The notes under the pieces are model-generated. The model worked only from the letters and a program-made list of their open reading frames with translations. It was not told the origin of the DNA and ran no database searches. The position numbers and the translations under genes are program-made. From contig DATFXM010000194.1 in NCBI GenBank assembly GCA_035315885.1, positions 172,825 to 236,824 on the forward strand: a stretch of 64,000 bases of DNA, written 5' to 3'. How positions within the stretch are numbered: position 1 is the stretch's first letter; each line of letters begins with the position of its first letter. This document shows positions 1 to 64,000 of the stretch, one piece after another. Source of the DNA: Blastocatellia bacterium. Its GTDB lineage: Bacteria; Acidobacteriota; Blastocatellia; UBA7656.

Positions 1-1273
1 CATCCTTTACGACTCGAGCCGTCTTGGCTTGTAGCCCAATAAGCCTTCGGATCGCGTCAGTAGTTCTAACTCTTGCGCGCGCCTCGAGGTACCGTCCCAG
101 CAGGATCAGCGTGATGATCACCGCAGCGGCCTCGAAGTAGACCGGCGGACCCTCGACCCGGTGGCCCATCGCCGCGTGCGAAGCGCTTACGAAGAATCCT
201 GGAAAGAAGGTTGCTGCGGTGGAATAGACGTAGGCCGCTCCGGTGCCCAGAGCGATCAGTGTAAACATGTCAGCGAAGCCATGCTTCAGCGCCGCCCACG
301 CTCGCTTGTAGAATTGCGCACCGCAGTACAGGACTACGGGAGTAGTCAAAAACAGTTGCAGCCAATTCACTCCAGGAAAATCCAGTGCATCTATTCGGCC
401 GTGAGACATGCTGATTACTACGACGGGAAGCGACATGATCGCGGCGACTATGAACTTGCGCTTTTGCTCCTGGACTTCGGCTTCGGATGCCGCTCCGTGT
501 TCGTGCCCGCCGTGTCCGGAGTCGCCATGCTCGTGACCGCCATGCCCCTGAATGCCGTGGGCTTCGAGATGATCGTGATCGCTCGTCCTGGCGATCAGGT
601 CTTCCGCGCCTCGAACGTCGTAACCAACATCTCGGACAGCTTTGACCAGCCGGGGCACTCCAGTCGTACTCGAGTCGTAATAGACCGTCGCCCGGCCGGT
701 CGCAAAGTTGACACCTGCCTGAAGTACACCAGGAGTAGAGCTGAGCTTCTGTTCTATGTGATGGGCGCACGCAGCGCAGGTCATCCCGCTTATTGGAAGA
801 TCTATCCGCTGTCTGGCAGAGGTGATGTGTTGGTCGTGATCTTTGGAGATCTCGGCTGGTGAAGATTCGATGACAGGAGCTGAATTCTTATCGTCGGGCC
901 GGCCAGTCTCGAGAACGGGGAGGAGCGCGATTCGCGAGGTTTGAGTTGAATGCGAATCATCCGAGTCGAAAAGGTCCGCAGCGTTGTCTTGATCAGCAGT
1001 CTCCTGATCGCCGGTGTCTTGACTGTCTGGCGGCTCGGCAGAATCACCCGCTGCACGGGATTCTTTCGGTAGGGTTTCACTTGCTGATTTAGAGTCAGCG
1101 GGTGAGTCGTTCTCCTGGGCCGTTGGGAGGAACCGCTCAGGATCAGATTCGAAGCGGTGTTTACAGATGGTGGAGCAAAAATAGTAGATTCGGCCACCGT
1201 GCCAGCTTATATCAGGAGCGGAGCCGGGATCGATTTCCATTCGGCAAACCGGATCAAAGAATGTGGCACTCAT
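1..1273 (-). CDS. copA: Copper-translocating P-type ATPase, N-terminal part. It starts at the ATG at 1273 and runs off the window's 5' edge.
   Basis: I translated the reverse complement by hand with no stops to position 1. The N-terminus is MSATFFDPVCRMEIDPGSAPDISWHGGRIYYFCSTICKHRFESDPERF (YHS/TRASH-type Cu domain). An ~100-aa D/E/S-rich linker follows, then an HMA motif (GMTCAACAHHIEQKL, VNFATGRATVYYD), then a His-rich tract (HGIQGHGGHEHGDSGHGGHEHG), then the first TM helices (IVAAIMSLPVVVIS). The track ORFs 161..862(+) and 802..1197(-) lie in other frames of this gene. Confidence 0.85.
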   Translation of the reverse strand, partial: MSATFFDPVCRMEIDPGSAPDISWHGGRIYYFCSTICKHRFESDPERFLPTAQENDSPADSKSASETLPKESRAAGDSAEPPDSQDTGDQETADQDNAADLFDSDDSHSTQTSRIALLPVLETGRPDDKNSAPVIESSPAEISKDHDQHITSARQRIDLPISGMTCAACAHHIEQKLSSTPGVLQAGVNFATGRATVYYDSSTTGVPRLVKAVRDVGYDVRGAEDLIARTSDHDHLEAHGIQGHGGHEHGDSGHGGHEHGAASEAEVQEQKRKFIVAAIMSLPVVVISMSHGRIDALDFPGVNWLQLFLTTPVVLYCGAQFYKRAWAALKHGFADMFTLIALGTGAAYVYSTAATFFPGFFVSASHAAMGHRVEGPPVYFEAAAVIITLILLGRYLEARARVRTTDAIRRLIGLQAKTARVVKD

Positions 1274-1295
1274 AGGTAGATTTTAAACCCCGTTG

Positions 1296-1496
1296 TGGAC
1301 TACTGGAAGTTCTGAGTTCTGAGTTCTGAGCAGAAGGCAGTAGGACGGTTTAGGGTTTAGGGTTTCCGGTTCGTTTGATTCAATAGTCTTTCGTCGAGCA
1401 TTGCTCGCCATCCGAGTCTCTATCTGACGAACCCTAAACCCGAAACCCTAAACCCGAAACCTGCCTACTGCCTACTACACAAACTTCCCTGTGGTA
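1296..1496. repeat. Composite palindromic intergenic element in the divergent copA/thiO region.
   Basis: Left arm: ggaagttctgagttctgagttctgag-cagaaggcagtagg-ggtttagggtttagggtttccggttc. Right arm: gaaccctaaacccgaaaccctaaacccgaaacc-tgcctactgcctact-aacttcc. The arms are reverse complements around a ~55-bp centre. Confidence 0.8.
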
Positions 1497-1506
1497 CGAT
1501 TATCTG

Positions 1507-2622
1507 ATGCCGCAACAAGAGATCGTAGTGATTGGTGGTGGGATTATTGGCTGCTCAATCGCTCTGCGGCTCGCTAAACTCGGCGCGAGCGTCACCCTTC
1601 TCGAGAAAGACCGCATCGGACGCGAGGCATCGTGGGCAGCGGCGGGAATGCTCGGCCCGCATTCGGAAGCGTCCGGCCCCGACCCCTTTTTCGATCTGTG
1701 TATTCGCAGCCGGGACCTGTACGCCGGCTTCGCCGCCGAGTTGCGGGAAGACTCCGGCGTCGATGCCGGGTATCGAAATGATGGCGGATTCTTTGTCGCG
1801 CTGGAGCCGCACGAATCGCTCGATGCCGCCCGATGGTCGGGCTGGCAAATTGATTCGGGCCTCGAGCTGCAGCAGGTGTCTTCATCCGATCTGCGATCGC
1901 ACGAACCGGAGATCAGCGATCAAATACATTCTGCGATCTCCATCCCCGGCGATCATCAAGTGGACAATCGCCTGCTGATGACTGCTCTTGAAATCGCGAT
2001 TCTAAGAGCCGGCGTGAAGGTCGTACGCCACTGCGAGGTTGCGTCGCTGGAGCTGAAGAACAACCGCGTTAGCGCGGTGTTGTCACACGACGCACGCTTT
2101 GATTGCGAAGCGGTAGTTCATGCAGCCGGTTGCTGGTCGTCCGTTCTCTTAAAGCAAATCGGTTTAGCGATCGACGTAGTGCCGGCTCACGGCCAGATGT
2201 TGTCGGTGAGGGGTCCGCATTTGAATCACGTCGTGCATTCCAATGACTGTTACCTTGTGCCGCGCGCCGACGGAAGGCTTCTGATAGGCGCCACCGTCGA
2301 GTACCAGGGCTTTAGAAAAACAGTCACTGCTGGAGCGATTCATTCTCTCCTTACTTCTGCGATGCGTCTGGTTCCTTCGATTCAGAACGCCCAATTGGTC
2401 GAGTGGTGGTCGGGGTTGAGGCCCGATACAAGGGATCATCAGCCGCTGCTCGGACCCGCCGGCCCGGACGGTCTGTTCCTGGCAACTGGCCATTTTCGAA
2501 ACGGGATCCTGCTGGCTCCAATTACTGCCGAACTGATTTCCAGTGCGATAATGTCCGGCAAGCCTGCCTCCGATCTCGGACCGTTTCGAGCTGACAGATT
2601 CCTGGTGAAACGCGCCGGATGA
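1507..2622 (+). CDS. thiO: FAD-dependent glycine oxidase / D-amino-acid-oxidase family protein (ThiO-like).
   Basis: N-terminal Rossmann motif IVVIGGGIIGCSIALRLAKLGASVTLLEKD. ASWAAAGML motif. Length of 371 aa is typical of ThiO/DAO-family enzymes. Confidence 0.7.
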   Translation: MPQQEIVVIGGGIIGCSIALRLAKLGASVTLLEKDRIGREASWAAAGMLGPHSEASGPDPFFDLCIRSRDLYAGFAAELREDSGVDAGYRNDGGFFVALEPHESLDAARWSGWQIDSGLELQQVSSSDLRSHEPEISDQIHSAISIPGDHQVDNRLLMTALEIAILRAGVKVVRHCEVASLELKNNRVSAVLSHDARFDCEAVVHAAGCWSSVLLKQIGLAIDVVPAHGQMLSVRGPHLNHVVHSNDCYLVPRADGRLLIGATVEYQGFRKTVTAGAIHSLLTSAMRLVPSIQNAQLVEWWSGLRPDTRDHQPLLGPAGPDGLFLATGHFRNGILLAPITAELISSAIMSGKPASDLGPFRADRFLVKRAG

Positions 2623-2661
2623 TGAAATAATCGCCGCTCCCGTAGTCCTCCTTGAACGAGA

Positions 2662-3741
2662 GTGAACCCAACTGCCGCTTCAACAGTCACCGGGAAGCCG
2701 GTTCGAGCCACGGTGATCGTGGTGAGTTACAACTCACCTGACAAACTGCTGGCCTGCCTCGGATCCGTTACTGGTTCTCTTCCAGCCGATTGTGAACTCC
2801 TGGTCATCGACAACGCATCACCCGAGAACAATGCAGACGCGGTTGCTGCTGCTTTTCCCTCGGTGAGACTGTTGCGTTCGCCGGAAAACCTCGGGTTCGC
2901 CGGCGGAGCAAACGAGGCGGTGAAAGCGTCGCGTGGAGAGTTTATCGTTTTGCTTAACCCCGACACGACGGTGCGGGAAGGTTGGCTTGATCAGTTGATT
3001 GCTCCGCTTGTCGCATCGGACCACATCGGAATGACCACCTCGCGGATTTTGCTCGCCGCCCGACCTCAATTGTTCAACGCATCCGGGTGCGAGATTCATC
3101 TGAGTGGAATATCGCTCTGCAGAGGTCTTGGGAGGAATCACCGCGAGTTCGATCCACCACGCAACGTAGCCGCAGTCTCGGGCGCCGCGTTCGCCATTCG
3201 CAGAGAAGTATTTGACCTGCTGGGTGGGCTCGACTCCGACATGTTCCTGTACCTGGAGGATATCGACCTATCGATGCGAGCCAGACTGGCAGGGTTCGGG
3301 ATCGAATACGCACCCGGGAGCGTGGTGCTGCATGACTACGAGTTGCGAATAACCCCGTTGAAGGTGTTCTGGCAGGAGCGCAATCGTTATCAGATGCTGC
3401 TCAAGAACCTGAGCTGGCCGACGTTGCTTGTGCTGCTCCCCACGCTCTTCCTGGCAGAAGTCATAACCTGGGGATTCGTAGTGCTGAAAGACCGCAAGAA
3501 CATAACCAACAAGCTGAATGCGTATCGCTGGGTTTTCGAGAACTGGGGAAAGATCATGAGCAAGCGGCGCCAGGTGCAGTCGCTCAGGAGGGCTTACGAC
3601 CGCGACATACTGTTGAGCACCAGCTATCGCCTGGAGTTTGAGCAAGCCGCCACCGGGGCACTACCGATTGCAACCGGAGCAATACTGAATCCGATATTCT
3701 TTCTGCTGCGAGCGATCGCGCTTGCACTTGTGTGGTGGTAA
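2662..3741 (+). CDS. Family 2 glycosyltransferase.
   Basis: VIVVSYNSPDKLLACLGSV, LLVIDNASPENN, and a DxD-like motif (LYLEDIDLSMR). The C-terminus carries TM helices, typical of rhamnosyl/GT2 enzymes. Confidence 0.75.
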   Translation: MNPTAASTVTGKPVRATVIVVSYNSPDKLLACLGSVTGSLPADCELLVIDNASPENNADAVAAAFPSVRLLRSPENLGFAGGANEAVKASRGEFIVLLNPDTTVREGWLDQLIAPLVASDHIGMTTSRILLAARPQLFNASGCEIHLSGISLCRGLGRNHREFDPPRNVAAVSGAAFAIRREVFDLLGGLDSDMFLYLEDIDLSMRARLAGFGIEYAPGSVVLHDYELRITPLKVFWQERNRYQMLLKNLSWPTLLVLLPTLFLAEVITWGFVVLKDRKNITNKLNAYRWVFENWGKIMSKRRQVQSLRRAYDRDILLSTSYRLEFEQAATGALPIATGAILNPIFFLLRAIALALVWW

Positions 3742-3795
3742 CGATTTATTGCCGTCCCCGGAGGGCGCCACCAATCGAACTCAGTTTCACACAAG

Positions 3796-3902
3796 GCCGC
3801 AAAGCGTCGCAAGGAACGCAAAGCGCGGAATCCCTGCGGGCTTTGCGGCTTTGCGTGAGACCCAACTCATGTAGCAACGCAACCCCTACAGGGTTGCGTT
3901 AC
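3796..3902 (+). terminator. GC-rich stem-loops downstream of the GT2 gene. This is terminator-like but has no U-tract.
   Basis: A perfect 10-bp stem aacgcaaccc/gggttgcgtt with a 5-nt loop at 3876-3900. A preceding cgcaaagc...gctttgcg hairpin. Confidence 0.3.
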
Positions 3903-4039
3903 CATACCAATCGCGCGTAGTGGTGACAAACGCCAAATCAAAAGCTCTCTTGTGATATCGCGAGTGTGCTAGCAGAATATAGGTTCAATTTTTCGGCGGC
4001 CTCACACGCATTTTTCACTGTCATTCAGAATCAATGTAG

Positions 4040-6205
4040 ATGGAATCGCAGGCGTTGCAAAACAAGTCAAAGCCTTCTGCACGAATCAGGCTGATATTCG
4101 CCGCCGGATTTGTCGTGCTGAGCACGCTACTGGTCTTTCCGTTTTTTTATTCAAAGACGGAAGTGATCTCCGGCCGTCGCGTGTACAAGATGCTCGGGAC
4201 TCACGATCTGCTGACTCACGTAAAAATGATGCAGCAATTCGAACTCTCGTTGAGCGCCGGTATCATAGAACCGAGGTGGTTTTCCGAAGTCAACAACGGC
4301 TACGGCTCCGCGACTTTCAACTACTACCCAAGACTGTTCTACTACGTGACAACGCTCGTTAATATTCCCTTCCATGACTGGCACACAACTCTGTTGATCC
4401 TGTCGATCGTTTGTCTCGCGGCATCGGGCGGTTCGATGTACTGGATGGCGCGAATGTTTTACAGCCGGCCCGCCAGTGTAATTGCCGCATTGCTCTACGT
4501 GTTGTTGCCGTATCATCTGCTGGACCTGTATTGGAGAGGCGCTCTGACCGAGTATGCGGGGTTCATTCTTCTTCCGCTAATTCTTCGCTTCGCAATAAAG
4601 GTTGGAACAGAACCGCGAACTCTCAATTTTGCGGGGCTCGGTCTTTTTTACGGCATACATCTTATGACTCACATGCCCGTAGCGTTGATGTTCAGCTACG
4701 GCATGGTCTTCTTCGCGATAATCTGGGCTGCGCAGAAACGTGACATCAGAATTCTGTTTCGGATCGGCGCTGGAATGGCTGTCGGAGTGCTCTTGAGCGC
4801 TACCTACTGGCTGCCCGCAGTGCTTGAGACATCGCTCGTATACGAGTGGGCGAGCCTCATGTTTCCTTATCACAGCGTGTACATCACGCCACTTGAAGGC
4901 GCGAACGCTTTCGACACTCTCATCATCCTGACCTTCAAGTACAACCTCGTGCTGGTGATCGTTGCCGCGCTTGCTTTGAAGTACCGCCGCCGTGACGATC
5001 AAGAGCAAGACAAAGGGTTTTCGTGGGATCGAATGTGGGTAATCATGGCGGGATTTGCGCTTTTTATGTGCAACGCGTTGTCGTATGACATCTCGAGACT
5101 CCTGCCGAAAATCCAGGCCGCTGTACCTCCATTTCGCTGGCTTGCCATCGCAGCTCTTTTCAGCGCCCTGCTTGTCGCCGCGGTTGTCGAACGCTGGCGC
5201 GCAGCCGAGTTGCGGTTGTTGGCCCGCGTAGCCCTGGTAGTCATTCTGGCCCTCAACGTCTGGCTTGCGGTATCCAAGTCGCTTCTCTCGTCGCTGGTCA
5301 ACGGACCGATGCCTGCTTCCGATATCTACCTCGACGCCGGATTCATTCCCGCAGGAGCGGCTCAACCTGGAGCGTTGCGCGATTCACCGCGAATCGAGCT
5401 TCAACCGGAGGGCGGCCTTGCCGAAACCACTCGCTGGGATCCAGAAAACCGGGAGATACGACTCAAGACGGATCAGCCCGCTACCGTCCGAATCAAAACC
5501 TACAACTTCCCGGGCTGGAAGGCTTCTATCGATGGCAAACCGACGACAATCTCGAGCGATAACGACGGAGTGCAAACCATCAGCGTCGAACCCGGCACGC
5601 ACGTAATTGACACTGCGTTCAAAAACACTCGGACTCGTACCGCTGCGCAGTTAGTCAGCCTGTTCGGCCTGTCCTCGCTTGTTGGGCTGGCGATATACGG
5701 TCGCCGTCGCGTCGCGGCAGATCAGCAGGAACCTAAGCTCAAGCGCGAAACCGCACACGCGACCGCAGGCGCAATGCGTTTGCTTGGTAATCGCAGAATC
5801 GCGGTGGCCGTCGTCGCCGCGATTGTAGCTGCAGGTGTAGCAATCGCCCTCGCTTTTGCCAGACCGGGTCACGACAAATCAAATAGTGGTTCGAGAGCGC
5901 CGGCGGGCGGCAGCGCGTCGCCTTCGGGATTGCCGGCGGATTCGGATGCTTCGCTCTTCATCCCGAACGCTTCAACTATCTCGGTCGCGGTAGATCCAGA
6001 GTCGCTCGATCAATTAGTGGAATCTCTGGCGCGTCACGACGCGGATAGAATCGATGAGCTCAGTCATTCGGGCAAGGTTCTCGTCGTGGAGAATCGAACC
6101 CGGGTTCGCGTGTTGGAGCGAAGCGCCGGCAAGGTAAAGGTGCGGTTGTCCGAGGGGAGATACCAGTGGGCCGAAGGGTGGGTGCCCGACCCCTGGGTTC
6201 GATGA
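4040..6205 (+). CDS. Large polytopic membrane protein with a C-terminal soluble domain. It is possibly a GT-C-fold (YfhO/ArnT-like) glycosyltransferase.
   Basis: There are more than 10 predicted TM helices across the first ~420 aa. A long Ala-rich helix and a ~120-aa soluble C-terminal domain follow. It sits between GT2 and sugar-modifying genes. The family assignment is uncertain. Confidence 0.6.
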   Translation: MESQALQNKSKPSARIRLIFAAGFVVLSTLLVFPFFYSKTEVISGRRVYKMLGTHDLLTHVKMMQQFELSLSAGIIEPRWFSEVNNGYGSATFNYYPRLFYYVTTLVNIPFHDWHTTLLILSIVCLAASGGSMYWMARMFYSRPASVIAALLYVLLPYHLLDLYWRGALTEYAGFILLPLILRFAIKVGTEPRTLNFAGLGLFYGIHLMTHMPVALMFSYGMVFFAIIWAAQKRDIRILFRIGAGMAVGVLLSATYWLPAVLETSLVYEWASLMFPYHSVYITPLEGANAFDTLIILTFKYNLVLVIVAALALKYRRRDDQEQDKGFSWDRMWVIMAGFALFMCNALSYDISRLLPKIQAAVPPFRWLAIAALFSALLVAAVVERWRAAELRLLARVALVVILALNVWLAVSKSLLSSLVNGPMPASDIYLDAGFIPAGAAQPGALRDSPRIELQPEGGLAETTRWDPENREIRLKTDQPATVRIKTYNFPGWKASIDGKPTTISSDNDGVQTISVEPGTHVIDTAFKNTRTRTAAQLVSLFGLSSLVGLAIYGRRRVAADQQEPKLKRETAHATAGAMRLLGNRRIAVAVVAAIVAAGVAIALAFARPGHDKSNSGSRAPAGGSASPSGLPADSDASLFIPNASTISVAVDPESLDQLVESLARHDADRIDELSHSGKVLVVENRTRVRVLERSAGKVKVRLSEGRYQWAEGWVPDPWVR

Positions 6206-6684
6206 GTTCAATGCCGATATCTTCAGACGTCAAACTCGGGAAGGCGGTAAAGATTTTTCAGCCGGATCTGGTCAATCTCTACGGCTGCAGCATCGGGGAC
6301 GAGACGAAGATCGGAGCATTCGTCGAAGTTCAAAAGAACTCGAACATTGGTGCGCGCTGCAAGATTTCATCGCATACCTTCATCTGCGAAGGTGTGACGA
6401 TCGAAGACGAAGTGTTTGTCGGGCACGGGGTGGTCTTTACTAACGACATCTATCCGAGGGCTACAAACGAAGACGGTAATCTCAAGACCGCCGAAGATTG
6501 GGCGGTTGTGCAGACTTTGATCAAACGGCGGGCTTCCATCGGAAGCAACGCGACGATTCTTGCCGGGATTACTATCGGAGAGAACTCGATGGTCGCTGCC
6601 GGTGCGGTGGTCACGCGCGACGTTCCGCCCAACGCAGTTGTCGCAGGGGTTCCAGCCAAAGTAATTGGAGATGCCAAAAAATAA
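6202..6684 (+). CDS. Hexapeptide-repeat (left-handed beta-helix) sugar N-acetyltransferase, WbpD/WlbB-like.
   Basis: Start chosen at ATG 6202, which overlaps the upstream stop as ATGA. Hexapeptide repeats appear in IGDETKIGAFVEV, IGARCKISSHTFI, IEDEVFVGHGVVF, IGSNATILAGITIGENSMVAAGAVV. Confidence 0.75.
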   Translation: MSSMPISSDVKLGKAVKIFQPDLVNLYGCSIGDETKIGAFVEVQKNSNIGARCKISSHTFICEGVTIEDEVFVGHGVVFTNDIYPRATNEDGNLKTAEDWAVVQTLIKRRASIGSNATILAGITIGENSMVAAGAVVTRDVPPNAVVAGVPAKVIGDAKK

Positions 6685-6730
6685 CGCGGCCGCGTGACGA
6701 AGAGCGTAACGACCAGGGTACGATTTACAT

Positions 6731-7756
6731 ATGATCAACGTTGGAGTAATCGGATACGGCTACTGGGGGCCGAATCTCGTACGCAATTTCATGGAAGCTT
6801 CCGGCTCAACAGTCGCTTACATAAGCGATCGGCGAGCTGAATGCCTGGCTGCAGTGCGACGCCGATACCCCTCGCCGAAAACCACTCTCGACCCTTTTGA
6901 CTTGATCGGCGATTCATCAGTTGATGCGGTCGCAATCGCCACCCCGGTGGCTACGCACTTTGAGCTCGCGCTGAGGGCTTTGAAGGCCGGCAAGCACGTC
7001 CTCGTGGAAAAGCCCCTCGCAGCAACCTCTGAACAGTGCGCAACGTTGATCGAAGAGGCTTCTCGAAAAAATCTGGTGTTGATGGTAGATCATACTTTTG
7101 TCTACACCGGCGCGGTGAGAAAAATCCGCGAGCTGGTTACGAGTCGAGTTCTTGGGGACATCTACTACTATGATTCGGTACGGGTAAATCTCGGGCTCTT
7201 CCAGCACGACGTGAACGTGATTTGGGACCTTGCGGTGCACGATCTTTCGATCCTGGATTTCGTGCTCGATGGCAAGCCGGTAGCGGTATCGGCGACGGCG
7301 ATCAACAACATCGCCGGTCAGCCGGAGAACGTCGCGTATATCACGCTCTTCTTTTCGGGAAACGAAATCGGTCACATTCACGTGAATTGGCTTGCGCCGG
7401 TCAAAGTCCGGCGTACGCTGATCGGCGGGAGTGAGAAAATGATCGTGTACGACGACATCGAGCCCAGCGAGAAACTGAAGATGTACGACAAAGGGATCAG
7501 GATCGAACCTCAGCGCGAAGAGCTGTACGAGCTCTTAGTGAGTTACAGATCGGGCGATATGTGGGCGCCAAAGCTGGACACCACCGAAGCGCTTCGCACC
7601 GAAGCCCTGCATTTCATCGAATGCATCGAACGCGGCAAACGTCCGCTAACGGATGGCGAGTCCGGTCTGCGCATCGTCAGATTGCTCGAAGCCGCTGAAA
7701 AGTCGGCGGCGGGTCGCGGAGCCCTCGTCGAACTCGCGAGGCGATGCGCGTCGTGA
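6731..7756 (+). CDS. Gfo/Idh/MocA-family NAD-dependent UDP-sugar dehydrogenase (WbpB/WlbA-like).
   Basis: N-terminal INVGVIGYGYWGPNLVRNF Rossmann motif. EKPLA motif. C-terminal pattern typical of UDP-GlcNAc(A) 3-dehydrogenases. Confidence 0.75.
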   Translation: MINVGVIGYGYWGPNLVRNFMEASGSTVAYISDRRAECLAAVRRRYPSPKTTLDPFDLIGDSSVDAVAIATPVATHFELALRALKAGKHVLVEKPLAATSEQCATLIEEASRKNLVLMVDHTFVYTGAVRKIRELVTSRVLGDIYYYDSVRVNLGLFQHDVNVIWDLAVHDLSILDFVLDGKPVAVSATAINNIAGQPENVAYITLFFSGNEIGHIHVNWLAPVKVRRTLIGGSEKMIVYDDIEPSEKLKMYDKGIRIEPQREELYELLVSYRSGDMWAPKLDTTEALRTEALHFIECIERGKRPLTDGESGLRIVRLLEAAEKSAAGRGALVELARRCAS

Positions 7757-8562
7757 CTCGCAACCCGACCAACAGGTCGACTCACATCCAAAGTCCAGAC
7801 AAAGCCCACTCGCAGTCCGTTCAGCCGGTTGCCGACGCTCGTCTCGAGCGAAGCGGCTTACCCAGCGTGTCGGTGTGCTTTCCAGCTTACAACGAGGAAG
7901 CGACCATCGAAGATGTTCTGCTGGAAGCCGGAGAGTTGCTGTCGGGCTCAGGACTCGACTTTGAGATACTGGTCTGCGACGACGCCTCGAAAGACAGCAC
8001 TCTCAACATAGCTCGCCGCGTGCAGCAACAATTCCCGATGCGCGTGTTCGTGCACGAACGAAATATGGGCATCCGCGCAACCTTCGAACATCTCTATGCG
8101 AATGCGACCAAGGAATTTGTCTTCTTGAACTCAACGGACCGTCAGTGGGATACGTCCGTGCTGTTTCAGATGCTGCCGATGACCGCACAGTTCGACGTGA
8201 TAATCGCATCGCGCCTGGACAAGAACTATGGACCAGCCCGCGGACTGGTATCGTGGGCATTCAATGCTATTCCACGAGTGCTCTTCGGAACGAGGACCTA
8301 TGACGCAGGTGCGGTCAAGCTGGTCAAACGAGAGATCATTCAAAGGTGCGAAATCGTTTCGAAGTCTCCATTCTCCGAAGCCGAACGTCTAATTCGAGCT
8401 GCGCGCGCCGGCTATCGCATAGCGGAACATCCGGTGGTCACGAGGCCGAGGGAAAGTGGAAAAGCGAAGGGGGTCAATGCGGGCGTGGTGTTTCGAGCAT
8501 TGGTAGACGTCGTGCTTGTATGGTTCTCTCTTCGCAAATGGAAACTTCGAGGAGATAGTTAG
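7744..8562 (+). CDS. GT2 polyprenyl-phosphate sugar synthase-like glycosyltransferase (Dpm1/ArnC-like).
   Basis: VSVCFPAYNEEATIEDVL and ILVCDDASKDST motifs. The enzyme is short and soluble with a C-terminal amphipathic tail. The true start may lie downstream of 7744. Confidence 0.65.
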   Translation: MRVVTRNPTNRSTHIQSPDKAHSQSVQPVADARLERSGLPSVSVCFPAYNEEATIEDVLLEAGELLSGSGLDFEILVCDDASKDSTLNIARRVQQQFPMRVFVHERNMGIRATFEHLYANATKEFVFLNSTDRQWDTSVLFQMLPMTAQFDVIIASRLDKNYGPARGLVSWAFNAIPRVLFGTRTYDAGAVKLVKREIIQRCEIVSKSPFSEAERLIRAARAGYRIAEHPVVTRPRESGKAKGVNAGVVFRALVDVVLVWFSLRKWKLRGDS

Positions 8563-8770
8563 CCGGCAGTGCCTGGGTTTGCCAATCTTTGCGGTCCTGG
8601 CGTGAAAGCCGACTCACCTCATCGCGCATAGCGGGGCAGCGCGAAGACATTTAGTCGCTTGCAATCAAATTAAGACGCCGCCCGAACCCACCTCAGTTTG
8701 ACACAACAATCCTCGCACGTTAGCATTTTCGTCATTCTTTAGGCCGGCCATTCTTGCAACACGATTATCG

Positions 8771-10762
8771 ATGTCTAAGCGAAATAAATCGAAAACACCA
8801 AAGAAACCCGCAACCAAAGAGCAAACTCCAAAAAAACGCGAGGCGGTGGGCCTTTCGCGTAAGCTGGTTCTGACGTTGGTGCTCGGAGTCACGATCATCG
8901 GTTTCGGTAACACGATTTTCAACGGGTTCGCTTACGACGATAACACGCAGATCCTCGAGAGCGAACTGATAAGGAACTTTGCAAATCTGAAGAAGGCGTT
9001 GGTAACCGATGTCTGGTTCTGGCGAGCGGAACAGGACAAGGATCCCTTAAAAGAAGCCGGGCCGAGCACGCCGTATTACCGCCCGATATTCATAATCTAT
9101 CTGATGATCGGATGGCACCTGTTTGGAACGTGGGCAGCCGGCTGGCACATGGCCAACATCCTCGTCCACCTGCTCGCGGTTTATCTGGCCTTCCTGTTGA
9201 TTGAACGGATCTCAAAGGACTATCGGCTCGCGGGATTGGCGAGCCTGATCTTTGCCATTCACCCTCTCCGCAGCGAATCCGTCGCATGGATAAGCGGCGT
9301 GACAGACCCGCTGCTGGCAGTGCTGCTGCTGTCGTCCTTTTATTTGTTCCTCAAATATCGAGAAGAGCGAAAAGGCAAGTTTTATGTCTGGTCGCTCGTG
9401 CTTTCAGCGTTCGCGTCGTTTTCGAAAGAACCGGCGGCATGCCTGCCGATGATGGTAATGGCGTACGAGTTGTTTCTCGCGAATCAGGACAAGCCGTTCC
9501 GCGTGCGATGGCAGATCTCGGTTCAGCACTTTTCCGGATTCGCCTTGATATCGGCTTCGTACTTCCTGATGAGGCAGCGGGCGCTCGGATTTGTATTGTC
9601 AGATCCGCACTTTTCGCCTCATTCGCCGGTCCATGCGGTGCTGACAATTCCGATTGCGATCTGGAAGTACATTGCTCTGTGGATCTGGCCTGCAGATTTG
9701 AGCCTGTTTCACTACACCCCGCTGGTCACCAGTGTTCTGAGCTTCAGGTTCATCTTGCCATTCATTGCACTGGTTGCGCTGGTTGCGGCGCTGGCGCCTC
9801 TATGGAAATCCCGACTGACCCGGTTCGCGTTGATCTGGTCTGTAATCAACCTGCTGCCGGTATTGAACCTCAGCGCCTTCTCCGAAGATCACTTGATCCA
9901 GGAACGCTATATCTATGTTCCTTCGATCGGATTCTCGATGCTGGTTGCGATCGGATTGATGAAGCTTCCGCAGTTGAAATGGTCTTCGGCGACGTTGAGA
10001 CGCACGGCGGTTACTGCCTCGATTGTAGTCTTGTGTCTTGTGCTCACTGGAAAGACGATGGCACAGAACGAAGTCTGGAGGGACGACACAAGTCTGTGGA
10101 GTCACGGTACCGAGGTGGCGCCGGATGAGCGCGCACCGCACTTTATACTGGGCTTTCACGAATTGAAACTGGAGCACTACGACCTGGCTGCGCAGCAGTT
10201 TGAGCAATACCTCAAGCTGAAGCCAAACAGCGTCATCGTTCTGAGCAATCTCGCGGCTATCAACCTGTTCAAATACCAGAACCAGGCCGCGGTGAATCGA
10301 TCTGGCGCCGATCGCGCGCTGCTGGACCGGGCGATTGCGCTTTCGGAAAAAGGGCTGGCGCTGGCCAGTCTGGGTCCGCTCTGGGACACGCTGGGCACTT
10401 GTTATACGTTCGATACGGACTTCAAGAATCTGGATCGAGCGCTTGCGTGTTATCAGCGGGGCCTTCTCGAAGAGCCGGACAACGCGATGTTGGTGTTTCA
10501 CACGGGTGCGACCTATTTGAAGAAGGGAGACTACGATCAGTCGCTGCGATATCTGCAGACGGCCCGCGATCGTCAGCCGAATCTGGCAGACGTTTACAAG
10601 ATGATCGCGTATGCGGAACAGGGTAAGGGACAGATTCAGGCGGCGATCGACGACTTCAACCGTTATCTGCAACTTCGTCCCGAGGCATTGGACGCACCTA
10701 AGGTCGCCGAAGACATCAAGAGCTTGCGAGCACAGTTGCAACAAGCTAACGGGCAGAGTTAA
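8771..10762 (+). CDS. GT-C-fold membrane protein with C-terminal TPR repeats (TMTC/PMT-like protein O-mannosyltransferase family).
   Basis: Lys-rich N-terminus. An FNGFAYDD motif lies in the first loop. About 11 TM helices span to ~aa 420. TPR repeats fill the C-terminal ~230 aa (YLKLKPNS..., YLKKGDYDQSLRYL..., YAEQGKGQIQAAID). Confidence 0.7.
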   Translation: MSKRNKSKTPKKPATKEQTPKKREAVGLSRKLVLTLVLGVTIIGFGNTIFNGFAYDDNTQILESELIRNFANLKKALVTDVWFWRAEQDKDPLKEAGPSTPYYRPIFIIYLMIGWHLFGTWAAGWHMANILVHLLAVYLAFLLIERISKDYRLAGLASLIFAIHPLRSESVAWISGVTDPLLAVLLLSSFYLFLKYREERKGKFYVWSLVLSAFASFSKEPAACLPMMVMAYELFLANQDKPFRVRWQISVQHFSGFALISASYFLMRQRALGFVLSDPHFSPHSPVHAVLTIPIAIWKYIALWIWPADLSLFHYTPLVTSVLSFRFILPFIALVALVAALAPLWKSRLTRFALIWSVINLLPVLNLSAFSEDHLIQERYIYVPSIGFSMLVAIGLMKLPQLKWSSATLRRTAVTASIVVLCLVLTGKTMAQNEVWRDDTSLWSHGTEVAPDERAPHFILGFHELKLEHYDLAAQQFEQYLKLKPNSVIVLSNLAAINLFKYQNQAAVNRSGADRALLDRAIALSEKGLALASLGPLWDTLGTCYTFDTDFKNLDRALACYQRGLLEEPDNAMLVFHTGATYLKKGDYDQSLRYLQTARDRQPNLADVYKMIAYAEQGKGQIQAAIDDFNRYLQLRPEALDAPKVAEDIKSLRAQLQQANGQS

Positions 10763-10812
10763 CAGAAGTAGGCAGTATGCATACTGCCTACTGCCTACTG
10801 CCTACCACTTTC
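10763..10812. repeat. Palindromic heptamer element (ggcagta/tactgcc) between convergent genes.
   Basis: The sequence gtaggcagtatgcatactgcctactgcctactgcctacc is a perfect palindrome around gcatac. Confidence 0.8.
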
Positions 10813-12299
10813 AGCGCTGATTGTACCGCGGCTTTCAAACCCTCGAGTGTCTTGTCTTTTACTTTCCGGCCATTCACAAACACAGTTGGAGTCGAACTCA
10901 CTCCGGCGGCGGTACCGTCGCGCAGGTCCTTCTTGACTGCCGCAGCGTATTGCCCCGATGCCAGCGCTTTATCAAACGCAGCTCGGTCCAGTCCCAGCCT
11001 CGTTGCATACTCCTTCAGGTTCACGACCTCCAACGCATTCTGGTTTTGAAACAGAAGCGCCGTGTACTCCCAGTACTTGCCCTGCGCTCGCGCTGCCTCC
11101 GCGGCCTCCGCCGCCTTCGCTGCGTAAGCATGCTGATCGAGCGGGAAATCCCGAACTACAAGCTTAACCTTGTCCCCAATCTCGTTCATCAACTGCTCGA
11201 GTACCGGCTGTGTTCGTCCACAACTCGGACATTGAAAATCTGTGAATTCAATTATCACTACCTGTGCGTTCGGATTCCCTTTCCACGGCCGATCGTCGAT
11301 CGAGATGTTGTAGTAGGGCGCTTCGGGTTCAATCAGGTTGTCCTTGAGATTTGCCGTAGTCCGAAGCTTCCCCGCAAAAGCGGTGGCCGCATTCGTCTGC
11401 TCCTGCCCCTCCAGATACTCCACGATCTGCTGCCGAACCTGCACGTAACCGCCTTGAATCCTGTCACGATTCTGCTCGTAAAAAGTCCGCGCATCGGTCT
11501 CTCGCACCGGCTTGATGAGCGGCGCAATCTCAGCTTCGTACAACGAGTCTGCCGACAGATTCCGCTTCTTCGCCTCCTGCTCCAGAAGCAGGCTGTTTAT
11601 CCGCGCGTCGAGCTGCCCCCGCCGTAGCGTGTAGATCTCTTCCTGAGCATCGTAGATCACCGAACGAAGCGCGTCCTCGAGATCTCCCGCAGTTATAGGT
11701 TTGCCCGTCACCGTAGCCAACACCCGCGCGCGCTCCGCATCGTTCTTCGGAGGCGCGGCCGTCGCGACAAGCACCCGCACTTGATAGGACTCTGTGAGAC
11801 CAGCGGCAAATTTGTTTATCAGCTCCTGCCGGCGCTGGTCCCTGAGATAGCTGATGATGCTTGGCTTCCATTCGCTGAATTCACCCTGAATGTTCGCTTT
11901 GTTCTGGTCGTAGTAGGCCCTCGCTTCGGCTTCGGTTGGTTCCTTCAAGGTAGAAACGACCTGTTGCTCAAGCTGGTCAATCGTAACGCCTCGTTTCGCT
12001 GCCTCCGCATCCATTACTCTTTTTCTGAGCTGGTTCTCCAACTCGCGGCTTCTCGCTTCGGCTACTTGTTTGCGCAGTTCGGCGATACGAACCTTGATCT
12101 CGTAGTCCACCATTTCCCGAGTTATCTTTGCACCGTTCACCGTTGCCAGAACGTCAGACGGAATCCCCGGATCGCAACCGCAATCAGGTTGGGGTTGCGG
12201 GTTTGCTTGCGCGGTCTGCACCGCTTCAATTCTCCCACCACCATAAGCGAGCCCACCGGACATCGCCAGCACCAGAACACTCGACAAATACTTCTTCAT
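10788..12299 (-). CDS. Secreted SurA-N-like chaperone domains fused to a DsbA-family thioredoxin domain.
   Basis: Signal peptide MKKYLSSVLVLAMSGGLAYG. Two helical SurA_N-like segments. A C-terminal thioredoxin fold with a CPSC active site (FTDFQCPSCGRT). Confidence 0.7.
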   Translation of the reverse strand: MKKYLSSVLVLAMSGGLAYGGGRIEAVQTAQANPQPQPDCGCDPGIPSDVLATVNGAKITREMVDYEIKVRIAELRKQVAEARSRELENQLRKRVMDAEAAKRGVTIDQLEQQVVSTLKEPTEAEARAYYDQNKANIQGEFSEWKPSIISYLRDQRRQELINKFAAGLTESYQVRVLVATAAPPKNDAERARVLATVTGKPITAGDLEDALRSVIYDAQEEIYTLRRGQLDARINSLLLEQEAKKRNLSADSLYEAEIAPLIKPVRETDARTFYEQNRDRIQGGYVQVRQQIVEYLEGQEQTNAATAFAGKLRTTANLKDNLIEPEAPYYNISIDDRPWKGNPNAQVVIIEFTDFQCPSCGRTQPVLEQLMNEIGDKVKLVVRDFPLDQHAYAAKAAEAAEAARAQGKYWEYTALLFQNQNALEVVNLKEYATRLGLDRAAFDKALASGQYAAAVKKDLRDGTAAGVSSTPTVFVNGRKVKDKTLEGLKAAVQSALKVVGSRQ

Positions 12300-12320
12300 C
12301 CTGCCTCCACAGCGGCCCGA

Positions 12321-13997
12321 TCACATGTTTCGATAATTCGGACCGCCGCCTCCTTCGGGAGTGACCCAGTCAATTATCTGATAAGGATCCATGATGTCGC
12401 ACGTCTTGCAGTGAACACAGTTCGAAAAATTGATCTGAAGCCTTCTGTTGTTCTGACTAGTATCCACCATCTCGTAGACGTTCGCCGGACAAAAATTCTG
12501 GCACGGGTTGCCGTACTCCGCGGTACATTTGTTCACGCATACGCTCAAATCGAGTACCCTGAGATGACACGGCTGATCTTCGTCGTGATGGGTGCTCGAG
12601 TAATATACGTCGGTCAGCTTTGGTATCGTAAGCTTGTCGTCGTACTTCAAGTCAGCGTAACGATCGCTTTGGTTCGCTCCGAGCTTCTCCATGTGCTCGT
12701 GGCCCGCCTTGATCGCCAATTTTCCGGGCAATCGCCCTCCGGTAATCGTTGAGATTCCGGCGAGCATGAGACCAGCCATTCTCCCCCCGTCGAAGCCCTG
12801 GTGGAAGTTTCGCGACTTCTCGAGCTCGCGACCAACATAGCTCTTTCTGAGCCGAGTCTCATAAGCTCCGAGAGTCTTGCGTGAAAAGTCACCCGCTACC
12901 AAGGCTTCGAGTATCGTCTCCGCGGCGAGCATGCCTGCCTTAATCGCTATATGGATGCCCTTCAAACGTTCGCCGTTCAACATGCCCCCCGAGTCGCCGA
13001 CAATCATAACTCCCTCGGAGGTAAGCAAAGGCATCGTGTACCATCCGCCTACCGGCATCGCCTTCGCCCCATAACGGATAAGCTTGCAGTCCTTCAACAG
13101 TTCACTGATCAGCGGGTGAGTTTTGAATAGCTGGAACTCGTGATGAGGATCGATTCGCGGATCTCGATAGTCAAGTCCAACCGCAAGACCCACGTCTATG
13201 ATGCGATCGCGCATACCGTAGATCCACGAACCTCCGAACGTGTGCGAGTCAAGCGGCCAACCCAGCGTGTGTATCACGGAGCCTGGCGGAAAACGGTCGT
13301 CCGGCGCTTCCCAAAGTTCCTTGACCCCCACCGAGTACACCTGGGGATCGCGCTCTGAATCGAGCTTCAAACGCCTCACGAGTTGCTTTGTGAGCGACCC
13401 GCGGACGCCTTCTCCCAGCACGGTAACCTTCGCCTGGATATCGACCCCAGGCTCGAAGTTTGGCTTTGGCTCGCCGTTCTTGTCTAAACCTTTGTCGCCG
13501 GTGCGAACGCCGATCACTGCGTCTCCGTTGTACAGGACTTCGGCGCCGGGAAACTCAGGAAAGATGTTTACTCCGGCTGCCTCGCACTTCTCGCCCATCC
13601 AGCGCACCAGTTTGTTGAGTGAGACAACGTAGTTCCCATGGTTGCGCAGAGGCGGTGGAAGAATTGGCAGCTCGAATTTGCCGCCGGCCGACAGGAAATA
13701 GACGTGCTCTTCCCCGACGGGCGCTTCGAAAGGGGCGCCTTCCTTATCGAAGTCGGGAACAAGCTCGCGCAGGCTTATTGGATCCAGCACCGCCCCGGAC
13801 AATTGATGGGCGCCGATTTCCGCAGCCTTTTCGATGACTGCAATATTGATTTCGCCGAGCTTCGTTGCTCCGGTGCTAGCGGCCGTTTCGTCGTGTTTCG
13901 ATACCAGGTTAGCGAGGTGAAGCGCACAAGAAAGGTTTGCCGGCCCGGCCCCCACCAGCAGGACATCCATTTCCAGCGTTTCGCGTTCGATGGGCAT
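12321..13997 (-). CDS. Electron-transferring-flavoprotein:ubiquinone oxidoreductase (ETF-QO).
   Basis: FAD motif DVLLVGAGPANLSCALHL. A C-terminal 4Fe-4S motif CVHCKTCDI...NY. Confidence 0.85.
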   Translation of the reverse strand: MPIERETLEMDVLLVGAGPANLSCALHLANLVSKHDETAASTGATKLGEINIAVIEKAAEIGAHQLSGAVLDPISLRELVPDFDKEGAPFEAPVGEEHVYFLSAGGKFELPILPPPLRNHGNYVVSLNKLVRWMGEKCEAAGVNIFPEFPGAEVLYNGDAVIGVRTGDKGLDKNGEPKPNFEPGVDIQAKVTVLGEGVRGSLTKQLVRRLKLDSERDPQVYSVGVKELWEAPDDRFPPGSVIHTLGWPLDSHTFGGSWIYGMRDRIIDVGLAVGLDYRDPRIDPHHEFQLFKTHPLISELLKDCKLIRYGAKAMPVGGWYTMPLLTSEGVMIVGDSGGMLNGERLKGIHIAIKAGMLAAETILEALVAGDFSRKTLGAYETRLRKSYVGRELEKSRNFHQGFDGGRMAGLMLAGISTITGGRLPGKLAIKAGHEHMEKLGANQSDRYADLKYDDKLTIPKLTDVYYSSTHHDEDQPCHLRVLDLSVCVNKCTAEYGNPCQNFCPANVYEMVDTSQNNRRLQINFSNCVHCKTCDIMDPYQIIDWVTPEGGGGPNYRNM

Positions 13998-14137
13998 GAT
14001 TGGTTTCTGGTTTCTGGTTCCTGGTTTACGGTTCCACCTTGCCGATTGCTCGCAGCCCGGGCTGTTCGTCGCATTGACTCACGTTTCGGACACCAGAACC
14101 GGACCAGAAACCAGGAACGAGAAACCAGGGAACTCAG
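13998..14137. repeat. Palindromic heptamer element (ggtttct/agaaacc).
   Basis: Left arm ggtttctggtttctggttcctggtttacggttcc. Right arm ccagaaccggaccagaaaccaggaacgagaaaccagg. Confidence 0.8.
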
Positions 14138-15133
14138 TCAACTGTTTTCCTTTGCTTTGGCGATCTCGGCGGTCAGGGCGGGAACAATTTCAAACAGATC
14201 TCCGACGACTCCGTAGTCGGCAATGTCGAAGATCGGGGCCTCCGGATCCTTGTTGATCGCGACTATCGTTTGAGAGTTCTTCATACCCACGACGTGCTGG
14301 ATCGCGCCTGAGATTCCTACCGCCAGGTAAAGCTTGGGCGCGACTGTTTGACCAGAACTGCCAATCTGGCGATCCATCGGCAGCCACTCGTTGTCGCAGA
14401 TTGGTCGCGAGGCTGCAAGCTCAGCGCCCAGCGTGTCGGCGAGCTTCTGCACCAGCTCGAGGTTCTCCTGCGCCTTGATCCCACGGCCGACCGCCACGAT
14501 CAACGGCGCCTGCGTCAGATCGACTGCCTGCTTTGCTTCCTGGAACTTCTGTTCGGGCACGCTGCGGATGTTCGCCCCAGCCATATCGACTTGCAGCGGA
14601 GTCACAGGCGCCGCAGAGCTGCCGCTTTCGGCCTTATCCGCTCGATAAGAACCCGACTGGAACGATGCAAACACCGGAGGCGCCGCCGCCACGCGGACGT
14701 CCGTGGTTATCTTGCCCTGAAACACCTGTCGCGTGAAAACAACGTCGCCGCCATCTACCTTCACGCCTATGCAATCGGTGACGAATGTTTTGCCGAGAGC
14801 CGAGGCGAGGATTGGTGCAAAGTCTCTGGTCTGGTAGGTATGACTCAGGATCACGAAGCGCGGGTCCAGTTTCTGCAGGACCTGCTTGAGCGCCCAGACG
14901 TACCCGTCGGGTGTATATTCGGCGAGCTTTTGATCCTCGACGGTGTAGACTCCTTCGAGTTTCTTTCCGGCAACTTCGCCGGCCACCGAAGCAATACCCG
15001 ACCCGAGCACCACTGCTGAGAGCTTCTGATTCAGATCGGTGGAAATTGCCTGTGCGGCGACCAGTGCTTCGAGAGACGTCTTGTTCAGGGCTCCGTCGCG
15101 CTGTTCCGCTATTAAGAGAATCCCGTCACTCAT
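14138..15133 (-). CDS. etfA: Electron transfer flavoprotein alpha subunit.
   Basis: The ILLIAEQRDG N-terminus and FAD-binding C-terminal region (AVGISGAIQHVVGM) are typical of EtfA. Confidence 0.85.
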   Translation of the reverse strand: MSDGILLIAEQRDGALNKTSLEALVAAQAISTDLNQKLSAVVLGSGIASVAGEVAGKKLEGVYTVEDQKLAEYTPDGYVWALKQVLQKLDPRFVILSHTYQTRDFAPILASALGKTFVTDCIGVKVDGGDVVFTRQVFQGKITTDVRVAAAPPVFASFQSGSYRADKAESGSSAAPVTPLQVDMAGANIRSVPEQKFQEAKQAVDLTQAPLIVAVGRGIKAQENLELVQKLADTLGAELAASRPICDNEWLPMDRQIGSSGQTVAPKLYLAVGISGAIQHVVGMKNSQTIVAINKDPEAPIFDIADYGVVGDLFEIVPALTAEIAKAKENS

Positions 15134-15164
15134 TTATTCCCCTCAAAATGTCTCAAACAATCGA

Positions 15165-15947
15165 TTACATCACGCGGGCTTCAAATCGCAGCTTCTCAAC
15201 CAACTTCGCGGCGACCTCAGCAGGCTTCCCTTCGAGCATCTCTGTCCGCTTGGTCTTCTCGGGCAGATAAGCCCGCTCCACGGTCTGTGCGGGCTTGAGG
15301 TCTTCCGCGGTCAATCCAAGGTCCGCAGCCTTGACGTCGCGAATCTCTTTCTTCTTCGCCGCCATGATTCCCTTCAGCGTCGCGTAACGTAGCTGGTTGA
15401 TACCAGATTGAATCGTCAAAAGCGCGGGAATCGGAAGCCGCACCCACTGGAACCAGCCGCTCTCCAGTTCGCGCTTTACCCTGACCGAACCTTCCTCAGG
15501 CTGAACCTCCATCACGATTGTAGCGCTCGCCAAATTGAGCTGCTGCGCCAGTATCAAGCCAACCTGCGCAAAGCCATGATCGTCCGACTGCAGCCCGGTG
15601 AATACCAGATCGTACTTCTCGTTCTTTAGCGCGCCGGCGATCGCCTTCGCGATTGCCGCAGCGTCGGTAGCCGCGTCAAACAACGGATCCTGCAAATGGA
15701 TGGCGCGATCCGCGCCTTTTGCCAACGCTTCCTTTATCGACTGCCGCACGCGCTCCGGACCAAGGCTGATGACGATCACCTCACCGCCGTGCTTTTCCTT
15801 CTGCCGAAGAGCTTCCTCCAGCGCATACGCGTCGGCCTCGCTCATTTCGTAGCTGAGGTCCCGTTCATCGATCCACTTGTGATCCGCGGCGATCCTCAGG
15901 ATCGAATCCTTCTTCGGGACCTGCTTCAGACACACAACAATGTTCAT
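15165..15947 (-). CDS. etfB: Electron transfer flavoprotein beta subunit.
   Basis: MNIVVCLKQVPKKDS... follows the canonical EtfB pattern. Confidence 0.85.
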   Translation of the reverse strand: MNIVVCLKQVPKKDSILRIAADHKWIDERDLSYEMSEADAYALEEALRQKEKHGGEVIVISLGPERVRQSIKEALAKGADRAIHLQDPLFDAATDAAAIAKAIAGALKNEKYDLVFTGLQSDDHGFAQVGLILAQQLNLASATIVMEVQPEEGSVRVKRELESGWFQWVRLPIPALLTIQSGINQLRYATLKGIMAAKKKEIRDVKAADLGLTAEDLKPAQTVERAYLPEKTKRTEMLEGKPAEVAAKLVEKLRFEARVM

Positions 15948-16043
15948 AAGCGTCCTTCCATCAGATTGTGATCGGACTGGCTTTGGCCGGAATTGACGGG
16001 TAACGGAAGTCGCTCGGCCGCCTGTTGAAAGCCGGCCGCAGTC

Positions 16044-17294
16044 TTATCTGGTTCCGTTTTCGAATCTCTTCATCAACAGCGCCGCGTTCGTTCCTCCGAA
16101 CCCGAACGAATTCGAAAGCGCGTACCGGATCGGCCTCCGACGCCCCGCACTTGGAACGTAGTCCAGGTCGCACTCCGGATCCGGCTTCTCATAGTTGGCC
16201 GTTGGAGGCGCGATCTGATTGTACAGAGCGAGCGCGATAACGCCCGCCTCAACACCACCCGCGGCGCCCAGCAGATGCCCCATCATCGACTTCGTCGAGC
16301 TTATCGGGATCGAATAGGCCGAATCGCCAAAAACCTTCTTGATCGCCATCGTCTCGAGCTTGTCGTTGTAGTAAGTGGACGTGCCGTGTGCGTTGATGTA
16401 GTCGACTTCGTGAGGGTTTATTCCAGCATCGCGAACCGCGTTTTGCATCACGCGTACCGCACCGTCCCCATCTTCCGAAGGCTGGGTTATGTGGAACGCA
16501 TCGCTGGACATCCCGTAGCCCACCATCTCCGCATAAATTCTCGCGCCTCGTGCCTGAGCGTGTTCGAGATCTTCCAGCAGCAAAACACCCGCACCTTCAC
16601 CGATTACAAAACCATCCCGGTCTGCATCAAACGGACGGCTGGCGCGAGTAGGTTCGTCGTTCCGCGTAGAGAGCGCCCTCATAGCCGCAAAACCGCCAAC
16701 GCCCATCGGAGTGATCGCGGCCTCAGCTCCTCCGCACAGCATCGCATCGGCATCCCCTCGCTGGATTATCTTGAAGCTGTCACCAACCGCGTGGGCGCCC
16801 GTCGAACAGGCGGTGCAAGTTGCTGAGTTCGGTCCCTTCAACCCGAACCTTATCGAGACCTGACCGGATGCCAGGTTGACGATGGCCGCCGGTATGAAGA
16901 AAGGCGAGATCTTGCCGGGCCCACCCTTGAGGAACTTTTCGTGTTCGCGTTCGATAACGCCGAACCCGCCGATGCCCGAGCCGATGTACACACCGCACCG
17001 AGTAGCGATCTCCTCGGTGACTTTCAACCCCGAGTCGTCCATCGCCTCCTGAGCCGCGGCGATCGCGTAGTGGATGAACGGGTCCATCTTCTTGATCTCC
17101 TTCTTCTCGATGAAGCTCAGGGGATCAAAGTTCTGGACTTCGCTTGCGATTCGCACAGGAAAGTTGGACGTTTCGAAGCGGGTGATCGGACCCACGCGGC
17201 TAACGCTCGCCAAAAGGTTCGACCACACCTCCTCCTTGACGTTTCCCGCCCCGCAGATCAGTCCGATACCGGTCACCACGACACGACGGTTCAA
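16044..17294 (-). CDS. fabF: 3-oxoacyl-ACP synthase II.
   Basis: [16 protein letters not shown]. An active-site Cys context ([12 protein letters not shown]). C-terminal [10 protein letters not shown] and [10 protein letters not shown] motifs. Confidence 0.9.
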
Positions 17295-17330
17295 GACAGC
17301 ACCTCCGCGTTTATCACCAACGCGAATTCC

Positions 17331-17573
17331 TCATTTCGCGTGCTTCTGGATGTACTCGACTGCGTCGCGCACGCTGGCAATTTTCTCTGCGTCTTCATCC
17401 GGAATCTCGATGTTGAACTCCTCTTCAAAACGCATCACCAACTCTACGGTGTCTAAAGAATCCGCGCCGAGATCGTCGATAAATCGGGCGTTTGGAGTCA
17501 CCTCCGCCTCGTCCACTCCCAGCTCATCGACAATGACTTGCTTCACTCTCTCTTCGATCGAACCTTCAGCCAT
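17331..17573 (-). CDS. acpP: Acyl carrier protein.
   Basis: An 80-aa ORF with the phosphopantetheine site [14 protein letters not shown]. Confidence 0.9.
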
Positions 17574-17633
17574 TTTCCAAAGCCCCTCCTAAGGTATTTC
17601 GCTCCTAAAAACCGAAACAGGGTACAGACCCGA

Positions 17634-18566
17634 TCATCGTTTCAGAGCCGCGAGGCTCGCGTCAAGCGACTGCGCGTCTTCGACGTTGAGAGCCTGACTC
17701 TCTCGACTGATCTGTCTGATCAATCCCGAAAGTACTTTGCCGGGCCCTAACTCAACAAAAGTACTCACGCCACGATCTATCAGCAGCCTTATCGATTCGG
17801 TCCATCGAACCGGCGAATCGACTTGAGCTATCAGGCAATGCCGCGCTTCGCTCCCCGATTGAATGATCGAAGCCTCAGCATTGGTAACCAGCGGCACCGC
17901 AAGATCTCGAAACTCGATCTCATTCAGAACCGGCTCGAGTCTGGCCGCCGCCGGCTTCATGAGCGCGCAATGAAACGGCGCACTCACCGGGAGCATCACT
18001 GCACGCTTTACTCCCCTCTCCTTCGCAAGCAAAACGGCCCGCTCGACCGCCGCGTGATGTCCCGCGATGACAATCTGGGTCGGCGAATTCAGATTCGCCG
18101 GCGAACAAACTCCCAGTTCGGACGCCTCGCGACAGATGTCCTCGACCACCTCGACTGACTGTCCGATAAGCGCCGCCATCGCGCCCTCGCCTGCCGGGAC
18201 GGCCTCCTGCATAAATTGCCCGCGCTTGCGAACGGCAGTCACTGCATCTTCGAAGTTCAATGATCCCGCCGCTACCAGTGCGCTGTACTCTCCAAGTGAA
18301 TGGCCTGCCACCACGTCAGGGTTTATTCCCTCGTGCTTGAGGGCGCTGAATGCCGCTACCGAAACCGTCAAGATCGCCGGCTGCGTGTTTGCGGTCAGTC
18401 TCAGGTCTTCTTCGGGTCCCTGAAAACAAAGGCCAGACAGATTCATGTCGAGCGCGCTGTCCGCCCTTGCGAAGACCTCTCGAGCCTGAGGCGAGCTCTC
18501 CCAGAGAGCCTTGCCCATTCCAACCTGCTGCGATCCCTGGCCAGGAAAAACGAATGCGGTCTTCAT
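17634..18566 (-). CDS. fabD: Malonyl-CoA:ACP transacylase.
   Basis: FVFPGQGSQQVGMG and GHSLGEYSALVAAG motifs. Confidence 0.9.
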   Translation of the reverse strand: MKTAFVFPGQGSQQVGMGKALWESSPQAREVFARADSALDMNLSGLCFQGPEEDLRLTANTQPAILTVSVAAFSALKHEGINPDVVAGHSLGEYSALVAAGSLNFEDAVTAVRKRGQFMQEAVPAGEGAMAALIGQSVEVVEDICREASELGVCSPANLNSPTQIVIAGHHAAVERAVLLAKERGVKRAVMLPVSAPFHCALMKPAAARLEPVLNEIEFRDLAVPLVTNAEASIIQSGSEARHCLIAQVDSPVRWTESIRLLIDRGVSTFVELGPGKVLSGLIRQISRESQALNVEDAQSLDASLAALKR

Positions 18567-19615
18567 CTGTAACCGTCTCGACCGGCCGCGACTGCAGCGC
18601 CGAGCTGATTCTCGATTTTTACGTTCATCTCGCCGACGCAGTAGTTCCTGGCGACCGCTATCGCGTTGCGTATCGCCTTCGGGCTCGATCGTCCGTGACA
18701 GATAACCGTCACGCCTCTTATCCCAAGCAAAGGCGCGCCACCGTATTCTGCGTAGTCCAATCTTTTCTTGAACTGCCTGAACGCCGGTCGAGTCAAAACC
18801 GCTCCCGCCTTCGTCTGCAAAGAAGCCTTTAGCTCGTGCTTAAGCAAAAGCATGATGAATTCGAACACGCCCTCGCTAACCTTCAGGGCTACGTTTCCGG
18901 TGAACCCGTCACAAACCACAACGTCGACCTGACCGGTATACATGTCGCGGCCTTCGACGTTGCCCACGAAGTTGAGGGATGAACTCTTCAAGAGCTTGAA
19001 GGCTTCCTTTGTAAGATCGTTGCCCTTGACTTCTTCTTCGCCGATCGACAGCAACCCGATTCTCGGACTCCTCACGCCTACGATCACACTGGAATAGAGA
19101 GAGCCCATTACCGCGAAATCGTAAAGGTGTGCAGGCTTGCACTCCGCGTTGGCGCCAACGTCGAGTATGACGGTTCCCGGACCGGCAAGAGTTGGGAGTA
19201 CAGTAGCGAGGGCGGGTCGATCTACGTTTGGCAGCGCGCCGATCACCAGCTTGGAGGTCATCATCACCGCTCCGGTGTTACCGGCGCTTACGAGCGCCTG
19301 CGCCTGCCCATCCCGAACGAGTTTTGCGGCAATGCGAATCGAGCTGTGCTTCTTGCGCCTGACGGCGACCGCGACCGGGTCGCTCATAGTGATGACTTCC
19401 GGCGCGTCGACGATTTCGATGTTAGAGCTGCGCCAGTATTTTGCGCGTCCGAGGGCACGGCTGCGGCGGTGTTTATCCAGCTCGGCCTGGATCAACTCAG
19501 ATCGGCCGACCAGAACAACCCCGACTCCCAGATCGTGGACCGCTTCGAGGGCGCCCTCAACCTCGCTGGCTGGAGCGAAATCCCCTCCCATTGCGTCGAT
19601 TGCGATCTTCAGCAT
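18563..19615 (-). CDS. plsX: Phosphate acyltransferase.
   Basis: IAIDAMGGDFAP at the N-terminus. The gene overlaps fabD by 4 nt. Confidence 0.85.
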   Translation of the reverse strand: MLKIAIDAMGGDFAPASEVEGALEAVHDLGVGVVLVGRSELIQAELDKHRRSRALGRAKYWRSSNIEIVDAPEVITMSDPVAVAVRRKKHSSIRIAAKLVRDGQAQALVSAGNTGAVMMTSKLVIGALPNVDRPALATVLPTLAGPGTVILDVGANAECKPAHLYDFAVMGSLYSSVIVGVRSPRIGLLSIGEEEVKGNDLTKEAFKLLKSSSLNFVGNVEGRDMYTGQVDVVVCDGFTGNVALKVSEGVFEFIMLLLKHELKASLQTKAGAVLTRPAFRQFKKRLDYAEYGGAPLLGIRGVTVICHGRSSPKAIRNAIAVARNYCVGEMNVKIENQLGAAVAAGRDGYR

Positions 19616-19716
19616 AAGTCAGGACCGAATGCTCGCTGCGGGCGCGTGCTCGAAGTGAACCTCACTTTGGGCGCGCTGGATCGGTAGACCGGAAGCGGCA
19701 ATCAGGCGCCGGCCCC

Positions 19717-19902
19717 TTACTCTTCTTCCTTGATTTCGATAGCGACGCGGCCTCGATAGAAGCCACACTTCGGACAGACTCGATGAGGCGGCCGAGGTTC
19801 GCCGCAATTCGGGCAGTTGCCGACAGCCGGCGCGGTCAGGTGGTCGTGGGCTCTCCTCTTTCCAGTGCGCGACTTGGAATGTTTTCGCTTAGGATTTGGC
19901 AT
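19717..19902 (-). CDS. rpmF: 50S ribosomal protein L32.
   Basis: MPNPKRKHSKSRTGKRRAH with a C-terminal CPNCGE...CPKCGFYRG zinc ribbon. Confidence 0.9.
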   Translation of the reverse strand: MPNPKRKHSKSRTGKRRAHDHLTAPAVGNCPNCGEPRPPHRVCPKCGFYRGRVAIEIKEEE

Positions 19903-19926
19903 TATTTACTCCCTATGAATTCGTCT

Positions 19927-20448
19927 TCAGCTATCAAGTTTAAATTGTTTCAGCGCCGCCCATCGCGGATCTGCAGGTTCTCTCTTGCAGTCACACCGCG
20001 CATCGTTGAGGTTTGCGCCGCACTCCGGGCAAAGCCCCTTGCATTCTTCCCGGCAAAGCCTGTGCATCGGCAACGCCAGTTCAATTTGTTCGCGCACGAC
20101 ATCGTCGAGGTCAATAACCTGATCTCGATAGAAGCCCACTTCAAGATCTTCTTCAACCAGCTCGCTTTCATCTGAGGTTCCGAGCGGCGGAACATAGACG
20201 AGATCGAACTTCTGCTTGACCGGTACCCGAGTCGAGCTCAAGCACCGGTCGCAATTAAACTCGACTTCTGCGTTGAGCTCACCTTCGAGCTCGACCCGAT
20301 CACCTTCGCGCGTTGCCATGGCGTCGAGCGTCGACTTTCCAACCAGTCTGCTTCGCTCTCGTTCGCCTAAGACCGGCTCGCCTTCGGGGTAGACGTGGTG
20401 AATTGTGAGTCCCTCGTCTTCTCTTATCTGAGCCACGTTAATGTTCAT
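19927..20448 (-). CDS. yceD: YceD/DUF177 family protein.
   Basis: CDRCLS...CREECKGLCPECGANLN Cys cluster. Conserved position upstream of rpmF-plsX. Confidence 0.8.
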   Translation of the reverse strand: MNINVAQIREDEGLTIHHVYPEGEPVLGERERSRLVGKSTLDAMATREGDRVELEGELNAEVEFNCDRCLSSTRVPVKQKFDLVYVPPLGTSDESELVEEDLEVGFYRDQVIDLDDVVREQIELALPMHRLCREECKGLCPECGANLNDARCDCKREPADPRWAALKQFKLDS

Positions 20449-20589
20449 TTGAGGGCTCCGCCCGAAAGCCGACCCCGTCTGCCACCGTGACTCGACCCCT
20501 AGGAGGCGATCACACAGAAAGGCGCTTCAACGCAAAAGATAGTCATTATATAAGACACTCCTCTATTGTCAACTTAGCCAGTTATTGAG

Positions 20590-20735
20590 CGAAGGGCGCG
20601 AAGGGGCGAGGGGCCCTGCCGGTGCCAGACCCGGATGAATGCCCTTTGTACACACTGTACACTCGCGCCTCTCTTCCTCCGCGTCCCCGCGTCTCCGGTT
20701 CGCGCATTCGCCCCTTCGCTCTCCCCTCCCCTTAA
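20590..20735. repeat. Oligopurine/oligopyrimidine imperfect palindrome in the divergent promoter region.
   Basis: gagcgaagggcgcgaaggggcgagggg ... cgccccttcgctctcccctcccc. Confidence 0.6.
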
Positions 20736-20740
20736 TTTCA

Positions 20741-20782
20741 GGAACTTTACGCCTCCCCAGGCGTGTTTGTAGGCGGTATAAT
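20741..20782 (+). promoter_or_regulatory. Candidate ECF-type autoregulatory promoter (GGAAC-N16-CGTG) plus an adjacent TATAAT hexamer upstream of the sigma gene.
   Basis: GGAAC at 20741-20745, a 16-nt spacer, CGTG at 20762-20765. TATAAT at 20777-20782. A GGAG RBS about 12 nt before ATG 20821. Confidence 0.4.
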
Positions 20783-20820
20783 CTGGGAGGTTGACTAACG
20801 ACGGAGAAGAAATCGGGCGA

Positions 20821-21450
20821 ATGGCCGCGATTACTCATCAGGCGCAAACAATAGAGCTGGGCGGCAGCCGTTCTATCGAATCGGCGAACGACCACGAACT
20901 TCTGGTCGCGATCAGAGACGGAGACGAGTCTGCCTTTCAGGAAATCGTGCGTCGCTACCGCAATCCAATAACCAATTTCATCTATCGGATGCTCGATGAC
21001 TACGACCGGTCGGTGGAATTAGCGCAGGAGACGTTTATAAGAGTGTACACGAGCGCGTCGCGATACCAGGCCAACTACAGCTTCTCGACTTATATCTATC
21101 GCATCGCCACCAATCTTGCGATCAGCGAACTGCGCAAGCGGAAGCGGCGCAAACTCGTGTCGTTATTCTCGCCTTATACGAACGAAGACGGCGAGACTCT
21201 CGAGATGGACCCGCCCGATCAAACCACTCTGCAAGACGAGGCACTAATCGAAGACGAGCGGCGGAAGGCCGTCTCCCGCGCGATCAAGTCGTTGCCCGAA
21301 AAGTATCGCGCGGCGGTAGTCCTGCGGGATGTTGAAGGGCTCAGCTATGATCGGATCGCTGAGGTCATGAATCTTTCTGAAGGCACGGTGAAATCGCGCA
21401 TCAACCGCGCCCGAAATCTGTTGAAGGAAAAACTGAGCGCGTATGTTTAG
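20821..21450 (+). CDS. ECF-subfamily RNA polymerase sigma-70 factor.
   Basis: Sigma-70 region 2 (YRNPITNFIYRML...ELAQETFIRVY) and region 4 (VVLRDVEGLSYDRIAEVMNLSEGTVKSRINRAR). I prefer the ATG at 20821 over the track's TTG at 20791. Confidence 0.8.
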   Translation: MAAITHQAQTIELGGSRSIESANDHELLVAIRDGDESAFQEIVRRYRNPITNFIYRMLDDYDRSVELAQETFIRVYTSASRYQANYSFSTYIYRIATNLAISELRKRKRRKLVSLFSPYTNEDGETLEMDPPDQTTLQDEALIEDERRKAVSRAIKSLPEKYRAAVVLRDVEGLSYDRIAEVMNLSEGTVKSRINRARNLLKEKLSAYV

Positions 21451-21481
21451 ACTTCCGTCTGTAACCCGGGGTGAAAGTTTT

Positions 21482-22150
21482 ATGAATGGCTGCGAAAGAA
21501 TAATGAGCTTGATCGACCAGTCGCATCGGCCGGACGTGCTCCCTATTGAGGCCGAGGCGCACATCGACGCGTGTGAGTCGTGCCGCTTGTTTGCCAATGA
21601 ACGCGCGGCATTGCGAGATCTGCTGGCGTCGAGCGCCAGAGTCACTGTCCCTGAGAATTTTGACTTTGTGTTGAAACAAAAGCTGGCAGCGAGCAGTTCG
21701 CCAGCCGCGGCTTCGTGGATGACGCCGGCTTTCTATTTCAGGTTAGCTGCTAGTGCAGCAGCGGTGGTGATCCTGGCAATCATTTTTGTGCCCAGGTATT
21801 TTCAAGCCGGCAAGTCCGGCCCTGTGGCGATTGACAGGGTAGAGGCGCCAAAACCGGGGGCGGACCAGGTCACTCCCTTGCCTGACATCGTTCATTCGCC
21901 GATAGGCCCGAGCGTCACACCTGTCGTTCTTAACGGTCGCAATTCATCGCGTGGGCAGTCGCGTGCGAGATACACGCCGCCACCGCCGGAAGAAGTCTAC
22001 CTGGGCGATGACCGAACAGGTACGTTGTTGATCAGGAGCGATGCCGGAGATGTGGAGCTGCCGATGCGTACCGTGAGCTATGGATCTCAGTCTCCGTTCT
22101 ACGGAGCAGAACCGCGGCAATCGGTTCGAGCGACGCCTCGAACCTTCTAG
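21482..22150 (+). CDS. Anti-sigma factor of the zinc-finger type, single-pass membrane.
   Basis: H-x3-C-x2-C (EAHIDACESCRL) in the N-terminal domain. A TM helix AFYFRLAASAAAVVILAIIFV. Located immediately after the ECF sigma. Alternative start at 21443. Confidence 0.65.
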   Translation: MNGCERIMSLIDQSHRPDVLPIEAEAHIDACESCRLFANERAALRDLLASSARVTVPENFDFVLKQKLAASSSPAAASWMTPAFYFRLAASAAAVVILAIIFVPRYFQAGKSGPVAIDRVEAPKPGADQVTPLPDIVHSPIGPSVTPVVLNGRNSSRGQSRARYTPPPPEEVYLGDDRTGTLLIRSDAGDVELPMRTVSYGSQSPFYGAEPRQSVRATPRTF

Positions 22151-22196
22151 GTTTTTCTCTGGTTGAGGTCTCTAGTAGTCCCAAGACTGAAAACCG

Positions 22197-23834
22197 ATGA
22201 TTAGTAGAGTAATAAGTTCAAGCTTTTTGGTGGCGCTTGCCTGTGTTTCGGCGAGCGCACAGATGACCTACAAGACGAATGTTGAACGGTCGAGCATTCC
22301 CTGGGCAGTTTCCGTAGTCCATACTATCGATCTTCAGAAGGCACTTGCGCAGGTCAGGCAAAACGGGAAAATCCGATTCGGACTTCCGCCCTCTGCTCCG
22401 GCAGTGCTGTATAACGTGGCAACCGGCGTCCTGGTCGACGACAAGGGCCATGTCGTAACGCGGCTCGGATTCCTGGACGGACCGGCGGGTGAGCAAAAAA
22501 TAACCGTGGCTGCCAGCGACGGCACCAGCCTGATGGCGAAGCTCGTTGGAGTCGACCTTGCAACCGGATTCGCGGTGCTCGAAGTTGCATCCCTTAAGGG
22601 CTCGGCTCCCAAGGTGGCGCCGCCCGATTCAGTGGCGAAAGCAAACGTGCGCATCTTGAGCACCGACGTGTCCGAAAAACCGGCAACACCGAGCGGCTCC
22701 GCAAAGCTCTACCTCTCGGCATTTTTCAAACAGTCACAAGGCCGAGTAATAGAGGACAGCCCGTACTCGAAATCCTGCGGCGCGCTGACGCTTTTGTCGG
22801 ATAGTTTCAGGTCAAAAGGCGACAGCAGCCTCATAACGACATTCGATAATGAATTGATCGGGATGGCGCAGTATGCGGGTTTCGGACGCGCCTACGTCTT
22901 CCCGTTCGCCTTCATTCGTGACACGGTTGCGCGGCGCGTTATCGAAAACAATGCCGACGTACCGGCGGGCTGGCTCGGGATATTAGGCGTCAGTGCAGCG
23001 ACGCTCTCCGTGGAGCAAGCGTCTCAGATAGGAATCAAGCCGACTCGTGGAGTAGTGGTCAGTGAGATCGTGCCGGACAGCCCCGCGGCGAAGTCCGGAA
23101 TGCGGACCAACGACTTGGTGCTGGCGGTCAACGACGCTAATGTCACCGGAGCACCTGACCTTGCCCGGATGCTGTCGTCTTATTCGGCGGGGGCAAAGGT
23201 TTCGCTGCGAGTTTTACGAGAGAGCAAGCCGCTCGAGCTTCAGTGCGTGCTGGGCGCAAGACATCTTTCAGATCAGGAAAAGTTTGCGCAAGCGTTTCCC
23301 GGACCCGAGCTGACGGTCAATTCAGAGATTGAGGAAATAAAAAGGCGACTAGAAGAGCTCGGAGCAGTGTATCGCCAGTACCTGAAAACTCCGGCGTCGC
23401 CCGAAACTACTGAGGCGTTGCGCGAGATCCAGTTTGAGATCCATTTCCTGAACGACAGCTTGCGCGCATTGTTGCCGCCGGGATCGGAAACAACTGCTCC
23501 GCGGCCAGCCGCTGCCCAGACTCCGCCGGTAGATCTCACTCAAGATCCTGAAAGCAGGGTGCACCTGTCGCTCGGTTTCTGGGCTCGCGAGCTGAAGCCG
23601 GGATTTGCGTCAACGGTGTTTGGCATTCCTGGTGGAATGCTTGTAGACGCAGTCGGCAGCAACACGCCGGCCGACCGCGCCGGGCTGAAAGCGGGAGATG
23701 TCATCGTAGGCCTGGCCGACAAACGTCTATTGAAACTGGCGCAGCTTCAGGCAGCGGTGGCGAGCACTACGACTCCTGTCGAACTCAGAGTGGTGCGCAA
23801 CAAAGAGCAGATCTCGATCACCATTGCGCCTTAG
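22197..23834 (+). CDS. Secreted HtrA/DegS-like protein with two PDZ domains. The protease-domain triad is only partly conserved.
   Basis: Signal peptide MISRVISSSFLVALACVSASA. A DegP-like core (DKGHVVTRL; KGDSSLITTFDNELIGM, compare GNSGG...GELIGI). No Asp is visible at the expected catalytic position. PDZ1 is VVVSEIVPDSPAAKSGMRTNDLVLAVN. PDZ2 is GMLVDAVGSNTPADRAGLKAGDVIVGL. Confidence 0.65.
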   Translation: MISRVISSSFLVALACVSASAQMTYKTNVERSSIPWAVSVVHTIDLQKALAQVRQNGKIRFGLPPSAPAVLYNVATGVLVDDKGHVVTRLGFLDGPAGEQKITVAASDGTSLMAKLVGVDLATGFAVLEVASLKGSAPKVAPPDSVAKANVRILSTDVSEKPATPSGSAKLYLSAFFKQSQGRVIEDSPYSKSCGALTLLSDSFRSKGDSSLITTFDNELIGMAQYAGFGRAYVFPFAFIRDTVARRVIENNADVPAGWLGILGVSAATLSVEQASQIGIKPTRGVVVSEIVPDSPAAKSGMRTNDLVLAVNDANVTGAPDLARMLSSYSAGAKVSLRVLRESKPLELQCVLGARHLSDQEKFAQAFPGPELTVNSEIEEIKRRLEELGAVYRQYLKTPASPETTEALREIQFEIHFLNDSLRALLPPGSETTAPRPAAAQTPPVDLTQDPESRVHLSLGFWARELKPGFASTVFGIPGGMLVDAVGSNTPADRAGLKAGDVIVGLADKRLLKLAQLQAAVASTTTPVELRVVRNKEQISITIAP

Positions 23835-23835
23835 G

Positions 23836-23905
23836 AAGTTCTGAGTTCTGAGTGCCAACCCCGAATGGGTTCTTACTCAGAACTCAGGGCTCAGAACTTC
23901 CTCTT
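23836..23905. repeat. Palindromic heptamer element (ttctgag/ctcagaa) with a small central hairpin module.
   Basis: ggaagttctgagttctgag-tgccaaccccgaatgggttcttac-tcagaactcagggctcagaacttcc. Confidence 0.8.
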
Positions 23906-23951
23906 CCCTTGCTCCATTCCAACGACTTTGTGATACTTAGCAGCACTCGCC

Positions 23952-25682
23952 GTGATAAACGACCGTAACCCCCGATGGGCGACGTTGTTGCTTGTTTTAC
24001 TCGCGATCGCCACTTCTCCCTACTTCGTGCGCCTCGGTGCCTCTTCGCTGTGGGACTCCAACGAAGCCTTTTACGCCGAGACTCCTCGTGAGATGGCCGA
24101 GTCGTCGGACTTTATAAGCCCCCGCTTCAACTACCAGCCCCGCTTCAATAAACCTCCGCTTTCCTATTGGATTGTCGCTGGCTTTTACGAGTTGTTCGGC
24201 GTCTCGGTAACGATTGAACGCCTGGCAATCGTGCTCGGCGGACTCGGAATTGTTGCCATCGCCTATGCGCTTACAAGGATCGCATTCTGTCATGAGGCCG
24301 CGCTTGTCGCGGCGGCGATGCTGGCCTCATCGCCGCGCCTGTTGATGTTCGCCAGGCGAATCATGATTGATGTCTATGTCTCGCTCTTCATGGGACTGGC
24401 GTTGTTGTTTTTCGCCCTGGCCTCATCTACACCCAACCGCCGAAGAACCTATCTTTCGTTGATGTACTGCTCTATCGGACTTGGCGTGTTAACAAAAGGA
24501 CCGATCGCGCTCCTGCTTCCAACCGTCGCAATCGGAGTTTTCCTGATCTTCGCGCGAAAGCCGGGAGAAATACGAAAGCTGATGTTGCCGGCCGGCGTTT
24601 TAATCATCGCCGCCATTGTGCTTCCGTGGTACGCGGCAGTGTACGCTCAACATGGCTGGCGCTATATCGAGGCATTTCTCCTTGAAGACAATCTCTCGCG
24701 ATACGCTGAACGCGCGTGGGGTCCGACTCGCAGTTTCCTTTTTTATATTCCCGTTCTTGCCGTAGACCTGTTCCCCTCTTCGATCTTTCTGGCTCCAGGA
24801 GTCTGGCTCGCATTTAAACTGCAACGCGCGCCGGCAACCGGTTCCGAGCAAACCGAGGAAAAAGAGCAAGAGCAAAACGCCGAACAGACCCTGCGCAACC
24901 GCCTTCCGCTGCTTTATGCGGTCTGGCTTGCGGTCATCGTAGTGTTCTTCTCGCTATCAAAGAGCAAGGAAGACTTGTACATCCTTCCAGTTTATCCTGC
25001 TGCTGCGGCGTTATCTGGAATCATCAGCTGGCAACTGCTGAGCAGGCAGCTCACGGGTCGAATGTATACAGCCACGCGCTGGCTGCTTGGGTGCGGAGGA
25101 CTTCTTTTTGCGATAGCCGGAGCTGCGGGAGCTTACCTGCTGTCATATCGCGAGTCATCCTACGCGCTTGCCGGGGCGGGCTTGTTTGGCTCAGCGGCGT
25201 TTGTCGGAGGCGTGCTCACGATTCTGAGCGCAAAGCAGCGTCTGTCGACCCTGGCAATAGTCGCGCTTGTAGTGTTCGTGTCGATCATAAACTGGGGCTT
25301 TGTGTTGATCACCCTGCCGGACTTCGAGCGCTACAAACCGGTGGCCCAACTTTGCAAGACGATTCAGGATCGCGCGTCGGACGATGCACTCATAGGCTAC
25401 TACCGGCTGGCGTCTCCCAGCATGGTCTTCTATCTGCGCAGGCCGGTCTTCGAGTTCTATGAGCCGAAGGAGCTGCAGCAGGCTCTCTGCAGCGGCAAGG
25501 AAGTCTTTTGTATCATTCCTCGCTCGGACTACGAAGCACTGCGTCCACTGTTACCGGTGGAAACGCATGTTCTTGCCAGCAGTCCGGTGTTTCAAGTAAA
25601 GTTAAAGCGCATTCTTGATAAGGTGTCACCTCCTCAAGTATTGCTTATATCCAACACAGTGGAGCAAACCACCGAGCAATGA
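23952..25682 (+). CDS. GT-C glycosyltransferase of the ArnT/PMT_2 (GT83/GT39) type.
   Basis: WDSNEAFYAE and NKPPLSYW motifs in the first periplasmic loop. About 12 TM helices. A C-terminal soluble domain. Confidence 0.75.
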   Translation: MINDRNPRWATLLLVLLAIATSPYFVRLGASSLWDSNEAFYAETPREMAESSDFISPRFNYQPRFNKPPLSYWIVAGFYELFGVSVTIERLAIVLGGLGIVAIAYALTRIAFCHEAALVAAAMLASSPRLLMFARRIMIDVYVSLFMGLALLFFALASSTPNRRRTYLSLMYCSIGLGVLTKGPIALLLPTVAIGVFLIFARKPGEIRKLMLPAGVLIIAAIVLPWYAAVYAQHGWRYIEAFLLEDNLSRYAERAWGPTRSFLFYIPVLAVDLFPSSIFLAPGVWLAFKLQRAPATGSEQTEEKEQEQNAEQTLRNRLPLLYAVWLAVIVVFFSLSKSKEDLYILPVYPAAAALSGIISWQLLSRQLTGRMYTATRWLLGCGGLLFAIAGAAGAYLLSYRESSYALAGAGLFGSAAFVGGVLTILSAKQRLSTLAIVALVVFVSIINWGFVLITLPDFERYKPVAQLCKTIQDRASDDALIGYYRLASPSMVFYLRRPVFEFYEPKELQQALCSGKEVFCIIPRSDYEALRPLLPVETHVLASSPVFQVKLKRILDKVSPPQVLLISNTVEQTTEQ

Positions 25683-26752
25683 AGAAAACTCTGCTGACCA
25701 CGGCCAAGGTCGTAGTAAGCGTCGGCATACTAACGTACATATTCACTCACGTTGTCGACATACGGCACCTATGGGCCAACCTCAGGGAGGCTGACTTCTC
25801 GTTGTTCGCCGCCGCCGTCGTTGTGTATTTCGGTGTTCAGGCGTTGAGCGCTTATCGATGGCATGCGCTGCTAAAACCCCAGGGAATCGAGGTCAGCTAT
25901 CCGCGAATTCTCGCCTTTTACTTCCTGGGCATGTACTTCAACTTCTTCCTGCCGTCCACCATCGGCGGAGACGTCTTTCGCATTTACTACCTGAGAAAGG
26001 AATCGGGGCGTTTGAGCGCATCGAGCGCTTCAGTGTTCCTTGATCGCGACATTGGGATGGGAGGGCTTGTGCTGCTCGCCACGGTAGTAGCAGCGGCGGC
26101 AGGAATCGAGTTCAAAGGAGTACCGCTCGCTCTGCCTTTCGGTGTCGTAGTACTCGGCTTCGTCATTGCGAACCTGGCGATTTTTTATCGCCCGACTTAC
26201 AACTTCATACACCGGCTTCTGTTGGTCTTCAGAATGAAGAGTGCAGATGTAAAAGTCGAACGGATCTTCGAGTCGGTCAATTGCTACCGCGGTAAGTGGC
26301 GACTGTGGGCAGTGACTTTGTTGATGTCGGTCGGAGTGCAGGTAGGTTGCGTTCTGGTAAATACTCTGTGCGCCGCCGCCATTGGGATGCAAACCAGGCA
26401 CGGCTGGTTAGACTTTCTCGTCTTCATCCCGACGATCGGCCTCGTCAGCATGATTCCCGTATCGGTAAACGGCACTGGCTGGCGAGAAGCGTCATACATC
26501 CTGCTGTTTCAGTCGGTAATCACCGATCCGGACCAGACTCACGCGGCGGCTCAGGCTGCGACCCTCGCCCTGCTGTGGCTCGGTGTGACAGTCATCGTGT
26601 CCTTGCCCGGCGGCATCATCTATGTGCTGAGAGGCTCTCGCAAAGAGGATCGCCCACCAGAGTCGGCCGATTTTCTTGAACCCGACCCAAACGCAAACGG
26701 AAGCAACCTTTCAACGTTGCAACACGACGAAGAATCGGTTTCCACGGTTTGA
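25679..26752 (+). CDS. MprF/YbhN-type 'flippase-like' integral membrane protein.
   Basis: About 8 TM helices. Conserved PSTIGGDVFRIYYL motif. ATGA overlap with the upstream GT-C gene. Confidence 0.65.
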   Translation: MKKTLLTTAKVVVSVGILTYIFTHVVDIRHLWANLREADFSLFAAAVVVYFGVQALSAYRWHALLKPQGIEVSYPRILAFYFLGMYFNFFLPSTIGGDVFRIYYLRKESGRLSASSASVFLDRDIGMGGLVLLATVVAAAAGIEFKGVPLALPFGVVVLGFVIANLAIFYRPTYNFIHRLLLVFRMKSADVKVERIFESVNCYRGKWRLWAVTLLMSVGVQVGCVLVNTLCAAAIGMQTRHGWLDFLVFIPTIGLVSMIPVSVNGTGWREASYILLFQSVITDPDQTHAAAQAATLALLWLGVTVIVSLPGGIIYVLRGSRKEDRPPESADFLEPDPNANGSNLSTLQHDEESVSTV

Positions 26753-26820
26753 GAAATTGAAACGGCTTCACCTCAGCCAGCGTTAGCGGTAGAGATAATT
26801 TTTTCTTTGAGGTTGCTCGC

Positions 26821-27360
26821 GTGATCAGTACACTAAAAGCATTATCGATGATCCTGCTCTTTTCGGTCGCAGGATTCGCGCAGGACAAGAAACCAACTCA
26901 AAAGCCCCTGAGCCAGGAAGAGCTCAATAAGATGGATGCCCACGCGATGAGACCCCCTACAGGGGCTTCGTTCTACATCGAGGCAATCAAGGACGCGATG
27001 GGTCAGTACAGCGTGCTGCTTGGAGATTCGAACAATCGTATAGTCACGGGCACTTATCAGGGATCCGAAATCGCGGCCTTCGAGGCCGTTCTTTCCAGCG
27101 CCGTCGATTTTGCGAGAACCGACGAGGCAGTAGGTCAAACCTCTCGCTTCGCAGACAAAACAACCAAATCAGTTTTCGTAGACGTCGAAAAAACGCCAAA
27201 GGCGAGCAAATACTGGGTGACACTCATATATGGCCGAAGCAAGGTCACCGTCGATTGCGGAGCGCTGGATCGCAGCGGAAAAGCCGTGAGCCGCAGCGCT
27301 CTCATCCTCGACATACTGGAAAAAGTCAAAACGGCCAGGGCGAACGCGCCATCACAATAA
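26821..27360 (+). CDS. Secreted hypothetical protein.
   Basis: Signal peptide MISTLKALSMILLFSVAGFAQ. No recognisable motifs. Confidence 0.5.
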   Translation: MISTLKALSMILLFSVAGFAQDKKPTQKPLSQEELNKMDAHAMRPPTGASFYIEAIKDAMGQYSVLLGDSNNRIVTGTYQGSEIAAFEAVLSSAVDFARTDEAVGQTSRFADKTTKSVFVDVEKTPKASKYWVTLIYGRSKVTVDCGALDRSGKAVSRSALILDILEKVKTARANAPSQ

Positions 27361-28110
27361 CGCAGCGACATCGGGCAACCAGAACCCGTACTCGCGACCG
27401 CCGTACTCACGTCGAACCTGCATCAGACACATTGAGCCCAGCTCGTCTGCAGCACGGCCGAGATAGGTAAAGTGCGGCAGATCTCCAGTCACTGTTCTGA
27501 ACCACCCACAGTCGTTCAAAACAATTTCGACTCGGTCATCCTCGTACTCTTTGAGATCGAACGCGAGCAACGAGAGGTGTTGCGAAGCTCCGGGGGCGGC
27601 TACCGAATACAGAATCGACTTGTCGAAATAGGTTCCGAAGAACAACTCGCCACCCTGTTCCAACTCCAGGACCGCGCCGACCTGATCCGGGAGAGCCAGC
27701 GCCGATATCCGCGCAGCCGATTCCTCGTCGATCCTCCCAAGCGACTTCCAATGCTCCAATCCTCTAGTGACGTTTCGAACCCACAGCCTGACCGTGTCCG
27801 CATAGACTCGAGCGCCGGAATCTTCCGCACGAGCGGTCAGACTGAGACCGGCCCTCGATGCGCGGGCCGCGGCTTCTTTTAGCGCAGCCATCGCGTCGCG
27901 CTGCAAAATCATTTCGTAATCGCCAAAAAAACCTGACGCGGTCGCGAGCGCGGATTGATATTCTGAGACTGCTTGCTCGTCCGAGAAGATCACCACGGGC
28001 GGTGGAGTCGCGGTTGTGACGAACACAGCGCCGTACTCGGCAAACAACCTCTGGTGCACCGCAGGCCCCAAGCTGGAACGTACTCGCTTCAGAGTTTCGC
28101 AACCTGACAT
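27352..28110 (-). CDS. Hypothetical protein, possibly a peptidase M15 (VanY/LD-carboxypeptidase-like).
   Basis: H-x6-D (SQHLSLLAFD) and a downstream DLPHFTY resemble M15 zinc-binding motifs. The call is weak. Confidence 0.35.
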   Translation of the reverse strand: MSGCETLKRVRSSLGPAVHQRLFAEYGAVFVTTATPPPVVIFSDEQAVSEYQSALATASGFFGDYEMILQRDAMAALKEAAARASRAGLSLTARAEDSGARVYADTVRLWVRNVTRGLEHWKSLGRIDEESAARISALALPDQVGAVLELEQGGELFFGTYFDKSILYSVAAPGASQHLSLLAFDLKEYEDDRVEIVLNDCGWFRTVTGDLPHFTYLGRAADELGSMCLMQVRREYGGREYGFWLPDVAALL

Positions 28111-28140
28111 AGCTTCGGTAGTCTCTCGCTAGGCTGAGGT

Positions 28141-30111
28141 CTATACCGGCCGCTTGAATCCTCGCTCTATGTCTCGCAAACCCACTCGCATAATTATCGG
28201 CCTGCCGTGTGGGCAAGTCATCGGGTTGCGAGTCTTCATCAACTCATCGATCAGCCACTGCATTTTTTCTTGCGTGAGCGGCATATTGATCTTGATCGCA
28301 GCTTTGCATGCGAGCGTTGCCGCCACTTCATCACGAACGTGCTCAGGAGTACGAGTTCGTCTTTCCTTCTCTACAGCAGTCAGCACCTCTTTCAGCAGAG
28401 ACACTGCGTCGGAGGGCGCGATGCTCGACGGCAACGCCTTTATCGCAATCGTTCTACCCGAGAGCTCGCTTACTTCAACCCCCATGGCCTCGAGGTCCGG
28501 ACGCACCGCGTGAAAAGCCTCTGCTTCGGCCGGAGTCAAATCGACCGTAGTAGGAATCAACAGAGGCTGGACTCCTGCAGATGTCGCGAGATGACGATCC
28601 CGAAACAACTCGAACAGTACGCGCTCGTGGGCAACGTGCTGGTCCACCAGCAACAACCCCTCGTCGTCTGTGGCTACGATGTAGCTGTCTCGTATCTGTC
28701 CAAGCGGTTTGATTCCGTGCCCAAGTCCCGGGAGCACTCCGTCCGAATCCGTCGCGGGTTGCCAGTCGGATCGATCTTGTGTCGCACCGCTTGCCGGCTC
28801 TTCAGTCAACTTTGACTGAGGCATTGCAGACTCAAAACGATCCGCGGCGGACTCGATCGAATGCGCGCGCTGTACCGTGTTACCGCGTTGGCCTGCGATA
28901 TCCGGCGCGGGGCCGATGAGCGACTCGCGCAGCCTAGCCAGTTCGCTTCCCGCGCGAGGCCCCGGCGGCAAAGTCGCTGCGGTCCCCGCTGTTGTGCTGG
29001 ACGCTGCCAAGTTTGAGTCGAAGTCTGTCGGTGCGAGCTGTCCGGGCGTTGTTCCAGACGCCTGGAAATCATCTCTTTCAGAGTCTCGATTCGACTTGAA
29101 TCCCGGGAGCGGCGCGATGGGTCGGGACGAAGTCAGAGCTTCGGCTACTGCATCGCGAATAAATGCGAGCACCACGCTGCCGTGAAGGAATCTGACCTCG
29201 GTCTTCGCGGGATGAACGTTCACGTCGACTTCTGAATGAGGGGTTTCGATGAAGAGTACCGCCGCCGGATACGTGCCAGACGGCATCATCGATCGGTACG
29301 CCTCGGTCAATCCCCTTCCGATCAGTTGATCGCGCACGAATCGGCCGTTTACAAACAGAAACTGTGAGTCTCTCGATGACCGCTGTTCTTGTGGATTTGA
29401 TACAAATCCCTTGACGCTCAGGCCACCGCTGCTGCGATTGACTTCGACCAGCTTTGATAGCAGCACATTGCCAAGAACTTGATAAGCTCTCTCCTTGAGG
29501 GTGCGAACCGTCTCGACCCTCACCGCGTCGCGTCCATTATTCACAAGTAGAAACGACACTGCTGGATTCGCCAACGCATAGTGTTGAACCAGGTTCGTTA
29601 TGTGAAAGCTTTCTGTCGCATCGCTTTTCAGAAATTTTCGACGAGCTGGAACATTGAAGAAGAGGTCTCGAACTTCGATTTCAGTGCCTTCGGGCCAGGC
29701 AATGTCCCGGACACCTACCAGTTTTCCTCCGCTGAATTCGACTTCGGTGCCCTCCAGGTCGCGCGCTGTCTTAGTTCGAAGGAACAGACGCGAAACGGAA
29801 GCTATGGAAGGGAGAGCTTCGCCACGAAATCCAAGAGTCGCGATTGCTTCGAGGTCGGACGCTTGTCGGAGCTTTGAAGTTGCGTGACGTTCAAAGGCCA
29901 CGATCGCGTCGTCCCTGGTCATGCCTTCGCCGTCGTCTACTACCCGAATCAGGCGCTTGCCGCCCGACTCGACTTCGATGTTGACGACGCGCGCGCCGGC
30001 GTCCAGGGCGTTCTCGAGTAATTCTTTTACGACCGATGCCGGGCGTTCGACGACTTCGCCCGCGGCGATCATGTTTGCGAGCGTATCGGGCAGGACTCTT
30101 ATTTTGGACAT
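28141..30111 (-). CDS. mutL: DNA mismatch repair protein MutL.
   Basis: MSKIRVLPDTLANMIAAGEVVERPASVVKELLENALDAGA (GHKL ATPase). C-terminal dimerisation domain. Start set at ATG 30111. The 114 nt upstream of it are repeat-like and presumably 5'UTR. Confidence 0.85.
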   Translation of the reverse strand: MSKIRVLPDTLANMIAAGEVVERPASVVKELLENALDAGARVVNIEVESGGKRLIRVVDDGEGMTRDDAIVAFERHATSKLRQASDLEAIATLGFRGEALPSIASVSRLFLRTKTARDLEGTEVEFSGGKLVGVRDIAWPEGTEIEVRDLFFNVPARRKFLKSDATESFHITNLVQHYALANPAVSFLLVNNGRDAVRVETVRTLKERAYQVLGNVLLSKLVEVNRSSGGLSVKGFVSNPQEQRSSRDSQFLFVNGRFVRDQLIGRGLTEAYRSMMPSGTYPAAVLFIETPHSEVDVNVHPAKTEVRFLHGSVVLAFIRDAVAEALTSSRPIAPLPGFKSNRDSERDDFQASGTTPGQLAPTDFDSNLAASSTTAGTAATLPPGPRAGSELARLRESLIGPAPDIAGQRGNTVQRAHSIESAADRFESAMPQSKLTEEPASGATQDRSDWQPATDSDGVLPGLGHGIKPLGQIRDSYIVATDDEGLLLVDQHVAHERVLFELFRDRHLATSAGVQPLLIPTTVDLTPAEAEAFHAVRPDLEAMGVEVSELSGRTIAIKALPSSIAPSDAVSLLKEVLTAVEKERRTRTPEHVRDEVAATLACKAAIKINMPLTQEKMQWLIDELMKTRNPMTCPHGRPIIMRVGLRDIERGFKRPV

Positions 30112-30118
30112 CGGCGCA

Positions 30119-30277
30119 CTTATGAGTTTCTGGTCTCTCGTTTCCGGTTTCCAGTTTGGGAGAACTCGGTTTTTTTTCCGCAGGCGTTTTTCTGACCAGC
30201 GGCGTAGTGCATCACGCATTAACATTAACGCCGCGGCGACCTAACTCGAAACCCGAAACTCGAAATCCGAACCGAGT
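30119..30277. repeat. Imperfect palindromic heptamer element (gtttccg / cgaaac arms).
   Basis: Left arm gagtttctggtctctcgtttccggtttccagtttggg. Right arm ctcgaaacccgaaactcgaaatccgaac. Confidence 0.6.
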
Positions 30278-30757
30278 CTAAGTCGAAGTATGATCGTGAA
30301 TGATTTTCCAGCCCGATGCGAACTTCTTGAACGTAAGAGTAAAAAGCCCACTGGATTCCTTGCCCGAAGCCTTCAGCCGATACTTGCCGCGAACGAATGC
30401 TGCCTGTGGCCCTAACAATTCAATCTTAAGGTCCAGGAATTCAAGAATCCCCATCTCGTTCCCGGCGCTGCGATAACGCTGCTGGTAGCGCTGGATCGTC
30501 TGGTCCCACCCTGACGTTTCAACACCGCCGGAGTAAAAAGTCAATTGAGGCGAACGCCAGTAACCCTCCATAAACCCCTCGAGGTCTCCACGGTTCCACG
30601 CTTCGACCTGGCGATCCAACACTGCCCTGATCTGCTGGGCAGCGGTTGCGTGTGTGCGGGCGGACACCGAGGCAGTCACAACAGTTGATAATAAGACCAC
30701 CACCAGAATCTGAGCGCTGACCGCTACCCTTCGAGTCATGTCACTCCTCCACGACAA
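30278..30757 (-). CDS. Secreted NTF2/SnoaL-like (DUF4440-type) protein.
   Basis: Signal peptide plus the characteristic LDRQVEAWNRGDLEGFMEGYW ... F.LTF.K...GWKIIHDH motif. Confidence 0.6.
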   Translation of the reverse strand: MSWRSDMTRRVAVSAQILVVVLLSTVVTASVSARTHATAAQQIRAVLDRQVEAWNRGDLEGFMEGYWRSPQLTFYSGGVETSGWDQTIQRYQQRYRSAGNEMGILEFLDLKIELLGPQAAFVRGKYRLKASGKESSGLFTLTFKKFASGWKIIHDHTST

Positions 30758-30780
30758 GTCTGATATATTCCGCCTACCCG

Positions 30781-31692
30781 ATGATCAAGCCCTACGGTTC
30801 CGAGCTAGATGAATTGAGTTCGTGCAGCATCTGCAATTCAACAACCGCGCGCGTACTGTATACGGCGGTTGACCGGCTTAGCAACTCTGGCGAACGCTTT
30901 ACGATTGTGGAGTGCGAGGGCTGCGGCGTTCTGCGCACCGCGCCGGACATGAGTTACGCGGAACTCGCGAGATTTTATCCAGAGGACTACTGGGGCGATT
31001 CCGCTGAACCCTCGGACACTTGGATCCGACGCTCTCAGAGAGAAAAGCTGGAGTTTCTCGGGCGATGCGGACTGACAGGTGGTCGCATTCTGGACGTGGG
31101 CTGCGGAGCGGGGTTCTTTCTCCGAGCGCTGGAGTCAGACAGATGGGAACGATTTGGCGTTGAAACCGGTGATAAAGCGGCAACGATTGCACGCCGTTTC
31201 CTCGGGGATAAGATCGTGCAAGGGACATTCTCTGCCGCGCAGTTTCAACGCGAGTCCTTCGACGTAGTTAGTTTTTGGTCGGCTCTAGAACATACAAACG
31301 AGCCGCGTGAGAACCTCATCTCAGCCGCGGAACTCTTACGGCCGGGAGGGACATTGATAGTGCAGCTACCGAATGCCACCAGCTATCAGGCTCAAGCGTT
31401 CGGAGGCGACTGGTTTTCTCTCGATGCGCCGCGTCATCGCTATCACTATTCTCCGTCTGCGCTTGAGAGGCTGTTGAAAGAAACAGGTTTCTCGGTCTAT
31501 CGAACGAGTTACTTTTCGAGGGCGCACAACGCGCACGCACTACGTCAGAGCTTGAAGAAAAGGCTACTGAGTGCCGGGGCTGGCGCTCGCGTGGTGTTCT
31601 ATTTGAGCATTCCGTTCATTCGGCCGTTTGATTCATTGATGAGCGCCCTTGGCAAAGGCGCTACGATGACGGTAGGAGCGAGGAAGTTCTGA
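30781..31692 (+). CDS. Class I SAM-dependent methyltransferase.
   Basis: ILDVGCGAGFF SAM motif. LRPGGTLIVQ. N-terminal CSICNS...CEGCG zinc-ribbon-like segment. Confidence 0.7.
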   Translation: MIKPYGSELDELSSCSICNSTTARVLYTAVDRLSNSGERFTIVECEGCGVLRTAPDMSYAELARFYPEDYWGDSAEPSDTWIRRSQREKLEFLGRCGLTGGRILDVGCGAGFFLRALESDRWERFGVETGDKAATIARRFLGDKIVQGTFSAAQFQRESFDVVSFWSALEHTNEPRENLISAAELLRPGGTLIVQLPNATSYQAQAFGGDWFSLDAPRHRYHYSPSALERLLKETGFSVYRTSYFSRAHNAHALRQSLKKRLLSAGAGARVVFYLSIPFIRPFDSLMSALGKGATMTVGARKF

Positions 31693-31950
31693 GTTCTGGA
31701 TTAAGTGCTGAGTGCTGAGCGCTGAGTGCTGAGCGCTGAGCGCTGAGTATCAACCCCGAAGGGGTTGCGTCGCCCGGCCCAGGGTTGCCGTCCGCGGCTA
31801 CCCTGGGTAGGACGCCAAATATCTCGCCAACCCCGAAGGGGTTGCGTCGCCCAGCCCAGGGTTGCCGTCCGCGGCTACCCTGGGTAGGACGCCAAATATC
31901 TCGCCAACCCCGAAGGGGTTGGTACTCAGCACTCAGCACTCAGCACTTCC
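31693..31950. repeat. Large composite palindromic element. (ctgagtg/ctgagcg)n and (cactcag)n arms flank two tandem ~77-bp hairpin units.
   Basis: Left arm ctgagtgctgagcgctgagtgctgagcgctgagcgctgag. Two copies of the unit caaccccgaaggggttgcgtcgcc(c/a)gcccagggttgccgtccgcggctaccctgggtaggacgccaaatatctcgc. Right arm ggtactcagcactcagcactcagcac. Confidence 0.9.
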
Positions 31951-32962
31951 ACAACGCCATCACCTCGCGATCGGTGAGCCGTGCCGCAGCTCGTTCAGCC
32001 TTTCGACGCTCTCGCACTTCCGGCAGAAGCCTCAACGCTTTGATCACTCCTCGAACAAACCCAAACTGAAACCTCAACGGTGCCGATAATGTCAGCAGCA
32101 CAACCCAAGCAACGTGACTCGTCAGCATTCTCCAGTCGTGCAGATGAATCCAGTGGTAAAGGAGCCTGTTGCGCTGCTCGATGACTCTCACCTTACGCTG
32201 GTCCAACTTGCGAATCGTCGATGAAATTGAGTGCCGAGCCGTCGATCGGGGTTCGTATAGAACCCGATAGCCGCGCTTCCACGCCTTGTAACTCAGTTCG
32301 ACATCTTCCCAATAGAACGGGTTGAGCAGAGACTCAAAGCCGCCGACCTCCAGAAATTTCTCGCGATCGATCATAGAACTGCCGCCCCCGGCAAACATCG
32401 AGAAGTAATCCCGACCCGGCCCGGTCGACCCCGGCGGGGGCGCCCAACTGTCATGAACCCGAATGAATCCTCGAGAAAAAGATCCCCGCTTACCAATCCC
32501 GCATTCAACCCCTGTTCGCATGTCGATAACTTTACAGTGCGCCGCAAAAATTGAACGGTCGCGAAAATTCTCGACCAGCTTGCCGATCGCATCGCCGGCC
32601 ACTTCGACGTCATTGTTGAGCAACAGAATCAAGCGGTAGCTCGACGCGAGAACTCCGGTATTGCATGCCGCGCCGAAGCCTTCATTTCGATCGCGTACAA
32701 CAACCCGCAACGACGGTGACGCTGGACGCTCACCGACCTCGGCGGCCGCCCTGTTTTCCAACTCAGCAATACTGAATCCCTGTTCCTTCAGCCACCATAC
32801 GCTCTGATCAGTGCTCCCGTCGTCTACAACGATTATCTCAGTTGGGGCCGCCGTCTCTTCCCGGTATTGCTTAGCGGCCTGGAGGACTGAAGGCAGAAAC
32901 TGCTTGAGCAGGTCGATTCCGTTCCAGGTCGGAATGACAATGCTGACTGGCGCGGATGCCAT
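31940..32962 (-). CDS. Family 2 glycosyltransferase.
   Basis: VSIVIPTWNG, IIVVDDGSTD, and a DxD-like motif (YWEDVELSY). Confidence 0.75.
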   Translation of the reverse strand: MASAPVSIVIPTWNGIDLLKQFLPSVLQAAKQYREETAAPTEIIVVDDGSTDQSVWWLKEQGFSIAELENRAAAEVGERPASPSLRVVVRDRNEGFGAACNTGVLASSYRLILLLNNDVEVAGDAIGKLVENFRDRSIFAAHCKVIDMRTGVECGIGKRGSFSRGFIRVHDSWAPPPGSTGPGRDYFSMFAGGGSSMIDREKFLEVGGFESLLNPFYWEDVELSYKAWKRGYRVLYEPRSTARHSISSTIRKLDQRKVRVIEQRNRLLYHWIHLHDWRMLTSHVAWVVLLTLSAPLRFQFGFVRGVIKALRLLPEVRERRKAERAAARLTDREVMALWKC

Positions 32963-32970
32963 TCGAGGGT

Positions 32971-33987
32971 TTACCGGACTGAGGTTCTGGCGGGGTTTGC
33001 GAGCTTCTCAAGCGTTTGAACGCTCTCGTGGCTGCCAATGGCCACAAAGACATCGCATTCCTCGATTGTGGTGTCGGCGGGCGGGTTGAAGATCATGTGC
33101 CCGTTCGCACGTTTGATCGCGATCACGATCACTCCGTGTTCCGTTCGAATTCCGGTGTCCTTCAGCGCTCGACCGATGAACGGCGATCCCGGGCCGATCT
33201 CAACCTGTTCAATCTCCAGCTCGAGCCTCTCGGTCATGGTAGCCAGCTCCATGAAATCGGCTACCGCGGGCCGCAATAGCATTTGCGCCATCCGGGCCGA
33301 CCCGGTGAGTACCGGCGAAACGACTCGATTCGCGCCGGCCTTTCTAAGCCGATCGACCGCCGCTTCATCGTTGGCTCTGGCGATGATTAACAAGTCCTTG
33401 TTCAAGTCGCGCGCTGTTAGAGTTATATAGAGGTTGTCGGGGTCCGAGGCGACGGCGCACACCAGGCCTCTGGCTCGTTCCAAGCCGGCTGCCCGCAGCA
33501 CAACCTCATCCGTCGCATCGCCCATCAGAACCAGCGCCCCCTCGGTAAGCAGCTTTTCGGCGCTGACCTCATCGCTTTCGATGACAACATAGTCGTGACC
33601 GCTGTGGGCGATCTCTCTGATAACCCGAGATCCGACGCGCCCCGCGCCGCATACAATGTAGTGCCCGTGAAGTTTGCCGATGTCTCTAAACATTCGTCGC
33701 TTCCCAAACGCCGATATTACACCCGATTCGACTACCGTTTGTACAACCGACGACAAGGCGTAGCCCAATGAGCCTACACCAAGAATGATCACTGCTGAAG
33801 TGAAGTACCGCGCACCTTCGGTCATGTTGGCGGGCTCGGAATAACCGATGGTAGAAACTGTGATTAATGTGAAATAGAAGCAATCAAACCAGTCCAGATG
33901 CAGAAGCAGCTTAAAGCCGATCGTTCCAAACGCGAGCAACAGCCCGAGCAGAATCAGAGCAGTCCTAAGCTTTTTGTTTGATTGCAT
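32971..33987 (-). CDS. Two-TM potassium channel with cytoplasmic RCK (TrkA-N plus TrkA-C) domains.
   Basis: Pore region TLITVSTIGYSE, a GYG-like filter with Ser in place of the second Gly. A Rossmann motif YIVCGAGRVGSRV. A C-terminal TrkA-C domain. Confidence 0.7.
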   Translation of the reverse strand: MQSNKKLRTALILLGLLLAFGTIGFKLLLHLDWFDCFYFTLITVSTIGYSEPANMTEGARYFTSAVIILGVGSLGYALSSVVQTVVESGVISAFGKRRMFRDIGKLHGHYIVCGAGRVGSRVIREIAHSGHDYVVIESDEVSAEKLLTEGALVLMGDATDEVVLRAAGLERARGLVCAVASDPDNLYITLTARDLNKDLLIIARANDEAAVDRLRKAGANRVVSPVLTGSARMAQMLLRPAVADFMELATMTERLELEIEQVEIGPGSPFIGRALKDTGIRTEHGVIVIAIKRANGHMIFNPPADTTIEECDVFVAIGSHESVQTLEKLANPARTSVR

Positions 33988-34021
33988 AACAGCGTCGAGC
34001 GCTTATGTTAGCCGGTGAGTG

Positions 34022-34092
34022 CAGGCGAGGCAAGAAAGGCAGTAGGCAGTAGGCGGTAGGCAGTATGCAGTAGGCCGGACGCCAGGCGGAAT
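34022..34092. repeat. Tandem ggcagta-type heptamer array, mostly direct repeats.
   Basis: ggcagtaggcagtaggcggtaggcagtatgcagtaggc. Confidence 0.6.
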
Positions 34093-34166
34093 TCAATTCA
34101 CAAAAAAAGAGGGAGTCATCTAGACTCCCTTTCTTCAACCCCATCAGAATAAAAAAGCAAAATGCG

Positions 34167-35195
34167 TTACGTCAAAACCGATACTAACGTCGCACGACGT
34201 ACCGGAGTCAGCCGGTGAAGTGCCTTCTGTTTCTTTTCCAGCGTCACGGTGACTGTCTGCTCGGCTTTGTTCCGTACAATGCGGAGTGTAATCTGGCCTT
34301 CAGCTTTCTTGTTGATGGCGCGCCGCACTGAAGCCACATCGTCTACCGGTTCGTTGTCAATAGCCACGATCACATCGCCTGCCTTGAGGCCTGCCTTGGC
34401 AGCCGGCCCATTCTCGCCTACGTGTGTGACCAACACGCCCTTCCCTTCCTTGACTCCGAAGTAGGTGGCAAGCTGATCGGTCAGAGATTCAAGGGATGCA
34501 TCCAACCGCGCGCCGCTAAAAAAGAAACCGTACTCGCCGGGCCCGACGAAGTTGAAATTGCCGAAGTTGTATTTGAAGCGACCGAGATCCTCGGAGTACT
34601 TCTTCGTCAGCTCTTCGGATTGTCGAAGTTGCTCCTGCGCCTTCTTCATCGCCTCCTCAGTGCTTCTTCGCAGTTTCTCGTCCAGTTCCGGCCGCCATAC
34701 AAAATTGTTCTCGCGCTTTGTCAGAGCGGCGCTCACTGTCTGATGAGCCCGCCCTCGGACAAACTCGATCGAGACGTTGCGCCCCGCGGGAGTCTCGCTC
34801 AGAAGCCTCTGGAGTTCGCGAACGCTGTCCACTCTGCGACCGTTGAACCCGATTATGACGTCGTTCTCTTTCAGGCCCGCTTTCTCGGCGGGACTGCCCT
34901 CGACCACCTTCATCACAATCGCACCTCGCTCCTCGCTCAGCGAGAGCTCCTTGGCGCGATCTGGCGTCACTTCCTCGAGGTAGACTCCCAGATACCCACT
35001 CTCGTCGAAAGGAACTGCCAAAGTCATCAGTGGCGCAGAGTCGTCTACCAGGGTGGTAAGCTGGTCCTTCTTCGCCTTCTCCGCCGCTTTCTGGGCTTCC
35101 TTTTCCTTCTGCTTTTCTTTCTGATCGTCGCTGGCCGCCGCGACTCCCACTCCGAGCACAAGAATGAGAACGGTCACAAGATGCACAAGCTTCAT
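34167..35195 (-). CDS. Secreted protein with two PDZ domains.
   Basis: Start at MKLVHLVTVLILVLG (signal peptide; ATG 35195). PDZ1 is GAIVMKVVEGSPAEKAGLKENDVIIGFNG. PDZ2 is GVLVTHVGENGPAAKAGLKAGDVIVAIDN. Lys/Glu-rich linkers. Confidence 0.7.
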   Translation of the reverse strand: MKLVHLVTVLILVLGVGVAAASDDQKEKQKEKEAQKAAEKAKKDQLTTLVDDSAPLMTLAVPFDESGYLGVYLEEVTPDRAKELSLSEERGAIVMKVVEGSPAEKAGLKENDVIIGFNGRRVDSVRELQRLLSETPAGRNVSIEFVRGRAHQTVSAALTKRENNFVWRPELDEKLRRSTEEAMKKAQEQLRQSEELTKKYSEDLGRFKYNFGNFNFVGPGEYGFFFSGARLDASLESLTDQLATYFGVKEGKGVLVTHVGENGPAAKAGLKAGDVIVAIDNEPVDDVASVRRAINKKAEGQITLRIVRNKAEQTVTVTLEKKQKALHRLTPVRRATLVSVLT

Positions 35196-35286
35196 AGTAG
35201 TCGTTCCTCCGATTTGCGTGTCCGGTAGTCTCGAATTAACTCTGCTATGCCGAGACACGCCCCCAAAACGCAAAAGTTCCAAATAC

Positions 35287-36522
35287 TTATTCAGTTTTTT
35301 CCGCTCCGCCGCCTGCACGGGTCGCCTTGAATACCCTTCGCGCCAGCCATGGCACCCTGGATAGCACACCTACCGTGAAATTTGCCGCGGCGGGTGAGGA
35401 AACGATTCCCCTTAACCAGTTAGCTGCTGTCAGCCGGTCCGAAAACTCTCGCCGGTACAGCTCGCCATAGCAGCCAATAGCCTCTTCCGTACCAACCGAT
35501 CTGCTGACTGCTTCTGCCGCCAGCTCGCCGGTCCGCAAGGCCATCTGAATGCCAGTCCCGGTGAACGGGTCGATCATCCCTCCCGCATCGCCTATCGCGA
35601 TTACACCGTCGCCGCCGAGGCGCGTCCTTCCAAATGTGAGCGGCCCAACCGTCAGCCACGCACCCTCTACCTCGGCGGTTCTCAGGCGATCACGTGCTGT
35701 CTGATTCGCGCACATGGTCCGTTGCAAAATCGCTTTCGGATCCGAGCGCGCGTCGCGCAGCACTTTTTCGCCAAGGATGAAGCAGATGTTGACCAGACCA
35801 TCTTCGATCCGCGACAGGCCGCCGTATCCCCCTGGAAAAAAGCACAGATCGAGCTGATCGTCGAGATCGGGGACTCCTGACAGGTGGGCCTCCATCGCAT
35901 AAAGGCGATAGCCCTTGAGTCCGCCAATTCGTTCGTGCTGCCCAACAACCAGTCGCGAGTTTCTGCCTGATCCGTCAAGCACAAATGCGGATCTGAATCG
36001 AACTGCAGAACCCGATGGAAGCGAAACTGCTTCGACACCAATCGTGCGCTTGCCATCAGACAACCTTTGTTTGACGGCGGTGCCATCCATGCACGCCACG
36101 CCAATCTCTGCGGCGCGTTCAAATAGAACCTGATCGAAACGCGCGCGGCTCAAGCTGATCGCGGCCTCTTGAGTCGGCGAAATATCCGGAACCTTGGACT
36201 CGACTGTTCTGCCGCTCGCAGTTACAACCCTGACTTTTGAAATCCGCTGCGCCCCGGCGTCAATCATTGCTTCAAGCACTCCTAGTCTGCGAAGGGTCGG
36301 CAGGCATTCAGGTGTGACAAATTCGCCGCAGAGTTTCGGCCGAGGCATTCGCTTCTCTTCAAGCAATAGAACCCGCGCGCCAAGCGTTGTGAGAGTTATC
36401 GCCGCTGAACAGCCTGCGGGTCCGGCGCCGACTACGATGACATCGAATTCGTCCACGAACTGACCTTTACATGTGAGCAATGAGCAACAAGCGATAAGGG
36501 AACAGCCGCCTGATTTCAACAT
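35287..36522 (-). CDS. FAD-dependent oxidoreductase, geranylgeranyl reductase family.
   Basis: FDVIVVGAGPAGCSAAITL and GDAGGMIDPFTGTG motifs. The start is ambiguous: ATG 36522, or GTG 36457, which sits immediately before VDEFDVIVVGAG. Confidence 0.7.
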   Translation of the reverse strand: MLKSGGCSLIACCSLLTCKGQFVDEFDVIVVGAGPAGCSAAITLTTLGARVLLLEEKRMPRPKLCGEFVTPECLPTLRRLGVLEAMIDAGAQRISKVRVVTASGRTVESKVPDISPTQEAAISLSRARFDQVLFERAAEIGVACMDGTAVKQRLSDGKRTIGVEAVSLPSGSAVRFRSAFVLDGSGRNSRLVVGQHERIGGLKGYRLYAMEAHLSGVPDLDDQLDLCFFPGGYGGLSRIEDGLVNICFILGEKVLRDARSDPKAILQRTMCANQTARDRLRTAEVEGAWLTVGPLTFGRTRLGGDGVIAIGDAGGMIDPFTGTGIQMALRTGELAAEAVSRSVGTEEAIGCYGELYRREFSDRLTAANWLRGIVSSPAAANFTVGVLSRVPWLARRVFKATRAGGGAEKTE

Positions 36523-37237
36523 GATCGAGGCCTGCGCTCCGCGAGAAACCGAGAAGCTCATCCCTCGTGAACCCTCGCAGCACCGAGACTGGGCCATCGT
36601 TTCGAGTCAGAAAGCTGGTGGCCAGAATTGGACCGCTCATTCTCGCGAAATAGTAGGGCACCAGATCCCGAACAAGATCGTTGACGATCACTGCTCGACG
36701 GGCAATCTTAGAGAAACTCATCAAAAGTTTAACCACATCCTCGTCCTTGAAGTGATGCAGGAACAGCGACGCGGTAACGAAGTCGAAGCTCCGCTCGGCG
36801 AACGGCAACGCAAGCGAGTCGGCTTCGACAAGCTGTACACCTCTGCGGACTCCCAGCTTCGATTTCGCGACTCGCAGGTTTCGTGCGCTGTAGTCGACTC
36901 CGACCACTTCAGCGGCGAATCCGTTCGCCTCGCTCCAGTCCAGGACCGCTCCCGGTATGTCTGCCGAACCTGTGCCAACATCCAGCAGTGAAAAAGCGTC
37001 GCCTGAGGTCACTGACTTCGCTTCACGGCGATTGTCCGGATTCGTGGCGATCTTCGATTGCTGAGTTGTCAGCAGTTCCGACAGCGCGGTCAGGATCGCG
37101 CGAGTTCCGCCAAGCCACTTGTTTACACGTCGCAGGTCTTGAAGGTTTTTCGCGACGTCATCGTCGGTTCCAACGCCTGCGTCGAGCAGTTCTTCTTCGT
37201 AGATTCGCTTTGGAGTCGGCATCAGGGCTGGAATCAT
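36467..37237 (-). CDS. Class I SAM-dependent methyltransferase.
   Basis: LLDVGTGSADI (motif I). VVGVDYS. LVEADSLALPF. The closest resemblance is to the ubiE/COQ5-type fold. Confidence 0.65.
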   Translation of the reverse strand: MIPALMPTPKRIYEEELLDAGVGTDDDVAKNLQDLRRVNKWLGGTRAILTALSELLTTQQSKIATNPDNRREAKSVTSGDAFSLLDVGTGSADIPGAVLDWSEANGFAAEVVGVDYSARNLRVAKSKLGVRRGVQLVEADSLALPFAERSFDFVTASLFLHHFKDEDVVKLLMSFSKIARRAVIVNDLVRDLVPYYFARMSGPILATSFLTRNDGPVSVLRGFTRDELLGFSRSAGLDHVEIRRLFPYRLLLIAHM

Positions 37238-37400
37238 AGCATTTCGGCTGCTTGACTTTGAACAATACCATCCCTAGAATCGCTACGTTTTTACGGTTTT
37301 TCAATCAGGTTGTATTTTATGTGTCAGTCGGTGATGCAAGCCCTCCGACTCCGCCGTTTAAATCAAGTCGCGCAATCTCCCAGGCATTCCTAGAGGCCAC

Positions 37401-40400
37401 ATGTCTACCAGGACCCTCACAAATGCCCGTGGAATAGATGAAGCGTTGGCTGCGGGCCGCGCCGCGATGGAGGCGAGCCAGTTCGAAGAGGCAGCCAACC
37501 ACTTCCGCCAGGCGTTGCGCATGGGTCCGCGTCCGGGCGACGAAGAAGCTCTAATCCGCTGCGAGCTGAGCAAAGCTCTAGAAAAGCGCGCGCTGAACCG
37601 CGAACAGCTCGACGCGATAGCGAAATACGAGAAGACAACAGAATTCAGCAGACTTTCCGAGCGCTGGCAGTTGCAGGTGCTGATCCGGCTGGCGAGTGGC
37701 CTGTCGGTCAACAACGACGTTCCACGCTCAATCGCTCTGTTCAATCAAGCCATCAAAATCGCACGCGACCGGCAGGACGACTCGGCCATCGGCGCGTGCT
37801 ATTTCGGTCTGGGCCGCGCATACCGGAACCTCCTCGAAATCAGAATCGCGCGGGACCAATACGTCTCGGCACTCGAACACTATCGGCGAACGGGCGACTG
37901 GCGGAAGCTCGCCGAATCGCATTTGTACATAGGGTATATCACGGCTTACGAAGGGGACTTCCGCGGCGCTCTTCAATCGCTCAAGCAGACTCTGGCGTTG
38001 GTGGGCAATCGCGAAGAGCACGACCTGCTGGGCCGGTGCTATATGTACATGGCGATCGCTTATGACAATCTGGGTTCGACCGACAAGGCGCTCGCGTCGT
38101 GGGACAAATGTCTCAGCCATTTTGAGCGGGCCGGGAATCGCATTCACTATGCGATAAACCAGAACAATCTCGCGGTCAAACTTATCTGGCTGGGAGAATG
38201 GTCGCGCGCTGAAAGCCTCGCCAGGCAGGCGATGGAGGTACTCCGAGACTCGCCAAGCATTGCCCAATACGCTTCGGTAGTCGACACGCTGGCCCGCGTC
38301 TATGTCCTTCAAGGAAAGCTCGACGAAGCCGATCAATTGCTTGCGCACTCCCTGGAAGTTATCAATTCGATCAAGACTGGCGAGTGGGTCGAGATCAGCA
38401 CTCGCATGACCATCGGCCTCAGCTATTTGATGAAGGGTGACCCCGAAAGCGCCAAGCAGCCACTCGGGCGGGCCGTCGACATTTGCCTGCGCGGCAGTGA
38501 TCTGCATTTCGCGTCAGAGGCGCAATTGCTGCTTGCGGATTCCCTTCTCCAAACTGGAGAGGTCGCGCAAGCACGAGAGATTGTCGATTCGGTGCGCAAT
38601 TACCTGAGAGACGCACCCAACATGCTTTCGTGGGGCATGATGATGCGCATGCTTGCGAAGCTGGAGGCTGCTGAAGGCCATCTCGCCGCAGCAATTCAGT
38701 CGCTCGGGCAGAGCAGCTCGATATATACCTTGCGAAGAAATCGATACGCGTGCGCGGTCAATCGAATAGTTTTGGCGGAGCTGCTGGAGCGTCAGGGACG
38801 AATCTCCGAGGCCCTCGACGAGGTGTCGAGCGCGCTGACTACATTTGCCGAGCTCGGCGCGGCTACCGACGAAAGGAATACGCAGACCAGGCTCGATACG
38901 CTCAAGGCGCGCGCCCAGGGTGAACCCGGCGAGGCGCCCGAGCCAAAGATAGTGCTTCGGGCGCCTTCATTTGATTTGGCCTCATCTCTCGTTTCCTCAC
39001 TGGACGGCTTCATAGCTCAACGCCTCGTTCAGGCATCGGTGTCGCGTGACCTGCTGCTTCACGAGCTGGCGGCCATCATCTCCGATCTCTCGCAGAGCCG
39101 CGGAACGATTGTAGCTGAGATCGCCGGTGAGGATCAGACAGCCTTTCACAGGCTCAATCTCAAGATCGCTGCCGGCGTAGGCCTGTCGGATCGCGAAGAG
39201 GCCGAGTGCCTTGCGATGCTGGCGGAGTTGCCGGTTGCGCACTATCACACCCGTTTCGTTTATCAATTGAACGACAACCAGCAGTCTCGGTTTTTGCTCT
39301 ACATTGTTGAACCTCACGCCGAGCGATTCCTCGAAGGCAAGGTCAACATTCAACCGCTTCTCGATATCGGGGAGCTTGGCCTCGAAGCGTACGTGCTGAA
39401 AAACAAGAGCAGGCGGACCCAGGTGTTCGATCCTGCGCGATTGCTGGCCCAGGTTGAGCTGCCGGGTTTCATATGCGCGAGCCGAGCAATGAGCAACGTG
39501 CTGGAACAGATCAATAAGATCCGTTCGTCGGACGTAACGGTGCTCATCACCGGCGAATCGGGGACCGGCAAGGAACTGGTCGCTCGAGCGATTCACGCGG
39601 GCAGTTCCCGGAAGATGAACACGTTCCTGCCGTTCAATTGTTCCGCGGCGCCGCACGAAATGATCGAGAGCCAGCTTTTTGGTTTCAGAAAAGGCGCATT
39701 CACCGGTGCGGTCGCCAACAACGAAGGCATAATCCGGGCTGCCGATCGCGGGACTCTGTTTCTGGATGAAATCGGAGACCTGCCGTTAAAGCTTCAGCCA
39801 AAACTGCTGCGTTTTCTTCAAGAGGGCGAAGTACATCCACTCGGCGAGAGCCAGCCGATCAGAGTCAACGTGCGGGTGCTTGCAGCGACCAACTCAGATT
39901 TGGAACGCGCGGTGGCCGAAGGCCGCTTTCGCGAGGATCTCTTTCACAGGCTTAACGTTATTCGCATCCAGGTACCACCGCTTCGGCAGCGCCGCGAAGA
40001 GATACCGGCTTTGATCAATTACTACTTGAGTCAGTATCTTCAAGACGCTGCGAAGACCGACATAAAGCTTTCTGAGGAAGCAGTGGATCTGCTTGTGGTC
40101 TATGACTGGCCGGGGAACGTTCGGCAGTTGTGCAATGAGGTACGGCGAATTGTGGCTTACGCCGACTCCGGAAGCGTGGTCACCCCGGACGGACTGTCGG
40201 AAGAGATTGTTCGAGCGAGCCGTGAGATCGACACGACGCCGACCCCGGTTCAAAAGATAGGGACACCGGTTGCGTCATCGACCGACTCGACGCTGTCGGA
40301 AGCGGTGGAGGAGCTGGAGCGCCGGATGATTCAGGACGCGCTGAAGCGATCCAGTGGCAACATCGCACGAGCTGCCAAGGAGCTGGGCCTGTCTCGAAAG

Positions 40401-40442
40401 GGTCTGTACCTGAAGATGGACCGTCTGAACTTCGACATTTGA
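37401..40442 (+). CDS. Sigma-54-dependent transcriptional activator (bEBP). Long TPR-like and GAF-like N-terminal region. No receiver domain.
   Basis: AAA+ sigma-54 activation domain: Walker A VLITGESGTGKE, GAFTGA loop (FGFRKGAFTGA), and EGEVHPLGESQPIRVNVRVLAATN. C-terminal Fis-type HTH (NIARAAKELGLSRKGLYLKM). The N-terminal ~620 aa are helical and TPR-like. Confidence 0.85.
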   Translation: MSTRTLTNARGIDEALAAGRAAMEASQFEEAANHFRQALRMGPRPGDEEALIRCELSKALEKRALNREQLDAIAKYEKTTEFSRLSERWQLQVLIRLASGLSVNNDVPRSIALFNQAIKIARDRQDDSAIGACYFGLGRAYRNLLEIRIARDQYVSALEHYRRTGDWRKLAESHLYIGYITAYEGDFRGALQSLKQTLALVGNREEHDLLGRCYMYMAIAYDNLGSTDKALASWDKCLSHFERAGNRIHYAINQNNLAVKLIWLGEWSRAESLARQAMEVLRDSPSIAQYASVVDTLARVYVLQGKLDEADQLLAHSLEVINSIKTGEWVEISTRMTIGLSYLMKGDPESAKQPLGRAVDICLRGSDLHFASEAQLLLADSLLQTGEVAQAREIVDSVRNYLRDAPNMLSWGMMMRMLAKLEAAEGHLAAAIQSLGQSSSIYTLRRNRYACAVNRIVLAELLERQGRISEALDEVSSALTTFAELGAATDERNTQTRLDTLKARAQGEPGEAPEPKIVLRAPSFDLASSLVSSLDGFIAQRLVQASVSRDLLLHELAAIISDLSQSRGTIVAEIAGEDQTAFHRLNLKIAAGVGLSDREEAECLAMLAELPVAHYHTRFVYQLNDNQQSRFLLYIVEPHAERFLEGKVNIQPLLDIGELGLEAYVLKNKSRRTQVFDPARLLAQVELPGFICASRAMSNVLEQINKIRSSDVTVLITGESGTGKELVARAIHAGSSRKMNTFLPFNCSAAPHEMIESQLFGFRKGAFTGAVANNEGIIRAADRGTLFLDEIGDLPLKLQPKLLRFLQEGEVHPLGESQPIRVNVRVLAATNSDLERAVAEGRFREDLFHRLNVIRIQVPPLRQRREEIPALINYYLSQYLQDAAKTDIKLSEEAVDLLVVYDWPGNVRQLCNEVRRIVAYADSGSVVTPDGLSEEIVRASREIDTTPTPVQKIGTPVASSTDSTLSEAVEELERRMIQDALKRSSGNIARAAKELGLSRKGLYLKMDRLNFDI

Positions 40443-40735
40443 GTGCTGAGTGCTGAGTCTTGAGTGCTAACCCCGAGGGGGTTGCGTCCACCAGCCCAAG
40501 GTTGCCGTCCGCGGTTACCCTGGGATCCCCGAACACCTAGATCCAACCCGGAAGGGGTTGCGTCGTTGAGCACACGGTTGCCGTCCACGTCTACCCTGGG
40601 AACCCGAACACCTAGATCCAGCCCCGATGGGTTTGCGTCGTTGAGCCCACGGTGCCGTCCACGTCAACCCTGGGACGCAATCCCATCGCGGTTGTACCCC
40701 ACCACTCAGAACTCAGAACTCAGAACTTCCGAGTG
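40443..40735. repeat. Large composite palindromic element. (ctgagtg)n left arm, three diverged ~75-bp hairpin units, (actcaga)n right arm.
   Basis: tgagtgctgagtgctgagtcttgagtgc. Then aaccccgagggggttgcgtcc...ccaaggttgccgtccgcggttaccctggg... repeated three times with divergence. Then cactcagaactcagaactcagaacttcc. Confidence 0.9.
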
Positions 40736-40751
40736 TGTACCTGCTTTACAG

Positions 40752-40840
40752 GTGTGAACTCACTACACATACCAGCTTAAGTTATTGAATTTCAAACAAG
40801 AGACTCGACTCGCGCTCGGAGATGTGTAGCTAGTTCACAC
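40752..40840. promoter_or_regulatory. 19-bp inverted repeat pair. It is a candidate enhancer (UAS) for the adjacent bEBP, or MITE-like termini.
   Basis: gtgtgaactcactacacat at 40752-40770. atgtgtagctagttcacac at 40822-40840, whose reverse complement is gtgtgaactagctacacat. The pair lies ~90-180 bp upstream of the candidate -24/-12 promoter. Confidence 0.4.
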
Positions 40841-40928
40841 TTCGCTCCGCCGGTTTCGTTTGGGCATTAGCCTGCCAACTTGTTGTATTCACGAGGTCGC
40901 AACTCCAACAAAGTGGTTGCGTCGTGCA

Positions 40929-40944
40929 GGCACGGACCTTGCAC
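40929..40944 (+). promoter_or_regulatory. Candidate sigma-54 (-24/-12) promoter.
   Basis: aGGCACGgaccTTGCA. GG and GC have the exact consensus spacing of TGGCACG-N4-TTGCA. About 75 nt downstream sits an SD-preceded small ORF. Confidence 0.45.
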
Positions 40945-41027
40945 AAGTCATAGCGAAGGCAGGGCTGAGGCGATCAGGTGAGGGGTTGCCGAGGCCAGGC
41001 CGTTAAGCCCTGAAAGGAGAGACAACC

Positions 41028-41090
41028 ATGTGCAACTCAAGCTTCCACCTGAACGAAGGACGAATTCTTTGCGATGTCCAAGCGCAATAA
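41028..41090 (+). CDS. Small ORF (20 aa) with a canonical SD. It may or may not be coding.
   Basis: aaAGGAGAgacaaccATG. Peptide MCNSSFHLNEGRILCDVQAQ. Third-position GC is low for this genome. Confidence 0.25.
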   Translation: MCNSSFHLNEGRILCDVQAQ

Positions 41091-41181
41091 GAGGTAAGAA
41101 ATCGACCTTTTGTTCAGCCACCGACAGAGGTGCGAAATTAGTTAATAGTCACCTCGTCGTCAGCCAAAGGAGAAACAAAGA

Positions 41182-41265
41182 ATGGTTGCGAATGGACTCC
41201 AGGCTAAGATCGGAGTGATCTTTGATGAGGTCGGGATCGAAGAAGTAGTCGCTCCCCGTTTTTAG
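41182..41265 (+). CDS. Small ORF (27 aa) with a canonical SD. It may or may not be coding.
   Basis: aAGGAGAaacaaagaATG. Peptide MVANGLQAKIGVIFDEVGIEEVVAPRF. It is followed by the 9-bp hairpin ccgcaggcg/cgcctgcgg. Confidence 0.25.
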   Translation: MVANGLQAKIGVIFDEVGIEEVVAPRF

Positions 41266-41879
41266 GACCTCTGAAGCATCAGCACGAGTTCGTAGGCACC
41301 GCAGGCGTGGTGAGGGACCCGCCTGCGGCGGCCTCGTTCTCTGCAATGGCCGCACGAATTGAAAGAAAGACGAGCGCTGGGCTCGACTGTCCTGCATTTG
41401 TCGAGCTCAGCCCCCTAATCAAAGAATCGGCCTCGCGAGACACTCCCGACGGCGCCCAAGACAAAATCGCCCCGGTCGCCGAATTCGAACACCGGGCCAC
41501 AACTCGAATCTAGCGCGAATCGGCACCGAGTCAGACGTGTGCTCGAAATCACGTCCGGTGGTTCGCCTTAACAACAGCGAACACCCGTGCCGTCGTGGCG
41601 CATCGATGCGGCTCGGCAAAAATATTCACCGACTATTCAGTACGTACTGATGCGATATAAGTCGCACTCGGCGCTGGGCTGTTTGAGTGCCCGAGGTTTG
41701 AATCTGCGCCCTTCTTTCACGTTGTCATCGGGCGTCGCCACGAAAAGTTTGCGAGTCGGCCGCTCGCAACACCACGATGAAGTCGGGGCACAATGATTGC
41801 GAAAGATGCGCCGTGAGCTTTCAGCCGGTGCGGCTCGAGCAACTCTCCTGCCGAGGGCACCGCACCGCTAAGGCTCACG

Positions 41880-42545
41880 AACTTGTTGAGTGCTGAGTGC
41901 TGAGTGCTGAGTGCTGAGTGCTGAGTGCTGAGTGCTGAGTGCTGAGTGCTGAGTGCCAAGCCCGACGGAATTGCGGAAGGGCCGATCAAACCAGGTTTCC
42001 GGACGCAACCCTTTCAGGGTTGCAGAGATTTGACCAACTTGACCCAGGGTAGCCGCAGACGGCAACCCTGGGCTGGACGACGCAACCCCTTCGGGGTTCC
42101 AGAGATTTGACCAACTTGACCCAGGGTAGCCGCGGACGGCAACCCTGGGCTGGACGACGCAACCCCTTCGGGGTTCCAGAGATTTGACCAACTTGACCCA
42201 GGGTAGCCGCAGACGGCAACCCTGGGCTGGACGACGCAACCCCTTCGGGGTTGGCGCTCAGAACTCAGCATTGATAAAGCCGGCACTCACCATTTGATAA
42301 GTTCAGCACTCAGCACTCAGCACTCAGCACTCACGCTCAGCACTCACACTCGCACTCAGCACTCAGCACTCACACTCATACTCAGCGCTCACACTCACAC
42401 TCGCACTCAGCACTCAGCACTCACGCTCAACACTCGCACTCAGCACTCACGCTCAGCACTCGCACTCAGCACTCAGCACTCAGCACTCAGAACTCAGAAC
42501 TCAGCACTCAGAACTCAGAACTCAGAACTCCCCTCCTTCCCCAGA
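41880..42545. repeat. Largest composite element in the window, ~660 bp. (gagtgct)n array, then at least three inverted-orientation ~77-bp hairpin units, then a ~250-bp (cactcag)-variant heptamer microsatellite.
   Basis: About 10 copies of gagtgct at 41886-41955. The unit (gac)ccagggtagccgc(a/g)gacggcaaccctgggctggacgacgcaaccccttcggggttccagagatttgaccaactt is repeated at least three times at 41960-42250. It is the reverse complement of the 31750 unit. Heptamers cactcag/cactcac/cgctcag/aactcag run from 42300 to 42540. Confidence 0.9.
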
Positions 42546-42580
42546 AACAAGTCTTGATCTATGCTATCCACAGTTAAAGG

Positions 42581-43243
42581 ATGGCCGATATAGAAGCCAA
42601 CGAAACACTCTGTGATTGCGGCGCAAGACTCACGCCTAATCTGCGTTACTGCCTCTCTTGTTACCGCCCAGTTAAAAATCGCGATCAGATGCAGGCGCAC
42701 TTCAACGCTGCCCGAGCCGTGGACACTACCAGACGCTTCGACCCAACCACCGTTTTCCTGCCCGAAGTGCACGAAGCTCTCGCAAAACGCGCGAGACGAC
42801 GCAAACGGCTCCTCGTCGCAGGACTGATCGCGGTGTTGTTGATAGTCGCTGGTCTCTTTGCGTTCGATTCGATCCATCGCCGGCGCCAGTTGGCGGAGCG
42901 CGCACAGTCCCGGGAGAGAATGGCGCAGCGAGAACTCGCGATGTTGGCCGACGGTCTCGAGAGGTTCAAGGCTGACGTAGGCCGCTATCCGACCGAACAG
43001 GAAGGACTCGCGTCGCTCACTCGCAGGCCCTCAAAAAACTCTTCGGTCGATGTAGCGCAGGCGGGCGACTGGATGGGCCCTTACATAGAAGGCGTCTTTG
43101 AAGTCGACCCTTGGGGTAACGACTACGTCTATCGCCTGGTGGACAACGGCGCAGCTTTCGAACTGATCTCATACGGCCCTCAAGGCGACTCCGGCGCGGG
43201 TAAAGTGTTGCGCGCGGCGCCACCTCGTGAAATATTGCGTTGA
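42581..43243 (+). CDS. Zinc-ribbon plus single-TM protein with a C-terminal type II secretion GspG pseudopilin-like domain. It lacks a prepilin leader.
   Basis: N-terminal CDCG...CLSCY zinc ribbon. TM helix LLVAGLIAVLLIVAGLFAF. C-terminal GRYPTEQEGLASL...WMGPYIEG..DPWGNDYVYRL...FELISYGPQGDSGAG closely matches the GspG globular domain (RYPT.EGL...W.GPY...DPWG..Y.Y......F.L.S.G.DG). Confidence 0.7.
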   Translation: MADIEANETLCDCGARLTPNLRYCLSCYRPVKNRDQMQAHFNAARAVDTTRRFDPTTVFLPEVHEALAKRARRRKRLLVAGLIAVLLIVAGLFAFDSIHRRRQLAERAQSRERMAQRELAMLADGLERFKADVGRYPTEQEGLASLTRRPSKNSSVDVAQAGDWMGPYIEGVFEVDPWGNDYVYRLVDNGAAFELISYGPQGDSGAGKVLRAAPPREILR

Positions 43244-43391
43244 TCGTCTGAAGTGGCGACTCATCGTCGACCGCCGTTCAGAACGGCGGATCCCACGGCT
43301 GGCCTGGCACACAAAAGCGCGAAAACTTATCTCGGCTGCCGTGATCGCTTTGTAGCAAGGGCCGTCATCATGGATAATTAAGCCGAAGATA

Positions 43392-43976
43392 ATGCGAGTG
43401 ACTGATACGACAACCCGGGCTGAGGCGGGACCGGGGATCGGAACTCTTGGATCACCCCTGGCCGAACTGTCTCACAGAATAGACCGGCTCACCGCAGTTC
43501 CGACCCTTGCAGAAGTCGAGGCGTGGTTCTCCCAGCTCACAATCCGCCCTCGAGATTACGAATCCTACCGGGTTTTCACCGAACGAAAGTACGCTCGAAA
43601 TCTGATCGCTCGCAGCGAGTTTGCAGAGCTGTTGCTATTGTGTTGGCGCGCCGGCCAGCGGACTCCGATTCATGATCACGGCGGCTCAATAGGCGTTGTG
43701 ATGGTGTGTGAGGGTCTGCTCAACGAAACTATGTACGAGCGCGACGCCGACGGGCGAGTTCGTCCTTACAACACGCATCGGTGGTCCCCGGGTGGAATCA
43801 CTGGCGCGGACGTTCCCGATATTCATCAGCTGTTGAATCTTCAACCCTCGGGCCGGGACATGGTGACCCTGCATTGCTACGCACCTCCGTTATCGGTGCT
43901 GAATACTTTTTCCCTCCGGAGCACGAGGGTTGGACGTTGGCGGGAAGGTTACTTCATTGGCGGCGCCGGCATCTGA
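43392..43976 (+). CDS. Cupin-fold cysteine dioxygenase type I family protein (CDO/3-mercaptopropionate dioxygenase-like).
   Basis: Iron-binding motif TPIHDHGGSIGVVMV and a downstream HCY motif typical of bacterial CDO homologues. Confidence 0.6.
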   Translation: MRVTDTTTRAEAGPGIGTLGSPLAELSHRIDRLTAVPTLAEVEAWFSQLTIRPRDYESYRVFTERKYARNLIARSEFAELLLLCWRAGQRTPIHDHGGSIGVVMVCEGLLNETMYERDADGRVRPYNTHRWSPGGITGADVPDIHQLLNLQPSGRDMVTLHCYAPPLSVLNTFSLRSTRVGRWREGYFIGGAGI

Positions 43977-44006
43977 TCTGCAAACTCGATAAGGGAGTTT
44001 CCAATA

Positions 44007-44708
44007 ATGTTCAACAAAGTGAAGGCGCGGGCGGCCACGGGATTTTGCGCCCTGACCGCCATCCTGGTTGGCACTTTGGTGTTGACGCCGCACGGAGGAT
44101 CCTTTGCCCAATCAGGCCGGAAGATCCCCAAAAAGCCACCCGGCACTCAGCAGCAGGACTCACCGCCGCCATCCGATTCAAGCAAGTCCAAAGAAGCATC
44201 GAACGACAATCAGTCAGATAACAAGAAGCCCGCGATACCGGTGGCGGTCGTCAGCAACGTGGCTTTCGTCGGAAGTTACGATCTGCAGCTTGCCGGGCTG
44301 GTTACGGATGGAATACTCTCGCGGCTCTCTGAAACCCACGCAGTGCAGGCCAGCACCGCTGGAACGAATTTGAATCGCAAGGAGGCGAGCGACCTCGCGA
44401 AGAAATCAACCGACACTTACGTCCTGTGGTTCGAGTTGCAGGCCGACGTGATCGATAGTCGGTCCAGTATAGGTGGAGTTGATCCCAGAAGCATGTATGT
44501 TGATTTCGTAGTTTTCGCGCCGGGGAGCAACAAACAGAAGACGTCCGGTCACGTGTATCAGCGCGGGCGAGGTCAGGGCGGAATTCCTGGTAATGGACCG
44601 TCGTCCACCTGGACCGTCGAATACTCGCTTCGCAACGCCGGGCGTGAGACAGCCGACCGGCTGCTGGATGCACTGGGGTTGGCATCGCTGCCCCAGATAC
44701 CTCATTAG
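44007..44708 (+). CDS. Secreted hypothetical protein with a low-complexity Ser/Asp/Lys-rich linker.
   Basis: Signal peptide/TM AATGFCALTAILVGTLVLTPHG. No recognisable domains. Confidence 0.5.
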   Translation: MFNKVKARAATGFCALTAILVGTLVLTPHGGSFAQSGRKIPKKPPGTQQQDSPPPSDSSKSKEASNDNQSDNKKPAIPVAVVSNVAFVGSYDLQLAGLVTDGILSRLSETHAVQASTAGTNLNRKEASDLAKKSTDTYVLWFELQADVIDSRSSIGGVDPRSMYVDFVVFAPGSNKQKTSGHVYQRGRGQGGIPGNGPSSTWTVEYSLRNAGRETADRLLDALGLASLPQIPH

Positions 44709-44775
44709 ATCCTCTATTGCTGAGCGCCAACCTGCAAAACAAGACAGGCCACGAGTAGTTCGGCCGGAACACCGA

Positions 44776-46320
44776 ATGAAATACGGCTTCGTAATAGACC
44801 ATCGCAAATGCATCGGATGCCACGCCTGCACCATCGCTTGCAAGTCCGAGCATCAAGTTCCGGTGGGCTCGTTCAGGACCTGGGTCAAATACATTGAAGA
44901 GGGTTCTTACCCGGACACACGTCGCCACTTCGCGGTTCTGCGTTGCAATCATTGCGAGAATGCACCCTGCGTCACCATCTGTCCGGTCAGAGCTCTGTTC
45001 AAGCGGGACAATGGAATTGTCGATTTCGACGGCGACCGCTGCATCGGCTGCAAGGCGTGTATGCAAGCCTGTCCATACGATGCGCTGTATATAAATCCAA
45101 ATACCAATACCGCCGAGAAGTGCAACTACTGCGCGCATCGCGTCGAAAATCTGATCGAGCCGGCATGCGTGATCGTTTGTCCGGTTCAGGCAATAATCTC
45201 CGGAGACCTGGACGACCCTTCATCGCACATCTCGAGGCTCGTGGCTACTGAGTCCACGCTTGTTCGGAAACCCGAAGCCAGAACAAATCCAAAGCTCTAT
45301 TACATTGAAGCAAGCGATACGGCGCTGCGGCCGGCCGAGCAATCGCACGCCGGAGGATACATCTGGTCCGAAATCCAGATGGACGCGATTGCTCGTGATG
45401 CTCAGGCGCTGGCTGCCTCCGAAGCGAAGGCCCGCACCACCTACGACGTTTCGCACGACCGGCCGTGGGGATGGAAGGTCTCGGCTTATCTCTGGACCAA
45501 GTCGATCTCGGCCGGCGCGTTTCTGCTTGCGGCGATAGCGATACTGTTCGGATACGTTCGCGGTCAGAATTGGCTGTTCAACAGCGCGGCACCTCAGGTC
45601 GCGCTGGTGTTTCTTGGTCTGACACTCTTTCTATTGATCGCGGACCTTAAGCGTCCCGAAAGGTTTCTGAGAATCCTGCTTTGGCCGCAATGGAAGTCAT
45701 GGCTTGTGGTTGGAGGGTACATACTGCTGGCCTACGGAGCGATCGCCGGCGGGTGGCTCCTGCTTCAGTGGTTTACTACCGATGCCGACCTGGACGCGGC
45801 GGTCGTCGGCGTTGGCGGAGTTGTTGCAGCGGCTGCTGCGGTGTACTCGGCATTTCTCTTTCGCCAGGCGCGGGGCCGGGTATTTTGGCACAGCCCCATC
45901 GTTGCATTTCATTTGTTTGTTCAGGCGTTGTTGGCCGGCGCGGCCGCGCTTATGGTAGTACTCGCGGTCGATTCTGCCCTCGAAGGGAATCTGCTCTTCG
46001 GCTCGAGCTATGTCTTCTTGCAATACGAACTGGCGGGAAGCCTCGTCGCTCATCTCATACTGATGACTGGCGAAGTATTCATGCCGGAAGAGAGCGCCGA
46101 ACGAAAACGAGCCGCGCGGTTGATAAGCCACGGCATATTTGCCTGGAGATTTTGGTTGGGCTGCGTGGTCATCGGCGGGTTGATTCCGTTGGCGATGGCC
46201 ATCAGAGGCTTCGAACAGATGCCCGCAGTGGCGATCCCCGCTTGTGTTGCCGCCCTCGCGGGGCTGCTGCTCTGGGAACATATCTGGGTACAGGCGGGAC
46301 AGGCGGTCCCGCTTAGCTGA
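44776..46320 (+). CDS. 4Fe-4S ferredoxin-type subunit (PsrB/NrfC/DmsB-like) fused to an ~8-TM NrfD/PsrC-like membrane anchor.
   Basis: Start at MKYGFVIDHRKCIGCHACTIAC. Four Cys clusters (CIGCHAC..C, CNHCENAPC..C, CIGCKACMQACP, CNYCAHR...C). The C-terminal ~270 aa carry about 8 hydrophobic helices. Confidence 0.75.
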   Translation: MKYGFVIDHRKCIGCHACTIACKSEHQVPVGSFRTWVKYIEEGSYPDTRRHFAVLRCNHCENAPCVTICPVRALFKRDNGIVDFDGDRCIGCKACMQACPYDALYINPNTNTAEKCNYCAHRVENLIEPACVIVCPVQAIISGDLDDPSSHISRLVATESTLVRKPEARTNPKLYYIEASDTALRPAEQSHAGGYIWSEIQMDAIARDAQALAASEAKARTTYDVSHDRPWGWKVSAYLWTKSISAGAFLLAAIAILFGYVRGQNWLFNSAAPQVALVFLGLTLFLLIADLKRPERFLRILLWPQWKSWLVVGGYILLAYGAIAGGWLLLQWFTTDADLDAAVVGVGGVVAAAAAVYSAFLFRQARGRVFWHSPIVAFHLFVQALLAGAAALMVVLAVDSALEGNLLFGSSYVFLQYELAGSLVAHLILMTGEVFMPEESAERKRAARLISHGIFAWRFWLGCVVIGGLIPLAMAIRGFEQMPAVAIPACVAALAGLLLWEHIWVQAGQAVPLS

Positions 46321-46443
46321 TTCAGAACGCAAGATTTTCTGGTTAGAGGATTCGAGTTAGAGGATTCGAGTGGACCGCATCAGCCAATATGAAGTGCGCG
46401 AGTTATACAGTGCGCCGGATAGAAAGCGGACTCACGACCAACA

Positions 46444-49272
46444 ATGTCACAAGATGAGCAACACAGAAAACTAACTCAGCTCGCGAAGGACGCTGAGGAT
46501 CGCGGAGGGCAACTGCAGAACTACCCGCCTCCTGATAAATGGGACGACTGGGTTGAGTTGGATGCGCGCGCATGGCCGCGACGAGTCGAGCGTCACTATC
46601 AACTGATCCCGACTGTGTGCTTCAACTGCGAGTCGGCTTGCGGCCTGCTGGCCTACGTGGACAAACAGACCGGAGAGATCCGCAAGTTCGAAGGCAACCC
46701 TCTCCACCCCGGGTCGCGCGGGCGCAATTGCGCCAAGGGGCCGGCGACAATCAACCAGATCGATGATCCCGAACGAATCCTGTATCCGCTGAAGCGGAAA
46801 GGTAAGCGTGGCGAAGGCGAATGGGAGCGCACAACCTGGGACGAGGTTCTGGACACTTTCTCCGCACGAATACGGAAGGCGCTGATCGATGGGCGTCGCG
46901 ACGAAGTCGTCTACCACGTCGGACGCCCGGGTCACGACGGGTACATCGATCGAGTTCTTCAGGCGTGGGGAGTTGACGGTCACAACTCTCACACGAATAT
47001 CTGCTCTTCGTCCGCGCGTCTCGGTTACGCGCTTTGGCAAGGAGCGGACCGGCCCTCGCCCGATTATTCAAACGCCAGGTTTATTCTTCTGCTCAGCTCG
47101 CACCTGGAAACGGGGCACTACTTCAATCCGCATGCTCAACGAATAATCGAAGGCAAAATGAGCGGCGCCAAAATCGCGGTGATCGATCCGCGTCTTTCGA
47201 ACACCGCCTCCTCAGCGAACTATTGGTTGTCACCGTATCCCGGCACCGAAGCTGCGTTGCTGCTTTCGATGGCCTCAGTCATCCTGAATGAGAATCTCTT
47301 CGACCGCCAGTTCGTGCGACGCTGGGTGAACTGGGAAGAATTCATGCGCTTTGAGCGGCCGCACCTCCCGTCTTCATTTGAATCTTTCATTGACGAGCTC
47401 AGGCAAGTGTATTCAAGCTTCACGCCGGAGTTTGCTGCTGAGGAATGCGGCGTGGAAGCATCCACGATTGTCGAGGTAGCGCACGAGATCGCTCGAGCGG
47501 GTTCCGCGTTTGCCTCGCACGTATGGCGCAGCGCGGCAAGCGGAAACCTCGGAGGTTGGCAGGTTGCACGCGCGTTGATGTTCCTTAACGTCCTGACTGG
47601 AAGCGTCGGAACTCGCGGGGGTGTTTGTCCTAACACGTGGAACAAATTCGTGGCGACTCCGTTTTCAAAGCCGGAGCCACAAAAAGTATGGAGTGAGCTC
47701 CTGTGGCCCCGCGAGTATCCCCTCTCGCATCACGAGCTGAGTTTCCTGCTTCCCCATTTATTGAAAGACGGGCGAGGCCATCTGTCGGCGTACTTCACTC
47801 GCGTTTACAACCCGGTTTGGACCAATCCTGATGGATTGAGTTGGATTGAGGTGTTGCGCGATGAGTCACTGATTGAGCTTCATGCAGCGCTGACGCCGGT
47901 ATGGAGCGAGACCGCGTGGTTTGCCGACTATGTCTTGCCGATGGGCCTGGGCGCTGAGCGGCATGACTTGATGAGCCAGGAGACGCACTCTGCTCAATGG
48001 ATTTCGTTTAGACAGCCGGTCAAACGAGTGGTCGCCGAGAGATCCGGCGCCCACGTGGACTACACGTATCAGGCCAACCCCGGCGAGGTTTGGGAAGAGG
48101 ACGAGTTCTGGATCGAGTTGTCGTGGAGGATCGATCCCGACGGAAGTCTCGGCGTACGCCGACATTTCGAGTCCCCGTACCGGCCCGGCGAAAAGGTGTC
48201 GATCGAAGAGTACTATCGGTGGATCTTCGAAAACAGCATACCCGGCCTGAAAGAACAGGCAGCGAGCATGGGCCAGGAGCCGCTCGACTACATGCGACGG
48301 ATCGGCTCGTTCTCGGTAAGGAAGAATGTCTACGATCTGCACGAGGCTGCGGTCTCCGAGGCACAGCTCGAAAACGCACGGATCGACGATCAAACCGGAA
48401 GGATAATCAAGCCCGGGGTGGGTGCGATGAGCGCCGTCGGCTTGATGATCGACGGAGAGCCGCGCGTCGGGTTCAACACGCCCTCGCGGAAGCTCGAGTT
48501 GTACTCCAGGACGATGGCAGAATGGAAGTGGCCTGAGCACAGCCTGCCGGGTTACATGCGCAGTCACATACACTGGAGAGACCTGGAGCGCGGCTCGGGG
48601 GAATACATTCTGGTGCCTACTTTTCGGCTACCTACGCTGATTCACACTCGCTCGGGCAACGCGAAGTGGTTGTATGAAATCTCGCATACGAATCCGTTAT
48701 GGGTTAACCCCGGTGACGCGAAGGTGCTCGGCTTCGAGAATGGGGCGCTGGTCAGAGTGAACACGGAGATCGGATACTTCGTGATTCGGGCCTGGGTGAC
48801 TGAAGGAATCAGGCCTGGCGTAGTTGCGTGTTCGCACCATCTCGGCAGGTGGCGTCTTAAGCGTGAGGAAGGCGCGGACCGCTGGGCCTCTGCCCTGGTA
48901 GATCTGGAAGAACTCGGTGAAGGCCGGTGGAAGCTGAGACGCGTTGAAGGGATCGCGCCGTTCGAAAGCGCGGACCCCGATTCGGAAAGAATCTTCTGGC
49001 GCGAAGCAGGCGTACATCAGAATCTGGCTTTCCCGGTGCATCCGGACCCGGTGAGCGGAATGCACTGCTGGCATCAGCGAGTGCGACTGGAAAGCGCGAA
49101 AGACGGCGATCAGTACGGGGACGTCGTGGTGGACACGAAGCTGTCTCGAGATGTCTATCGCAAGTGGTTGGAGATGACGCGGCCCGCTCCCGGACCCGAG
49201 GGTCTGAGGCGACCGCGATGGTTCTCACGTCCGGTCAGGCCCGCCGATGAGGTGTACGTCATGACGGTTTAG
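46444..49272 (+). CDS. Molybdopterin (bis-MGD) oxidoreductase catalytic subunit of the Psr/Phs/Ttr/Arr-like clade. No twin-arginine signal.
   Basis: N-terminal 4Fe-4S motif CFNCESACGLL...NCAKG. Its length and the PGVVACSHHLGRW region are typical of Mo-bisPGD enzymes. The N-terminus MSQDEQHRKLTQLAKD lacks an RR motif. Confidence 0.75.
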   Translation: MSQDEQHRKLTQLAKDAEDRGGQLQNYPPPDKWDDWVELDARAWPRRVERHYQLIPTVCFNCESACGLLAYVDKQTGEIRKFEGNPLHPGSRGRNCAKGPATINQIDDPERILYPLKRKGKRGEGEWERTTWDEVLDTFSARIRKALIDGRRDEVVYHVGRPGHDGYIDRVLQAWGVDGHNSHTNICSSSARLGYALWQGADRPSPDYSNARFILLLSSHLETGHYFNPHAQRIIEGKMSGAKIAVIDPRLSNTASSANYWLSPYPGTEAALLLSMASVILNENLFDRQFVRRWVNWEEFMRFERPHLPSSFESFIDELRQVYSSFTPEFAAEECGVEASTIVEVAHEIARAGSAFASHVWRSAASGNLGGWQVARALMFLNVLTGSVGTRGGVCPNTWNKFVATPFSKPEPQKVWSELLWPREYPLSHHELSFLLPHLLKDGRGHLSAYFTRVYNPVWTNPDGLSWIEVLRDESLIELHAALTPVWSETAWFADYVLPMGLGAERHDLMSQETHSAQWISFRQPVKRVVAERSGAHVDYTYQANPGEVWEEDEFWIELSWRIDPDGSLGVRRHFESPYRPGEKVSIEEYYRWIFENSIPGLKEQAASMGQEPLDYMRRIGSFSVRKNVYDLHEAAVSEAQLENARIDDQTGRIIKPGVGAMSAVGLMIDGEPRVGFNTPSRKLELYSRTMAEWKWPEHSLPGYMRSHIHWRDLERGSGEYILVPTFRLPTLIHTRSGNAKWLYEISHTNPLWVNPGDAKVLGFENGALVRVNTEIGYFVIRAWVTEGIRPGVVACSHHLGRWRLKREEGADRWASALVDLEELGEGRWKLRRVEGIAPFESADPDSERIFWREAGVHQNLAFPVHPDPVSGMHCWHQRVRLESAKDGDQYGDVVVDTKLSRDVYRKWLEMTRPAPGPEGLRRPRWFSRPVRPADEVYVMTV

Positions 49273-49455
49273 AGTCTTGGGTTTAGGGTTTAGAGTTTTG
49301 GGTTTAGTGTTTCGGGATTAGTGTTTCGGGGTCCGGAGATTTTGACGAGGAAGAGTTCTGTTATCGGCTGCTGCCTTCAGTCGCCAAAGACAACCAGAGA
49401 CCCGAAACCAGAAACTAGAAACCCCGAAACCCTAAACCCGAAACCTAATTTAGGT
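49273..49455. repeat. Palindromic heptamer element (ggtttag/ggtttcg versus cgaaacc/ctaaacc).
   Basis: gggtttagggtttagagttttgggtttagtgtttcgggattagtgtttcgggg ... gacccgaaaccagaaactagaaaccccgaaaccctaaacccgaaacc. Confidence 0.8.
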
Positions 49456-49496
49456 TTTACGATTCACGATTCTCAAGGTAGGCTTAGAGGGTAAAG

Positions 49497-50645
49497 ATGA
49501 GAATAGTGGTTATCGGATACGGCCGAGTGGGATTCAGAACCGTAGCCGCGCTGCTCGAACGAGGACATCAGATCGGTCTTGTCGACAAAGAGGCCAGCCG
49601 CCTCAGTCGCGCGTCCCACCTCGAAGGTGTTGAGCTCGTCCACGGAAACGGCATCGACGTAGATATCCAGCGTGAAGCCGGCGTGGGTGAAGCCGATATG
49701 CTTCTTGCCGTCACTTTCGACGACAATGTCAATCTCATGGCCGCTCAGGTCGCTCGAACGCACTACCGCGTCCCGATTGCGATTGCGAGGGTCTACGAAC
49801 CGACCCATGCGGAGGCCATTCAAGAAGATCCTCAGCTCGTGGTCGTCTGCCCGACATTATTTGCCGTAAAGCATATCGTCGAACAGGTGGACATCGCCGC
49901 GGGGCAGGCAAGGCCGGAGCCCAGAGCACCCGTTGAGCCTCCTACACCGCCGCCGAGACCGCACTACGACGCAACGGACGACTTTCGCTACATCCTGATC
50001 GCCGGTGGCGGCAAAGTCGGCGTTAACCTCGCGCGCGAGCTCTACGAGGCCGGTCACGAAGTTGCCGTCATCGAGCGCGATCCGGCGCGAGGCGCCGCGC
50101 TTCTAAACAAGCTCAGTTGCCCGATTTTCGTGGGAGACAGCTCGACGCACGATGTACTCGAGATGGCGGGAGCTCAACGAGCTCGCGTATTCGTAGCCGC
50201 CACCGGGAGCGATCAGGACAACCTGATTGCCTGTCAGGTCGCCAAAAAAGTGTTTGGTGTCCCGAAGACCATAGCTCGTGCATCCAATCCTAAGAACGAA
50301 GACGTAATGATGCGTTTGGGGGTCGACTCGACCGTCAGTTCAACCGCAATCATCGAGCAGGTAATCGAACGCGAGCTTCCGACAGTAAAAATCAAAACGC
50401 TTCTGAGCTTGCAGGCGGGAGCGTTCCAGATTCTGGAATACACGATCGACGTGAACTCGCCGGCTGCTGGAAAGCTGGTGCGGGACATCAGCCTTCCAAC
50501 GGACAGCAACCTGATAGCTGTTCTTCGCGGTCAAACTGCTGTCGTAGCTCGAGGCGACACCCGGCTCGCAGAAGGAGACCTGGTTGTCGCGCTGGTTAAT
50601 ACAGAGCAGGAATCTGAATTGAGAACCGCGCTTCTTGGCGCGTGA
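49497..50645 (+). CDS. trkA: TrkA-like NAD-binding K+-transport regulatory protein (RCK N-N-C arrangement).
   Basis: Two Rossmann motifs (IVVIGYGRVGFRTV; ILIAGGGKVGVNLA) and a C-terminal TrkA-C domain. Confidence 0.7.
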   Translation: MRIVVIGYGRVGFRTVAALLERGHQIGLVDKEASRLSRASHLEGVELVHGNGIDVDIQREAGVGEADMLLAVTFDDNVNLMAAQVARTHYRVPIAIARVYEPTHAEAIQEDPQLVVVCPTLFAVKHIVEQVDIAAGQARPEPRAPVEPPTPPPRPHYDATDDFRYILIAGGGKVGVNLARELYEAGHEVAVIERDPARGAALLNKLSCPIFVGDSSTHDVLEMAGAQRARVFVAATGSDQDNLIACQVAKKVFGVPKTIARASNPKNEDVMMRLGVDSTVSSTAIIEQVIERELPTVKIKTLLSLQAGAFQILEYTIDVNSPAAGKLVRDISLPTDSNLIAVLRGQTAVVARGDTRLAEGDLVVALVNTEQESELRTALLGA

Positions 50646-50676
50646 CAGAAAGGAGAATTGCCCACCACAACTGGAC

Positions 50677-51042
50677 ATGAACAAGAAAGTACTGGTTGTT
50701 GATGATCATCACGACACCTCATTGCTATTATGCAGGGTCCTGAAAACCGAAGGGTACGATGTACACCACGCAATCGACGGAGTTGTAGGGTTAAGCTCAG
50801 CAAAGCGGGTCCATCCCGATCTAATCGTAACGGACGTGCAGATGCCGCGGATGAACGGCATCGAGATGATTCGATTGCTCAGAGAGAGCGATGAGTGCCG
50901 GCGGGTACCAATAATCGTAATCAGCTCTTATGGCAAGCACGTTATGGAAGACGCGCTCAGCGCGGGCGCGGATCAGTTCGTAGCGAAGCCGATAGATGTC
51001 GACGAGTTGTTGATCCAGGTGAAGACGCGTCTGGCGAACTAG
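50677..51042 (+). CDS. Single-domain CheY-like response regulator.
   Basis: VLVVDDHHD...DLIVTDVQMPRMNG...QFVAKP. Start set at ATG 50677. The track begins at a TTG at 50635. Confidence 0.7.
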   Translation: MNKKVLVVDDHHDTSLLLCRVLKTEGYDVHHAIDGVVGLSSAKRVHPDLIVTDVQMPRMNGIEMIRLLRESDECRRVPIIVISSYGKHVMEDALSAGADQFVAKPIDVDELLIQVKTRLAN

Positions 51043-51043
51043 T

Positions 51044-52033
51044 CTACTGGGCGTCAGCCGGTCCGTATATGATCGCGGAACTATCCACCATCTGATGGAG
51101 TGAGTCTGGTTTGTCTATCTCCGGGTCAAAGACGCAGGTTCGATTTCTGCCGCTCAGCTTTGCCCGGTAAAGCGCCTGGTCGGCTTTCTGGACCAGTTCG
51201 AGAGCAGTCAATCCGTCTCGCGGGAAGGATGCGACGCCGAGGCTGATCGTGATGAGCATGGTTAGGGTCGGATCGGTCGCAGACGCGTGGAACGCGTTGG
51301 ACTCAACCCTTGCTCGAATGGCTTCCGCGACCTTGAACCCGTTGTTCTGCCCTTCGACGTAGGCCATGTACTCTTCGCCGCCGTACCTTGCAGCCTTCTC
51401 CACGCTCCCGACGATCTCGCTTATTATCTGACCTACATCGCGAATCGTGTAGCTTCCGACCAGATGTCCGCGGCCGTCGTTTACACGTTTGAAGTGGTCC
51501 AGGTCCATCATCAGAACGCTGACCTCTTCGGTTTCGGCAGTGCTTGCGGCACGATTGATCAAACGGTCCAGATCGGCAAACAAGCTCCTTCGCGAGCGAA
51601 GCCCGGTTAGGTCGTCGTATTGAGTCATCTTGTGAAGCCGTTCCTGGAAGTCGGCTTCAAACTCATCGAGCATCGCGAACTTGATCACGTGATTTCCGAC
51701 CTTCACCCGGTCCCCGTCTTCCAGCAACTGCTGAGCGGTCAGCCGTGCGCCGTTGAGGTAGGTGCCGTTTGTTGAGCCGAGATCGCTGATGTAGTACTCA
51801 ACGCAGGTAGCTTGATCGAGTCTGAGGATTTCGACGTGAAGGCGGGAGGCGATTTCGTCTCTGAGGACGAGGTCGGCTTGAGAGCCCCGGCCGATCAGGG
51901 TCTGCTCCTTCTCGACCTTTATGGTCAGACCTAAGGATGGGCCCTGCAGAACGACGAGCACCGGTCGTTTTTTGAGATTCGACTGCGGCACGTCCCGCAG
52001 ATCCAGCTTTACCGTTCGTTCCGCGTCACTCAT
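51044..52033 (-). CDS. FHA-domain diguanylate-cyclase-like protein (GGDEF with a GGEEY signature).
   Basis: FHA core (LIGRGSQADLVLRDEIASRLH...SDLGSTNGTYLNG). GGDEF domain with the RYGGEEY motif in place of GG(D/E)EF. Confidence 0.75.
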   Translation of the reverse strand: MSDAERTVKLDLRDVPQSNLKKRPVLVVLQGPSLGLTIKVEKEQTLIGRGSQADLVLRDEIASRLHVEILRLDQATCVEYYISDLGSTNGTYLNGARLTAQQLLEDGDRVKVGNHVIKFAMLDEFEADFQERLHKMTQYDDLTGLRSRRSLFADLDRLINRAASTAETEEVSVLMMDLDHFKRVNDGRGHLVGSYTIRDVGQIISEIVGSVEKAARYGGEEYMAYVEGQNNGFKVAEAIRARVESNAFHASATDPTLTMLITISLGVASFPRDGLTALELVQKADQALYRAKLSGRNRTCVFDPEIDKPDSLHQMVDSSAIIYGPADAQ

Positions 52034-52079
52034 TTGAATCTTTGACCTGCTGACTATATCAACAACCGGGTGGAATCGT

Positions 52080-52275
52080 AAATCGTGAATAGTGAATAGT
52101 AAATGGTTTCTTGGCCCGGCTTCTGGGTTTCTGGTTCCTGGTTCCTGGTTCGAGGAATTGCGACTCTGCGATGGTCGGGAGTCGTTTGCCTAAGTCCTGC
52201 TTGCTCGGATGACAAGCATGCCCGCTAAGGAACAGCTGTTTCAACCAGAAACCCGAAACCAGAAACCCTAAACCC
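52080..52275. repeat. Palindromic heptamer element (ggtttct/ggttcct versus agaaacc/ctaaacc) in a divergent promoter region.
   Basis: ggtttcttggcccggcttctgggtttctggttcctggttcctggttcgagg ... caaccagaaacccgaaaccagaaaccctaaaccctgaaccctaaacc. Confidence 0.8.
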
Positions 52276-52360
52276 TGAACCCTAAACCGTTCCGAATAAC
52301 CCTTACCCCTTGCCTGACGTTGCGACCACCAATAGAATCTCCTTTGAGCATGGAGATGTC

Positions 52361-53014
52361 ATGAACAAGAGTAACGGTCAGAGCCTGAGCGAGTGTCTCG
52401 GAGTTCAACGAATCGCTGAGGCCAACCTTCCAACCGAGTTGGGAGAGTTCCAGATCATTGCCTTCAAAAGTACCCTGGGGAACGAAGAATTCCCGGTGCT
52501 GGTCAAGGGCAACCTGAAACCCGACATAGCGAGTCTCGTTCGAATCCATTCCCAATGTCTGACCGGGGATGTATTTCACTCGATCAAATGTGACTGCGGC
52601 CGCCAGTTGGACCAGGCGATGCGAATGATCCAGCAGGAAGGTCACGGAGTGATCATCTACCAGCAACAGGAAGGCCGCGGCATCGGCTTTACCAACAAGA
52701 TACGCGCTTACGCCCTTCAGGACGCGGGCCAGGACACCGTCGAAGCAAACCTCTCGCTGGGCTTCGAAGCCGACCTTCGCCAGTACGAATGCTGCGCCGA
52801 GATCCTCAAGCAACTTGGTCTTCGACGAATCCGGCTCATGTCAAACAACCCGGACAAAATCGAGGCGATTCGCCGCGCCGGCCTGGAGATTGTCGAGCGC
52901 GTATCGATCGAAGTCGAACCTGACGAAACAACCGCTCAGTACCTTCGCACCAAAAAGGAAAAGATGGGGCATCTTCTGGACCGGATCGAGCCCTCACCTC
53001 AGGCTGAAAAGTAA
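52361..53014 (+). CDS. ribA: GTP cyclohydrolase II.
   Basis: [14 protein letters not shown] matches the RibA N-terminus. Zinc motif [41 protein letters not shown]. Confidence 0.85.
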
Positions 53015-53015
53015 G

Positions 53016-54080
53016 TCAACCTCGAAGCGACGACAGCGCTTCTCCAGTCAATGCCACGCAAGCCGAGGTTTTCAAGTTCAACAACAGTAAGAACTCACCC
53101 AGGCCCGCGGCTACAGTACCGGCTGCGACCGCCCGCTCGCCTTCCCTGCGCGGCGCGCTTAAGACCGAAAGCGCATCTGCCGGCAAGAAGACTTCGTCTC
53201 CAGCCTGAATCACCCAGCGTCCGGATTCTTCGGCGGTAAGCACCGTTTCGATCTGACCGCGGCGAAAAATGACCGCATTCAATTTCGCGAGTTCTCCTCT
53301 CAGAACGGCGGCCCACTTAGCCGCCTCTCGCGCATTGAACGCCACGCGTCGATCGGACATCACGAACTCGATGCCTTCGGTTGAGGACCTGATCACAATG
53401 CTCGATTCAGGTAGCGCTGTTTCGGATCGTTCTACTTGTCGTGACTCGACAAATTGTTCAAGGCAGGATGCCACCTTGAAGCAAAACGCCAGCGGAAGCT
53501 CCAATCCTTTAACCTGAATCCGGGGAGCTCTGCGCCGTACAGTTTCGGAAGGCGATTCAAGCTTCGTCCTTCGCGAGTCGAGTTCCTGCAAGTGGTCGGG
53601 GCCAAGCAGCACCCAGCGCGCGTTTCGCTGATCGCTCAACAGAAGCTGACCTTCCGATGCCGAGGCTATGAGCCAATCGGGCAATGAGCATCGGGTATTC
53701 GCGGCGTCCGCGCCCGACTGCATGCGCAGCAGGCATTCAATGTCGGGCGCATCGAGCCAAATCTCGCTCTGAGGAAATGACAGCAGCAGGCCGATCGCGG
53801 TGTTGGCCATCACAATCTCTGCTGATGAACGTCGGACTTCGAACTGTTCCAGTCGCAGTCGCACCGTAGCCCAGAAGTGACGCGCTTCGAGGGCTCCGAG
53901 TTTCACTTCGCGATCCTGGTGCCGGATTATCAGCGCTCCATCGGCGCGAATGGTAAGCCCGCTACCTCCCTGCCTGATGACTTCCGGAGTCGATTTTCCG
54001 TCTTCGATGAACTGCGACAAGGAAGAGTAAAGATAGGGAGCGAAGGCCAGACTGCAACGTATGGATAAAAGATTCAACAT
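53016..54080 (-). CDS. Hypothetical protein.
   Basis: Long ORF with coding-like composition. No motifs recognised. Confidence 0.45.
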   Translation of the reverse strand: MLNLLSIRCSLAFAPYLYSSLSQFIEDGKSTPEVIRQGGSGLTIRADGALIIRHQDREVKLGALEARHFWATVRLRLEQFEVRRSSAEIVMANTAIGLLLSFPQSEIWLDAPDIECLLRMQSGADAANTRCSLPDWLIASASEGQLLLSDQRNARWVLLGPDHLQELDSRRTKLESPSETVRRRAPRIQVKGLELPLAFCFKVASCLEQFVESRQVERSETALPESSIVIRSSTEGIEFVMSDRRVAFNAREAAKWAAVLRGELAKLNAVIFRRGQIETVLTAEESGRWVIQAGDEVFLPADALSVLSAPRREGERAVAAGTVAAGLGEFLLLLNLKTSACVALTGEALSSLRG

Positions 54081-54178
54081 CGTTTTTCTCTCGGTGCGCT
54101 ACTGTTAGCGTAGCACGCACGAGGCCGGTCCTTCTATCAACATTGCTAAGCGCGATGTAATTCGGTAGAAATCAATCT

Positions 54179-54487
54179 ATGTCAGAGAAGCGCGCGAGGC
54201 CGAGTGATGCGATTCGCAGAGTATTGAGCGGCAGTTTGCTTGCCGCAGAGGGAGACAAGCTTGCGAACGGGTTGCAGGAGCGAAGCGTTCATTTGGGTCC
54301 CGACGGGTATGTTTATCAGTTGGCCACGAGTGAAAGGCGAGGTGTTCTGGAGACTTCGATAGTCGGCAAGCGCGCTGTCGGCGAGTACCTCAGATGGGTT
54401 GACGGACTGTTCCGGCCGGGCGAACTGCCAGGCGAAGAGAACGGCATTCATTTCCGCGCAGCACGAAAGCTGCGCGAACTAATCTGA
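54179..54487 (+). CDS. Hypothetical small protein.
   Basis: ORF only. Confidence 0.3.
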   Translation: MSEKRARPSDAIRRVLSGSLLAAEGDKLANGLQERSVHLGPDGYVYQLATSERRGVLETSIVGKRAVGEYLRWVDGLFRPGELPGEENGIHFRAARKLRELI

Positions 54488-54518
54488 ACGCAGACATACG
54501 AGGACGAAGGCAGATTCG

Positions 54519-54944
54519 ATGAGTGATTTGCTATTCAGGAAGCCGAGTGTGGGTAAGGAAATTTTGTCTCATTGCGGCCGCTGCAAGGACGAGCGGACGC
54601 ACATTGTGACCGCGATGGACGGCGATGTTGTTCGTCGGGTCACCTGCTCGACGTGCGGCAGCACGCACAATTACCGGCCGCCGGCGACGAAGCGGCCGGT
54701 AAGAAGCGGAGCCGGCCGTACCCGCAGCGAAGGGGGAACTCAAAAGCAGGCCTTTCGGATTGATCCGAGCCGCCCGGTGAGAGACTACGACATGCACGCA
54801 AACTTCAGTGAAGGAGAGGTGATCAGTCACCCGAAGTTCGGACTGGGTGAAGTTCAGACCTCTCTTGCGCCTAACAAGATCGAAGTACGCTTCACTGAAG
54901 GCACACGGTTACTGCTGCACAACATGAAAAGTGCTGAGTACTGA
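54519..54944 (+). CDS. Zinc-ribbon protein with a C-terminal beta-rich domain.
   Basis: CGRCKDERTH...CSTCGSTHNY four-Cys ribbon. C-terminal KFGLGEV...IEVRFTEG. Confidence 0.5.
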   Translation: MSDLLFRKPSVGKEILSHCGRCKDERTHIVTAMDGDVVRRVTCSTCGSTHNYRPPATKRPVRSGAGRTRSEGGTQKQAFRIDPSRPVRDYDMHANFSEGEVISHPKFGLGEVQTSLAPNKIEVRFTEGTRLLLHNMKSAEY

Positions 54945-55098
54945 GTGCCGAGTGCCGAGTTGTGAATGATCAGCTCGGGCCGCGGAGACGCCGCGGCCTG
55001 CGCAGCGACAGTTGAGGCGCTCAGAGTTTCACTGAGGCACAGTTGAACTGGCCACGCGAGAACTTGCAAGAGCTGTGGTGCGCTTCTAGAACCGGCCT

Positions 55099-55338
55099 TT
55101 ACTTGAAGAAGCTGGCGTTCTTCTGGATGAAGTGACGCCATTTGTCTGGGACGTAGGCTTCCACAAAGATCGCAGAAACGGGACAGGCAGGGCGGCACGC
55201 GTCGCAGTTAGTGCAGGCGGCCGGATCGATGTACATCTGTGGTTCTCCCGGCCCCCCTTGAATGCAGTCTTCCGGACACACATCGACGCAATACAGCTCT
55301 TTTGCGCCTATGCACGGCTCACAGATAACGTAGGCCAA
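55099..55338 (-). CDS. Ferredoxin (Azotobacter-type 7Fe/8Fe 2x[Fe-S] class).
   Basis: CIGAKELYCVDVCPEDCI and CTNCDACRPACP. Confidence 0.8.
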   Translation of the reverse strand: MAYVICEPCIGAKELYCVDVCPEDCIQGGPGEPQMYIDPAACTNCDACRPACPVSAIFVEAYVPDKWRHFIQKNASFFK

Positions 55339-55356
55339 GCTAACTCCAAAATGAGT

Positions 55357-55614
55357 CTATTTGTAGTGGTCGGCATTAATCTGGGTAAAGTGCTTCCACT
55401 GCTCTGGCAAGTCGTCTTCGGTAAAGATCGCCTGCACCGGACAGGCCGGCTCACACGCGCCACAATCGATGCACTCATCCGGGTGTATGTATAACAGCTC
55501 CGAAGTTTCGAAATCCGGCTCATCCTTCCGCGGGTGAATGCAATCTACCGGGCAGACGTCCACGCAAGCCGTGTCCTTCGTCCCGATACACGGTTCTGCT
55601 ATAACGTAGGTCAT
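55357..55614 (-). CDS. Ferredoxin (second tandem copy).
   Basis: [18 protein letters not shown] and [12 protein letters not shown]. Confidence 0.8.
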
Positions 55615-55724
55615 CTAGCACTCCTTTCGTGATTTCTCGAAGCAAGGCATTAACAACTATAGAATGATTCCTCAGCCAGCCGATACAAATTTGCTCAATT
55701 TTTTTTAAAGAGTCAATCCCAAAC

Positions 55725-55995
55725 TTTTAGTAAGCGAACTGGCGAAGGGACGAATCGGCGACGCGGAGACGAGAGACGAAGTGACGCGGAGAGGAGGGAC
55801 GGGGTGAGGAGGGATGCGGTGACGCGGTGAGGAGAGACGCCGTGACGTGACGCGTCCGTTGGTCGCCCCTTCGCACTTTCGCCCATTGCCCCTTCTCTCC
55901 CCGTCCGTCCCTCCTCTCCGCGTCTCCGCGTCTCTCCTCTCCGAGTCGCCCTTCTCCCCTTCTCCCTTCGCCCATTCGCTCCCCGTCCGTAGTCG
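55725..55995. repeat. Oligopurine/oligopyrimidine imperfect palindrome.
   Basis: gacgcggagacgagagacgaagtgacgcggagaggagggacggggtgaggaggg ... ccttctctccccgtccgtccctcctctccgcgtctccgcgtctctcctctcc. Confidence 0.8.
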
Positions 55996-55998
55996 CGT

Positions 55999-56652
55999 TC
56001 AGTCATGCTTGGGCTCGAAGGTGACATGAGGAATCATCGTGGCCTTTTCCTTCATCGTTACACGACCGGCCAGCTTCTTCTGCACGCGCTCGGCCGGCAC
56101 AAATGCTACCTTGCTGTCTACAAGCTGCTGGTTGGGCCGATAACCGAGCCCAAACTCAGGCAGCTCCGGCCGATTCGTCAGGCGCTTCAGGTCCCAGATC
56201 GTTTCGTTCCTGCTGTACGCGCAAATCTCTGTCTCGCGGCTCATGATGATCGCCTCTTCCGGACAGGCGTCTACACAGAACCCACAAAAGACACAGCGCA
56301 ACATGTCGATTTCAAATCGAGCTGGGTACTTCTCGATCTGCGGATCAGGATGCTCTGCAGGCTCGATGTAGATACAATCGGCAGGGCACGCAGTAGCACA
56401 CATATAACAGGCCACGCACCGCGGCGTCCCATCTTCCCTCGTTGTCAGAATGTGAGCGCCCCGATAGCGATCTGAGTAAGCGCGGCGCTCCTCCGGATAC
56501 CGGATCGTGGCGTCAACTTTGCCCGTCAGATTGTCGATCATCCGCGTCATCGTGAGCCCCATTCCCGAGAGCGGAGCAAGTACTTCCTTCGCGATCGACG
56601 ACTCTGCAGCCGTCCGGTCCGCAACGTTTATGACCTTCGGAGTCTTCTTCAT
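55999..56652 (-). CDS. nuoI: NADH-quinone oxidoreductase subunit I.
   Basis: Two 4Fe-4S motifs, CVACYMCATACP and CVFCGFCVDACP. Confidence 0.85.
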   Translation of the reverse strand: MKKTPKVINVADRTAAESSIAKEVLAPLSGMGLTMTRMIDNLTGKVDATIRYPEERRAYSDRYRGAHILTTREDGTPRCVACYMCATACPADCIYIEPAEHPDPQIEKYPARFEIDMLRCVFCGFCVDACPEEAIIMSRETEICAYSRNETIWDLKRLTNRPELPEFGLGYRPNQQLVDSKVAFVPAERVQKKLAGRVTMKEKATMIPHVTFEPKHD

Positions 56653-56655
56653 AAC

Positions 56656-58266
56656 TCAACCATTTGCCAGCACACCCGGAATGCGGGTCTGCTCGATAGT
56701 AATACCCTTGAGGGCGGGCTCGGTGAGGGACATCTCCTGGAACACTTCCTCTACCGACATCCACGGAGCATTCTCGCCCGATGCATGAAGCAACATCGCA
56801 AAAACCTCCCAGGCCGGCAGCGCATCGGCTGGCGGATCAATCGCCCGACCCGCCCACTGAACTCGCCCCTGGAAGTTTGTATAAGTGCCATCCTCCTCGG
56901 ACCACACCGCGAGCGGCAGAACAATATCTGCTCGACTCTGCCATTCGGCCTTATGTGCGGCCATCACTACCGAGTATTCGAGTGACTCAAGAAGCTCTGC
57001 AAGCTTTGCTTCAGCGGCCTCATCGCCTTCTCTTCGAACCAGCGGCTCGAGGTAACTTATTATTCCGGTCTTGACCTTACCCGACTTTGCTGCCTGAATA
57101 GCTCCGTCGATCGAGCCCAGCCCGTTTCCAAAACCCAGCTTGAGTGCGCCAGATGTATTCGGGTGTTTATCAATTCGCCTGAGAATCTGGTCTTCGCGTT
57201 GGGTCACCGCGACATCCTCGTTACCAAACCGAAATTCGATGCTGGTTGTGCCAAGCCCGCCAAGATACTTCTTAAACAGATAAAGCGCCTCGTTGGTCAA
57301 ACAGGAAGAGGCGAAGCCCAACACCGAATTGCCGCCGCCGTTCGATTGAGCTGACGCAATTCTGGACACCACTGCCCGCGCCGCATCTTCCCAGGTCACC
57401 GGAGCCTGTAGGCCATCACCACCCTTCATCAAAGGCCGGGCGATTCGATCTTGTTTGGCGATCTCGTGAAAGCTGAGACGGCCTTCGTCGCAAAGCCAAC
57501 TGCTGTTGACCTCTGTGTTGCGTCTGGGAAGCAGCCTGAAAATTGTTCCGTCGCGATGATCGATGCGGACGTTGCAAGCCGTTGAACACCCTGCGCAGAT
57601 CGAGTCGGTGCTGTTCAGGAACCAGACTCGGCACTTGAACCTGAAGTCGCGCGACGTCAAAGCACCTACCGGACAGATATCAACCACGTTTCCTGAATAG
57701 GGGTTCTCGAGAGGCCGGTCTTCGAACGTGCCGATCGCCACGTGATCGCCTCGATTGAAGAACTGCATCTCGCCCGTTCCGGTTATGTGGTTGCAGAACC
57801 TTATGCACCTGGAGCAGAGTACGCAGCGCTCCTGATCGAGCACGACCATCGGGCCAAGATCCACGGCTTTTCGTTTGTGGACCTTCAACTCTAGCGGGAT
57901 CTCGCTCGTATGAAGCCCGTAAACCATGTAGTAGTCCTGCAAGCGGCACTCGCCGGCCTGATCGCACACCGGACAATCCACTGGATGGTTTATGAGCAGG
58001 AACTCCAGAACACCTCGCACTGCCTGCTTGACCCTCTCGTTCTCCGAGCGCACAACCATGCCTTCGCTGACCACCGTGGTGCAGGAGGGCGTCAGCTTTG
58101 GCATCTTCTCGACCTCAACCAGACACATGCGACAGTTGCCATCGATCGGAAGGTCCGGGTGATAGCAGTAGTGCGGGATCTCGACTCCGTGGTCTGCCGC
58201 GGCCTGAATTATTGTCTGGCCCGGCCTGGCTTCGATCTCTTGGTCGTTTAAGGTGAACTTTGGCAT
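56656..58266 (-). CDS. nuoG: NADH-quinone oxidoreductase subunit G (short form).
   Basis: 2Fe-2S N-terminus (HYCYHPDLPIDGNCRMCLVEV). HPVDCPVCDQAGECRLQD. CVLCSRCIRFC. Confidence 0.85.
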   Translation of the reverse strand: MPKFTLNDQEIEARPGQTIIQAAADHGVEIPHYCYHPDLPIDGNCRMCLVEVEKMPKLTPSCTTVVSEGMVVRSENERVKQAVRGVLEFLLINHPVDCPVCDQAGECRLQDYYMVYGLHTSEIPLELKVHKRKAVDLGPMVVLDQERCVLCSRCIRFCNHITGTGEMQFFNRGDHVAIGTFEDRPLENPYSGNVVDICPVGALTSRDFRFKCRVWFLNSTDSICAGCSTACNVRIDHRDGTIFRLLPRRNTEVNSSWLCDEGRLSFHEIAKQDRIARPLMKGGDGLQAPVTWEDAARAVVSRIASAQSNGGGNSVLGFASSCLTNEALYLFKKYLGGLGTTSIEFRFGNEDVAVTQREDQILRRIDKHPNTSGALKLGFGNGLGSIDGAIQAAKSGKVKTGIISYLEPLVRREGDEAAEAKLAELLESLEYSVVMAAHKAEWQSRADIVLPLAVWSEEDGTYTNFQGRVQWAGRAIDPPADALPAWEVFAMLLHASGENAPWMSVEEVFQEMSLTEPALKGITIEQTRIPGVLANG

Positions 58267-58269
58267 TTT

Positions 58270-58400
58270 CTTTAGTTCTGAGTGCTGAGTGCTGAGTTGT
58301 TGGTACTGAGTTCCTGATTCTCAATACTGAGTTTTGGTCATGTGATCCTCGGATTTGAGGAGCTTTATCTCAAGAAACAACTCAGCATTCAGCACTTCAA
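58270..58400. repeat. Partial palindromic heptamer element (ctgagtg/cactcag type) inside the nuo operon, between nuoG and nuoF.
   Basis: agttctgagtgctgagtgctgagttgttggtactgagtt ... aactcagcattcagcacttc. Confidence 0.7.
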
Positions 58401-59644
58401 TTACAGCAGGCTTCAAATTCGTGCCTGAATTTTGTCAGAAAACTCCTGATAGGCATTACATCCGCATCGGCGAGCGGGCAAATCGTCTTACCCTCCATGT
58501 TGTCCACCACCTTCAACAGCAGGTCGATATCCGATCGCTTGCCTTCGCCCGCTACCATCCTCCTAAGAAGCTTCGCCGCCCAGCCCGTTCCCTCGCGGCA
58601 TGGAGTGCACTGTCCGCAGGACTCATGCGCATAAAAGTCTGCAATAACCGACAGCGCAGCGGGCATGCTCACCGTTTCGTCGAACACGATCATTCCACCC
58701 GAACCGAGCATTGAGCCCGCCTTCATCAACGACTCGTAATCCAGCAAAACGCCTTCACACTCGGCGGCAGTCAACACAGGGACAGATGACCCGCCCGGTA
58801 TTACTGCTTTCAGCTTACGGCCGTCCTTTATCCCTCCGGCCTCGTTGTTGATGAAATCCATGAGCGGATACCCCATATCGACTTCGTAGACTCCAGGCTT
58901 GGCTACGTGGCCGGACACCGAAAAAAGTTTTGTACCCTTGCTCTTCTCGGTTCCTATCGCCGCGTAGGCCGCCCCGCCGTGCTCAATGATCCACGGCACC
59001 GCACAGAGCGTCTCGACGTTGTTGACCACGGTCGGTGATGCAAGGAAGCCGCTCGTAGCGGGAAACGGAGGCTTGATTCTCGGATACCCGCGATACCCCT
59101 CGAGCGATTCAATCAGCGAAGTCTCTTCGCCGCAAATGTACGCACCTGCCCCCATATGCAGATGGATATCCAAGGCGAAGTCTCGGCCCATCACTGAAGG
59201 GCCCAGAATGCCGGCTTTGTACGCTTCGTCAAGCGCGGTCTCGATCACCTCCTCGAGAAAACCGAACTCACCCCTCATATAGATGTATGAGAGATGGCAC
59301 TCCAGCGCGAGACTCGCGATTGCCATGCCCTCTATCAACAAGTGAGGGTCGCGCTCAAGCAGTAGCCGGTCCTTGAATGTCCCGGGCTCGCTCTCATCTG
59401 CATTGCACAACAGGTACGTAGGCTTGCCGCTGTTGCGTGGAACAAAGCTCCATTTCATGCCGGTCGGGAACCCCGCCCCGCCACGCCCGCGCAGCCCGCT
59501 AGTCTTAACCTCTTCAACGAGGGTGGCCGGCTGCATCCCCAGCGCCTTTTCGAGGACCTTGTACCCGTTGCGCTCGCGATATGTCTGGATGGACTTCTGG
59601 CCCGGCTTGTCGGTGTTCGCCAGCAGGATTTTATTCATTGGCAA
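58397..59644 (-). CDS. nuoF: NADH-quinone oxidoreductase subunit F.
   Basis: GLRGRGGAGFPTGMKW, an FMN/NADH site, and ESCGQCTPCREG. Confidence 0.9.
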   Translation of the reverse strand: MPMNKILLANTDKPGQKSIQTYRERNGYKVLEKALGMQPATLVEEVKTSGLRGRGGAGFPTGMKWSFVPRNSGKPTYLLCNADESEPGTFKDRLLLERDPHLLIEGMAIASLALECHLSYIYMRGEFGFLEEVIETALDEAYKAGILGPSVMGRDFALDIHLHMGAGAYICGEETSLIESLEGYRGYPRIKPPFPATSGFLASPTVVNNVETLCAVPWIIEHGGAAYAAIGTEKSKGTKLFSVSGHVAKPGVYEVDMGYPLMDFINNEAGGIKDGRKLKAVIPGGSSVPVLTAAECEGVLLDYESLMKAGSMLGSGGMIVFDETVSMPAALSVIADFYAHESCGQCTPCREGTGWAAKLLRRMVAGEGKRSDIDLLLKVVDNMEGKTICPLADADVMPIRSFLTKFRHEFEACCN

Positions 59645-60107
59645 GCTTCTCGATTGTTTCTCGCACGCGCTCGGGGCTTAGGTTTTCAAAATAGCGATCC
59701 CCAACCTGCATCACCGGAGCGGTGTCGCACGACGCAAGACATTCGGTGAAATCCCAACTGAACTTCCCATCAGGTGTTATCTGACTGCGATCAACCCCGA
59801 GCTTCTCCTTGATCACGTCGGCGCATGGATACGTACCCATGAGCCAGCAACTCACGTTGCGGCAAAGCTCCAGGTGGTACTTACCAACCGGCTTCTTTCG
59901 AAGAAGCGTGTAAAAAGTTGCGACGCTCAAGACATCAGCGGGAGGATAGCCCATCAGACCGCCGACGTATTCGGCGACCTCCTGCGAAATCCACCCAAAC
60001 TCGCGCTGAGCAAGAGCGAGCACCGGTACTAGAGCTGCCCGCTTCTCAGGATAGTGAGAGAGAATCCTCTCGTAGCTGCGTTGCGCCTCTTCGCTAAACT
60101 GAATCAT
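59631..60107 (-). CDS. nuoE: NADH-quinone oxidoreductase subunit E.
   Basis: [10 protein letters not shown]...CLASCDTAP 2Fe-2S thioredoxin-like motif. Confidence 0.85.
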
Positions 60108-62419
60108 CGATCGAGCTCTCCAGCGATGATGTTGTAACTACCTAGTGCGGCAATGGCATCGGCAACCAGTGATCCCTCAATCATCTTCGGATACGCCGAG
60201 AAGAGCGAGAAGCACGGGCCGCGTGCGTGCACACGCCAGGGCTGCATCGATCCATCGCTGATGATGTAGTAGCCCAACTCGCCGTTTGCACCCTCGGTGT
60301 ATCCATACACTTCACCCGGAGGAGGTTGTATTCCATGCATCGTGAGCTTGAAATGGTTCATCAAGTCTTCGATGTTGGTATACACGCCTTTTTTTGGCGG
60401 CAGGGTGATACGCCGGTCATCGACCTGAAATGGGCCCTCCGGCAGATTCTCGAGCGCCTGCTCTACTATTCGCACGCTCTGCCGCATCTCTTCCATCCTT
60501 ACCAGGTAACGGTCGTAGACGTCTCCCCGGTTTCCAATAGGCACTTCAAAATCGAAGTCATCGTAGCTCGAGTAAGGATGCACCTGACGGATGTCGTAGG
60601 GCACACCCGTCGCTCGCAACATTGGACCCGTAAACCCCCAGTCGATTGCGTCGGTCTTGTTTATCTCCGTAACTCCGACTGCACGTTGTTTGAACAGACG
60701 GCTGTGCGTGTTCAAACGGTCCAGATCGTCAATGTACTTCGGCAGCCGCTTTAAAACCTCCCGACAGCGCGGGACAAAGTCGGCAGGCAGCTCCGAGGCA
60801 AGTCCGCCAACTCGCACGTAGCTGACCATCATCCGCACGCCGGCTGTCATCTCCAGCAGATCGTAGATCTCTTCTCTCGGCTCGAACGAGTACCAGAAGT
60901 TGGTTATCGCGCCCAGGTCCACCAGATTTGCGCCAATGCACACCATGTGGTCCATGATGCGGGACAGCTCGCCCAGCAATACCCGGATGTATTGCACTCG
61001 TTTTGGTACTTCGATCCCAAGAAGCTTCTCGACGGCACACGCATACCCGACGTTGTTCAAGAACGACGAACAGTAGTTCAAACGATCGGTGTACGGTATT
61101 ACCTGATTCCACTGGTGGGTCTCGGCCATCTTTTCAAAACAGCGATGCAGGTAACCTATCTCCACATCGGCATCGACTATTTTTTCGCCGTCCAGACGAC
61201 AGACGATTCGCAGAGTTCCGTGAGTAGCCGGATGCGATGGGCCCACATTGACGATCGTCGGCTCAGGGCTCAGCCGGTCCTGCTCGTGACCCTCCCACTG
61301 AGTCCGGTACTCGATCGGCAGCTTGTAATCACGAGATAGCGGCGTTCGCGCTCCCGCTTCGTGATCCTTCCTGAGTGCGTATCCAACGAATTCCTCGTGG
61401 CAAAGAATGCGGCGAAGGTCGGGGTGATTCCGGAATCGAACGCCGAACATGTCATATGTTTCGCGTTCCCACCAATTCGCCGTCTTCCAGATTGAGCTGA
61501 CCGAATCTATCTCGGGCGCCGACTCCGCCAGGGGCACCTTCAGCCTCAGCCGGTGCCCGTGATCTATCGAGTACATTTGGTAGACGACGTTGAATCGCTC
61601 CTCGCGGGTCGTATTCGGATAGCCCAGATAGTCTGCACCGGTGATCGAGCTCAGCAGATCGAATTTCGTTGACGAATCAGCTTTAAGAGTACGGCAGATC
61701 TCCACGACCTGGTCGGGTCTGACGGTGACCGCAAGATCCCCACGAAAGTCGTTCACGTCCAGAACCTGATCCTTGAATCTATCCTGAATCAAGGCCGCGA
61801 TGGGATTCTGCGGCGCCGCGGGCTCTCGGGTTATATGAACCAGTCTGACTGCCTCGTGGGCCTGCTGTTCGGCGATCAGCAGCGTTTTGGGAGAACTTTC
61901 GGTGATTTCTTTTTTCATCCGCTCGCGCAGCTCGGCGCGGGCATCGGCATCAACGAAGCGCTCTTTTTGAATGATCTCTCTGATCATCAGGACCGCTTGA
62001 AGTACGGCTTCGGGCGAAGGAGGACAGCCGGGAATGTAGACGTCTACCGGGATCAACTCGTCGATGCCCTGCATCACGTGATAGGCGCGGTAGAAGCCGC
62101 CCGAGGTTGCGCACGCGCCCATCGAGATCACCCACTTCGGATCAGGCATCTGATCGTAGATCTTCTTGAGCACCGGACCCATTTTGTCGGTGATGGTGCC
62201 CATGACCATGAGCAAATCGGACTGGCGAGGGCTGAAGCGGACGACTTCGGCGCCGAAACGTGCGAGGTCGTAGTGGGCAGAGACCACGGACATGAACTCA
62301 ATTGCGCAGCAAGCGGTGCCGAAGGGCATGGGCCACAGCGAGTTCTTCCGCCCCCAGTTTGCCATTTCGCTTACTTTGGTTGTCAGGAAACTCTCGCCAA
62401 CTGTGGAGGCAGAACTCAT
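60104..62419 (-). CDS. nuoBCD: Fused NADH-quinone oxidoreductase subunits B-C-D in one 771-aa polypeptide.
   Basis: NuoB part: [11 protein letters not shown]...GACATSGG...IPGCPP. NuoC part: [26 protein letters not shown]. NuoD part: [18 protein letters not shown]...C-terminal [13 protein letters not shown]. The frame is continuous. Confidence 0.85.
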
Positions 62420-62499
62420 GTTGTCCCTCGATTGTTTTTGCGTAGTCCGCTCAGAAGTTGATCCTATTTGTCCGCGGTTCGAATTAAATCTTATCTCTG

Positions 62500-62830
62500 G
62501 GTATGGAGCCCGTCAAACATGGCGGTATTTTTTGGGGTGAGGAGATAAGGCGAATTGGCGAAGGGGCGGTGGCGTGATGCGGAGACGGGGAGAGGAGGGA
62601 CGGGGGAAGGAGGGAATGGGCGAAGGGGCGACCCGCACGGTTCAGCTGACACGGTTGCCCATTCTCTCTTCGCCCATTCGCGCCTTCGCCCATTCGCCCA
62701 TTCCCTCCTCTCCGCTCCCTCCTCCCCGCGTCCCCGCGTCGCCCCTTCGCTTCTCTTCCGCTCCGCTTGTGTCCTTCTCTACGCTACTGCATACTCGCTT
62801 CAGCATCTTCAATACGGCCCCTGGAGAAAA
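62500..62830. repeat. Oligopurine/oligopyrimidine imperfect palindrome.
   Basis: ggcgaaggggcggtggcgtgatgcggagacggggagaggagggacgggggaaggaggg ... cccattccctcctctccgctccctcctccccgcgtccccgcgtcgccccttcgc. Confidence 0.8.
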
Positions 62831-62834
62831 TGAC

Positions 62835-63323
62835 ATGCGGATATTCGGAAAGAATCTCTCAGACTACATTGCAGTGCAGAAGGGAATGCTTCTTCTGATC
62901 GCGCTTGTCGCGCTCGGGCGGCTAGCGCTCTCTCTGGCAGGAGTGTCAAATTCCGCTGCGAAGTGGCTCAGCGTCACCGCAGTGATGGCTCTCGGAGCAG
63001 TCTACGCCGGGATCAAAGTCAACAGCAGCGGCTTTGGCGGCTTCAGACACTTGCTCCCGATGGTGTTCTTCCAGGATGTCCTTGCCCAGCTTGTCGTTGC
63101 CGGCGGCATCGCCCTGGCAATCGTTACTCAAAAGGACAACATCTTCAGCGCGCCTGAGTACTCAGGAAACCGCGACGGCAAGACCTGGTCACATTCGGTC
63201 GCTCACCTTGTGCTCGGATTTATCGTAGCGCCGCTTGTGTCCTGGGGAATCTCTTCGTTGGTTCTGTTGCTTGCGCGCAAGACTTCGCCCGGCAAGCGCG
63301 ACGCCGAAGCCGCAAGCGCGTAG
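62835..63323 (+). CDS. Small integral membrane protein (4 TM), hypothetical.
   Basis: Start set at ATG 62835 (MRIFGKNLSDYIAVQKGMLLLIALVALG). The track's upstream extension is repeat-derived. Confidence 0.5.
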   Translation: MRIFGKNLSDYIAVQKGMLLLIALVALGRLALSLAGVSNSAAKWLSVTAVMALGAVYAGIKVNSSGFGGFRHLLPMVFFQDVLAQLVVAGGIALAIVTQKDNIFSAPEYSGNRDGKTWSHSVAHLVLGFIVAPLVSWGISSLVLLLARKTSPGKRDAEAASA

Positions 63324-63324
63324 A

Positions 63325-63545
63325 GTACGCGGAGGAAGGGGAGATGAAGAGATGAGGAGATGAAGAGATGAGGAGATGAGGAGATGAGGAGATGAGGGGA
63401 TGATGCGAAGGGGCGAAGGGGCGAGAAAAGTCAACGGTCTTCCGGATAGTATGTCTCCGCGTCACCGTGTCTCTCCTCCCCGCGTCCGTATCTCCCCTTC
63501 GCCCTTTCGCATATCTCGCTTCCCTGCCTCGTAGTACTTCCGGCC
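63325..63545. repeat. (gaggagat)n array plus pyrimidine-rich partner. It overlaps the 3' end of rarA.
   Basis: gagatgaagagatgaggagatgaagagatgaggagatgaggagatgaggagatgagggg ... gtctctcctccccgcgtccgtatctccccttcgccc. Confidence 0.7.
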
Positions 63546-64000
63546 GCGCAAATTCTCAGGCAGACAGTCCATCTCCTCCGCCCTGCCTGACTCAAATTCA
63601 TGGGCGTATTGATATCCCTGACCGTAGCCCAGCCGCTTCATTAACGAAGTCGATGCGTTACGTAGGTGCAATGGGACGGGCTCGCGCTCAGTTTCCAACG
63701 CATCCTTTTGCGCCGCCCCGTAGGCCTCCAGCACCGAGTTCGATTTTGGCGCGAGCGCCAGATAGAGTGTCGCCTGGGTCAAGGCAAGCTTCGCCTCCGG
63801 CAAGCCTATGAAATGAGTGGCCTGCATCGCCGCAACTGCCTCGACCAGCGCCATCGGGTCGGCCAGTCCGATATCTTCCGAAGCATGGTGAATGAGCCGA
63901 CGAGCCACATACATCGGGTCCTCTCCTGCTTCCAGCATCCGAGCAAGCCAGTAAACCGCCGCATCGGGATCTGAGTTGCGGATCGACTTGATGAACGCGG
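63462..64000 (-). CDS. rarA: Replication-associated recombination protein A (AAA+), C-terminal part. The gene runs off the window's 3' edge.
   Basis: Reading upstream of the track's Met gives ...[34 protein letters not shown], the conserved MgsA C-terminal domain. The final ~20 aa ([13 protein letters not shown]) are encoded by the repeat element. Confidence 0.8.

Follow-up and report, generated by a model that had tools for sequence, protein, structure and literature searches.

Complex I genes of Blastocatellia: a peripheral-arm operon and a probable membrane-arm counterpart elsewhere in the genome

Results

The window analysed here, a 64-kb stretch of DNA from a soil bacterium of the Blastocatellia (Acidobacteriota), carries a minus-strand cluster in the order nuoBCD, nuoE, nuoF, a 130-nt hairpin, nuoG and nuoI, after which come two genes for 7Fe-type ferredoxins (Table 1). 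This order and the gene calls had been proposed in a first-pass annotation; the coordinates hold, and Pfam and NCBIfam models identify the genes. Packing is tight, with overlaps of 4 nt between nuoBCD and nuoE and 14 nt between nuoE and nuoF, and a spacer of 3 nt between nuoG and nuoI, into which nuoH therefore cannot fit; that it is missing there, as had been claimed, is thus correct. The reported absence of nuoA was likewise borne out: the 415 bp 5' of nuoBCD consist of an A/T-rich stretch and then a 250-nt palindrome, beyond which lies a divergent gene. Because the genes overlap or nearly abut, and because a sigma-70-like site, predicted by consensus match alone and the sole promoter-like site in 54800-63000, stands just upstream of nuoBCD, the arrangement would fit a single transcription unit.

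Table 1. Features of the nuo cluster and its surroundings, in window coordinates.
Feature	Position	Strand	Description
Ferredoxin 2	55099..55338	-	79 aa, 7Fe type; 18 nt after ferredoxin 1
Ferredoxin 1	55357..55614	-	85 aa, 7Fe FdxA type; NF045480 FdxA 107.6 bits, below cut-off 125
Large imperfect palindrome, nuoI to ferredoxins	about 55715-56000		8-nt units (CGGAGACG and similar)
nuoI	55999..56652	-	217 aa, two 4Fe-4S clusters; TIGR01971
nuoG, short form	56656..58266	-	536 aa; PF13510, PF10588, PF22117, PF22151, PF00384
nuoF-nuoG palindrome	58267..58396		Arms of GAGTGCT heptamers
nuoF	58397..59644	-	415 aa, FMN/NADH site and N3 cluster; PF01512, PF10589, SLBB
nuoE	59631..60107	-	158 aa, 2Fe-2S N1a subunit; PF01257
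nuoBCD	60104..62419	-	First gene of operon; single 771-aa ORF; PF01058 Oxidored_q6, PF00329 Complex1_30kDa, PF00346 Complex1_49kDa; NuoB part, N2 cluster; NuoC fused; NuoD part, quinone site
Sigma-70-like -35/-10 pair	62488..62516	-	TTGACG, 17 nt spacer, TAAGAT; 69 nt upstream of nuoBCD start
Palindrome of GGCGAAGG-type octamers	about 62540-62800		Between nuoBCD promoter region and divergent gene
Divergent membrane-protein gene	62835-63323	+	162 aa; beyond palindrome upstream of nuoBCD

All seven hydrophilic core subunits were found, and six of the seven exceed the NCBI curated cut-offs of their NCBIfam models: NuoB (TIGR01957, 221.9 bits against 142.7), NuoC (TIGR01961, 129.7 against 122.45), NuoD (TIGR01962, 507.7 against 459.35), NuoE (TIGR01958, 154.2 against 142.4), NuoF (equivalog TIGR01959, 590.3 against 558.65) and NuoI (117.8 against 113.05). 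NuoG falls slightly below its cut-off (TIGR01973, 449.3 bits against 470.05) with a full Pfam domain set, comprising 2Fe-2S, 4Fe-4S and reduced molybdopterin-like domains. Among solved structures, the closest relatives are chains of complex I, namely E. coli NuoCD (7awt) and Thermus Nqo4 and Nqo6 (2fug). In a gap-free alignment to 2fug_4 (388 bits), the NuoD part has H, Y and D where T. thermophilus Nqo4 has its quinone ligands His38, Tyr87 and Asp139. The translations further show an intact tandem-Cys N2 motif and IPGCPP in the NuoB part, the GRGGAGFPTG and CxxCxxC motifs in NuoF, and the Cys motifs of NuoE. As read from the protein sequences, then, the NADH-site, Fe-S and quinone-site residues are all canonical, which implies that the module would need NuoH and a membrane arm; the presence of NuoE, F and G points to NADH as the electron donor.

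The NuoBCD protein scores 770.2 bits against the fusion equivalog NF009808 (PRK13292), below the cut-off of 1156, and judged by this score it belongs to a separate lineage of triple fusion with equal architecture. Its orthologues in Blastocatellia are 81-87% identical, and its nearest relatives are from Blastocatellia, followed by Eisenbacteria and Thermoanaerobaculia.

When NuoA, H, J, K, L, M and N of one Blastocatellia MAG and of four other phyla were used as tblastn queries, the window gave no match at E<=0.01, and Pfam scans of about 40 of its other ORFs found no membrane-arm subunit, in agreement with the earlier reading that every hydrophilic subunit is present and no membrane subunit is. 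In several relatives the membrane-arm operon adjoins mutL; the mutL neighbourhood within the window is without it.

At least ten Blastocatellia assemblies, independent of one another and produced by different studies, share the order BCD-E-F-G-I, some of them on contigs as long as 360 kb and 534 kb (loci L001-L004, L008, L049, L172, L174 and L175, with the opening genes BCD-E-F visible in L081 and L170). The boundaries recur too, with no nuoA upstream and nuoI directly after nuoG. Related lineages have other cut points in the nuo set (BCD-I, BCD-G-I, A-E-F-G-H-J...). Clusters restricted to the Q module (BCD-I, B/CD-G-I) are found in Thermoanaerobaculia and Eisenbacteria; one in Thermoanaerobaculia (L013) has BCD-I followed by a 2-oxoacid:ferredoxin oxidoreductase, and an Eisenbacteria MAG (L079) has A-B-C-D-E-F-G-H-J-K-L-M, complete save for nuoI.

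A scan of metagenomes for NuoH led to locus L147, where the genes run A-H-J; all named homologues of its NuoH are from Blastocatellia or Acidobacteriota; the named Blastocatellia NuoH matches represent one sequence type. The membrane subunits that are absent from the window form one operon, nuoA-H-J-K-L-M-N, in five Blastocatellia assemblies other than the window's genome, and in all five it is separate and lacks B, C, D, E, F, G and I. This operon ends with a conserved ORF of 178-183 aa that matches no known family. ENA assembly ERZ25039533 (MFD04944.bin.1.11) has both operons on different contigs: nuoBCD-E-F... on contig_27039 (L008), 81% identical to the window operon, and nuoAHJKLMN on contig_10533. 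The same-genome link is this one assembly accession, which we take as a single MAG because three Blastocatellia MAGs have ERZ numbers within ~100 of one another; errors in binning may have occurred. When tetranucleotide usage was compared, the two 17-22-kb stretches containing the operons correlated at r = 0.81, other pairs reached up to 0.92, and the two did not stand out as a pair. A second MAG with both operons was looked for without success.

Three palindromes lie in and around the operon. The inverted repeat between nuoF and nuoG (58281-58301 and 58376-58396) is 95% complementary, with a predicted RNA folding energy of -45 kcal/mol (z = -5.5 against shuffles) and no U-tract terminator on the minus strand. 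The arms of the nuoI-ferredoxin palindrome (55757-55802 and 55905-55950) are 89% complementary (-165 kcal/mol, z -8.5), and the one upstream of nuoBCD, at the place that nuoA has in other phyla, folds with -145 kcal/mol (z -7.8). Hairpins had been described as interrupting the operon, and they are real (z -5.5 to -8.5). They are not special to the cluster, for the window has such elements in no fewer than 12 intergenic places, with units of 7-8 nt that include GAGTGCT, GGTTTAG, GGCAGTA and GGCGAAGG among others. Orthologous operons have repeats at different junctions with different unit sequences, and their F-G spacers range from 25 to 671 bp and differ in sequence; since the position of the nuoF-nuoG element is not conserved, the operon does not have it as a fixed component. 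All three palindromes belong to a genome-wide intergenic repeat class and are not a conserved operon part. No Rfam family matches them. They are extragenic, palindromic, present in many copies and variable between close relatives, as REP/STRR-like elements are. The REP elements of enterobacteria and the STRR heptamers of heterocystous cyanobacteria are intergenic, multicopy short repeats that form strong hairpins; the window repeats bear only a resemblance to them, sharing the 7-8-nt units in tandem and inverted orientation and differing in unit sequence. The palindromes may stabilise or punctuate the transcript; the first-pass annotation had proposed that the nuoF-nuoG element could partition mRNA stability.

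That two tandem 7Fe-type ferredoxin genes follow nuoI also proved right, their closest solved relatives being 7Fe ferredoxins: M. smegmatis FdxA (2v2k) and 1bc6 for ferredoxin 1, and 1bc6 (E 1.3e-26) for ferredoxin 2, with 1h98 and Azotobacter FdI as further PDB relatives. Ferredoxin 2 scores 80.1 bits on the FdxA equivalog (cut-off 125). The translations contain the N-terminal Cx7Cx3CP motif (3Fe-4S and one 4Fe-4S ligand) and the second motif, CxxCxxCxxxCP. Orthologues of ferredoxin 2 in L003, L004, L008 and L049 are 75-78% identical. The pair begins 384 bp after nuoI in the window, whereas in L001, L003, L008 and L174 a fumarase/aspartase-like gene lies between nuoI and the place of the ferredoxins, and L001 has no ferredoxin within ~5.7 kb downstream. 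Ferredoxin 1 probably has its own promoter, and the ferredoxins are adjacent housekeeping-type genes, neither subunits nor conserved members of the operon.

Discussion

Very probably the cluster supplies the whole peripheral arm of a canonical proton-pumping complex I, and a second operon elsewhere encodes the membrane arm. We base this on gene content, motifs, conserved order, the complementary operon, and the presence of both operons in one accession taken as one MAG. The nuo set of Blastocatellia would then be cut at the hydrophilic/hydrophobic boundary, into nuoBCD-E-F-G-I and nuoA-H-J-K-L-M-N, and the products of the two operons would assemble into one L-shaped and active enzyme. In it NuoE, F and G would form the NADH-oxidising module, and NuoB-C-D with NuoI the quinone-reducing module. 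NADH would be oxidised at the FMN of NuoF, the Fe-S chain of NuoE, NuoG and NuoI would carry electrons on to cluster N2 of the NuoB part, and quinone would take them up at the His/Tyr site in the NuoD part, within a pocket closed by NuoH; the reduction of quinone would drive proton pumping via NuoL, M and N. Of the two options left by the first-pass annotation, the findings favour a membrane arm encoded elsewhere. The other, a ferredoxin-coupled or alternative membrane module, is not upheld: the quinone-site and N2 motifs are intact, NuoE, F and G are present, and the position of the ferredoxins is not kept.

That the operon encodes a second, alternative peripheral arm, in a genome that also has a complete or 11-subunit nuo operon, such that two isozymes share or compete for an arm, is unlikely. 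Many Acidobacteria do have several nuo clusters (bioRxiv 10.1101/197269), and the Q-module-only clusters of Thermoanaerobaculia and Eisenbacteria and the near-complete cluster of another Eisenbacteria MAG, lacking only nuoI, are in keeping with this reading. However, all five Blastocatellia membrane operons lack B, C, D and I and need exactly the products of the window operon, and the named NuoH matches from the class are all of one sequence type; the best 80 genome loci listed also include no second NuoD locus from six Blastocatellia assemblies, which counts weakly in the same direction. Still less probable is that the membrane genes seem to be lacking because of faulty assembly or binning, or because of a recent rearrangement confined to this genome: the exact NuoBCD protein turned up only on two short contigs from metagenomes, but the order and boundaries recur in at least ten independent assemblies with contigs as long as 534 kb, and we find this explanation scarcely credible.

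The module might instead work without a complex I membrane arm, as a soluble NADH dehydrogenase, as an NADH:ferredoxin oxidoreductase, or by docking to another membrane complex. No membrane subunit lies within 64 kb, two ferredoxin genes follow in equal orientation, and the L013 cluster adjoins a ferredoxin-linked oxidoreductase; yet the retained quinone His/Tyr/Asp residues and N2 motif make sense solely if NuoH closes the pocket; the class, and one assembly accession within it, has a matching A-H-J-K-L-M-N operon; the ferredoxins stand 384 bp from nuoI and in several relatives are separated from it by a gene or not seen nearby; and the cluster has no neighbouring hydrogenase, formate dehydrogenase or other catalytic partner. 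All of this makes the reading highly improbable. Soluble enzymes of the NuoEF type (Hox, NAD-dependent formate dehydrogenase, bifurcating hydrogenase) were considered and rejected, as no catalytic-subunit gene lies in or adjoins the cluster; HoxE, HoxU and Fdh models score far under their cut-offs. A ferredoxin-dependent 11-subunit enzyme is ruled out by the intact NuoE, F and G in the operon.

A complex I split by arm is thus the reading that we prefer, and on it the enzyme is an ordinary respiratory NADH dehydrogenase with a tidy layout, not a new kind of enzyme. With Nqo1-14 of Thermus thermophilus and NuoA-N of E. coli it shares the seven hydrophilic core subunits and the cofactor and quinone motifs; it differs in having B, C and D as one polypeptide, a short NuoG (536 aa), and a 217-aa NuoI with N- and C-terminal extensions, and in Blastocatellia the arms are in separate operons and not in one nuoA-N operon. 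Animals have the identical partition. Their mitochondrial genome encodes ND1, 2, 3, 4, 4L, 5 and 6, the counterparts of NuoH, N, A, M, K, L and J, and the nuclear genome encodes those of NuoB, C, D, E, F, G and I; in Blastocatellia the division is between two operons within a bacterium, without import or dual translation.

Complex I gene sets that are split, and BCD fusions, have been described in other organisms (PMC12361115, PMC3362086, PMC4453560): most clades have a mixture of split and single-cluster nuo forms, and the NuoBCD fusion of Thermodesulfobacteriota belongs to a complete complex I variant (PMC12361115). The 14 nuo genes of Ignavibacterium album lie in three clusters (PMC3362086); those of Desulfurobacterium thermolithotrophum form nuoABCDHIJKLMN and nuoEFG (PMC12724263). 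These share with Blastocatellia one complex I encoded at several loci, but the Blastocatellia cut falls exactly at the arm boundary, with nuoA and nuoH out of their usual places. Complex-I-like enzymes of 11 subunits, without NuoEFG, occur as cyanobacterial NDH-1 and in green sulfur bacteria and Desulfitobacterium, with ferredoxin as the proposed donor (PMC11238625, PMC3362086). Their Q-module genes are homologous to those of the window; the window has NuoE, F and G in addition, the NADH/FMN motifs of these are intact, and a ferredoxin donor is thus not called for.

It is quite improbable that the arm-wise split is functional and not neutral, with peripheral modules regulated or exchanged on one membrane arm. 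If this were true, separate operons would serve Blastocatellia and the relatives with BCD-I or BCD-G-I clusters, and pre-made arms could, for example, be stocked and mounted on demand. On this reading the variable hairpins within the operon could set subunit ratios through differential mRNA decay, and the 178-183-aa ORF that ends the membrane operon might encode a lineage-specific subunit or assembly factor.

A peripheral-arm-only nuo cluster on a genome fragment does not imply a soluble or ferredoxin-coupled enzyme. In the annotation of Acidobacteriota MAGs, nuoBCD-E-F-G-I and nuoA-H-J-K-L-M-N should be treated as two halves, which avoids scoring complex I as incomplete. The Blastocatellia arrangement illustrates cleanly how gene order may follow a structural boundary as it evolves, and the intermediate cut points of its sister lineages might allow the sequence of events to be worked out.

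Gene content and conservation of the nuo cluster

The nuo cluster, judged from its sequence, very probably belongs to a canonical complex I in which NuoB, NuoC and NuoD are fused and each arm has its own operon. ORF listing and profile searches reproduced to the base the gene calls of the first-pass annotation, and six of the seven Nuo subunits passed NCBI curated cut-offs; NuoG falls slightly under (449 against a cut-off of 470 bits), its domain set being nevertheless complete. The 415 bp 5' of nuoBCD hold a 250-nt palindrome and an A/T-rich stretch, in which the region's sole sigma-70-like site lies (62516-62488), and beyond them lies a divergent gene for a 162-aa membrane protein (62835-63323).

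Genes of the nuo cluster and the adjoining ferredoxin genes
Gene	Position	Strand	Remarks
nuoBCD	60104-62419	minus	771-aa single chain with NuoB, NuoC and NuoD domains
nuoE	59631-60107	minus	4-nt overlap with nuoBCD
nuoF	58397-59644	minus	14-nt overlap with nuoE
nuoG	56656-58266	minus	short, 536 aa; 130-nt spacer after nuoF
nuoI	55999-56652	minus	begins 3 nt past nuoG
two small ferredoxin genes	55357-55614, 55099-55338	minus	384-nt spacer after nuoI

The reported absence of nuoA and nuoH from the cluster stands, with no nuoA upstream and no room for nuoH in the gap between nuoG and nuoI; that of nuoJ-N holds for the whole window, where NuoA, H, J, K, L, M and N queries from five sources gave no tblastn match. 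Pfam scans of ~40 other window ORFs likewise revealed no membrane subunit, and neither an Rfam search at gathering thresholds nor a tRNA scan gave a hit in the window. The ORF at 63462-63938 was considered as a truncated MgsA and rejected, as its reading frame just passes the window end.

The best matches to NuoBCD among one-genome-per-species contigs are in six Blastocatellia MAGs (81-85% identity), and an identical protein is present on two short soil-metagenome contigs. The order BCD-E-F-G-I occurs at all six MAG loci, where nuoA does not precede it and nuoH is missing between G and I. This order, or its initial genes, recurs in additional assemblies traced via the protein database. The NuoBCD family comprises ~60 protein clusters at 76-87% identity, those with a label all being Blastocatellia, and outside it identity falls to 60% or less. 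Recurrence of the layout across Blastocatellia assemblies marks it as a stable lineage property, and an artefact is rejected because the same order is found in independent assemblies.

Quinone site and ferredoxins

Cofactor motifs read in translation are those of a regular enzyme: the tandem-cysteine N2 motif in the NuoB part, the 2Fe-2S cysteines of NuoE, both the FMN/NADH glycine loop and the N3 cysteines of NuoF, and, in NuoI, TIRYPEE with a double CxxCxxCxxxCP, as in TYKY-type subunits. His38, Tyr87 and Asp139 of Thermus Nqo4 hold the quinone head group, and all three are kept in a gap-free alignment of the NuoD part. Without NuoH this conserved pocket would be just half complete, which favors a regular type of membrane partner.

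The alternative raised in the first-pass annotation, a different membrane partner or coupling to ferredoxin, draws on the two adjacent ferredoxin genes. Both products have the pattern Cx7Cx3CP...CxxCxxCxxxCP, and their closest solved relatives are 7Fe proteins (M. smegmatis FdxA 2v2k, Bacillus schlegelii 1bc6, Thermus 1h98 and Azotobacter FdI). They are FdxA-type 7Fe proteins, a kind that occurs among general electron carriers. At loci L003, L004, L008 and L049 the operon is followed by orthologues of both; a fumarase/aspartase-like gene (470-476 aa) separates nuoI from the ferredoxins at L001, L003, L008 and L174, and at L001 the next ~5.7 kb contain no ferredoxin gene. In the window the gap between nuoI and the ferredoxins, 384 bp, holds the largest palindrome. 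Nothing found ties the ferredoxins to complex I, and with a canonical quinone site and ferredoxins that are variably separated or missing, the alternative is unsupported.

Downstream of the ferredoxins are three conserved hypothetical genes (53016-54944; 354 aa on the minus strand, 102 and 141 aa on the plus strand), which are syntenic at L003, L004, L008 and L049 and have no Pfam match at E<=1. Other redox genes are present in the window. At 44593-49272 on the plus strand, a gene for a 575-aa fusion of a 4Fe-4S dicluster domain (Fer4_11) and an NrfD-type membrane domain is followed by one for a 942-aa molybdopterin oxidoreductase, a pair that resembles a quinone-linked enzyme of the Psr/Nrf-like type in which the B and C subunits are fused. 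Consecutive genes for ETF:quinone oxidoreductase, ETF alpha and ETF beta occupy 12321-15947 on the minus strand, ~40 kb from the nuo operon, and are a second electron route into the quinone pool.

A separate membrane-arm operon

NuoH of L074, a locus labelled Acidiferrales, was discarded as a query, its 120 listed matches comprising only Dormibacterota- or Chloroflexota-type proteins and no Blastocatellia NuoH. As NuoH proteins of other phyla are mutually just 40-50% identical, any such query would miss the target among 120 listed matches. Metagenome contigs were scanned with a NuoH alignment, and the nuo genes on 80 loci were ordered by tblastn; in many of these nuoJ directly follows nuoH, and B, C and D are missing. 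One of them, L147 (GC 55.7%), has the order nuoA-nuoH-nuoJ, and the organism-named matches to its NuoH are all Blastocatellia or Acidobacteriota. All five NuoH matches that were placed on contigs lie in a nuoA-H-J-K-L-M-N operon that has none of the genes B, C, D, E, F, G and I in its vicinity.

We note that, in every Blastocatellia membrane-arm operon examined, a conserved ORF of 178-183 aa lies directly 3' of nuoN (L163 17136-17672; L166 12373-12924; L167 15498-16049; L168 12284-12835). It has no Pfam family (the 183-aa form has no match at E<=1), and its product might serve in assembly or be an additional subunit.

Both operons are found in ENA assembly ERZ25039533, each on its own contig (360 and 285 kb): the L008 nuoBCD protein (MAG MFD04944.bin.1.11, CAVXWP01) is on ena:ERZ25039533:contig_27039 and the membrane operon on ena:ERZ25039533:contig_10533. 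The ERZ numbers of three Blastocatellia MAGs fall within ~100 of each other, which fits one accession per MAG, and we thus read ERZ25039533 as one MAG holding both operons, a single link that depends on binning. Tetranucleotide and shared-k-mer comparison did not specifically pair short ERZ25039533 stretches. A second same-MAG link was sought through protein-database entries P0261, P0266, P0250, P0254 and P0279, each of which led to other assemblies; P0250 (BCD) and P0213 (NuoH) derive from one JGI metagenome and different NCBI MAGs. Together, the separate operons and ERZ25039533 support the earlier proposal that the membrane arm is encoded elsewhere.

In several relatives the membrane operon adjoins mutL. 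It is missing at the mutL region of the window (28141-30225), the mutL side of which matches L165 in a synteny check. The window's 179-aa ORF and LPG-synthase gene were rejected as a membrane-operon flank, not being those that flank it elsewhere.

Palindromic elements

Folding of the three palindromes is much stronger than that of shuffled controls. Their construction – tandem 7- or 8-nt units one way, a spacer, then complementary units – recurs in the window at 12 or more other intergenic sites and in long arrays at 41887-42530. Orthologous operons carry elements at BCD-E (L001, L002, L049), F-G (L001, L002, L008) and G-I (L049), with differing unit sequences; the L003 operon has none, and its F-G spacer is just 25 bp. 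The nuoF-nuoG hairpin lacks a U-tract and was not called a terminator. The most likely view is that it represents a single copy of an intergenic repeat, mobile or expanding, whose presence the operon tolerates; it may affect mRNA stability in a REP-like way.

In L049 (1345-2014) and L004 (14143-14813), 670-bp insertions are present in the nuo operon, at E-F and F-G, and apparently hold small ORFs instead of palindromes, one of them by eye like a PIN-domain toxin. A gene-poor 2.1 kb of the window (40443-42580) contains 76-77-nt tandem repeats at 40469-40675 and 42002-252, and a third set is found outside it at 31751-31921 (region 31704-31947). The repeats contain two hairpins each and are bordered by inverted heptamer arrays (TGAGTGC x10 at 41887-41956, TCAGCAC x34 at 42303-42530), and the region has no Rfam match.

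Split nuo sets in other lineages

Split and single-cluster complex I are intermixed in most clades, and BCD fusions exist (PMC12361115, PMC4453560); Ignavibacterium album has 14 genes across three clusters (PMC3362086). No specific description of the Blastocatellia or Chloracidobacterium nuo layout was found in the literature, and Blastocatellia do not appear among the entries in the PMC12361115 supplements.

Outside Blastocatellia, Q-module-only clusters are found in the closest relatives of the B, D and I parts. These include BCD-I in Thermoanaerobaculia (L013, 1-5937; L014, 579-3169), followed in L013 by 2-oxoacid:ferredoxin oxidoreductase alpha and beta genes, and B/CD-G-I in Eisenbacteria (L010, 8690-13535); in their B and I parts, identity to the window's proteins is 55-75%. 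Complementary metagenome clusters are A-E-F-G-H-J-K-L-M (L110, L136), A-E-H-J-K-L-M (L102, L119) and F-H-J-K-L (L101). These five loci, with L084 and L087, lack B, C, D and I and have A with E, or with E-F-G, before H-J-K-L-M; they are the expected complements of BCD-I-type clusters. A NuoH neighbor-joining tree, drawn without support values, places L084, L087, L088, L089, L095, L101, L102 and L119 beside the Blastocatellia set and other H-J loci, including L110 and L136, elsewhere. In Poribacteria, nuoI is likewise missing between H and J.

The differing cut points among lineages indicate that the cut between the two loci has shifted in evolution, Blastocatellia being the state with the cut at the arm boundary. 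The finding is of modest interest, chiefly for annotators of Acidobacteriota and students of nuo gene-order evolution.

What the first reader, a model, noticed from the sequence alone, without database searches (positions are those of the whole stretch)
60104..62419. NuoB-NuoC-NuoD triple fusion
One uninterrupted 771-aa ORF carries three sets of diagnostic motifs in order.
- NuoB: N2-cluster cysteines ([23 protein letters not shown]).
- NuoC: [16 protein letters not shown]...HPDLRRIL.
- NuoD: [12 protein letters not shown]... and the C-terminal IIAGELDR.

CD fusions are well known. A BCD fusion is much rarer. It would fix the stoichiometry of the Q-module around cluster N2.
Basis: seen in the sequence. 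Interest (0 to 1): 0.55.

Follow-up and report, generated by a model that had tools for sequence, protein, structure and literature searches.

The report
Fused NuoB-C-D complex I gene
One real, conserved gene encodes three core subunits of respiratory complex I (NuoB, NuoC, NuoD) as a single protein; this architecture is uncommon but already recognised, and it is the norm in this bacterium's lineage, so the finding is correct but fairly ordinary.

Summary
Window 60104-62419 is one uninterrupted 771-aa ORF, on the minus strand, with NuoB, NuoC and NuoD domains in that order. All the quoted motifs are present.

It is not an assembly artefact. The same single ORF occurs in 30 of 80 species-level genomes recovered, mostly Blastocatellia and other Acidobacteriota MAGs. 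It also occurs in more than 100 protein clusters at 52-87% identity. The domains are conserved and the two linkers are free to vary.

The N2 cysteines and the quinone-site His/Tyr/Asp are invariant. This points to a working Q-module core of NADH:quinone oxidoreductase.

The gene heads an operon, nuoBCD-E-F-G-I, that encodes only the peripheral arm. No membrane-arm gene lies in the window, or within 10 kb in any relative.

The BCD architecture is already known. NCBIfam has a model for it (NF009808), Geobacter and Desulfococcus NuoBCD are described, and the exact protein is in NCBI as HMG37387.1, annotated only as 'subunit D'.

This lineage falls below the NF009808 cut-off. In a D-domain tree it sits apart from the NF009808 type, next to lineages with separate nuoB plus fused nuoCD. 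That suggests a separate B-to-CD fusion.

Verdict: a new member of a known kind, of low interest.

The parts
60104..62419 (-). nuoBCD: a single 771-aa ORF (about 86 kDa) with an ATG start at 62419 and a TGA stop at 60104-60106
   Evidence: ORF list. Three Pfam domains in order. NCBIfam best hit is NF009808 B/C/D, 770 bits. A GAGGGA Shine-Dalgarno-like motif lies 4 nt upstream of the ATG. The start position is shared by the Blastocatellia homologues.
61955..62419 (-). NuoB domain (aa 1-155). It carries the four ligands of the [4Fe-4S] cluster N2: C37, C38, C103 and C132.
   Evidence: TIGR01957 nuoB_fam scores 221.9 bits against a cut-off of 142.7. The alignment to T. thermophilus Nqo6 (2fug_6, query 9-156 = chain 17-164) puts these cysteines at Nqo6 C45/C46/C111/C140. 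All four are invariant in 52 homologues.
61805..61954 (-). B-C linker (aa 156-205)
   Evidence: Its length varies from 38 to 50 aa. Identity to distant homologues is only 14%, against 69% for NuoB. AF2 predicts two helices with low confidence, pLDDT about 46-55.
61340..61804 (-). NuoC domain (aa 206-360)
   Evidence: PF00329, aa 231-357, E = 1.4e-41. TIGR01961 scores 129.7 bits against a cut-off of 122.45.
61265..61339 (-). C-D linker (aa 361-385)
   Evidence: Length 23-29 aa, with 16% identity in distant homologues. It aligns in one stretch through the linker of E. coli NuoCD (7awt_D, query 205-771 = chain 19-596).
60107..61264 (-). NuoD domain (aa 386-771), with the quinone-site residues H400, Y449 and D501
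   Evidence: TIGR01962 scores 507.7 bits against a cut-off of 459.35. An ungapped alignment to T. thermophilus Nqo4 places H400/Y449/D501 on H38/Y87/D139. All three are invariant in 52 homologues. The C-terminus is IIAGELDR, with no cysteines, so this is not a [NiFe] site.
59631..60107 (-). nuoE. Its ATG overlaps the nuoBCD stop codon (ATGA), which suggests translational coupling.
   Evidence: PF01257 E = 8e-48. TIGR01958 scores 154.2 bits against 142.4. Junction sequence read directly.
58397..59644 (-). nuoF
   Evidence: TIGR01959 scores 590.3 bits against a cut-off of 558.65. Pfam finds Complex1_51K, SLBB and NADH_4Fe-4S.
56656..58266 (-). nuoG, a short form of 536 aa
   Evidence: Pfam finds Fer2_4, NADH-G_4Fe-4S_3, Fer4_Nqo3 and Molybdopterin. 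TIGR01973 scores 449 bits, just below its cut-off of 470, and matches model positions 2-346 of 606.
55999..56652 (-). nuoI (217 aa, with N- and C-terminal extensions). It is the last gene of the operon.
   Evidence: TIGR01971 scores 117.8 bits against a cut-off of 113.05. Pfam finds a 4Fe-4S dicluster.
62488..62516 (-). Promoter-like site TTGACG-17-TAAGAT, about 70 nt upstream of the nuoBCD start
   Evidence: Consensus scan. It is the only hit in 8 kb, but shuffles give a mean of 3.5 hits, so this is suggestive only.

Best explanation
This is a genuine, selectively maintained fusion gene from a Blastocatellia (Acidobacteriota) bacterium. Its 771-aa product forms the core of the Q-module of a proton-pumping NADH:quinone oxidoreductase (complex I).

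The three parts have the usual roles:
- The NuoB part holds the terminal [4Fe-4S] cluster N2.
- The NuoD part, together with NuoB and with NuoH in the assembled enzyme, forms the quinone pocket.
- The NuoC part is the structural clamp.

Two poorly conserved linkers of about 50 and 25 residues tether the three parts. Otherwise they fold and dock as the separate subunits do.

The gene is the first of a five-gene operon, nuoBCD-nuoE-nuoF-nuoG-nuoI. This operon encodes exactly the hydrophilic arm. The BCD/E junction looks translationally coupled.

The membrane arm (NuoA, H, J, K, L, M, N) must be encoded elsewhere in the genome.

What is shown:
- ORF integrity.
- Domain identity.
- Conservation of the cofactor and quinone residues.
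- Conservation of the fusion and of the operon across relatives.

What is inferred:
- The protein assembles with a separately encoded membrane arm.
- The selective benefit of the fusion is equimolar, co-translational assembly of the Q-module in a lineage whose nuo genes are dispersed.
- The fusion arose by joining nuoB to an already fused nuoCD.
For: ORF and domains:
- The ORF is intact and carries the three domains in order.
- C37/C38/C103/C132 and H400/Y449/D501 map onto Nqo6 and Nqo4 of T. thermophilus. They are invariant in 52 full-length homologues.
- Domains are conserved at 47-69% identity even in distant homologues. The linkers drop to 14-16% and vary in length.

Conservation of the fusion:
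- More than 100 protein clusters carry all three Pfam domains.
- 30 of 80 species-level genome loci have one continuous ORF.

Operon context:
- NuoE, F, G and I follow immediately.
- The order BCD-E-F-G-I is conserved in all 17 close Blastocatellia loci, in the partial locus L016 and in L021, L024, L026 and L028.
- The stop and start codons overlap as ATGA.

Structure:
- The predicted fold of the C+D part matches E. coli NuoCD, with target TM-score about 0.8.

Origin:
- The nearest non-fused relatives (Thermoanaerobaculia, Bdellovibrionota) have adjacent nuoB plus a fused nuoCD.
- Bdellovibrionota are reported to keep a separate nuoAHJKLMN cluster (PMC13147790).
Against: - No membrane-arm gene was found in the 64-kb window or within 10 kb of the gene in any of 30 fused loci. 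Association with a canonical membrane arm is therefore inferred, not shown.
- The AF2 model has low confidence for the NuoB part and the linkers. It cannot show that NuoB docks on NuoD as in complex I.
- No expression or protein data exist for this organism.
- The protein scores below the curated cut-offs of NF009808 (770 against 1156) and NF008728 (525 against 840).
Confidence: 0.88

Rival explanations
1. The long ORF is an assembly or sequencing artefact. Lost stop codons or compensating frameshifts would have joined three adjacent genes, nuoB, nuoC and nuoD.
For: The source is a metagenome-assembled genome: the exact protein is HMG37387.1 from a Blastocatellia MAG. The linkers are poorly conserved.
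Against: - The same continuous ORF, with co-linear linkers, is present in 30 independently assembled species-level genomes.
- It is also present in more than 100 protein clusters from different studies.
- Linker identity is 73-74% among close relatives, which fits coding sequence under selection.
- The reading frame is the same throughout.
Confidence: 0.01
2. The fused protein and the E-F-G-I products do not belong to a canonical complex I. They would form a stand-alone hydrophilic oxidoreductase, for example with the two ferredoxins encoded just downstream. Alternatively they would dock onto a different membrane module.
For: - The operon holds only hydrophilic subunits.
- No nuoA/H/J-N lies in 64 kb of window or within 10 kb in 30 relatives.
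- In L020 the gene stands alone between unrelated genes.
- Two small ferredoxin genes lie downstream in most of the Blastocatellia loci that extend that far.
Against: - The quinone-site triad H400/Y449/D501 and the N2 ligands are invariant. This makes sense only with a NuoH-lined quinone tunnel.
- The NuoB N-terminus and the NuoD/NuoI parts that contact NuoH are of ordinary type, and the equivalog-domain scores lie above cut-off.
- There are no [NiFe] cysteines.
- The related Bdellovibrionota are reported to carry a separate nuoAHJKLMN cluster, so a split arrangement has a precedent in a related lineage.
- The ferredoxins are separated from nuoI by a long hairpin block here and by 0.25-2.2 kb (usually about 1.5 kb) in relatives.
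Confidence: 0.07
3. The fusion is the same evolutionary event as the curated NuoBCD family (NF009808, the Geobacter/Desulfobacterota type). The window protein would simply be a divergent member of it.
For: The domain order is the same and the length is similar (771 against 791-798 aa). NF009808 is the best-scoring NCBIfam model.
Against: - The score is 770 bits in two stretches, against a cut-off of 1156. The B-C linker is not aligned.
- A true member, P0121, scores 1333 bits and is only 43-45% identical to the window protein.
- In a D-domain NJ tree, P0121 pairs with a CD-type protein in 200 of 200 bootstraps. It never joins the window's clade (0 of 200).
- That clade also contains lineages with verified separate nuoB genes.
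Confidence: 0.1

Closest known systems
NuoBCD of the NCBIfam NF009808 / PRK13292 type ('NADH-quinone oxidoreductase subunit B/C/D'). Examples are Geobacter sulfurreducens NuoBCD and the Desulfococcus multivorans 'cytoplasmic fusion protein NuoBCD'.
   Same: - One chain with NuoB, NuoC and NuoD in the same order and of similar length.
- Complex I context.
- The fusion product has been detected as a protein in D. multivorans and G. sulfurreducens proteomes (PMC5109826, PMC7894505).
   Different: - The window protein scores 770 bits against a cut-off of 1156, and the B-C linker is unrelated.
- Identity to a true member (P0121) is about 43-45%.
- The two sit in separate positions in the D-domain tree.
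- In D. multivorans the complete nuo gene set lies in a single cluster (PMC5109826). Here the operon holds only the peripheral arm.
E. coli NuoCD (NF008728; PDB 7awt_D, 7p61_C, 7z7r_C) and Aquifex aeolicus NuoCD2 (7q5y_B)
   Same: - The C-D fusion and its linker align in a single stretch.
- The predicted fold matches with a target TM-score of about 0.8.
- The quinone-site residues are conserved.
   Different: - E. coli NuoB is a separate 220-aa chain.
- The window protein scores 525 bits against a cut-off of 840 for NF008728.
- No solved structure contains a B-C-D single chain.
Adjacent nuoB plus fused nuoCD of Thermoanaerobaculia (Acidobacteriota) and Bdellovibrionota
   Same: - These are the closest non-BCD relatives. 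The D domain is 56-62% identical, and they share a clade in the D tree (128 of 200 for the acidobacterial part).
- Their nuo genes are also dispersed: nuoB-nuoCD stands without other nuo genes in L040 and L058.
   Different: nuoB ends in a stop codon and nuoCD is a separate ORF.
Archaeal B-C-D single chain (P0197, 772 aa; Candidatus Methanospirareceae / Methanomicrobia MAGs)
   Same: The same three domains occur in one chain of almost the same length.
   Different: It is only 32% identical, is archaeal, and is probably part of an Fpo-like complex (my inference). It is almost certainly an independent fusion.

Membership tests
NuoB / PSST (PF01058, TIGR01957) | Family model score above the curated cut-off | tested here: met
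   TIGR01957 scores 221.9 bits against 142.7, and NF005012 scores 225 against 116. PF01058 has E = 1e-27.
NuoB / PSST (PF01058, TIGR01957) | Four cysteine ligands of cluster N2 (CCxxE ... C ... CP) | tested here: met
   C37, C38, C103 and C132 correspond to T. thermophilus Nqo6 C45/46/111/140, using the alignment offset. They are invariant in 52 homologues.
NuoC / 30 kDa (PF00329, TIGR01961) | Family model score above the curated cut-off | tested here: met
   TIGR01961 scores 129.7 bits against 122.45. PF00329 scores 142.3 bits against 22.5.
NuoD / 49 kDa (PF00346, TIGR01962) | Family model score above the curated cut-off | tested here: met
   TIGR01962 scores 507.7 bits against 459.35, and NF004739 scores 483.7 against 360.
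NuoD / 49 kDa (PF00346, TIGR01962) | Quinone-headgroup residues equivalent to Nqo4 H38, Y87 and D139, and absence of the [NiFe] cysteine motifs of the hydrogenase large subunit | tested here: met
   H400, Y449 and D501 align without gaps to H38/Y87/D139 and are invariant. The C-terminus is IIAGELDR, without cysteines. The identity of the Nqo4 residues comes from established knowledge of the T. thermophilus structure.
NuoBCD equivalog NF009808 (PRK13292) | B, C and D domains in one polypeptide, in that order | tested here: met
NuoBCD equivalog NF009808 (PRK13292) | Whole-protein score at or above the curated cut-off of 1156 bits | tested here: not met
   The window protein scores 770.2 bits in two stretches. 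Relatives P0060, P0096 and P0112 also score 731-775 bits. A true member, P0121, scores 1333.
NuoCD equivalog NF008728 (E. coli type) | Whole-protein score at or above the curated cut-off of 840 bits | tested here: not met
   524.8 bits.
14-subunit NADH:quinone oxidoreductase (complex I, NDH-1) | N-module NuoE, NuoF and NuoG, and the Q-module ferredoxin NuoI, encoded with the Q-module | tested here: met
   nuoE, nuoF, nuoG and nuoI follow directly on the same strand. E, F and I are above curated cut-offs. G scores 449 against 470 and is a short form.
14-subunit NADH:quinone oxidoreductase (complex I, NDH-1) | Membrane subunits NuoA, H, J, K, L, M and N present in the genome | not testable with these tools
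   They are absent from the 64-kb window and from 10 kb on either side in 30 related loci.

The most novel reading that the evidence does not exclude
The least ordinary reading still open has two parts.

First, the hydrophilic arm would be genetically uncoupled from the membrane arm throughout this clade: nuoBCD-E-F-G-I as its own operon, or even nuoBCD as a solitary gene.

Second, the B-to-CD fusion would be an independent, compensating adaptation that lets a pre-assembled arm be made as a free module. That module might work as a soluble NADH-oxidising enzyme, or might dock on more than one, or a non-canonical, membrane partner.
Probability: 0.06. Interest if true: 0.55.

Novelty: new member of a known kind. 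Interest (0 to 1): 0.17.

Why it matters
The practical value is modest.

1. It records that a whole acidobacterial lineage (Blastocatellia and relatives) makes the complex I Q-module core as one chain of about 86 kDa. Public annotation often hides this. The exact protein is labelled only 'subunit D', and in one relative the gene call was cut to a 589-aa 'CD' protein although the ORF is continuous.

2. The curated NuoBCD model (NF009808) does not capture this lineage, so automated pathway reconstructions may score NuoB and NuoC as missing.

3. B-C-D chains seem to have arisen more than once: this clade, the NF009808 type, an 829-aa type, and an archaeal type. Here the fusion accompanies a physical split of peripheral-arm and membrane-arm genes. 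That is a small but usable natural experiment on how gene fusion relates to operon break-up and complex I assembly.

4. No solved structure contains a B-C-D chain.

Tried and rejected
- Artefact hypothesis: rejected, because the continuous ORF recurs in 30 genomes.

- Fusion counts from tblastn coverage: the genome scan reported near-full query coverage for all 80 loci. This would have overstated the spread of the fusion. An ORF-level check showed that 46 of the loci (Thermoanaerobaculia, Bdellovibrionota and others) have separate nuoB plus nuoCD, one (L061) has separate nuoB, nuoC and nuoD, and three (L042, L044, L073) are disrupted or cut by a contig end.

- 'CD-only' proteins inside the BCD clade (P0114, P0119, P0120): these first looked like fissions. 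P0120 proved to be an internal-start gene call within a continuous 753-aa ORF. The other two were not checked.

- AlphaFold2 with a 52-sequence alignment: mean pLDDT 69, pTM 0.75, with low confidence for NuoB and both linkers. It says nothing reliable about the linker path. Foldseek only re-found E. coli NuoCD.

- NJ tree of the D domain: it separates the NF009808 type from this clade. It cannot resolve how many fusions or fissions occurred inside the clade; monophyly of all BCD forms was found in 28 of 200 bootstraps.

- Search for membrane-arm genes: none were found in the window or next to relatives. Multi-TM neighbours that were tested turned out to be MscS channels, a P-type ATPase, a polysaccharide exporter, or unassigned.

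- Promoter scan: one well-placed hit, but fewer hits than in shuffled sequence.

- Literature search for nuoBCDEFGI or nuoAHJKLMN operon splits: the only relevant result was the Bdellovibrionota report. Nothing was found on Acidobacteria.
Full report
**Observation**

The interval 60104-62419 holds one ORF of 771 codons on the minus strand, with an ATG start and no internal stop. The plus-strand reading is broken by many stops.

Pfam places three domains:
- Oxidored_q6 (NuoB) at aa 37-145
- Complex1_30kDa (NuoC) at aa 231-357
- Complex1_49kDa (NuoD) at aa 501-771

NCBIfam domain and subfamily models for NuoB, NuoC and NuoD all score above their curated cut-offs.

The B-C linker is at 61805-61954 and the C-D linker at 61265-61339.

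**Is the fusion real?**

A search of 5.8 billion protein clusters returned more than 100 clusters that carry all three Pfam domains at 52-87% identity. The named ones come from Blastocatellia and other Acidobacteriota MAGs.

A scan of one genome per species returned 80 loci. tblastn coverage alone suggested all were fused, so I checked ORFs directly:
- 30 loci have one continuous B-C-D ORF: L001-L028, L030 and L072.
- L029, L031-L041, L043 and L045-L080 (apart from L061 and L073), from Thermoanaerobaculia, Bdellovibrionota, Eisenbacteria and others, have a separate nuoB followed by a fused nuoCD. L061 has three separate genes, and L042, L044 and L073 are disrupted or cut by a contig end.

In a 52-sequence alignment the domains are well conserved. 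The linkers vary in length (38-50 and 23-29 residues). They fall to 14-16% identity in distant homologues, yet stay 73-74% identical among close ones. This is the signature of an old fusion kept by selection, not an assembly error.

The exact protein is already in NCBI as HMG37387.1 from a Blastocatellia MAG, on a 252,663-bp contig. It is annotated only as 'NADH dehydrogenase (quinone) subunit D'.

**Function**

The four N2 ligands (C37, C38, C103, C132) correspond to T. thermophilus Nqo6 C45/46/111/140, using the alignment offset. H400, Y449 and D501 align without gaps to the quinone-site residues H38, Y87 and D139 of Nqo4. All seven residues are invariant in the 52 homologues.

The C-terminus has no [NiFe]-type cysteines. 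The protein therefore looks like a fully competent Q-module core.

The AF2 model is only moderate (pLDDT 69, pTM 0.75) and is poor for NuoB and the linkers. Its C+D part matches E. coli NuoCD with a target TM-score of about 0.8. No solved structure contains a B-C-D single chain.

**Context**

On the same strand, nuoBCD is followed by four genes:
- nuoE, whose start overlaps the nuoBCD stop as ATGA
- nuoF
- a short nuoG (536 aa)
- nuoI (217 aa)

This is exactly the hydrophilic arm. There is no nuoA upstream. The neighbours there are an unknown membrane protein on the other strand and the 3' part of an mgsA-like gene.

No nuoH/J/K/L/M/N is present anywhere in the 64-kb window.

The order BCD-E-F-G-I is conserved in all the close Blastocatellia loci and in L021, L024, L026 and L028. 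L025 and L027 show BCD-G-I. In L020 the gene stands alone between metH-like and nth-like genes. None of the 30 fused loci has a nuo-like multi-TM gene within 10 kb.

The related Bdellovibrionota are reported to keep a separate, conserved nuoAHJKLMN cluster and a split arrangement (PMC13147790). The most likely reading is that the membrane arm is encoded elsewhere and the enzyme is an ordinary complex I. I could not test this on the full genome.

**Comparison with what is known**

The B-C-D architecture is recognised in databases and papers:
- NCBIfam has an equivalog, NF009808, named 'NADH-quinone oxidoreductase subunit B/C/D'.
- Spero et al. [quoted passage not shown]
- G. sulfurreducens NuoBCD and the D. 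multivorans 'cytoplasmic fusion protein NuoBCD' were detected by proteomics.
- One Blastocatellia orthologue (P0041) is already named B/C/D.

The window protein is not a member of NF009808 by the curated test. It scores 770 bits in two stretches, against a cut-off of 1156. Its relatives score 731-775, while the true member P0121 scores 1333.

A search of 1.84 billion 50%-identity representatives found only four B-C-D chains among the best 150, next to dozens of CD fusions:
- this clade
- P0121
- an 829-aa type (P0125)
- an archaeal 772-aa type (P0197)

The architecture is therefore uncommon in sequence space.

In an NJ tree of the D domain, the window's clade groups with Thermoanaerobaculia B+CD forms (128 of 200 bootstraps). 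P0121 pairs with a CD-type protein (200 of 200) and never enters the window's clade (0 of 200). This argues for at least two separate B-to-CD fusions. The tree cannot resolve the number of events within the clade.

One apparent 'CD-only' protein inside the clade, P0120, is an internal-start gene call in a continuous 753-aa ORF. Public annotations therefore understate the fusion.

**Verdict**

The fusion is real and functional-looking. It is fixed in its lineage and belongs to a known architectural type, while representing a lineage that the curated model does not cover.

It is a correct but low-surprise finding. The only mildly interesting points are its probable independent origin and its association with an operon that encodes the peripheral arm alone.

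Noticed in passing
window 55745-55990, 62538-62763 and 63345-63512: Long imperfect hairpins bracket the nuo operon. They are built from units with about 8-nt and 15-nt periodicity (GGCGAAGG / GACGCGGAGA / GAGGAGAT and their complements). Examples are arms 55757-55802 / 55905-55950 (46 nt, 89% complementary) and 62608-62631 / 62686-62709 (96%). They create spurious low-complexity ORFs at 55713-56027, 62484-62693 and 63189-63465. They may be REP-like intergenic elements or terminators.
   Followed up: partly
window 58281-58301 / 58376-58396 and 54930-54975: A second small repeat family, AGTGCTGAGTGCTGAGTT, forms a 21-nt hairpin (95% complementary) in the nuoG-nuoF intergenic gap. Another copy lies near 54930-54975.
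   Followed up: no
window 55357-55614 and 55099-55338 (minus strand): Two tandem paralogous small ferredoxin genes (85 and 79 aa, 2x[4Fe-4S]-type cysteine motifs, about 71% identical at the DNA level) lie just downstream of nuoI. The same pair is syntenic in most of the Blastocatellia loci that extend that far.
   Followed up: partly
window 56656-58266 and 55999-56652: NuoG is a short form: 536 aa, with TIGR01973 at 449 bits against a cut-off of 470, matching model positions 2-346 of 606. NuoI is long (217 aa), with N- and C-terminal extensions beyond the 121-position NuoI model.
   Followed up: no
window 44593-46320 and 46444-49272 (plus strand): A second fused respiratory gene: a 575-aa protein that joins a 4Fe-4S dicluster domain to an NrfD/PsrC-type membrane domain. 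It is followed by a 942-aa molybdopterin oxidoreductase. The pair resembles a Psr/ACIII/Qrc-like quinone-interacting module.
   Followed up: no
window 12321-15947 (minus strand): A cluster encoding ETF:quinone oxidoreductase plus ETF alpha and beta, next to fatty-acid synthesis genes (fabF, fabD, plsX). This is another quinone-reducing entry point in the same window.
   Followed up: no
L026 10007-12268 (Bacillota-labelled MAG, contig JAJYSJ010000005.1): The public protein P0120 (589 aa, named 'subunit D [Thermaerobacter sp.]') is the tail of a continuous 753-aa B-C-D ORF. The annotation chose an internal start and dropped the NuoB part.
   Followed up: yes
L020 9983-12271 (MAG labelled Terriglobia, 1.3-Mb contig): Here nuoBCD (58% identical) is a solitary gene between a metH-like gene and an endonuclease III-like gene, with no other nuo gene within 10 kb.
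   Followed up: partly
P0197 (772 aa) and P0203 (668 aa): P0197 is an archaeal (Methanospirareceae / Methanomicrobia) B-C-D single chain, only 32% identical. P0203 has an N-terminal extension of about 140 aa followed by NuoB and NuoD matches, with no NuoC match. It may be a B-D fusion lacking C.
   Followed up: partly
window 51044-52033 (minus strand): An FHA-GGDEF protein (a diguanylate cyclase with a forkhead-associated domain) lies a few kb downstream of the nuo operon.
   Followed up: no
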